This document shows, one piece after another, positions 1 to 20,000 of a stretch of DNA of 20,000 nucleotides. The translations under genes were made by a program, and so were the position numbers. Origin of the DNA: Thermoplasmatota archaeon (lineage in GTDB: Archaea > Thermoplasmatota > E2 > UBA202 > DSCA01); contig JAYEJS010000128.1 of the NCBI GenBank assembly GCA_034660695.1, positions 1 through 20,000 of the forward strand, given 5' to 3'. The notes beneath the pieces were generated by a model. That model was not told where the DNA came from, searched no databases, and worked only from the letters and a program-made list of their open reading frames with translations. Position 1 is the stretch's first letter; every line of letters begins with the position of its first letter.

Positions 1-79
1 CAATTTTTTTCTTCGAGGGACCTTTTCTGGCAGTCTTTGCTTTGCCCGTTTTGGTTTCCCCCTTCTTAGTTGCGCCCAT
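1..79 (-). CDS. N-terminal fragment of a small Lys/Ala-rich basic protein, truncated by the window edge; possibly a ribosomal protein
   Basis: Minus-strand ATG at 79-77 reads MGATKKGETKTGKAKTARKGPSKKKI, open to the window edge. Confidence 0.35.
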   Translation of the reverse strand, partial: MGATKKGETKTGKAKTARKGPSKKKI

Positions 80-303
80 AATAAAGAATTGTATAAAAAT
101 TGTTCTATATAAAAATTACTGATGGCAATCACAATGCGTGGTCTTGAGAAACCACAATACAGGAAAGGAAATGAATGAGAACATGAGGACATATTACAAT
201 TTCATAAGGGGGCATAGTGCATTGAACGGAAAAACACCGTCAGAGATGGCAGGGATTGGCTTAAATCTTGGAAGGAATAGATGGTTTGGATTGATTGAGC
301 GAG

Positions 304-699
304 CTATCTAACTGGTATGATGGATATTTTAGTACAGTTTCCAATCAATACTATATATAATCCCTGCCATTTGAAAAATCCATTGAAACCATAAATTTCC
401 GCTCTCGAACCCGCCCATCCACCAAAAAGATTAAACTCTTGTATTCCATTTTCATCTTCTACAATGAAAATTCCCGGAAGGAACGGGTATCTATAACTCA
501 AATCGATTTTTTCTTCATCAAAATCTCTCACATAATATACATTAGAGATTATGAAAAGTGCGGCATTGTAATATGTTCTGTCGCCATAATTTGTCTGTGG
601 TAGTATTGATACCTTTTTATCATTACTATCAGCGATTGATACCATCGCTGTGCTTAAAAGGATGCCAATGATGCAGGCAACCAGTATGTTTTTTCTCAT
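304..699 (-). CDS. Hypothetical secreted protein
   Basis: ORF 304..756; internal start MRKNILVACIIGILLSTAMVSIADS looks like a signal peptide. No recognised family. Confidence 0.5.
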   Translation of the reverse strand: MRKNILVACIIGILLSTAMVSIADSNDKKVSILPQTNYGDRTYYNAALFIISNVYYVRDFDEEKIDLSYRYPFLPGIFIVEDENGIQEFNLFGGWAGSRAEIYGFNGFFKWQGLYIVLIGNCTKISIIPVR

Positions 700-895
700 A
701 CTCCTTCTTCCGATATTACTTAATTTCTGCATTAAAAGAAATAAATAAAAATTCATTTATAAAACTATTCATCACATTACATAATCACCTACGACTCGAA
801 TGTAATACCCAACTAAAAATCATGGAAAAGCCCCGTATTTGACAGCCACCATTCATGCCTCGAATTTATTGACAGAACTGCCTTGTCCTCACCAC

Positions 896-910
896 AATTT
901 TTATAAATAC
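896..910 (+). promoter_or_regulatory. Probable rRNA operon promoter (TATA box)
   Basis: ATTTTTATAAATACT upstream of the 16S processing stem, typical archaeal TATA box. Confidence 0.55.
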
Positions 911-1059
911 TGGTTGTATTATCATAATTGTAGGCCCAAGTTCATTCGGTTGCCCTCTGAGCTTTTGCTATGAAGGGAGTTTTGTCCATCTTGGGCTAAA
1001 TGACATGGAGATTTGAGAACTCCGCATAGAGCGTGCTCTCTCAAATCTGACACACGCAT

Positions 1060-1083
1060 TGGCACAATGGTGATGTTTGGTCG
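1060..1083 (+). other. 5' strand of 16S precursor processing stem
   Basis: TGGCACAATGGTGATGTTTGGTCG pairs with CGACCAAACGCCAAATTTGTGCCA (2641-2664): 9 bp GTTTGGTCG/CGACCAAAC plus outer TGGCACAA/TTGTGCCA. Confidence 0.75.
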
Positions 1084-1112
1084 GTTAATATACGTGACCA
1101 TTTCCTAGCACA

Positions 1113-2630
<1,518 letters not shown>

Positions 2631-2674
2631 CGTTTATTTTCGACCAAACGCCAAATTTGTGCCAGTGCAAAGAT

Positions 2675-2767
2675 GGGCCGGTAGATCAGTGGAAGATCGC
2701 CTGCTTTGCAAGCAGGAGGCCATGGGTTCAAATGCTGGGCATCCGGCAGAATATCCCATCCGGTCCA
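2675..2767 (+). tRNA. tRNA-Ala (anticodon TGC), with an intron-like T-loop insertion
   Basis: Acceptor GGGCCGG/CCGGTCC, anticodon arm CCTGC-TTTGCAA-GCAGG, T-stem ATGGG/CCCAT interrupted by 21 nt. Lies in the 16S-23S spacer, a common euryarchaeal arrangement. Confidence 0.93.
2733..2753 (+). other. Putative intron in tRNA-Ala, nominal position 59/60
   Basis: ATGGGTTCAAA^TGCTGGGCATCCGGCAGAATA^TCCCAT; inner helix GCTGG/CCGGC, TTC/GAA central pairs, 3-nt bulges AAT and TAT. Removal gives a 7-nt T-loop TTCAAAT. Confidence 0.8.
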
Positions 2768-2845
2768 TTCCACGCCAGTTGGTCTGTACAGTATCAATTG
2801 GTATGGACTGAGAAATGGCATGAGCTGCCGTTTCCGTGAAGTCAT

Positions 2846-2859
2846 GCATATGCAACCTG
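2846..2859 (+). other. 5' strand of 23S precursor processing stem
   Basis: GCATATGCAACCTG pairs with CAGGTTGCGTATGC (5787-5800); inner GAGCTGCA (2871-2878)/TGCAGCTC (5771-5778). Confidence 0.75.
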
Positions 2860-2872
2860 GACGTAAAAAAGA

Positions 2873-5776
<2,904 letters not shown>

Positions 5777-5805
5777 TCTCGTTAAACAGGTTGCGTATGC
5801 TTTAT

Positions 5806-6030
5806 GGGCTTGATGGTCATAGCAGCAGGGAAACACCCGGTCTCATCCCGAACCCGGAAGTTAAGCCTGCTACGTGCTATTGAGTACTATGGTGCGCGAG
5901 CCCATGGGAGAGATACCCTGAAAAGGGCCCGGGTCTATGGCTTAGGCGGAGAGCCCTGTTGTCCTTCGGGACTTCGGTGTAAACTCTGCTGTTTGAAGGC
6001 TATAGATCCTCGGTTTGCTATCAAGCCCTT
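5806..6030 (+). rRNA. 5S ribosomal RNA with a ~93-nt internal insertion
   Basis: Core TCATAGCAGCAGGGAAACACCCGGTCTCATCCCGAACCCGGAAGTTAAGCC...GAGTACTATGGTGCGCGAGCCCATGGGA. Helix I 5' strand GGGCTTGATGGT pairs over 12 bp only with GCTATCAAGCCC at 6017-6028. Confidence 0.8.
5911..6003 (+). other. Structured insertion within 5S rRNA
   Basis: Lies between ...CCCATGGGAG and AGATCCTCGG...; contains CCCU-GAAA-AGGG and GUCC-UUCG-GGAC hairpins; AGAT occurs at both edges so the boundary can slide. Confidence 0.65.
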
Positions 6031-6048
6031 CTTTTCATTTTTTGATTA
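6029..6048 (+). terminator. T-rich terminator of the rRNA operon
   Basis: TTCTTTTCATTTTTTGATTA immediately after the 5S 3' strand; the same tract follows all three downstream 5S-tail copies. Confidence 0.5.
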
Positions 6049-6132
6049 TTTTACACTTATATTTCTATGTCAACAATTTTGTTCATCAAAAACAGTATAA
6101 AGACGGATTGCATTATATTATTGGCGGAAAAA

Positions 6133-6777
6133 ATGAAAGGAAAAACAGCAATAGCATTGCTGATGGCTGGACTGTTCATCCTGCCAATTACAATGGGGCT
6201 ATTAGTAAACGCGATGCATTGGCCAGGTGAACCAAACGAATTGCAACCGCCATACCACTATCCAAAAAATATAGGGGATATCATCGCCGCTGAATGCCAC
6301 TGGCAAAAGAAAATAGGTCAAAACCGATGGGACCATGCTCTTATATACGTTGGAGAACTTGGAGATGATGATTGTGTAGAAGCCGATCCCCACATGGAAT
6401 ATGGATTCCCACAATATCTGTGGAAAGGCAAAGTTGAATACACGAGTATAAATAAGACACGCGACGATTATAGATGGGGGCATGCCCAAGCAGAAGTGGA
6501 CACAAGTCAGTCTATCAGGGATCATGCTGTAGAATTTGCAAAGGATAGAGCAGATCAGGAGAGGAAATTTGATTTCAGCTCCTCTGGTAATAGCAAACAA
6601 ATAGACGGTCCAACTTGGCTTCCAGCAGGCAAGTACTATTGCACCGAGATAGTATGGGCAGGCTATGCAGATGGAGGGAAAGACCTAGATCCAGGTTTGT
6701 ACAATCCCGTTTGGGTGGAGGAACTCATCTACCACAGCGATGTTGATATATACTGGCAGTGGGGTGGTCCTGACTAG
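6133..6777 (+). CDS. Secreted permuted papain-fold / YiiX-like (NlpC/P60 superfamily) candidate
   Basis: Signal-like MKGKTAIALLMAGLFILPITMG; motifs WDHALIYVG...CVEADP and YYCTEIVWAGY...LDPG. Start taken at 6133, not 6067, because upstream codons are in the duplicated leader. Confidence 0.6.
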   Translation: MKGKTAIALLMAGLFILPITMGLLVNAMHWPGEPNELQPPYHYPKNIGDIIAAECHWQKKIGQNRWDHALIYVGELGDDDCVEADPHMEYGFPQYLWKGKVEYTSINKTRDDYRWGHAQAEVDTSQSIRDHAVEFAKDRADQERKFDFSSSGNSKQIDGPTWLPAGKYYCTEIVWAGYADGGKDLDPGLYNPVWVEELIYHSDVDIYWQWGGPD

Positions 6778-6844
6778 TCATGCAGCAAGCTTTCAAGGTA
6801 GCTCTGCCCTCTTTCTTTTATTTTTTCTAAACAGCAAAAACTAA

Positions 6845-8401
6845 ATGACAAAAAGGGGTAGAATGAAAAGAGAAATGATAAAGAAAGTTGTTATCATCCC
6901 AATAATTCTTATTCCTATACTAGTAATGGTTTCTTCATCGATGAATTTACAGGAGGGAAAAGAAAATGTTAACGAAGAATGGAACAAAACATTTGGAGGA
7001 AACTATAACGATAAAGCAGAATGGGTTGTACAAACAAATGATGGGGGGTATATTATTGCCGGATACACTGGTTCTTATGGAGCTGGAGACCTTGATTCGT
7101 GGATCATAAAGACTGATCCAAATGGAAATGAAATATGGAATAAATCATTTGGAGGAAAAAAAGAAGATGTTGCATACTGCGTTAGAGAGGTGAATGACGG
7201 AGGATATGTAGTTACAGGATACTCCCGTTCTTTTGGAAATGGAAGGGAAGATGTCTGGCTAATAAAAACAGATGAAAATGGAAATGAGGAATGGAATAAA
7301 ACATTTGGAGGAAAAGAAGGAGAATATGCATTATCTGTGATACAAGCAAAAGATGGTGGATATGTTATTGTAGGGAATACTGAATCTTATGGAGCTGGAG
7401 ATAAAGATATATGGCTAATAAAAACAGATGAAAATGGAAATGAGGAATGGAATAAAACATTTGGAGGAAGAGCTACAGAATTTGGAAATTACGTTATACA
7501 AACAAGAGATGGAAGATACGTTGTTGGAGGAGAAACTGAATCTTATGGTCATGGGAAATTAGATATATGGCTAATAAAAACAGATGAAAATGGAAATGAG
7601 GAATGGAATAAAACATTTGGAGGAAGTAGTATGGACAGAGGAGAGGACGTTATCCAAACAAAAGATGGTGGCTATGCGATTACTGGAGAATCAAGACCTC
7701 ATATAACGGTATGGGATGATGTCTTTCTCATAAAAACCAGTGAAAATGGAAATATGGAATGGATTAAGTCATTTGAAGGAATACATCAGGATCTCGGATA
7801 TTCCATCATCCAGACAAACGATGGATACCTAATTGGAGGAACGACACATTCTTATGGTGCTTCAGCTTTAGCAAATTTCAAGGCTTGGTTGATAAAAACA
7901 GATAAAGGTGGAAACGAGCAATGGAACAAAACATTTGGTAAAAGAGGAAGGGAATCAGCAGATTGTATCATACAAGCTAGCGATGGTAGCTACATATTTG
8001 TTGGAGGTACTGATAGTTATGGTGCTGGAAAGGAAGATGCATGGTTAGTAAAATGCCAGGATTATCCTCCTCCAAAAATAAAAATTGTGAAGCCAAGAAA
8101 AGGATGGCTTTACATATTTGATAGAAAAATAATTCCAATTGGAAAAACGATAATTTTAGGAGGAATTACAGTAAAAGTTGAGGGTTACGATTCTGAAGAA
8201 AAGATAAATAGAGTTGAATTTTATCTAGATACTCCAGAGGCTTATGAAAGAGAACCTAGAGCAATTATTTACGAACCTCCATATGAATGGAAATGGGATG
8301 AGCCAGCAATTGGCCCTTGCTTAATAACATCTGCAGCTTATTATGGTAATACCGAAGCTCATGCGGCCGATATAATAAATTTATGGATATTCAACATCTA
8401 A
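6845..8401 (+). CDS. Secreted ~52-aa tandem-repeat (probable beta-propeller) protein with C-terminal Ig-like domain
   Basis: About seven repeats of E-W-N-K-T/S-F-G-G...SYGAGDxDxWLIKTDENGNE; C-terminal PRKGWLYIFDRKIIPIGKTIILGGITVKVEGYDSEEKINRVEFYLD. Confidence 0.8.
   Translation: MTKRGRMKREMIKKVVIIPIILIPILVMVSSSMNLQEGKENVNEEWNKTFGGNYNDKAEWVVQTNDGGYIIAGYTGSYGAGDLDSWIIKTDPNGNEIWNKSFGGKKEDVAYCVREVNDGGYVVTGYSRSFGNGREDVWLIKTDENGNEEWNKTFGGKEGEYALSVIQAKDGGYVIVGNTESYGAGDKDIWLIKTDENGNEEWNKTFGGRATEFGNYVIQTRDGRYVVGGETESYGHGKLDIWLIKTDENGNEEWNKTFGGSSMDRGEDVIQTKDGGYAITGESRPHITVWDDVFLIKTSENGNMEWIKSFEGIHQDLGYSIIQTNDGYLIGGTTHSYGASALANFKAWLIKTDKGGNEQWNKTFGKRGRESADCIIQASDGSYIFVGGTDSYGAGKEDAWLVKCQDYPPPKIKIVKPRKGWLYIFDRKIIPIGKTIILGGITVKVEGYDSEEKINRVEFYLDTPEAYEREPRAIIYEPPYEWKWDEPAIGPCLITSAAYYGNTEAHAADIINLWIFNI
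7257..7627 (+). repeat. 156-bp tandem coding repeats
   Basis: ggctaataaaaacagatgaaaatggaaatgaggaatggaataaaacatttggagga occurs identically starting at 7257, 7413 and 7569. Confidence 0.85.
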
Positions 8402-8433
8402 TATACCTCTTATTTCTTGGTTTTATATAGGTA

Positions 8434-8666
8434 GAGCCCATGGGAGAGATACCCTGAAAAGGGCCCGGGTCTATGGCTTAGGCGGAGAGCCCTGTTGTCC
8501 TTCGGGACTTCGGTGTAAACTCTGCTGTTTGAAGGCTATAGATCCTTGGTTTGCTATCAAGCCCTTCTTTTCATTTTTTGATTATTTTACACTTATATTT
8601 CTATGTCAACAATTTTGTTCATCAAAAACAGTATAAAGACGGATTGCATTATATTATTGGCGGAAA
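8434..8666 (+). repeat. 233-bp direct repeat, copy 2: truncated 5S tail + terminator + leader
   Basis: 232/233 identical to 5898..6130; lacks the first ~92 nt of 5S. Confidence 0.97.
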
Positions 8667-8667
8667 G

Positions 8668-9351
8668 ATGAAAAGAAAATATAAAACAATAGGTGTGTTG
8701 GTGGTGGTAGGGGTATTTGTTATACCGATGATGCCAGTAAAAGCTTGGACTCCTCCGGATGATGCAAGAGACATCGTTGTTACAGAATGCAAAGGAATTA
8801 GAGATCTGCCAGGTGAATTAGATCATACTGCAATATACGCTGGCAGTAACGAGATATTAGAAGCAGATCCACGTTTCGAGAAATGGAAACCATGGGAAAG
8901 ATGGCTTTATCCAACAAATCATAGGCGATTACATCAAAAATCATATTCTGGCAATGAAAACTATGGAAGAGCCGAAAGAGACGAGTTAGATGAATTATTT
9001 AATCCAAAATATTACAGCATACAAATATACCTAAGGGTACCGGATGCATACTCTGTTTTACCAGATATCGTTGATTTTGCACAAGATAAGGCGGATCGCA
9101 AATGGGTAGTAGGAGGAATACCAAATAAATCGAGGCCATTTGATTATATATCTTTTTGGAGTGAATACACAAAACAGGTAGACAACCCCAATGACCCGAA
9201 TTCTCTTGGATTTGGATATTATTGCTCAGAGCTAACATGGGCTGCATATAAATCAAAGGACTTCAACTTAGATCCCAATGGCAATGAAGTCAGACCGCAA
9301 GACATTTATGATAGCGATATAACTGAGGAATATAGAAGATACACAACATAA
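8668..9351 (+). CDS. Second secreted YiiX-like / permuted papain-fold candidate
   Basis: Signal-like MKRKYKTIGVLVVVGVFVIPMMPVKA; LDHTAIYAGSNEILEADP and YYCSELTWAAYKSKDFNLDP match motifs of the 6133..6777 product. Confidence 0.6.
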   Translation: MKRKYKTIGVLVVVGVFVIPMMPVKAWTPPDDARDIVVTECKGIRDLPGELDHTAIYAGSNEILEADPRFEKWKPWERWLYPTNHRRLHQKSYSGNENYGRAERDELDELFNPKYYSIQIYLRVPDAYSVLPDIVDFAQDKADRKWVVGGIPNKSRPFDYISFWSEYTKQVDNPNDPNSLGFGYYCSELTWAAYKSKDFNLDPNGNEVRPQDIYDSDITEEYRRYTT

Positions 9352-9389
9352 ATTAAAATCCTCTTTCTTATTTATTTTTATTTTTAAAA

Positions 9390-10912
9390 ATGAAAAAGAA
9401 AATGAAAAAAATAATAATTTCTCTTTGTATCGGAGTATTTGTAGTACTCATTCCGTCAATATCATTCAATTTAACTAAAGATTTAACTAAAGAGGAAGAC
9501 GAAGAATGGAATAAAATATATGGGGAAAGCTTTGCTGAAGCATATGACATTGAACAAACAAGTGATGGACATTTCATTATTGCAGGGCACACTAAAAATT
9601 GGACTGCATGGCTTCTAAAAATAGATAAACAAGGAAATGAAATATGGAATAAAACATATGGAGAAGGAATATTTTATAGCATTGTTGAGACAGAAAGTGG
9701 ATATACCATAGGCGGATATACTGAATCACGTGGAGCAGGAAAAGGAGACTTTTGGCTTGTTAAAGTGGATAAACAAGGAAATGAAATATGGAATAAAACA
9801 TATGGGGAGGGAAATATGGAATCGGTAAGAAAGGTTATATCAACAAAAGATAGATACCTTATGGTTGGAATAAAAAGGTATCCGCCTAGAGAGGATGGAT
9901 ACAGCGATTCTAATATTTGGCTTGTTAAAGTGGATAAACAAGGAAATGAAATATGGAATAAAACATATGGAGGGAATTGGACAGAAGATGGACAAGACAT
10001 TATAGAAATAGAAGATGGGTATTTAGTCTCAGGAAGAACATATTCATATGAAAAATATGGGGGGTGGGACACTTGGCTAATTAAAATAGATAAACAAGGA
10101 AATGAAATATGGAATAAAACATATGGATGGTGGGATTTCGAAACGGAAGCTTACATAATTGAAATAGAAGATGGTTACATGATTACGGGATCCACTCTTT
10201 CTACTTATGTAGGATTTTGCGTTGGGTATCTAATAAAAGTAAATAAGGCTGGGGAAGAAATATGGAGTAAAAAATATGGATATAAAGCAGAGAAATTTCG
10301 AGATATTTAAAAAATAGAAAATGGATATATTTTAGTAGGGCTTACTGAGGGATATGGTGTAGGAGATTTTGATGCTTGGCTTTTAAAAATAGATGAGGAA
10401 GGAAATGAAATATGGAATAAATCATTTGGAGGAAGAGGAAGAGATCGTGCTTATTCAATAGAAATAAAAAACGATAATTATTTTATTGTTGGAGAAAAAA
10501 TAGAAATGCATGGATTATAAAATGTGCTGATTATCTCCCACCTAAAATAAAAATAGTTAGACCAAAGGAAAATTATCTGTATATTTTTGATAGAGAAATA
10601 ATGCCATTTAACAAAACAATGGCACTCGGGAGCATCACTATAATTGCTGAAGTTTATAATCCTATAAATGGTACAATAAAAAGAGTAGAATTTTATCTTA
10701 CTTTTTCAGGGAGAAAATATGAATACGAGCCAAGAACAGTTTTATATTCTCCTCCATATGAATGGAAATTTGATGTGCAAACGATCTCGTTGTTCAGGCC
10801 AGTGGAAATTACCACTGCTGCCTACTATGAAAATGCAGGAGGAGTAGCAGTAGATAAAAAAGAGGTTTATATTATAAAGTTGGCGGCTTCTGTCTCTACC
10901 TTGCATTCATAA
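9390..10912 (+). pseudogene. Degraded secreted repeat protein, paralogue of 6845..8401
   Basis: 9390..10310 ends in in-frame TAA, after which the same frame continues KIENGYILVGLTEGYGVGDFDAWLLKIDEEGNEIWNKSFGG; a shift near 10520 is needed to reach KCADYLPPKIKIVRPKENYLYIFDREIMPFNKTMALGSITIIAEVYNP. Confidence 0.8.
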
Positions 10913-10948
10913 GGTTTGCTATCAAGCCCTTCTTTTCATTTTTTGATT
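10913..10948 (+). repeat. 5S-tail/terminator remnant, copy 3 (36 bp)
   Basis: GGTTTGCTATCAAGCCCTTCTTTTCATTTTTTGATT identical to 6012..6047. Confidence 0.93.
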
Positions 10949-11004
10949 TATTAGCTCGAAAATGATATAGAAAGCAATAAAAACCGTCGGGCATTTATTC
11001 TAAT

Positions 11005-11193
11005 ATGAGTATTGAAGTTGAAATAAAGGACATGAAACAGCGTTTAGCTGAAATTTCAGATAAGCTGGATGAACTACTGCAGGAAAAGGAAACCATTTCA
11101 ATTATGAAACTGTCAGAAAAATCTTTATCTAAATTCTTTAATAACGAACCAGACATTTACAAAATAGAAGATTTAAAGGTAAGATACAAATGA
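11005..11193 (+). CDS. Putative antitoxin partner
   Basis: 62-aa ORF MSIEVEIKDMKQRLAEISDKLDELLQEKE..., overlaps the downstream toxin-like ORF by 4 nt. Confidence 0.55.
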   Translation: MSIEVEIKDMKQRLAEISDKLDELLQEKETISIMKLSEKSLSKFFNNEPDIYKIEDLKVRYK

Positions 11194-11519
11194 AAGGAAA
11201 ATTTGTTTTGATTCCATTTCCATTCACTGATTTAGCTATCGCAAAATTAAGACCGGCACTGGTAATCCACGAAGAAAAGAAAGATGTCATTGTTGCATTT
11301 ATATCCTCAAGAATTCCATCGGAGATATCCATTACAGATGTGGTTATAACCGCTGAACATCATGCCTTCAAAAGAACTGGTTTAAAGGTTGATTCTGTTA
11401 TAAAACTTGACAAAGTTGCAACCGTGTTAAAAGATTTAATTGTTGGTGAGCTAGGAGAGGTGGATGAAACTTTGCGAAAAGAAATAAATGAGAAATTGAG
11501 AAAGATATTCACAATTTGA
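11190..11519 (+). CDS. PemK/MazF-family toxin-like protein
   Basis: MKGKFVLIPFPFTDLAIAKLRPALVIHEEKKDVIVAFISSRI...DSVIKLDKVATVLKDLIVGELGEV matches the PFPFTD...K.RPALV and D.iK.dki.tv features of the family. Confidence 0.85.
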   Translation: MKGKFVLIPFPFTDLAIAKLRPALVIHEEKKDVIVAFISSRIPSEISITDVVITAEHHAFKRTGLKVDSVIKLDKVATVLKDLIVGELGEVDETLRKEINEKLRKIFTI

Positions 11520-11546
11520 AGTCATTTTTTCAACTCAAAAGTAATA

Positions 11547-11572
11547 TGCTATCAAGCCCTTCTTTTCATTTT
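11547..11572 (+). repeat. 5S-tail/terminator remnant, copy 4 (26 bp)
   Basis: TGCTATCAAGCCCTTCTTTTCATTTT identical to the segment beginning at 6016. Confidence 0.9.
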
Positions 11573-11674
11573 ATGTTTTTCGTATTTTTATTGTCCTATT
11601 TTTGTTGTTCTCCCAGAACAATTTTGTCGGTAGAAATCAATATACCCCCCCGCATTACATTATTGGTGAGAAAA

Positions 11675-11830
11675 ATGAAAACGGAGCAGGGCGGAAATTT
11701 AGAAAAGGAACCTAACCCTGCGGGTCAAAAAGGAGGGAAAATGCCGAAAATAAGAAGAGCATGCCCGAAAGGTGGAATTCCGACTGAGGCGCTATATAAA
11801 TATCGGAAAAACAAAAAGGGGGAAAGATAA
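11675..11830 (+). CDS. 51-aa basic companion protein of the putative RiPP cluster
   Basis: MKTEQGGNLEKEPNPAGQKGGKMPKIRRACPKGGIPTEALYKYRKNKKGER; GGTGAG upstream of ATG; stop codon 1 nt before the precursor ATG. Confidence 0.55.
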   Translation: MKTEQGGNLEKEPNPAGQKGGKMPKIRRACPKGGIPTEALYKYRKNKKGER

Positions 11831-11831
11831 A

Positions 11832-11993
11832 ATGCCAATGGAAGAACCCATATATGAAGACACCGCGACCCCTGGCTGCGGCGAAGGTTTACTCTTCTTC
11901 TGTGGACTCGACGAACAATATTTCTGTTCCGGCCTTTTATTCAATTTTTGGTGTAGTGTGCCACAACGCCCATTCGTTCTAGCAGTAGAGTAG
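11832..11993 (+). CDS. Putative RiPP precursor peptide (53 aa, four Cys)
   Basis: MPMEEPIYEDTATPGCGEGLLFFCGLDEQYFCSGLLFNFWCSVPQRPFVLAVE; purine-rich GGGGGGAAAG RBS; directly upstream of a PqqD-like/rSAM/SPASM gene. Confidence 0.7.
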   Translation: MPMEEPIYEDTATPGCGEGLLFFCGLDEQYFCSGLLFNFWCSVPQRPFVLAVE

Positions 11994-12018
11994 TTGCTCC
12001 CTAGCTAGAAGGAACTAC
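11990..12018 (+). promoter_or_regulatory. Stem-loop between precursor and maturase genes
   Basis: GTAGTT...CC...GG-AACTAC hairpin beginning at the precursor stop codon. Confidence 0.35.
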
Positions 12019-12079
12019 TATAACCTCCGGAAATCAGACAACGATTTAGTTAGACTATTAACTAGGAGATGTATTCCAG

Positions 12080-13450
12080 ATGTATCCAACGTTAGAAAAA
12101 AACATTGAGTTAAGGTTTCAACCAACAGAAGCAGAGGTAATAAATAGAGGGAAGTTAAACTTCACGGCGGTTAACGATGTTGGGGCGGAAATCCTTGCGA
12201 GTTGCGATGGGAAAACTCCTATTGATGAAATATGTAGGAGAATGGCCCAGAGACACGATGACACCGTTAGAAGGGTGAAACCGATTATTTTAAGGTTCCT
12301 AGAAAAGGCAGAGAAAAGAGGACATGTCTCCTTTCATGACATATCTCAAGATCATTGTGGCACTATCTCAGGCAGCCGAAAGTATTTTACGCCAATACAG
12401 GCGTCTGTAGAGCTTACTATGGCATGCAATCTTAAATGCAGACATTGCTACGCGAATTCGGGGACATCAAAATCCAACGAGCTCTCTACGGAAGAATTTT
12501 TAGATATCTTTAGCAAGCTTTACAAAGTAGGCGTTGTTAGAGTGACTCTTACGGGCGGAGAACCTTTGCTTCACAATGATCTTCCCGAAATCCTAGAATT
12601 TTGCTTCAAAAAATTTCATTTGCAATTACTGACAAACGGTATTGGCGTTACCGAAAAAATAGCAAGACAATTATCTAGGTATATAGTCACTACACAACTC
12701 AGTTTGGACGGAGATAACTCGAAAACACATGACTACATGAGGGGAAAGAAGGGGGTCTTCGAAAAAACCATTAAAGCGATTAAAATACTAGTCAGACATA
12801 GAGTACCCACAGTTGTTGCCATGTCGGTAACACCATTCAATATAGACCAAATTGAGGGATGTCTTCATCTTGCGCTAGATCTAGGGGTTGCAGGATTCAG
12901 GGTAGGGGGTTTAACCCCAACTGGAAGAGCAAAGGATCTTGGATGGGAATTAAATGAAGAAGAATATAACGGGGTAAGGAAAACCAGGAGGAAACTTGCG
13001 AATAAATACAAAGACCAAATTTGGGTAGAATCGGAGGAAAGCTTAATTACCGGGGAAGAACGGACTGAAAAATCAAATGATAGGAGGAAAATAACTGTTG
13101 AGACAAAAGATAAGCCAAGGAAAATTAAACCGAGAAATTGTGGCGCAGGTTATAGAATGTTAGTGATATCTCCTACTGGAGAGGTTAGACCATGCCCTAT
13201 TATAAGCGACGAAAGATTGGTTATTGGAAATATAAAGAACGAGGGCATCAAAAATATCTTAAATCATAGAATAGCAAAAACCTTGCCGGAAGTCATTGCT
13301 CCAATCAAAGAAATCTGTGGCGAATGCAAGTATTTTTATAGATGCGAAGGCTGCATAGGTACTGGCTTAGTACAATGTACGGAAATAGAAGATTGCAACT
13401 GGGCAAAAAAAGAATTAAGAAAATTACCAAAAGTTCAAGGGAAGTTTTAA
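12080..13450 (+). CDS. Radical SAM/SPASM peptide maturase with N-terminal PqqD-like domain
   Basis: PqqD-like LNFTAVNDVGAEILASCDGKTPIDEICRRMAQRHD; CNLKCRHCY motif; C-terminal Cys set CGAGYRMLVISPTGEVRPCP...CGECKYFYRCEGCIGTG...C...C. Confidence 0.88.
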   Translation: MYPTLEKNIELRFQPTEAEVINRGKLNFTAVNDVGAEILASCDGKTPIDEICRRMAQRHDDTVRRVKPIILRFLEKAEKRGHVSFHDISQDHCGTISGSRKYFTPIQASVELTMACNLKCRHCYANSGTSKSNELSTEEFLDIFSKLYKVGVVRVTLTGGEPLLHNDLPEILEFCFKKFHLQLLTNGIGVTEKIARQLSRYIVTTQLSLDGDNSKTHDYMRGKKGVFEKTIKAIKILVRHRVPTVVAMSVTPFNIDQIEGCLHLALDLGVAGFRVGGLTPTGRAKDLGWELNEEEYNGVRKTRRKLANKYKDQIWVESEESLITGEERTEKSNDRRKITVETKDKPRKIKPRNCGAGYRMLVISPTGEVRPCPIISDERLVIGNIKNEGIKNILNHRIAKTLPEVIAPIKEICGECKYFYRCEGCIGTGLVQCTEIEDCNWAKKELRKLPKVQGKF

Positions 13451-13484
13451 AAAGTTGTATGCGTTGGAAAGAAACATGGATAAG

Positions 13485-14880
13485 ATGAAGAAGTTAATGA
13501 AGATGATAGCCATTCCGATGGTGATACTATTATTATCTGCAAGCAGCATGACAAATATAGCTTGCAACGTAAAAATTAATCATCAGCTTCAACAATCAAT
13601 CGATGAAGTCGTACTTCAAACCAATTTCAAGCCTCATGTTGTTGTAGCTATGATAGATTCTGGCATAAATGTTTACCACGAGATATTCAGAAGAGAAGAT
13701 ATGGTGCAGCACCCTTCTACATATATTGGAGGATTTCCGGAAGATGCAGAGGCAATCAATTTAACTTTTGGTGATGATTGGGAAAGCAACTATGAGAATG
13801 ATAAGGAAATATGGGAAAACCTTGAAGAAAAAAAATTATACTGGTTTCCGCATACAAATATCATTGGCATATCCTTTGGGCAGTCAACTTGGTATGGAAG
13901 AGAAGAGCCTGGAGATCCTATTTTAGATGATGTTGGCCATGGAACAAGTACATCTTCTATTATAGAAAAAATAAATCCTAATGTAACAATTTTGATGGTT
14001 GAAACGGGAGGAAATAAACTGAAAGAGGCTTTGTCGTGGACAGTAAATCGGTCATGGATTGATATTATTGTTCCCGAGTTTGGTGTCTGGTATCGTCCAC
14101 GCATGCTTTTCTGGACAACAATTTGGTGGTCTGGCTTTCAAGAAATTTCCAAAAGAGGAGTGAAAAATGGAAAAATAATTGTTACAGCCGCTGGCAACAG
14201 ACCATGGATAATCCCAGAGCTTTCTTACATATCCGGACCACCATGGGTTATTTCCGTTGGAGGAGCAGAAGGATATTGTCATGGAATAGACTTATCGACA
14301 GCCAAAAGTGCTGACTACGTTTCAACATTTACGAGAAAAATTGCATTTCATTTTAATACATCAACATACTGGGTGGGGTCAGGAACAAGTTTATCTATTC
14401 CGACGGTAGCAGGTACGCTATCTTCAATCATTTTAAAGATAAGAGAGGAATTGAATGAATTATACCTATGGAATAAGGAATGGGGCATTGATTGATGTCC
14501 CAGAAGAAGGAATTCATATTACAAACTGGGATATAAGGAATACACTAAACCATACTGCCACCTATTGGAACACAAGTGATTGGAGTTTTTATGACTGGAT
14601 ATTTAAATGGCCATGTAGAAATGCAATTGATCCTTATACTGGTGAACCTGTTTCTTTATGGCTCAAAATTTTATTGAGGATAGTGACTGCAAATATCCCT
14701 GTAAACCCAGTTGCTCCTTGGCTACAAATGAGTTGGGGATTTGTGAATGAAAGCATAGTAAATGATACAATAGATGTTTTACTCGGCAAAAAAGAAATGC
14801 CGGAGAAACCAGAAGGGGCAATAAGATATATGGAAGCCATCTATAAAATTCGAGAAATGATTTGGAGAAGTTATTCATGA
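13485..14880 (+). CDS. Subtilisin-like (S8) serine protease with signal peptide, apparently frameshifted near 14455-14495
   Basis: Asp AMIDSGIN, His DVGHGTSTSS, Ser GSGTSLSIPTVAGT. ORF 13455..14495 overlaps 14455..14880, whose GIHITNWDIRNTLNHTA resembles the helix following the catalytic Ser. Confidence 0.75.
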
Positions 14881-14947
14881 TGGACAACATCGTACTATGC
14901 GGAATGAGCAATGATCAAAGAAATTTGTCGAGGTGAATTAAGAAACG

Positions 14948-15934
14948 ATGTCAGCGATCATAACCACTGATTTAATAAAGAAATACAAAACCTCCTTTTC
15001 CCTTAAAAAACTCTTAGGAAAAAGAGATTTTATCCAGGAGACAGTAGCATTGAATGGCCTTTCATTTTCGGTTGGTGAAGGAGAAATCTACGGGATTTTA
15101 GGTCCAAATGGAGCTGGTAAAACCACTTTAATCAAAGTCTTAGCAACGATATTGTTGCCAGATGGTGGGGATGTTGAAATCCTTGGCTATAAGTTGCCTA
15201 GAGATGAAAAGAAAGTGAAAGATTTAATTGGTTTAAGCCTTGGGGAATATGAAAGAACATTCCAATGGAGGATAACTGGGAAACAAAATTTAGAATTCTT
15301 TGCAGCATTATTTGGCACACCGAAAAACTCTGTAAAAGATAAGATAGATGAGGTTTTATCTCTAGTTGGCTTAGAAGATAAAGCAGACACGTTGTTTTTG
15401 GAATATTCCACCGGCATGAAACACAAGCTAGCTATTGCTAGAGCATTACTTAATGATCCAGAGGTATTGCTCTTCGATGAACCAACAGCTGGTCTAGATG
15501 CTAAAACATCAAGAGAGGTTGGTAATTTTATAAGAACATTAACAAAAAATGGTACAACCATTATCTATACGACCCATCGCCTAGAAGAAGCTGGGAATCT
15601 CTGTGATAGAATTTTAATTTTAAATCAGGGGAAAAAGGTTGCGGAAGAGAGCCCAACCAATTTGAAAAAACTTGCTAGTGAAACAGAGGTTTTGCAAATA
15701 GAATTGAATGAGGTTAACGATTTATTGTTAGAGCAAATCCAAAATCTAGATGGAATTAAGGATGTTTACCTGACCGGCCCAAGGATAATAAGAATTCATT
15801 GTAACCAAATAAACGGGTCGATATATTCAATTTTGGATTTGATAAAATCAAAAGACGTAAAGATAAACCAAATATATTCTTTCACGCCATCCGTACAGGA
15901 TGCATTCCTAAAATTGACTGGTGAAGAAAAATGA
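14948..15934 (+). CDS. ABC transporter ATP-binding protein (exporter type)
   Basis: Walker A GPNGAGKTT, signature region STGMKHKLAIARAL, Walker B EVLLFDEPTAGLD. Confidence 0.95.
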   Translation: MSAIITTDLIKKYKTSFSLKKLLGKRDFIQETVALNGLSFSVGEGEIYGILGPNGAGKTTLIKVLATILLPDGGDVEILGYKLPRDEKKVKDLIGLSLGEYERTFQWRITGKQNLEFFAALFGTPKNSVKDKIDEVLSLVGLEDKADTLFLEYSTGMKHKLAIARALLNDPEVLLFDEPTAGLDAKTSREVGNFIRTLTKNGTTIIYTTHRLEEAGNLCDRILILNQGKKVAEESPTNLKKLASETEVLQIELNEVNDLLLEQIQNLDGIKDVYLTGPRIIRIHCNQINGSIYSILDLIKSKDVKINQIYSFTPSVQDAFLKLTGEEK

Positions 15935-16941
15935 AAAAGTTAATATTAATTTCTTTAGGTATCGAAATACCAATCTTTATCATGGTCTTGCTGTCAATAG
16001 CCTTGAACTACAATCCACAAGATTTCATATCGATCGCTCCTTATATTTTGCCGTTTATACTAATTTTCTCGTCTTTAACATTGATATGGTTTTTAATGGG
16101 AAAAAGTGGCTCTTTTCGGGTAACATATGCATTTATTAAAAGAAGGTTTCAAGTTTTCACATCTTACAAGTTTCAAATAATATTTACTATTTTTAATATC
16201 TTTTTAATGGTCATCATTTTTTATATTGTTGGCAAGCCTTTCGTAGAGATAATGTTTGCTTCTATGTCTGGTGGATTGCTAAATTATGGTGGATACGATT
16301 TTCTTACCTTCATCATCGTGGGCATGATAGCATGGCCCATGCTTTTGTCTGGCTACAGTATTGCCTCGCGTAAGATAAGACAGGAGCAATATACCGGTAT
16401 GTTCGAAATAATGATTCCAACAAAATATGGGGTGAAAGTTTTGCCATTTGCCTCCTTATTGACAGGAACATTAAGCTCTATCACAATGACGATATCTAGT
16501 TTGTTAGTCATAATTTTTCTCTTGCATGTCGACCTAAAATTAGGTAATCCCCTTGCTTTATTGGGATTAATCAGCATTATAATCCTCTCTCTTCTGACTA
16601 TGTGGGAACTGGGCTTAATATTTGGTGGATTGACGGCGATTTATAAACAACTTGGACCAGTTAGCTCAATCCTCCAAACAATAATGATGTTTTTTTGTGG
16701 GATTTACATCCCAGTACAAATATTGCCAGCTTATATTAAGCCATTATCTTATGCCCTTCCTTTGACATACGCCTTTAGAGCTATCAGGGCAAGTATGATA
16801 AGTGGGCAGGGTATAATGGATTACTTGTGGGATGTGATCGTCCTATTTATTTTCTGCGTTATAATGGTTATAGGCGGATACATAGTGTTTACTAAACTTC
16901 TGGACAAAGCCAGGAAATATGGAACAGTTTATGGCTATTGA
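15931..16941 (+). CDS. ABC-2 type transporter permease
   Basis: Multiple hydrophobic spans, 4-nt overlap with the ATPase gene, YALPLTYAFRAIRASMISG near the C terminus as in ABC-2 permeases. Confidence 0.88.
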   Translation: MKKLILISLGIEIPIFIMVLLSIALNYNPQDFISIAPYILPFILIFSSLTLIWFLMGKSGSFRVTYAFIKRRFQVFTSYKFQIIFTIFNIFLMVIIFYIVGKPFVEIMFASMSGGLLNYGGYDFLTFIIVGMIAWPMLLSGYSIASRKIRQEQYTGMFEIMIPTKYGVKVLPFASLLTGTLSSITMTISSLLVIIFLLHVDLKLGNPLALLGLISIIILSLLTMWELGLIFGGLTAIYKQLGPVSSILQTIMMFFCGIYIPVQILPAYIKPLSYALPLTYAFRAIRASMISGQGIMDYLWDVIVLFIFCVIMVIGGYIVFTKLLDKARKYGTVYGY

Positions 16942-17347
16942 AGTGCTTCTCTTACGTGTATAATTTTTTCATTTTGCCAAGGTGATGTAGGATAGAGGGT
17001 AGAAAGTCGGTAGAAGAACCTTCATTCCCTGAGAGAGAAGGTAGCCATTTTCTTGATTTCTACCACCCATGCTACACCGCCTAACCTCTGGGTAACAAGG
17101 TTTATAAATCAGTGAAATATCGATATATGTTGAAAAATACGGATAAACTTTACGAAGGATCGGAAACAGGTTTGCTGCCCGCGATTTAATCCCGAACCAT
17201 GAGATGAAAAAGAGATTACCTGGTGGGATAAATTGTCCCTCAAAGACTAGGTAAGATGTTTCCTTCACATTCCAGTTGGTTTCGGCAAAACTATAAGAAA
17301 AAGAGGTACAGTCGGCTCAAACGACCCGTGAACCCGAGAGCACAGGG

Positions 17348-17960
17348 GAGCCAACAACAACCTGTCATATACACCCAGAAGAGCCAACTGGTAATAATGC
17401 CTGGTATGTGAGTGATATTACAATAACATTAACTGCAACTGATGAGGTAAGCGGTGTAGACCGGTGTAGACTATACACTGTATAGACTTGATAATGGAGC
17501 ATGGCAGGCATATACAGGGCCATTTGTTGTTGATGGCGATGGAATACATAGCATTCAATACTATTCAGTTGACAATGTAGGGAATAAAGAGGATATAAAA
17601 GAAGAGCGGGTGCGAATGAATATTTGTGGATCAGAGATAACTGTCTCAAAGCCAATGAGCTATCTTTTCATCTTCGATAGAGCAATCATGCCATTGCCTG
17701 GAGACAAGCCATTGATTATTGGAAGAGCAACAATAATAGCAACCTTTGCGGATGTCGCTACTTCAGGAGTTGACAGTGCTGAGTTATATATTGATGATGA
17801 ACTCAAAACAAGCTTTGTGAGCGGAGTTGAGTATACATTGAATGAAAGGTTGCTCGGCGACCATACCATTAAAATTGTTGCTTATGACAAAGCAGGCAAT
17901 AAGGCAGTGAAAGAAATACGAGCGACGATATACAATTTGAATATATTCAAAGACTTCTAA
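17348..17960 (+). pseudogene. Remnant of secreted protein with OmpL47-like/Ig-like domains
   Basis: EPTTTCHIHPEEPTGNNAWYVSDITITLTATDEVSGVD, frameshift, then YRLDNGAWQAYTGPFVVDGDGIHSIQYYSVDNVGNKEDIK...SYLFIFDRAIMPLPGDKPLIIGRATIIATF. No start codon in the 5' part. Confidence 0.75.
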
Positions 17961-18028
17961 CCCTCCTCCCTCCTTTCCCATCTTTTATTCACCAAATATT
18001 TTATAACATGGATTTCATTTAGTATGCA

Positions 18029-18721
18029 ATGGAGCTTTTTGTGATACTTGTGGAGCCCAAATATTCTGGCAATGTGGGTGCGGTGGCAAGAGTGATGATG
18101 AACTTTGGTTTTCGCAATCTTATCATTGTTTCACCATCGTTTTCCGTCGACAATGACGACTGCAGAAAAATGGCTGTCCATGCCCAGGATATTTTAGATA
18201 ACGCTGTCATCCTCGACAGTTTCGGAGAAGCGTTGAAACATGTGGACTATATGGTCGGCACCTCTTCCATCGACAGCAAGAATGAAAAGCACCATCTCAG
18301 AAATGCTTTGCCGCTGAAAGAATTTTCGTCAGAGGTATATAGGATGGAAGGCGCTGTAGGCATAGCTTTCGGAAGAGAAGATTACGGATTATTCAATGAA
18401 GAACTCAAACAATGCGATGTCATGCTGAAAATACCTACCTCGGATGCCTATCCCAGCCTGAATCTGTCCCATGCTGCAGGTGTTGTTTTATACGAACTGT
18501 TTTCCCAAAGAAGAGAATTCGAACAGCCCAGGCTTGCCGACAGGATAGAAAAAGAAAAGTTGTATGAATACTTCGACAAATTGCTTGAGAGCATAAACTA
18601 TCCCGACCACAAAAAAGAAAATACCAAGGTAATGTTCCGCCGCATCATTGGACGAGCAATGCTCTCCAAGTGGGAATACCACACCCTTATGGGCGTTTTT
18701 AAAAAATCAAGGACTAAATAG
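18029..18721 (+). CDS. trmJ: SpoU/TrmJ-family RNA 2'-O-methyltransferase
   Basis: ILVEPKYSGNVGAVARVMMNFGF, VGIAFGREDYGLFNEELKQCD and IPTSDAYPSLNLSHAAGVVLYEL are the three SPOUT motifs. Confidence 0.92.
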   Translation: MELFVILVEPKYSGNVGAVARVMMNFGFRNLIIVSPSFSVDNDDCRKMAVHAQDILDNAVILDSFGEALKHVDYMVGTSSIDSKNEKHHLRNALPLKEFSSEVYRMEGAVGIAFGREDYGLFNEELKQCDVMLKIPTSDAYPSLNLSHAAGVVLYELFSQRREFEQPRLADRIEKEKLYEYFDKLLESINYPDHKKENTKVMFRRIIGRAMLSKWEYHTLMGVFKKSRTK

Positions 18722-18956
18722 TTTCAAGTGAAAACATAACATCCATTCCTTTCAGGGCGGTGTGGATCTTATCCGCGAGCCATAGAAGCGCCTCCACGTC
18801 TGGCTCTTCATTCCATTCGTAAACGAAGTCATAGTTCCCTCTCGAAGCTTTCAATCCTAGCTCCATCAAGCGGTTCCTAACCTCTGAGGGCAATGCTTTT
18901 GAATATTGATATGAATAGATTATCTTGTGGAACATTAGGAACCTTTCCAAATTCAC
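18714..18956 (-). CDS. Conserved-looking small hypothetical protein
   Basis: 80-aa ORF MNLERFLMFHKIIYSYQYSKALPSEVRNRLMELGLKASRG..., converges on trmJ with 8-bp overlap. Confidence 0.5.
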   Translation of the reverse strand: MNLERFLMFHKIIYSYQYSKALPSEVRNRLMELGLKASRGNYDFVYEWNEEPDVEALLWLADKIHTALKGMDVMFSLETI

Positions 18957-19111
18957 AAAGTTTTCATACTCAGGGTCAACCTTCTGCTTTTTTTTGCATT
19001 TTATTCATTCTTGCAAAAATCTGTGTAATGATAGAAAAAGATGCAGAGATGGCGTTATTCCCGCGGTTAAAACACTAAATTTTTATTTCAAGACCTTATT
19101 CCTTTCTCGAT

Positions 19112-19195
19112 GCGGGGATGGCCCAGCCTGGCAAGGCGCAGGATTGCTAATCCTGTGATCTTTTGATCTCGAGGGTTCAAATCCCTCTCCCCGCG
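19112..19195 (+). tRNA. tRNA-Ser (anticodon GCT)
   Basis: Acceptor GCGGGGA/TCCCCGC, anticodon arm GGATTGCTAATCC, long variable arm GTGATCTTTTGATCTC, T-arm GAGGGTTCAAATCCCTC, discriminator G. Confidence 0.93.
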
Positions 19196-19292
19196 CTATT
19201 TTTCTCAATTCACCATCGAGCAGGAGTTGTACCATCTACATACCATGAAGTTGAAGGAATTAAAGAGGCGGTTGGTGAAGGCCTTTTGCAGC

Positions 19293-19988
19293 TCATCTCC
19301 CAAAAACCCACCTCAAAATTTTTTGCAGTATCGATTCTTTCTTTCCAGCCTGGGGTTGGAAAACAGAGGGGGGGACAGGCAGCTCCGGTGCAGGATGTTC
19401 CACAGCACTTGTAATGCGGACTTTCATTGTCTTGCTTATTGTACGTGCACCTGTTATGAGCAAATCATTGTTATGATCTACGGCTATGCCGCGCATATAA
19501 TCATCTATAAGGTTGCTTACACGTTCACCAAGAAGCATGTCCATTATTTTGTCTCCCGTGTTCTTACCATATAATGCGGCATAATACTCGTTGACGGATT
19601 CCCTATGGCCGGTTACTGCAATATCTCCATTCTCCATTATGGCTGCACCATAAAGAAAACCTTTTGTCTTCTGTGAGGTTTCCCATAAAATATTAAAGCT
19701 GTAATCAAGTTTTAGCAGATAATGCATTTCCGTGCTATCTTCCGTTTTTCCTGCCACCACAAAATTTCCTTGCTCATCTATTGTTATCCTGATCGGGGCT
19801 TTATTCCCCTTTCGTATAAATTCGCGCTTTTTCCATCCTCGCTTTCCGCCGAACTTTGTTATCATTAAATCAAGATCGTTGCCATAACTGGTAAATCCCG
19901 ATGCCAGGACATCATTGTAAGCATCTACAGTGGCACCGGTATACAGTGCAATTATTCCCTTTCTGCGAATTTTTCTCCACAGAATCAT
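19293..19988 (-). CDS. Probable beta-propeller/SBBP-type repeat protein, possibly truncated at its 5' end
   Basis: DVLASGFTSYGNDLDLMITKFG, RITIDEQGNFVVAGKTEDS, GAAIMENGDIAVTGHRES, GIAVDHNNDLLITGART resemble propeller blades; repeat-like sequence is already present at the annotated N terminus. Confidence 0.55.
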   Translation of the reverse strand: MILWRKIRRKGIIALYTGATVDAYNDVLASGFTSYGNDLDLMITKFGGKRGWKKREFIRKGNKAPIRITIDEQGNFVVAGKTEDSTEMHYLLKLDYSFNILWETSQKTKGFLYGAAIMENGDIAVTGHRESVNEYYAALYGKNTGDKIMDMLLGERVSNLIDDYMRGIAVDHNNDLLITGARTISKTMKVRITSAVEHPAPELPVPPSVFQPQAGKKESILQKILRWVFGR

Positions 19989-20000
19989 GCCGTTTAATTT

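Follow-up and report, generated by a model that had tools for sequence, protein, structure and literature searches.

Large expansions of archaeal 5S rRNA are known from Halococcus and Halalkalicoccus (Luehrsen, 1981; Tirumalai, 2020; Stepanov and Fox, 2021). The Halococcus insertion is retained in the mature 5S rRNA, where it forms a four-way junction (PMC7530397; PMC7812874), and cryo-EM of Halococcus reveals a flexible arm alongside this junction, with the core preserved (PMC7530397). In H. morrhuae the insert lies between U104 and G105, corresponding to C108/G109 of H. marismortui (PMC7530397), and the Halococcus-type insertion has been assigned to core positions 104.1/105 (PMC7812874). The only systematic survey recorded large archaeal 5S expansions solely in four haloarchaeal genera, all of the order Halobacteriales (PMC7812874), and we found no published report of a 5S expansion in Thermoplasmatota, or in any archaeon outside Halobacteriales. 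The sequences analyzed here support a widespread case of predicted 5S expansion segments at the Halococcus site, in a different phylum.

The window, i.e., the whole 20,000-nt stretch of Thermoplasmatota DNA that was analyzed (contig JAYEJS010000128.1), contains an rRNA operon in the order 16S, tRNA-Ala, 23S, 5S and oligo-T tract, in which the 5S is the distal gene. Rfam places the 16S at 1113-2629, a weak tRNA match at 2678-2746, the 23S at 2865-5784, and the 5S (RF00001) at 5809-5926 on the forward strand. The 16S is 85% identical to that of Thermoplasmatales archaeon JdFR-43, a member of the Thermoplasmatota, in keeping with the impression of a preliminary description of this DNA that the organism is not haloarchaeal. 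The Thermoprofundales, an abundant sediment group, include JdFR-43 in their subgroup B (PMC9585477).

The preliminary description had proposed a 5S rRNA of about 225 nt with a large insertion, closed by a 12-bp partner at 6017-6028 just before a T-rich terminator, and both proposals hold. The gene runs from 5806 to 6028 (forward strand, 223 nt), a reading based on the Rfam matches to 16S, 23S and 5S, the MFE fold, full-length homologs and covariation in 32 genes. Its helix I consists of the 5′ strand GGGCTTGATGGT (5806-5817) and the 3′ strand GCTATCAAGCCC (6017-6028), which form 12 bp, including two G-U pairs, and CTTCTTTTCATTTTTT comes immediately 3′. The 5′ strand is recognizable from the sequence GGGCTTGATRG, which occurs once on the forward strand of the window, and the 3′ strand is where the 5S truly ends, in alignment with the 3′ terminus of insertion-free genes such as that of JdFR-43. 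Helix I is part of the MFE fold of 5806-6028, at −96.5 kcal/mol (z = −4.15, with none of 200 shuffles as good). The oligo-T tract beyond it (TTCTTTTCATTTTTTGAT, 6029-6046, forward strand) is the probable operon terminator; the same T-rich flank also lies 3′ of the 5S of an uncultured Thermoplasmatales archaeon (L071) and of the insertion-free 5S of JdFR-43.

Annotation of this gene with Rfam yields a false 3′ end. The RF00001 match scores 81.5 bits, against a gathering threshold of 38, despite its mis-set 3′ end; the match extends to the end of the model (position 120) at 5926, and CCCUGAAAAGG, a stretch within the insertion, is mistaken for the 3′ strand of helix I. Read literally, this match would have the 5S end near 5926, with 5927-6028 as either trailer sequence 3′ of it or a small RNA of its own. 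We regard that reading as improbable to the point of being nearly negligible: five of the nine helix I pairs in the Rfam alignment are flagged as non-standard, the 6017-6028 strand makes a 12-bp helix that covaries in 32 sequences, the outer three base pairs of helix V (6012-6014 with 5876-5878) lie beyond the insertion and also covary, and the same annotation artefact is documented, as an identical misannotation in every archaeal expanded 5S gene examined, in PMC7812874. Score, terminal helix I, helices II-V, loops C and E, and operon-distal context all place the locus in the 5S family (RF00001). Together these observations support reading 5806-6028 as a complete 5S gene interrupted internally by a large insertion.

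The limits of the insertion were set by comparison with insertion-free 5S genes, namely those of JdFR-43 (L037), L038, L042, L064, and L105, of which the alignment took four, without L038. In these genes the sequence GGGA(A/G)N is followed directly by the six nucleotides of the helix V 3′ strand and then by helix I. In the window, homologs and site mapping place the insertion at 5915-6011 (97 nt, forward strand), a segment missing from JdFR-43, L042, L105, and L064. The preliminary description had excised about 93 nt (5911-6003); its limits were a few bases off, although removal of an insert does restore a normal 5S, as judged from both the insertion-free relatives and refolding, when the cuts are made at 5915 and 6011. 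In silico deletion of 5915-6011 leaves a 126-nt RNA with the canonical 5S fold (−51.4 kcal/mol), in which GAU and GGU together pair with GCUAUU as helix V. The 5′ strand of this outer part of helix V, GCUAUU, occupies 5876-5881, the first half of the 3′ strand, GAU, occupies 5912-5914 and adjoins the 5′ side of the insertion, and the second half, GGU, occupies 6012-6014 and adjoins its 3′ side. In the alignment of 32 representatives, columns 237-239 (GGU) pair with columns 76-78, and covariation was seen for columns 76-239, 78-237, and 81-112; G5912 covaries with U5881, columns 76-239 are paired in 32 of 32 sequences and columns 81-112 in 31 of 32, each with four pair types. These covarying columns independently place the insertion within the 3′ strand of helix V, which it splits between the third and fourth nucleotides, three base pairs from loop E.

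The insertion point thus lies between U5914 and G6012. In a global alignment of the insertion-deleted window 5S with the 5S of H. marismortui (sequence from PMC3413140, in which positions 108/109 are C/G within GGGAAACCC|GGUUC), C108 falls on U5914 and G109 on G6012, and the insertion site is therefore identical to the Halococcus site; the earlier suggestion had been of a similar site only.

The segment appears to fold on itself, and the alignment of 32 representatives of related 5S genes (alignment A1) gives this fold strong comparative support. RNAalifold predicted 58 pairs, and compensatory changes occur in 37. When the four helix V pairs were added (62 in total), 95.4% of cells were standard pairs, as compared with 29-50% when the partners were slid by one to three columns; double changes occurred in 40 of the 62 pairs, and none of 500 shuffles reached any of five measures. 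Helix I itself (columns 4-16 with 242-254, where 5806-5817 and 6017-6028 are columns 5-16 and 242-253) is 95% paired, with double changes in 7 of 13 pairs, and it closes across the insertion far beyond chance. The relatives accordingly keep the 6017-6028 partner and co-vary with it, which answers the question, raised at the outset, of whether close relatives would lack this distal strand.

Within the segment, the first element is hairpin A (CCCU-GAAA-AGGG, 5916-5927, forward strand), in which compensatory changes affect each of the four pairs and 99% of cells are paired; the loop differs in size and sequence among relatives. Stem B follows, with its 5′ strand at 5931-5942 and its 3′ strand at 5998-6009 (helices 8 and 9 of the pair count); all eight of the pairs counted show double changes. 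Two alternative pairings of the insertion edges had been suggested: GGGUCUAU/AUAGAUCC, which is stem B, covaries, whereas GAG(A)GAU/AUCCUC finds no support across relatives. Beyond stem B, positions 5943-5951 hold the conserved UA of a YUAGG motif and the 5′ strand of an inner helix (columns 153-158 with 207-212), recognized by column composition and covariation; this helix is 98% paired, with double changes in five of six pairs. The arm ends in the hairpin GUCC-UUCG-GGAC (5961-5972), whose three counted pairs (columns 180-182 with 189-191) all covary and whose UUCGG is almost invariant. The GAAA and UUCG hairpins noticed at first reading are therefore both real. The 3′ side of the distal arm (5979-5997) comprises GUAAAC, the 3′ strand of the inner helix, and a conserved 8-nt loop strand, GUUUGAAG.

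Several unpaired bases of the segment are also fully or almost fully conserved. A5944 is near-invariant and G5945 invariant (YUAGG), A5982 (GUAAAC) is invariant, and within GYUUGAAR G5991 is invariant and A5996-A5997 are kept in 30 of 32 sequences. Covarying helices together with invariant unpaired bases indicate selection on the sequence of the insert as well as on its fold. Scanning the insert against Rfam at E ≤ 10 returned only noise (XIST A repeat at 15 bits, PhotoRC-I at 8 bits). Among known motifs, kink-turn, 11-nt tetraloop receptor, and sarcin-ricin motifs were rejected for the conserved loops, as each lacks a required base or fits only part of the subgroups. A UAA/GAN motif (G5951 A5952 G5953 with U5980 A5981 A5982) misfits the soil group and was set aside as a general motif; it fits about three quarters of the sequences (GAG in 24 of 32, the UAA columns in 25-32 of 32) and serves as a lead only. 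A GNRA tetraloop-receptor role for hairpin A was likewise set aside, the loop being GAAA or GCAA in the close relatives of the window only.

To what extent the segment is shared was assessed with two scans. A genome scan with an insertion-blind 34-mer 5S core pattern gave at least 120 loci, mostly bacterial, with 12 archaeal loci among the matches listed. The 34-nt helix III/loop C sequence (CACCCGGTCYCATCCCGAACCCGGAAGTTAAGCC) recurs unchanged in the 5S of many Actinomycetota (Nocardioides, Actinomadura, Spirillospora) and Chloroflexota, and this identity across domains makes the scan unspecific. An insertion of about 100 nt, in the same place and with the same layout, was present in 7 of the 12 archaeal loci among the matches listed: those of an uncultured Thermoplasmatales archaeon (L071), a Thermoplasmata archaeon (L059), four soil MAGs (L043, L057, L088, and L104), and L078. 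Those of the seven MAGs that are named to class are Thermoplasmata/Thermoplasmatales. The other 5 of the 12 listed (JdFR-43, L042, L064, L105, and L038) are insertion-free. A metagenome scan, with a pattern of the loop E sequence, 95-125 unspecified bases, and GCYRTCA, gave at least 120 matches; at least about 110 true 5S genes among those listed reduce to 80 unique sequences and 35 clusters at 90% identity, and their gap lengths, mostly 105-119 nt, correspond to inserts of about 95-109 nt. Together, at least about 110 related 5S genes carry the homologous module, from 7 archaeal MAGs and about 100 metagenome contigs.

Among the closest relatives listed, L171 is 95.7% identical to the window in 16S and 93.8% in 23S, and L138 is 94.4% identical in 16S and 94.6% in 23S, while insertion-bearing contigs extend down to 78.6% 16S identity. 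Among the matches listed, JdFR-43 is the only relative in the range of 78-96% 16S identity to the window that is without the segment. As judged from this sequence divergence (it spans 16S identities to the window of no more than 78-96%), the segment is evidently old. JdFR-43 has a clean canonical 5S of 121 nt (positions 37-157 of L037, minus strand), and in a midpoint-rooted 16S neighbor-joining tree it falls among insertion-bearing lineages, with 85-87% identity to both flanking groups. This placement suggests, weakly, as there is one insertion-free tip and no outgroup, that the segment was secondarily and precisely lost in JdFR-43. A canonical 5S amid insertion-bearing lineages implies that the segment can be precisely removed at the DNA level, or that it was gained more than once. 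Two related loci are aberrant: in an expanded 5S of L166 (7927-8148) the 5′ strand of stem B is about 12 nt short, and in L234 (6730-6963) unrelated sequence replaces the first ∼45 nt of the 5S. Both could be assembly artefacts or decaying copies.

The same operon carries two further inserts, in its 16S and tRNA-Ala genes. The 16S insert (45 nt, 1568-1612) interrupts the universally conserved 530 loop (GTGCCA|tctg…gcataa|GCCGCCGCGGTAA) and is probably a mini-intron with a bulge-helix-bulge (BHB) motif: at the 1567/1613 junction, 4/4 central, 3/3 exon-helix, and 2/3 intron-helix pairs can form, and the predicted cuts restore the canonical sequence, GUGCCA|GCCGCC, exactly. It was found only in the window, L171 (45 nt), and L138 (40 nt), being missing from 11 other related 16S genes, and has conserved ends and a variable middle. 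The insert sits in the 515F primer site and would block 515F priming on DNA; the 16S intron of the window's genus thus probably hides these organisms from standard amplicon surveys. The tRNA-Ala (UGC) gene (2675-2767) has about 21 extra nucleotides in its T-loop, at about 2733-2753, with a BHB-like motif, and was missed by ARAGORN, with an Rfam score of only 29.3 bits. An insert of 17 to about 45 nt occurs at the same spot in eight relatives (L171, L138, L210, JdFR-43, L140, L144, and L203 among them) and in none of five others (L185, L232, L157, L217, and L182). The T-loop insert is, by these sequence features, a predicted tRNA intron at a non-canonical position; cleavage at 2732/2754, where the motif scores (3,3,3), would give a 7-nt T-loop. 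Genuine introns in this lineage are thus marked by BHB junctions, by interiors that vary freely, and by patchy occurrence.

With two such introns in the operon, splicing machinery acts on the transcript, and an unconventional excision of the 5S insert becomes conceivable: the 97 nt would be an intervening sequence cut from the 5S precursor, the ends being religated, as for an intron, or the two pieces being held together by helices I and V. The precisely insertion-free gene of JdFR-43 agrees with this account, and PMC7812874 states that only experiment separates expansion segments from excised inserts. The account was weighed using a BHB score (a central helix of 4, an exon helix of 3, and an intron helix of 3) at registers that restore the mature sequence; a free BHB scan was non-discriminating, random boxes in the 23S reaching 12-13 of 14, and the register-fixed test was used instead. 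At the 5S junction (5914/6012) the scores are (1,1,2) and (2,2,1) of (4,3,3), i.e., no BHB motif, and registers one base to either side have no complete BHB, the best being 5915/6013 with (3,3,2); both control introns, at (4,3,2) and (3,3,3), have one. Nor does any covarying pairing join the two insert boundaries in the 32-sequence alignment. The interior, unpaired bases included, is kept among relatives of 78-96% 16S identity, whereas the introns here have conserved ends and variable middles. The 5S segment therefore lacks both a restoring motif and the combination of conserved junctions, variable interior, and sporadic presence that characterizes BHB introns. Finally, the sole experimentally studied insertion at this exact site, that of Halococcus, is retained. 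Excision is on this evidence an unlikely account. The missing BHB motif, the conserved interior, the non-sporadic presence, and the retained Halococcus insert at the same nucleotide favor a retained segment, and we consider it likely, by analogy with Halococcus and from the absence of splicing signals, that the 97 nt stay in the mature RNA as an expansion segment that would form a four-way junction in helix V.

A further consideration is raised by a truncated second copy of the 3′ part of the 5S at 8434-8564 (forward strand; nhmmer match 8450-8546), which takes in everything from the helix IV 3′ strand to the helix I 3′ strand, the entire expansion included. Without the 5′ 92 nt of the 5S, this copy must be a pseudogene fragment. 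It belongs to a direct repeat of 246 nt (5898-6143 and 8434-8679, 98% identity), in which the repeated unit is the 3′ 131 nt of the 5S, whole expansion included, with 115 nt downstream, and the repeat at 8434-8679 is itself part of a tandem duplication of about 2.5 kb of downstream genes. The fragment resembles 5S remnants with insertions that PMC7812874 describes at the ends of rRNA operons, and one might take the gene at 5806-6028 for a decaying pseudogene as well, disrupted by its insertion, with the working 5S elsewhere in the genome. This is very unlikely, as the core helices and conserved loops of 5806-6028 are all intact, the gene is in operon position, and it keeps both 5S termini, whereas a pseudogene remnant is marked by terminal loss; moreover, structural selection acts on the inserted form in over 30 sequence clusters, and no second 5S core was found in the window or in any retrieved related contig, each having one full 5S. 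A second copy of the expansion was likewise absent from all related contigs. The gene at 5806-6028 is thus best read as a functional 5S.

Further traces of this region recur downstream. A 26-nt unit, TGCTATCAAGCCCTTCTTTTCATTTT, which covers the helix I 3′ strand and oligo-T, occurs again at 10917-10942 and 11547-11572, after two further ORFs, and a piece of the 5S 3′ end seems, from these repeats, to have been propagated as a terminator module. Two ORFs, 6845-8401 and 9390-10912, encode paralogous secreted or surface proteins with ∼52-aa (156-nt) tandem repeats (motif NGNEEWNKTFGG…DGGY), and a smaller paralogous gene lies upstream of each (6067-6777 and 8551-9351). Further on, 12080-16941 is a gene cluster resembling a peptide-maturation (RiPP-type) locus; by the Pfam labels in the gene table of L001, it includes a PqqD, radical SAM, and SPASM protein (12080-13450), a faint S8-peptidase-like protein (13455-14495) followed by a small ORF, an ABC ATPase (14948-15934), and an ABC-2 permease (15931-16941).

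Taken together, we propose that 5806-6028 is one functional 223-nt 5S rRNA carrying a 97-nt segment (5915-6011) in the 3′ strand of helix V. The segment is predicted, with covariation in support, to fold on itself into two arms, a short hairpin and a long bent arm, the latter made up of stem B, a conserved asymmetric internal loop, the inner helix, a second conserved loop, and the UUCG tip. With the two halves of helix V, these arms make up a predicted four-way junction, and helices I-V, loop C, and loop E are preserved. By analogy with Halococcus, the segment would stay in the mature RNA, the expanded 5S would bind its proteins and enter the central protuberance, and the arm would project from the ribosome surface as it does there. 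The invariant unpaired bases may serve as a docking site for rRNA or protein, and the invariant internal loops offer a concrete target for studies of function. The segment appears to be old and to have been lost in some lineages such as JdFR-43. More tentatively, it may be an ancient constrained module, present in the ancestor of much of Thermoplasmatota, Thermoprofundales included, homologous to the Halococcus segment, with loops that dock a central-protuberance partner; we hold this wider view to be possible but doubtful. If it were true, homology to the Halococcus segment would mean that a 5S module passed from one archaeal phylum to another or that the two segments descend from a deep common ancestor.

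Among known systems, archaeal BHB introns in rRNA and tRNA genes are, like the 5S segment, small inserts in stable-RNA genes, and two of them occur in this operon; the 5S segment differs in being without a BHB motif, conserved in its interior, and not sporadic. The bacterial 5S expansions of Thermoanaerobacterium and relatives, Peptococcaceae, Halanaerobiales, and Pseudoalteromonas (PMC7812874) are also self-folding modules on an intact core, and some of those genomes have truncated, insertion-bearing 5S remnants downstream of the operon, comparable to 8434-8564 here. Most of the bacterial expansions are shorter (the range across bacteria and archaea is 13-109 nt; PMC7812874), the best-described type lies elsewhere, in the helix III bulge (PMC7812874), and their distribution is patchy even within species, often beside normal copies (PMC7812874).

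The closest likeness is to the Halococcus/Halalkalicoccus type (Luehrsen, 1981; Tirumalai, 2020, PMC7530397; Stepanov and Fox, 2021, PMC7812874). The site, C108|G109 (core 104.1/105), is identical, and the size is similar, at 108 nt there and 97 nt here (95-109 nt in relatives). Extensive internal pairing, a four-way junction, and a preserved core are common to both, the structure here being predicted from sequence, and the features of the Halococcus type (an insert of about 100 nt, internal pairing, a predicted four-way junction, and an intact core) are all found here, with covariation in support. Both are also mis-truncated by annotation in the same way; Rfam-based annotation gives each such gene a false 3′ end, so that databases under-report expanded 5S genes. 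The host is different, a non-halophilic member of the Thermoplasmatota and not of the Halobacteriales, and the distribution is wider: the Halococcus type is confined to a few haloarchaeal genera, whereas the segment described here spans a deeper divergence (down to 78% 16S identity to the window). Retention is proven for Halococcus and proposed here, and the likeness is one of site, size, and predicted fold. The position in helix V may thus be a repeatedly used permissive site, or else the landing place of a module moving between lineages. In either case, sediments, hydrothermal systems, and soils have yielded over 30 sequence clusters from a phylum other than that of Halococcus in which this kind of expansion sits at the very same nucleotide.

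What the first reader, a model, noticed from the sequence alone, without database searches (positions are those of the whole stretch)
5898..11572. Serial module accretion at the 5S rRNA 3' end, marked by four 5S-tail copies
The sequence TGCTATCAAGCCCTTCTTTTCATTTT (5S 3' strand plus terminator) occurs at 6016, 8552, 10917 and 11547. Each copy separates a module: YiiX-like A + repeat protein A; YiiX-like B + repeat protein B (pseudogene); toxin-antitoxin; RiPP cluster. Remnant length falls with distance from the intact 5S (233 bp at 99.6%, 36 bp, 26 bp). This resembles repeated integration or recombination at the 3' end of a structural RNA gene that always regenerates the proximal copy, as known for tRNA genes but not, to my knowledge, for a 5S tail. 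No integrase is visible, so the mechanism is open.
Basis: partly seen in the sequence, partly recalled or inferred. Interest (0 to 1): 0.9.

Follow-up and report, generated by a model that had tools for sequence, protein, structure and literature searches.

The report
5S-tail repeats bounding gene modules
Downstream of an archaeal ribosomal RNA operon, four identical copies of the last bases of the 5S gene plus its terminator mark the borders of gene modules; comparison with relatives shows that the copies are kept identical to the 5S gene by ongoing recombination, and no integrase is present.

Summary
TGCTATCAAGCCCTTCTTTTCATTTT occurs exactly four times (6016, 8552, 10917, 11547). It really is the 3' strand of 5S helix I (13 nt) plus a T-rich trailer. 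Rfam ends the 5S at 5926 only because this Thermoplasmatota 5S carries a 97-nt expansion segment (5914-6010).

In a relative about 10% divergent in 16S (L033), the same architecture exists: 5S, YiiX-like gene, repeat protein, stop codon, tail copy. There the copy carries that genome's own tail variant. The repeat-protein/tail junction is orthologous in both genomes. Yet all four window copies carry two window-specific derived bases, so the copies evolve in concert with the 5S gene and are not decaying scars.

Three of the four copies continue into a shared promoter/leader unit, which att sites would not do. Two lineage-specific insertions sit exactly at tails:
- a toxin-antitoxin cassette with a 26-bp duplication
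- module A with a 246-bp duplication

No integrase was found, the tail forms no hairpin, and there were no viral hits. The best reading is homology-driven recombination and gene conversion at a reiterated "5S end + terminator (+ promoter)" unit. Evidence from close strains is missing.

The parts
1113..5784 (+). Archaeal rRNA operon: 16S (1113-2629), spacer tRNA (2678-2746, weak), 23S (2865-5784)
   Evidence: Rfam gathering hits
5806..6028 (+). 5S rRNA gene, about 223 nt, including an expansion segment. Helix I pairs 5806-5817 with 6016-6028
   Evidence: Helix I shows compensatory changes between the window, L038 and L036.
5914..6010 (+). 97-nt 5S expansion segment: a short hairpin plus a long arm, lying between the loop E side and the helix I 3' strand
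   Evidence: Alignment with normal-length 5S of L033, L035 and L034. A homologous segment with many compensatory pairs is present in L038 and L036.
6016..6041 (+). Tail copy 1: last 13 nt of the 5S (6016-6028) plus a 13-nt T-rich trailer/terminator
6042..6132 (+). Unit 'H' copy 1: second T-tract, TATA-like box and leader GCATTATATTATTGG-GGCGGA, ending at the ATG of YiiX-like A
   Evidence: Alignment of five units from two genomes. The leader motif is found only after tails in 122 kb of related loci.
6133..6777 (+). YiiX-like protein A (214 aa, signal peptide). An orphan in the 5.8-billion-protein database
6863..8401 (+). Repeat (beta-propeller-like, 52-aa period) protein A
8434..8577 (+). 5S fragment (5S positions about 93-223, including the whole expansion segment) ending in tail copy 2 (8552-8577). 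The left junction at 8433/8434 shows no homology
8578..8667 (+). Unit 'H' copy 2, identical to copy 1 up to 2 nt before the ATG
8668..9351 (+). YiiX-like protein B (227 aa). It is 28% identical to A and 30% identical to L033 gene 1
9402..10912 (+). Repeat protein B, a pseudogene (in-frame stop at 10308-10310, frameshift near 10480-10600). It is the ortholog of L033 gene 2 (53-61% aa)
10913..10948 (+). Tail copy 3 (36 nt: last 17 nt of the 5S plus the full trailer to TTGATT), starting directly after the stop codon of repeat protein B. The junction is orthologous to L033 2213-2179
10949..11546 (+). Toxin-antitoxin cassette: antitoxin 11005-11193, PemK/MazF toxin 11190-11519. With tail copy 4 it forms a 630-bp insertion relative to the L033 arrangement
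   Evidence: (spacing 630)
11547..11572 (+). Tail copy 4 (26 nt)
11573..11674 (+). Diverged 'H' unit (65% identical to copy 1) with leader GCATTACATTATTGGTGAGAAAA
11675..16941 (+). RiPP-type cluster: 51-aa precursor candidate (11675-11830), rSAM/SPASM/PqqD (12080-13450), S8 peptidase, 141-aa protein, ABC transporter
18029..18721 (+). SpoU/TrmJ-like methyltransferase, the first 'core' gene. It was used to find relatives

Best explanation
The end of this Thermoplasmatota rRNA operon is a homology-driven recombination hot spot.

**The reiterated unit.** Its core is the last 13-17 nt of the 5S gene plus the T-rich terminator. In most copies it continues into a TATA box, a conserved leader and the start codon. 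The unit is reiterated at the borders of the gene modules downstream of the 5S. Each module therefore ends in the 5S terminator, and most start with the same promoter/leader.

**Two processes act on the copies.**
1. Gene conversion from the selected 5S gene into the copies keeps them identical to the resident 5S. This is concerted evolution.
2. DNA that carries a tail recombines with a resident tail. The incoming DNA may be a circle or an 'ends-in' fragment derived from such an array. The recombination inserts a module and duplicates the tail.

**History in this window.**
- The ancestral state was 5S, YiiX-like gene, repeat protein, tail, promoter, next gene. This state is still seen in L033.
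- It then gained a toxin-antitoxin cassette inside the distal tail, with a 26-bp duplication.
- More recently, after the 5S had acquired its expansion segment, it gained module A next to the 5S, with a 246-bp duplication.

**Shown:**
- the copies and their identity
- their 5S origin
- the orthologous junction
- the shared derived bases
- the shared promoter/leader
- the absence of an integrase in the window

**Inferred:**
- the direction of copying (5S to copies)
- the two insertion events
- the use of host homologous recombination rather than a dedicated recombinase
For: **Copies and their 5S origin**
- There are four exact copies, with none expected by chance.
- The tail is the true helix I 3' strand. 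Helix I shows compensatory changes among the window, L038 and L036.

**The same architecture in L033** (23S 85%, partial 16S 89.8%)
- The order is 5S, a 218-aa YiiX-like gene, a 555-aa repeat protein, then a second copy of L033's own tail. That copy is 35 nt at 100% identity.
- A 76%-identical promoter/leader/signal-peptide unit follows it and heads the next gene.

**Orthology of the junction**
- The ends of repeat protein B and L033 gene 2 align up to the stop codon.
- The tail starts 1-10 nt after the stop in both genomes.
- Protein identities: B to gene 2, 53-61%; A to gene 2, 49%; A to B, 40-44%.

**Concerted evolution**
- L038 is the closest relative (90.8% identity in the 23S 3' part). 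L038 and L033 both have G at tail position 5 and C at position 17.
- The window has A and T at those positions. The A is compensated by a C-to-T change in the 5S 5' strand.
- All four window copies carry both derived bases.
- In copy 4 the 26-mer is 26/26 identical to copy 1, but the next 94 aligned nt are only 65% identical. By my own arithmetic, 0.65^26 is about 1e-5.

**Homology beyond the tail**
- It runs through promoter and leader in window copies 1, 2 and 4 and in both L033 copies.
- The leader motif occurs only after tails.

**Insertions at tails**
- Deleting 630 bp (the TA cassette plus one 26-mer) makes the window collinear with L033.
- Module A lies between 246-nt repeats that are 99.6% identical over 233 nt. 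Its genes are only 28-44% identical to those of B.

**No signs of a dedicated recombinase or mobile element**
- No integrase or recombinase domain appears in any ORF of the window or the adjoining 0.7 kb.
- The tail forms no hairpin or dyad.
- The 26-mer is absent from 2.9 million viral contigs.
Against: - Only two genomes (the window and L033) show reiterated tails. The three other relatives with readable 5S flanks have too little downstream sequence or different neighbours.
- No strain-level comparison, empty site or circular junction could be examined.
- 26-36 bp is short for efficient homologous recombination.
- A recombinase encoded elsewhere in the genome cannot be excluded from a 20-kb window.
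- Selection on the tail as a functional element could contribute to its conservation. However, the trailer differs freely between species.
- The window comes from a short-read MAG contig. The order across the 246-nt repeat, and the 8433/8434 junction, have no independent confirmation.
- The products of modules A and B are not found in the Logan assemblies that carry the rest of the locus.
Confidence: 0.5

Rival explanations
1. This is local tandem duplication plus gene conversion only. The 5S-end/terminator/promoter unit and its downstream genes were duplicated in tandem, starting inside the 5S. The duplicates diverged, and deletions fused copies of the unit to other genes. Conversion from the 5S keeps the tails identical. 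No cassette-like insertion at tails takes place.
For: - Modules A and B have the same two-gene architecture.
- L033 gene 3 shares its promoter, leader and signal-peptide start with gene 1 but nothing else.
- Homology extends through the whole intergenic unit.
- The left ends of the copies vary: 131, 17 and 13 nt of the 5S in the window, and 23 nt in L033.
Against: - It does not explain how an unrelated TA cassette came to lie between two perfect 26-mers.
- A and B are older than the split between the window and L033 (28-44% aa identity). Yet they are separated by a 99.6%-identical repeat that contains the lineage-specific expansion segment. So at least one recent event placed old, diverged DNA at a tail.
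Confidence: 0.25
2. This is site-specific integration. A tyrosine or serine recombinase encoded elsewhere (or a host Xer-type enzyme) uses the 5S tail as attB. Modules are integrative cassettes carrying a matching attP, and each integration regenerates the 5S and leaves a partial copy.
For: - Direct repeats of an RNA-gene 3' end flank the inserted DNA, with the intact gene at the proximal end.
- The TA cassette is bounded by exact 26-mers.
- The 5S-to-SpoU interval has lower GC3 (0.22-0.41) than the two core genes (about 0.49-0.50).
- Downstream neighbours of the 5S differ among relatives.
Against: - There is no recombinase in the window or the adjoining 0.7 kb.
- The tail has no dyad symmetry or hairpin.
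- Repeat homology continues about 100-170 nt past the tail into promoter and leader, which att cores do not do.
- The module next to the 5S is syntenic in L033.
- There are no viral-contig hits.
- No paper in the held library describes a 5S tail as an attachment site.
Confidence: 0.12
3. The copies are remnants of lost extra 5S genes or a second rRNA operon. Copy 2 is what is left of a second, tandem rRNA operon (or extra 5S gene) that preceded module B. A deletion removed everything up to 5S position 92. This resembles the 5S remnants described downstream of bacterial rRNA operons.
For: - Copy 2 is a true 5S fragment with the complete expansion segment, with 1 mismatch in 233 nt.
- Concerted evolution between rRNA operons would explain the identity up to the start codon.
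Against: - Copies 3 and 4 and the L033 copy retain only 13-23 nt of the 5S, always the extreme 3' end.
- They sit at module borders, directly after stop codons. Independent deletions would not be expected to end there each time.
- It does not explain the TA cassette between two 26-mers.
Confidence: 0.08
4. This is an assembly artefact. The short-read MAG assembler threaded modules from different strains through shared repeats.
For: - The 246-nt repeat is longer than typical k-mers.
- Products of modules A and B are on record only from the NCBI MAG contig. They are absent from the Logan assemblies of the three runs that contain the TA-to-SpoU part.
Against: - Copy 4 and the right side of copy 3 are reproduced in three independent Logan assemblies. 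Those contigs break exactly at the shared 30-mer, as expected for a real repeat.
- The novel junctions (8433/8434 and the repeat protein B stop codon/tail) cannot be invented by a graph assembler.
- L033, from an unrelated project, shows the same design.
Confidence: 0.05

Closest known systems
Genomic islands and integrative elements at tRNA/tmRNA genes (integrase-mediated; Reiter et al. 1989 as cited in PMC2217521)
   Same: - The inserted DNA is flanked by direct repeats made of the 3' end of a structural RNA gene.
- The functional gene is kept intact at the proximal end.
- Several inserts lie in tandem.
   Different: - The target is a 5S rRNA gene.
- No integrase is present.
- The repeats extend into a shared promoter and leader.
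- One repeat is at an ancient orthologous junction yet is kept identical to the resident 5S, so it is maintained rather than a scar.
Integron gene-cassette arrays
   Same: - There is a fixed proximal site followed by an array of short gene modules.
- Each module is bounded by a recurring site.
- A TA cassette is among the cargo.
   Different: - There is no IntI.
- The recurring site is an identical linear sequence without attC-type hairpin potential.
- The modules carry their own promoter-like units.
[quoted passage not shown]
   Same: Copy 2 is a 5S fragment downstream of the full gene and carries the same expansion segment. The paper reports such remnants, sometimes in multiple copies, and proposes recombination between remnants and 5S genes.
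   Different: - Those cases are bacterial.
- They are not described as borders of protein-coding modules.
- In the window, three of four copies also carry a promoter/leader, and two are only 13-17 nt of the 5S.
[quoted passage not shown] 2007, PMC2217521)
   Same: rRNA genes serve as conserved anchors for homologous recombination that exchanges a variable block of cell-surface genes. In the window the cargo is likewise mostly secreted or surface proteins.
   Different: HVR2 lies between two different rRNA genes, and no reiterated rRNA fragment is reported. In the window a single rRNA end is reiterated inside the variable block.
Expanded 5S rRNAs of Halobacteria (Halococcus and others; PMC7812874, PMC7530397)
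   Same: A roughly 100-nt insertion sits next to the three-way junction on the loop E side and folds as a short hairpin plus a long arm. The 5S core is intact.
   Different: - The phylum is Thermoplasmatota, which that survey does not mention.
- Sequence relatedness to the halobacterial segment was not tested.
- The distribution among relatives is patchy.

Membership tests
Integrase-type integrative element at a structural RNA gene | Direct repeats consisting of the 3' end of the RNA gene flank the insert, and the intact gene is regenerated | tested here: met
   - Four identical tails.
- The tail is the helix I 3' strand.
- Full-length 5S lies at the proximal end.
Integrase-type integrative element at a structural RNA gene | An integrase or recombinase gene lies within or next to the element | tested here: not met
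   - Pfam scans of all ORFs of 50 aa or more between 6 and 20 kb, and of three ORFs beyond the window, found no recombinase domain.
- A trans-acting enzyme elsewhere in the genome is not testable.
Integrase-type integrative element at a structural RNA gene | Repeat identity is confined to an att core, and the flanks on the element side and chromosome side are unrelated | tested here: not met
   - Copies 1 and 2 share 246 nt.
- Copy 4 and both L033 copies share a diverged promoter/leader for 100-170 nt beyond the tail.
- Only copy 3 behaves like a bare core.
Integrase-type integrative element at a structural RNA gene | An empty site exists in close relatives, or an excised circular form exists | not testable with these tools
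   - The source species and close relatives are absent from the genome and metagenome collections.
- Only relatives at least 9% divergent in 23S were reached.
- No reads are available.
Integron cassette array | An IntI integrase lies beside attI | tested here: not met
   - No integrase is found.
- The upstream neighbour of the array is the rRNA operon.
Integron cassette array | attC sites: imperfect inverted repeats that fold as hairpins in single-stranded DNA | tested here: not met
   - The 36-mer and its complement fold at -2 kcal/mol, z -1.1 and -0.7.
- No inverted repeat involves the tail.
5S rRNA remnant at the distal end of an rRNA operon (Stepanov & Fox 2021) | A recognisable fragment of the 5S core lies downstream of a normal 5S gene | tested here: met
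   - Copy 2 (8434-8564) equals 5S positions about 93-223.
- Copies 3 and 4 are too short (17 and 13 nt) to qualify on their own.
5S rRNA remnant at the distal end of an rRNA operon (Stepanov & Fox 2021) | The remnant carries the same insertion as the expanded 5S gene of the same genome | tested here: met
   The expansion segment 5914-6010 is identical in copy 2. The only mismatch is at 6011.
Expanded 5S rRNA | There is a single insertion in an otherwise canonical 5S core, and helix I forms across it | tested here: met
   - Alignment with three normal-length 5S genes.
- MFE and consensus folds.
Expanded 5S rRNA | The insertion folds as an independent module conserved in evolution | tested here: met
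   In three sequences (window, L038, L036), 16 of 73 predicted pairs show double compensatory changes, most of them in the long arm. Three sequences is a small sample.
Expanded 5S rRNA | It is the functional 5S of the ribosome (the only 5S gene, and incorporated) | not testable with these tools
   Only 20 kb of a MAG is available, with no expression or ribosome data.
Type II toxin-antitoxin (MazF/PemK) | A PemK-fold toxin is preceded by a small overlapping antitoxin gene | tested here: met
   - PF02452, E 4e-14, full length.
- The antitoxin (11005-11193) overlaps the toxin start by 4 nt.

The most novel reading that the evidence does not exclude
The 5S tail may be the attachment site of an integrase-free (or host-recombinase-driven) cassette system in Thermoplasmatota.
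- Gene modules that each carry one copy of the 5S end/terminator would excise as circles by tail-by-tail recombination.
- They would re-insert at the 5S gene or at any resident tail, giving an integron-like, shufflable array of secreted-protein, toxin-antitoxin and RiPP modules.
- The array would be anchored on a ribosomal RNA gene, and its sites would be continually re-copied from the 5S.
Probability: 0.2. Interest if true: 0.8.

Novelty: new variant of a known kind. Interest (0 to 1): 0.55.

Why it matters
**If the reading holds**
- The 3' end of a 5S rRNA gene, rather than a tRNA gene, would serve as the recurrent border and probable recombination site of an accessory-gene array in archaea, with no element-encoded integrase.
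- A 26-36-bp non-coding copy would be shown to be kept in step with a ribosomal RNA gene over deep divergence.
- That would extend concerted evolution from rRNA operons to short satellites of them.
- It would point to a simple, homology-based route for gaining and shuffling surface-protein, toxin-antitoxin and peptide-natural-product modules.

**Independently of that reading**
- The window adds Thermoplasmatota to the very short list of archaea with an expanded 5S rRNA.
- It shows that standard 5S models misplace the 3' end of such genes.

Tried and rejected
**Collection scans**
- Scans of genome contigs and metagenome contigs with the 19-mer GCTATCAAGCCCTTCTTTT returned only chance hits in unrelated bacteria.
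- A viral-contig scan with the 26-mer found nothing.

**Protein look-ups and homolog searches**
- Exact-protein look-ups of repeat protein A (518-aa start), the 150-aa ORF upstream of the 16S, and YiiX B found nothing usable.
- A homolog search with YiiX-like A returned only itself.
- SpoU orthologs at 78% identity (P0005) have no rRNA operon within 10 kb. The 87% ortholog's contig (L025) breaks 87 bp upstream of a PKD gene, so its link to a 5S is only suggested.

**What worked instead**
- A spurious ORF inside the 23S, used as a protein query, reached relatives' rRNA 3' flanks.

**Considered and dropped**
- That the L038 5S-downstream sequence is homologous to the TA cassette's 5' region. The local alignment is no better than for other T-rich flanks (z 2.7).
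- That the tail is a generic terminator under sequence selection. The trailer differs freely between species.
- That the 418-aa gene beside tRNA-Ser is an integrase. It is a beta-propeller repeat protein.
- A PDB sequence search for the YiiX-like protein found nothing.
- Literature searches for a 5S tail as an attachment site found nothing relevant.

Full report
**1. Observation**

The 26-mer TGCTATCAAGCCCTTCTTTTCATTTT occurs four times on the + strand, at 6016, 8552, 10917 and 11547. None were expected in 200 shuffles. No further copy, even with five mismatches, exists in the window or in the 0.7 kb known beyond it.

The window opens with an archaeal rRNA operon: 16S at 1113-2629, a weak spacer tRNA, 23S at 2865-5784, then the 5S. 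Rfam ends the 5S at 5926, 90 nt before the first 26-mer, but its helix I is mispaired. Three lines of evidence show that helix I is formed by about 5806-5817 and 6016-6028:
- the minimum-energy fold
- consensus folds with two relatives
- an alignment with three normal-length 5S genes

The gene carries a 97-nt expansion segment at 5914-6010.

Copy 2 is part of a 246-nt repeat (5898-6143 = 8434-8679). It has one mismatch in the first 233 nt, and the other five lie at 6131-6140. Copy 3 shares 36 nt and copy 4 shares 26 nt.

**2. Anatomy**

The source is a Thermoplasmatota MAG (SpoU protein 100% identical to an NCBI MAG entry; locus tags U9O96_06660 onward). Between the tails lie four modules.

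| Module | Content |
|---|---|
| A | YiiX-like A (6133-6777) + repeat protein A |
| B | YiiX-like B (8668-9351) + repeat protein B, a pseudogene with an in-frame stop and a frameshift |
| TA | PemK/MazF toxin-antitoxin pair |
| RiPP | 51-aa ORF, rSAM/SPASM/PqqD enzyme, S8 peptidase, ABC transporter |

'YiiX-like' rests only on sub-threshold Peptidase_C92 matches.

The tails are not isolated. In copies 1, 2 and 4 the sequence continues into a common unit ('H'): a second T-tract, a TATA-like box, the leader GCATTAYATTATTGG, a Shine-Dalgarno sequence and ATGAAA. This leader occurs only after tails in 122 kb of related loci.

Outside the 246-nt repeat, modules A and B are only 40-69% identical in DNA over 100-nt windows. 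In protein they are 28% (YiiX-like) and 40-44% (repeat proteins) identical.

**3. Relatives**

The two large DNA collections held nothing from this lineage. A spurious ORF inside the 23S, used as a protein query, reached five relatives' rRNA 3' flanks.

| Locus | Identity to window | 5S | Downstream of 5S |
|---|---|---|---|
| L033 | 23S 85%; partial 16S 89.8% | normal, 121 nt | 218-aa YiiX-like gene, 555-aa repeat protein, second tail copy |
| L038 | 90.8% in 23S 3' part (closest) | homologous expansion segment | only 113 nt available |
| L036 | 81.6% in 23S 3' part | homologous expansion segment | what looks by eye like the start of a tRNA gene |
| L035 | 80.7% in 23S 3' part | normal | C13 peptidase |
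| L034 | 81.0% in 23S 3' part | normal | convergent oxidoreductase |

In L033, 7 nt after the repeat protein's stop codon comes a second copy of L033's own tail. It is 35 nt at 100% identity: AAAGGCGGTATGCTGTCAAGCCCTTCCTTTCATTT. A 76-94% identical copy of promoter, leader, start codon and signal-peptide start follows it. That copy heads an unrelated 685-aa PKD protein.

The expansion segments of L038 and L036 show many compensatory pairs with the window's.

**4. What the comparison implies**

(a) The 3' ends of repeat protein B and L033 gene 2 align to the stop codon, and the tail begins within 1-10 nt in both. B is also the closer homolog of gene 2 (53-61% identity, against 49% for A). The junction between repeat protein and tail, and a YiiX-like + repeat-protein module next to the 5S, are therefore ancestral.

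(b) L038 and L033 both have G at tail position 5 and C at position 17. The window has A and T. The A is matched by a compensating C-to-T change in the 5S 5' strand. All four window copies carry both derived bases, and both L033 copies carry the L033 states. An old junction thus carries young, 5S-specific substitutions. The copies evolve in concert with the 5S, and the direction must be from 5S to copy, because only the 5S has the pairing partner.

(c) In copy 4 the tail is 26/26 identical to copy 1, but the next 94 aligned positions are 65% identical. That is about as far as either is from L033 (57-62%).

(d) Removing 630 bp (the TA cassette plus one 26-mer; spacing) makes the window collinear with L033: repeat protein, tail, promoter, leader, next gene. 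The TA cassette was therefore inserted into a tail, with a 26-bp duplication.

(e) Module A has ancient paralogs or xenologs as its genes, and YiiX A is an orphan in the protein database. It lies between 99.6%-identical repeats that include the lineage-specific expansion segment. Its arrival at this position is therefore recent and post-dates the expansion.

**5. Mechanism**

No ORF in the window or just beyond has a recombinase domain. The tail has no dyad or hairpin potential, and the 26-mer is absent from viral contigs.

Homology that runs through a promoter/leader, variable left ends (131, 23, 17 and 13 nt of the 5S) and concerted evolution all point the same way. They indicate recombination guided by sequence identity rather than by a dedicated site-specific enzyme.

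I propose two components:
- Conversion from the 5S gene into the copies.
- 'Ends-in' or circle-type recombination of tail-bearing DNA with a resident tail, which inserts a module and duplicates the tail.

The left junction of copy 2 (8433/8434) shows no homology, so at least that event had one illegitimate end.

Pure duplication plus conversion explains much of the data but not the TA cassette. A trans-acting integrase cannot be excluded from 20 kb. A decayed second rRNA operon could explain copy 2 but not the short copies that sit directly after stop codons.

**6. Known parallels**

- tRNA/tmRNA-targeting islands share the repeat logic but need an integrase, and their repeats are scars.
- Integrons share the array logic but not the site structure.
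- Stepanov & Fox 2021 (PMC7812874) report bacterial 5S remnants downstream of rRNA operons. Some are in multiple copies and carry the same insertions as the expanded 5S gene. The authors suggest recombination between remnants and genes. Copy 2 fits that description, but module borders and promoter-bearing units are not described there.
- SAR11 HVR2 uses the 23S and 5S as recombination anchors for a surface-gene block (PMC2217521).
- That same survey lists archaeal 5S expansions only in Halobacteria, at the same general site.

**7. Limits**

- Only two genomes show reiterated tails.
- The closest relative reached is about 9% divergent in the 23S.
- No reads, empty sites or circles could be examined.
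- The window is a short-read MAG contig, and the path across the 246-nt repeat is unconfirmed.
- All five products of modules A and B are on record only from the MAG. Everything from copy 3 onward is also in three Logan assemblies. Those contigs start exactly at the shared 30-mer. This could reflect failed assembly or real strain variation.

**8. Verdict**

The 'serial integrase-like accretion with decaying scars' reading is only partly right. What the evidence supports is a maintained, reiterated 5S-end/terminator(/promoter) unit at which modules are gained and which is kept identical to the 5S. It is a new variant of known phenomena and of moderate to good interest. A cassette-system reading remains possible and would be more exciting.

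Noticed in passing
window 5914-6010 (also 8450-8546); L038 about 133-240 (-); L036 about 125-230 (-): - The 5S rRNA carries a 97-nt expansion segment (short hairpin plus long arm) next to the three-way junction, which makes the gene about 223 nt.
- It is conserved with many compensatory pairs in two other Thermoplasmatota contigs.
- It is absent from three others, including one closer than L036.
- Rfam's 5S model therefore misplaces the 3' end.
- The 2021 survey of 5S expansions lists archaeal cases only in Halobacteria.
   Followed up: yes
window 6133-10912 versus 10919-20000; loci L001-L003, L022-L024: All five gene products of modules A and B are on record only from the NCBI MAG contig. Every product tested from the TA cassette to SpoU is also present, at 100% identity, in Logan assemblies of SRR26901924, SRR26901925 and SRR26901928. 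This may be strain polymorphism upstream of copy 3, or simply failed assembly.
   Followed up: partly
window 6110-6132, 8646-8667, 11652-11674; L033 4538-4516 (-), 2080-2058 (-): A leader GCATTAYATTATTGG + Shine-Dalgarno + ATGAAA is conserved across paralogous units. It is also conserved across genomes about 10% apart in 16S. It is found only after tails in 122 kb of related sequence, which suggests a functional promoter/leader module.
   Followed up: partly
L033 3-2057 (-) versus 3859-4515 (-): A 685-aa PKD-domain protein shares its promoter, leader and first roughly 16 residues (signal-peptide start, 94% DNA identity over 49 nt) with the unrelated YiiX-like gene upstream. The 5' unit appears to have been grafted onto a different gene.
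   Followed up: partly
window 11675-16941: This is a RiPP-type cluster: a 51-aa ORF headed by the diverged H unit, an rSAM/SPASM enzyme with an N-terminal PqqD domain, an S8 peptidase, a 141-aa protein and an ABC-2 transporter. The product class was not analysed.
   Followed up: no
window 6863-16941 versus 18029-19988: Genes between the 5S and SpoU have low GC3 (0.22-0.41). SpoU and the beta-propeller gene have about 0.49-0.50. This is consistent with an accessory island, but it is based on only two core genes.
   Followed up: partly
L025 1-3613: In the organism whose SpoU is 87% identical (same samples), SpoU is preceded by a PKD protein and a C13 peptidase instead of the RiPP cluster. The contig begins TTTTTTGACTAC..., which resembles the 5S trailer TTTTTTGATTAT. 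A 5S may lie just upstream, but this could not be checked.
   Followed up: partly
window 2678-2746: The spacer tRNA between 16S and 23S scores only 29.3 bits, right at the Rfam threshold, and ARAGORN does not call it.
   Followed up: no
window 9402-10912: Repeat protein B is broken by an in-frame TAA at 10308-10310 and a frameshift near 10480-10600. Its paralog A is intact. This is compatible with relaxed selection after module A arrived.
   Followed up: partly

Follow-up and report, generated by a model that had tools for sequence, protein, structure and literature searches.

Within a 20,000-nt stretch of DNA from a Thermoplasmatota archaeon (hereafter, the window), a run of co-oriented genes raises the question of whether they constitute a RiPP cluster and, if so, what kind of peptide they would make. 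On the + strand, a gene for a 53-aa four-Cys peptide is followed by genes for a protein with a PqqD-type RRE, a radical SAM (rSAM) core and a SPASM domain, an S8 protease, an ABC ATPase and an ABC-2 permease. The first-pass annotation had listed these five genes in this order and on this strand, which stands, behind a small 51-aa ORF, which probably does not belong to the series, as discussed below. Its core reading is supported, since the genes include a precursor, a maturase of rSAM/SPASM type with an RRE, a protease and an exporter of ABC type; its description of the cluster as complete is not, because the protease gene is frameshifted. We consider it likely that the five genes form a RiPP operon with the peptide maturation and export pathway proposed below. 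The product would most likely be a small cysteine-rich peptide that is made, cross-linked and exported, and the cluster is probably a genuine RiPP cluster, ordinary in kind, and sacti- or ranthipeptide-like. This reading is built on conservation and synteny, on the assigned domains and on features of the sequence itself, from which we infer all biochemical steps of the pathway.

The cluster had also been placed at a 5S-tail module boundary, and horizontal acquisition had been proposed from that placement. The 5S rRNA gene ends at position 5926, separated from the cluster by 5.7 kb with six or more ORFs, and the cluster is therefore not at an rRNA boundary; acquisition by transfer is thus not supported by its placement. 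Furthermore, its GC content (0.377) lies within the range of its flanks (0.36–0.42), and its composition gives no hint of transfer.

The combination of maturase, S8 protease, ABC ATPase and ABC-2 permease co-occurs in three or four independent loci. In L173, the maturase is 43% identical to that of the window and the order is peptide-S8-rSAM-ABC-ABC2; in L004, the maturase is 39% identical and the contig stops after the S8 gene. In L001-3, the maturase (36% identical), S8 protease and transporter are kept, with no recognisable precursor upstream of the maturase; in L001 this upstream region is replaced by an ABC-ATPase fragment. More distant maturase homologues lie behind two tandem CxxC-rich peptides (L006, 32% identical), a 37-aa two-Cys peptide (L007) or a 49-aa two-Cys peptide (L112). 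One homologue is found among housekeeping genes without an obvious peptide (L093), and L090 and L091 carry S8 pairs and no maturase. Maturase homologues that consistently lack a peptide neighbour, or that cluster with heme-pathway or enzyme-maturation proteins, had been named at first pass as counting against the RiPP reading. The neighbourhoods present a different picture: a small Cys-containing ORF lies directly upstream of the maturase homologue in five of the eight loci examined (L173, L004, L006, L007 and L112), and no heme-pathway gene occurs in the 10 neighbourhoods examined.

The precursor gene (11832..11993, + strand) lies 86 nt upstream of the maturase gene on the same strand and encodes 53 aa, or 51 aa from an alternative start at M3 (position 11838). 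The predicted peptide, MPMEEPIYEDTATPG-CGEGLLFF-CGLDEQYF-CSGLLFNFW-CSVPQRPFVLAVE, contains in its core four copies of C-[GS]-x5-F with periods of 8, 8 and 9, but no CxxxD repeat, and carries 7 Phe, 2 Tyr and 1 Trp. Four copies arose in none of 10^6 residue shuffles, for a pattern picked after it had been seen. Direct reading of the sequence shows that the codons for the motif vary from unit to unit, and the retention of the motif with different codons argues for selection at the protein level. By codon statistics, the peptide ORF cannot be told apart from an alternative ORF that overlaps it, and a stem-loop between precursor and maturase genes is not better than in shuffled sequence (z = −0.95).

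Gene callers missed the peptide, and it is absent from every public annotation source. Searches of 1.84 billion representative proteins and of JGI contigs yielded no relatives, bearing out its earlier description as a previously unassigned precursor, and it matched none of the Pfam and NCBIfam models, a set in which known precursors such as the SCIFF family would be represented. The putative precursor nevertheless belongs to a small family, comprising small ORFs beside homologous maturases in three loci (the window, L173 and L004). The three peptides have in common an ME[ED]P start, a central GGALF-like patch ([SG]G[AL]L[FD]) and a C-x0-2-[PT]-x-[RH]-P end, at an identity of about 34% between the window and L173.

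The maturase (12080..13450, + strand; 456 aa) is composed of an N-terminal PqqD-type RRE, a radical SAM core and a SPASM domain. Specifically, Radical_SAM (PF04055) scores 96 bits, while PqqD (PF05402, residues 27–82; 34 bits, cut-off 23.4) and SPASM (PF13186; 33 bits, cut-off 21.5), the two domains singled out at first pass for checking, both exceed their Pfam cut-offs. In the AF2 model (pLDDT 87.6), the RRE, at about residues 1–86, forms four beta strands and three helices with a pLDDT of 86–98. In the homologue alignment, the radical SAM cluster motif C116-x3-C120-x2-C123 is invariant, and the GGE motif for SAM binding lies within TGGEPLL at residues 158–164. The SPASM seven-Cys motif (C354-x12-G367-x4-C372, C413-x2-C416-x5-C422-x2-C425, C439) shows little or no variation at any of these positions across 30 homologues, and residues 323–352 form a disordered, lineage-specific insert of 30 residues. 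The RRE, the SAM-cluster motif, the SPASM domain and the adjacent co-conserved precursor gene suggest an enzyme that fits the RRE-dependent radical SAM/SPASM RiPP maturases.

The best Foldseek matches of the model are SkfB (TMq 0.65), CteB (TMq 0.55) and SuiB, all RiPP maturases with an RRE, within a range of 0.55–0.65, with full-length structural alignments to CteB and SuiB; the closest PDB sequences are SkfB (6efn, E = 7e-32) and CteB (5wgg, E = 2e-17), at 21–24% identity. The best NCBIfam match is AlbA (NF012164), at 167 bits against a cut-off of 850, and the L173 homologue reaches 180 bits against the same model. The window maturase also falls below SkfB (TIGR04403; 137 bits, cut-off 300), PapB (NF047865; 94, 340) and StsB (118, 625), and there is no SCIFF maturase model among the 25 NCBIfam matches listed. 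Since the enzyme lies under every curated family cut-off, the type of cross-link is not predictable from its sequence.

A RiPP enzyme of this kind could instead make a non-thioether C-C or C-O link on aromatic residues, of cyclophane, streptide, darobactin or WgkB type, leaving the cysteines to form disulfides or to serve another role. The NCBIfam scores of WgkB (136 bits) and ScmE (137 bits) are almost level with that of SkfB, SuiB, a Lys-Trp C-C cross-linker, is in the top three folds, and aromatics are unusually abundant in the core, where each Cys is paired with a Phe at constant spacing. We nonetheless judge this alternative unlikely: cysteine is common to the putative precursors in L006, L007, L112, L173 and L004; AlbA, SkfB and CteB, which lead the HMM and structure comparisons, form thioethers; and all three family peptides keep the last Cys, whereas their aromatic positions vary.

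The protease gene (13455..14880, + strand; start at 13455 or 13476) encodes an S8 subtilase (PF00082; 28.3 bits, cut-off 21.8) with an N-terminal hydrophobic signal or anchor, presumably a secreted or membrane-anchored leader peptidase. A +1 frameshift splits the gene into two overlapping ORFs, 13455-14495 (346 aa) and 14455-14880 (141 aa). Alignment with L091 attributes the frameshift to a 4-nt GAAT tandem duplication, GAATGAAT (14452..14459, + strand), the site reading TTGAATGAATTATACC in the window versus TTGAATTATATCC in L091. Intact homologues are single ORFs of 451–482 aa, with which both pieces are colinear, and the frameshift sequence is identical in a separately assembled contig (L008; Logan assembly, run SRR26901928). 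The closest S8 relatives (62–71%) occur in tandem S8-S8 arrays that contain no rSAM gene, indicating a protease family that is not confined to RiPP clusters. Given the duplication, processing would have to rely on the truncated enzyme or on paralogues elsewhere, or would be lost.

The frameshift might be the first step of pseudogenisation in a decaying remnant that yields no mature product in this genome. Its reproduction in a second assembly, together with the rearrangement or loss seen at L001, L090 and L091, fits such decay, which we regard as quite unlikely on the state of the remaining genes. In particular, the other four ORFs, for precursor, maturase, ATPase and permease, are uninterrupted and retain every catalytic Cys and the Walker motifs; the Asp-His-Ser triad of the protease, with DSG, HGT and SGTS motifs conserved in the alignment, lies wholly in the first ORF, before the frameshift; and the 141-aa downstream piece has its own ATG exactly at the junction. 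S8 paralogues, which are common in the lineage, could also substitute.

The ABC transporter is composed of a DrrA-like ATPase (14948..15934, + strand; PF00005, 100 bits) and an ABC-2 type permease (15931..16941, + strand; PF01061, 49 bits), putatively serving export and/or self-immunity, the start of the permease gene overlapping the stop of the ATPase gene by 4 nt. A tandem ABC_tran ATPase and ABC2_membrane permease is the arrangement of ABC-2 (DrrAB-type) exporters; at 258 bits against the DrrA subfamily model TIGR01188 (cut-off 312), the ATPase falls outside that subfamily. The ATPase is 88% identical to its L173 counterpart, and the permease is 78% identical to that of L173 and 59% to that of L001. 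The transporter is thus 78–88% identical between the window and L173, and 79% at the DNA level, whereas the maturase is only 43% identical. The same ABC/ABC-2 family adjoins four CefB-like rSAM maturases in L176.

Upstream of the precursor, a TATA-like promoter, AGGCGCTATATAAATAT (11787..11803, + strand), lies about 30 nt before the start codon and is conserved, L173 having an identical TATA-like core (AGGCGCTATATAAGTAT) at the same distance from its MEEP start codon. This promoter is overlapped by the 51-aa basic ORF (11675..11830, + strand; GenBank hypothetical protein U9O96_06695) that the first-pass annotation had counted as a cluster member. The promoter-like motif AGGCGCTATATAA(A/G)TAT inside the ORF is conserved in L173, and the reading frame there is not: around the TATA-like core the two sequences are alignable only with frame-breaking indels. 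A tblastn comparison with the related loci, L173, L004 and L001 among them, gave no homologue of the ORF, it has no Pfam or NCBIfam match, and its codon score (0.10) is not discriminating. We conclude that it is probably spurious. As a real cluster gene it could encode, for example, a second precursor or else a small regulator or immunity peptide, and its annotation by NCBI's pipeline, a GGTGA Shine-Dalgarno-like motif 6 nt upstream, an internal Met with GGAGG upstream and a codon score that is higher in frame than off frame would accord with this; such a gene is improbable in view of the missing counterparts and family matches, and of a sole conserved stretch that is the precursor's own promoter.

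Farther upstream, a 40-nt element (11604..11643, + strand) containing the palindrome TTGTTCT-N3-AGAACAA is identical to L173 at 31 of 40 positions (4823-4862 in that locus), with a local alignment score of 35, where the best of 200 shuffles scored 28. Among 176 loci, the palindrome occurs only in the window, its identical copies and L173. The element is a candidate operator or distal promoter.

That the rSAM protein is a cofactor or protein maturase (AhbD/NirJ-like, PqqE- or MftC-like, or acting on the adjacent protease) beside a fortuitous small ORF is highly improbable, for although AhbD (145 bits), MftC (135), NirJ2 (134) and PqqE (105) are among the NCBIfam matches and the L093 homologue sits in a housekeeping setting, these scores are far under their cut-offs (500, 265, 500 and 381 bits, respectively), the enzyme has an N-terminal RRE that the model shows with high confidence, heme, PQQ and mycofactocin genes are missing from every neighbourhood examined, the small ORF keeps its leader and tail motifs over three loci, an exporter is always adjacent, and the 53-aa peptide lacks the C-terminal Val-Tyr of MftA.

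For the RiPP operon that we favour, the following pathway can be proposed. The promoter conserved with the sister locus would drive expression of the 51-53-aa precursor, whose short acidic N-terminus, MEEPIYED, would serve as the leader, to which the radical SAM/SPASM enzyme would bind through its N-terminal PqqD-type RRE. The SAM cluster and two auxiliary Fe-S clusters would then mediate hydrogen abstraction from the core, and the four cysteines would be cross-linked to carbons of other residues, giving sacti- or ranthipeptide-type thioethers, with the four Phe of the C-[GS]-x5-F repeat as candidate acceptors. The DrrAB-like ABC-2 transporter may export the modified peptide, protect the producer, or both, and the extracytoplasmic S8 subtilase may remove the leader after export, in the manner of LanP with class I lanthipeptides.

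A more far-reaching reading, which we regard as doubtful, is that an AlbA-like enzyme turns the core into four consecutive, non-nested Cys-to-Phe thioether rings and that peptide and maturase form a fast-diversifying specificity cassette. A divergent maturase (43%) and peptide (about 34%) on a conserved transporter (78–88%), under a putative palindromic operator, are the pattern to be expected if arms-race selection acted on a system for antagonism or kin recognition in archaea. If this reading is true, the four-ring topology would be unlike the hairpin of classical sactipeptides, and the product would be the first archaeal peptide made by an rSAM enzyme.

Among known systems, the subtilosin A system of Bacillus subtilis (sboA-albABCDEFG) resembles the window in that AlbA is the top curated model, its match spanning the N-terminal RRE region. 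Both systems have a very short leader (8 aa in SboA), a gene for an RRE-rSAM-SPASM enzyme directly preceded by that of a small precursor with cysteines, and an ABC transporter in the operon. However, the window maturase stays far below the AlbA cut-off (167 versus 850 bits), and its precursor is unrelated to SboA. Its cysteines recur every 8–9 residues, whereas those of SboA are clustered N-terminally opposite the acceptor segment. The L006 peptides, by contrast, resemble SboA, having a CxxC cluster at the N-terminus and a tail of GLFGL type. The window has an S8 protease in place of the AlbE/AlbF M16 protease pair, and head-to-tail cyclisation is therefore not expected.

SkfB (sporulation killing factor) and CteB (SCIFF/ranthipeptide), the closest solved structures to the window maturase by sequence and fold, have the same RRE, radical SAM barrel and C-terminal Fe-S domain, and form thioethers from Cys. 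Unlike these enzymes, to which it is 21–24% identical, the window maturase has a full seven-Cys SPASM domain, where SkfB has a twitch domain, and the 30-residue disordered insert. The protease is reminiscent of LanP (NisP, EpiP) of class I lanthipeptides, an S8 enzyme with an N-terminal signal or anchor in a RiPP operon beside an ABC transporter, hinting at an analogous logic of export first and extracellular leader removal second. The RiPP class differs, however, the Pfam match of the window S8 is weak (28 bits), its gene is frameshifted, and its family, here presumed to cleave the leader, also occurs in S8-S8 tandem pairs outside RiPP clusters.

Complete rSAM RiPP clusters had been called sparsely described in archaea at first pass, a claim that is not supported in view of an antiSMASH census of archaeal genomes, where rSAM ranthipeptide and sactipeptide BGCs are among the abundant RiPP classes and Thermoplasmatota hold 17.6% of all archaeal BGCs (PMC12144867), and of a subtilosin-like sboA/albA/albC set in Thermococcus (bioRxiv 10.64898/2026.07.27.741052). 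Such antiSMASH-predicted archaeal BGCs, known only bioinformatically, are likewise rSAM/SPASM RiPP clusters of Euryarchaeota-related lineages including Thermoplasmatota, but the surveys give class counts and not the precursor family of the window (PMC12144867; PMC13635244). Our literature search found no report of ME[ED]P-leader peptides, of the S8 partner, or of the conserved promoter and putative operator. The cluster type itself is thus already known, and what is new here is a member with its own precursor family, absent from annotation.

As read from its sequence, the locus is a real, well-formed RiPP cluster of a known kind, and in that sense not surprising. The ORF listing and the profile searches bear out the gene order proposed in the first-pass annotation, with peptide, maturase, S8 protease, ABC and ABC-2 genes in succession on the + strand. 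Specifically, the ORF listing places a four-Cys ORF of 53 aa at 11832-11993 and, together with profile searches, a PqqD, Radical_SAM and SPASM protein of 456 aa at 12080-13450. Profile searches further identify an S8 subtilase whose N terminus carries a hydrophobic anchor (ORFs 13455-14495 and 14455-14880), a DrrA-like ABC ATPase (14948-15934) and an ABC-2 permease (15931-16941). Transporters 55-71% identical to the window family also occur in other settings: at L176 (511-10008) the ABC/ABC-2 genes adjoin four tandem CefB-like rSAM/SPASM peptide maturases, and at L175 (667-4978) they adjoin two caspase-like (Peptidase_C14) proteins.

The Cys-rich peptide is annotated nowhere in public sources. 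Of 282 pattern matches to possible relatives in JGI metagenome contigs, not one was confirmed, and comparison with 1.84 billion representative proteins gave just three weak matches, all to long repetitive proteins; at the sensitivity of these searches the peptide is an orphan. Its core is composed of the units CGEGLLFF, CGLDEQYF, CSGLLFNFW and CSVPQRPF, which repeat C-[GS]-x5-F four times. Four occurrences of this pattern, which was picked post hoc, were found in none of 10^6 shuffles. Each unit is encoded by different codons, which argues for selection of the repeat at the protein level. The small ORFs of the window, of the sister locus L173 and of the related locus L004 share ME[ED]P at the N terminus, [SG]G[AL]L[FD] in the centre and C-x0-2-[PT]-x-[RH]-P at the C terminus, and we infer that the three peptides belong to one family. 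Their alignment points to M3 (position 11838) as a possible true start of the window peptide.

L173 (GCA_054001055.1), which was reached via a permease search, encodes the peptide, an intact S8 protease of 463 aa, the maturase, the ABC ATPase and the ABC-2 permease, in that order, which differs from the order in the window. L004 comprises a 79-aa ORF, a maturase (39% identity) and an S8 protease, and the loci L001-3 (HGW-Thermoplasmata-1) comprise a maturase (36% identity) followed by S8, ABC and ABC-2 genes. Among distant maturase homologues, that of L006 follows a tandem pair of CxxC-rich peptides with a GLFGL-like tail reminiscent of subtilosin, and those of L007 and L112 follow two-Cys peptides of 37 and 49 aa, respectively. 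The first-pass annotation had named, as grounds for abandoning the RiPP reading, maturase homologues that consistently lack a peptide or have heme-pathway neighbours; small Cys-containing ORFs lie directly upstream in five of eight homologue loci and no heme, PQQ or mycofactocin gene was found in any neighbourhood examined, and the reading therefore stands. The exception is L001-3, where no ME[ED]P peptide lies upstream of the maturase. In L001 (5914-7605), and also in L002 and L003, the maturase ORF carries an in-frame fusion to a 60-aa N-terminal piece of an ABC ATPase (47% identity to window ATPase residues 2-61). The precursor gene of these loci seems to have been lost or moved in a rearrangement.

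The 90%-identity protein cluster that holds the L173 maturase (cluster 3) is represented by an unrelated 55-aa sequence, and the protein cluster of the L173 peptide includes an unrelated 657-aa protein. Such clustering noise is probably why the first homologue search overlooked L173. Relatives of this system are under-counted, and the homologue census is a lower bound.

Comparison of the window with L173 gives 79% identity over 2 kb of DNA for the transporter genes and 78-88% for the transporter proteins (ABC ATPase 88%, ABC-2 permease 78%), versus 53% for the S8 protease, 43% for the maturase and about 34%, in shared patches only, for the peptide. This gradient, with the varied settings of the transporter family in L175 and L176, fits a conserved export scaffold carrying exchangeable or fast-evolving peptide-modification cargo. 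The cargo may have been exchanged by cassette replacement, or the peptide-maturase pair may have diverged rapidly; the present data are compatible with both. A conserved transporter set against a strongly diverged peptide-maturase pair provides a concrete hypothesis for the evolution of such systems in uncultured Thermoplasmatota.

The maturase contains a CX3CX2C motif (C116, C120 and C123), a GGE motif and a full SPASM pattern, with C354-x12-G-x4-C372 followed by C413-x2-C416-x5-C422-x2-C425 and then C439. Its AlphaFold model (mean pLDDT 87.6, pTM 0.86) shows an N-terminal domain of strands and three helices, and the top structural matches of the model are the RiPP maturases SkfB, CteB and SuiB; the first two also lead the PDB matches by sequence. 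A lineage-specific, Lys/Arg/Glu-rich insert of ~30 residues (323-352, window 13046-13135) separates the radical SAM barrel from the SPASM domain; it is modelled as disordered (pLDDT below 50), is unique to this protein, is largely missing in homologues and has about half this length in the closest relative, L173. In comparisons with curated families no cut-off was reached, the best family being AlbA at 167 bits against a cut-off of 850 bits; thus, the maturase represents a new subfamily of RRE-rSAM-SPASM maturases outside the named ones. Neither it nor the precursor is a member of any curated family. A GTDB genome scan and a second metagenome scan with maturase alignments used patterns that amount to generic rSAM motifs and, among the matches listed, returned SPASM enzymes that were for the most part unrelated (24-33% identity); these loci serve as a negative control for the co-occurrence of S8, ABC2 and peptide genes.

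In the proposed pathway, the RRE would bind the short acidic leader, and the rSAM/SPASM enzyme would join the Cys residues to carbons in other residues, the obvious candidate acceptor being the Phe seven positions after each Cys (+7). The ABC-2 system would then serve in product export, producer protection, or both, and the extracytoplasmic S8 protease would trim the leader once outside, as LanP does. Thioether chemistry is favoured, because Cys is common to the putative precursors and the nearest enzymes are AlbA, SkfB and CteB. An aromatic C-C or C-O cross-link is a conceivable alternative, given that WgkB and ScmE score similarly and that SuiB is among the top folds.

The subtilase is split into a pair of overlapping ORFs (13455-14495 and 14455-14880), and each piece aligns over its whole length with unbroken homologues of 451-482 aa. 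At the break site the window reads TTGAAT-GAAT-TATACC where the 68% identical gene of L091, a related locus, reads TTGAAT-TATATCC, so that the break is a tandem duplication of 4 nt, which shifts the frame by +1. A separately assembled Logan contig (run SRR26901928) is identical to the window over 9 kb, including the duplication site; the GAAT duplication is therefore more likely genuine than an artefact of a single assembly. Programmed frameshifting was rejected, as 4 nt are simply duplicated and no slippery motif is present, and the break is treated as a mutation. All three catalytic residues (Asp, His and Ser) lie upstream of the break and the downstream piece starts with ATG at the junction; the frameshifted protease could retain residual function. 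The S8 paralogues fall into type A (window, L090b and L091a) and type B (L173, L090a and L091b), with 49-56% identity between types and 69-86% within a type. The RiPP clusters hold one type each, A in the window (13455-14880) and B in L173 (5249-6640), and A+B tandem pairs occur in L090 (2-2736) and L091 (3610-6313) without any maturase or radical SAM gene.

A 51-aa basic ORF at 11675-11830, annotated in GenBank as hypothetical, had been counted as a cluster member in the first-pass annotation. Profile searches gave it no family match and the related loci hold no counterpart, and its frame is not kept relative to L173; it is probably not a gene. A conserved non-coding block of 40 nt at 11604-11643, containing the palindrome TTGTTCT-N3-AGAACAA, is 31/40 identical with L173, with an alignment score above every shuffle. 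In addition, the conserved motif AGGCGCTATATAA(A/G)TAT (11787-11803) lies ~30 nt 5′ of the peptide start in both the window and L173; it falls inside the 51-aa ORF, and the surrounding L173 alignment contains indels that break the frame. Most simply, the ORF overlaps a putative precursor promoter, and the public record probably calls a spurious ORF over a promoter region and misses the likely precursor. Codon-usage scores (peptide 0.20, 51-aa ORF 0.10, overlapping alternative ORF 0.13) come from a measure without discrimination. Derivation of the ORF by degenerate duplication of the 5′ end of the precursor was rejected (local self-alignment 30, below the shuffle maximum of 36), as was an attenuator hairpin in the precursor-maturase intergenic region (-15.7 kcal/mol, z = -0.95, not significant). 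An Rfam search of 11500-12100 gave nothing meaningful.

The window is of archaeal origin. It contains a complete archaeal 16S-tRNA-23S-5S operon (1113-5926), and its radical SAM protein matches, at 100% identity, a GenBank entry assigned to a 'Candidatus Thermoplasmatota archaeon' MAG. The cluster had been placed at the 5S boundary; about 5.7 kb with several genes lie between the two, which puts the cluster away from the rRNA boundary. This intervening stretch encodes several secreted Ig-like/adhesin-like proteins (weak Big_7 and Mucin_bdg matches) and a MazF/PemK toxin preceded by a small partner (11005-11519). Cluster GC (0.377) lies within the range of the flanks (0.36-0.42), and this compositional test for horizontal transfer gave no deviation from the flanks. 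Secreted proteins with weak Ig-like (Big_7) or mucin-binding-like matches are encoded on both sides of the cluster (ORFs 6067-10912 and 17610-17960), and an Ig-like ORF (4325-4696), 37% identical to the window 6845-8401 protein, precedes the L173 cluster. The MazF/PemK gene and its 62-aa partner lie between 33-nt direct repeats (10917-10949 and 11547-11579; 31/33 identical, 630 nt apart), and the module is missing from L173. Both Logan contigs of the organism begin at window 10919, in the first of the two repeats. The module has the look of an inserted cassette, and the population may be polymorphic for it. Downstream, ~670 nt 3′ of the window permease (16942-17609; GC slightly higher, 0.416) lack a convincing ORF, whereas a tRNA synthetase gene directly follows the L173 permease, so that the downstream junction differs between genomes.

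Our literature search found no paper on this precursor family or on rSAM RiPP precursors in Thermoplasmatota. The locus offers a compact, testable case, with a defined substrate of 51-53 aa, a very short leader and a single maturase, and L173, with its intact protease and differently patterned core, offers a comparison; the cluster is a good experimental entry point to archaeal rSAM peptides. In an archaeal antiSMASH census, rSAM-dependent ranthipeptide and sactipeptide BGCs are among the abundant archaeal RiPP classes, and Thermoplasmatota contribute 17.6% of all archaeal BGCs (PMC12144867). In the literature consulted (PMC12144867), the archaeal RiPPs whose product has been characterised experimentally are all lanthipeptides from haloarchaea; that paper counts two haloarchaeal lanthipeptides validated before it and itself characterises 24 further lanthipeptides. 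Ranthipeptides have been reported in archaea only recently (PMC13635244), and an sboA/albA/albC set resembling that of subtilosin is described from Thermococcus (bioRxiv 10.64898/2026.07.27.741052).
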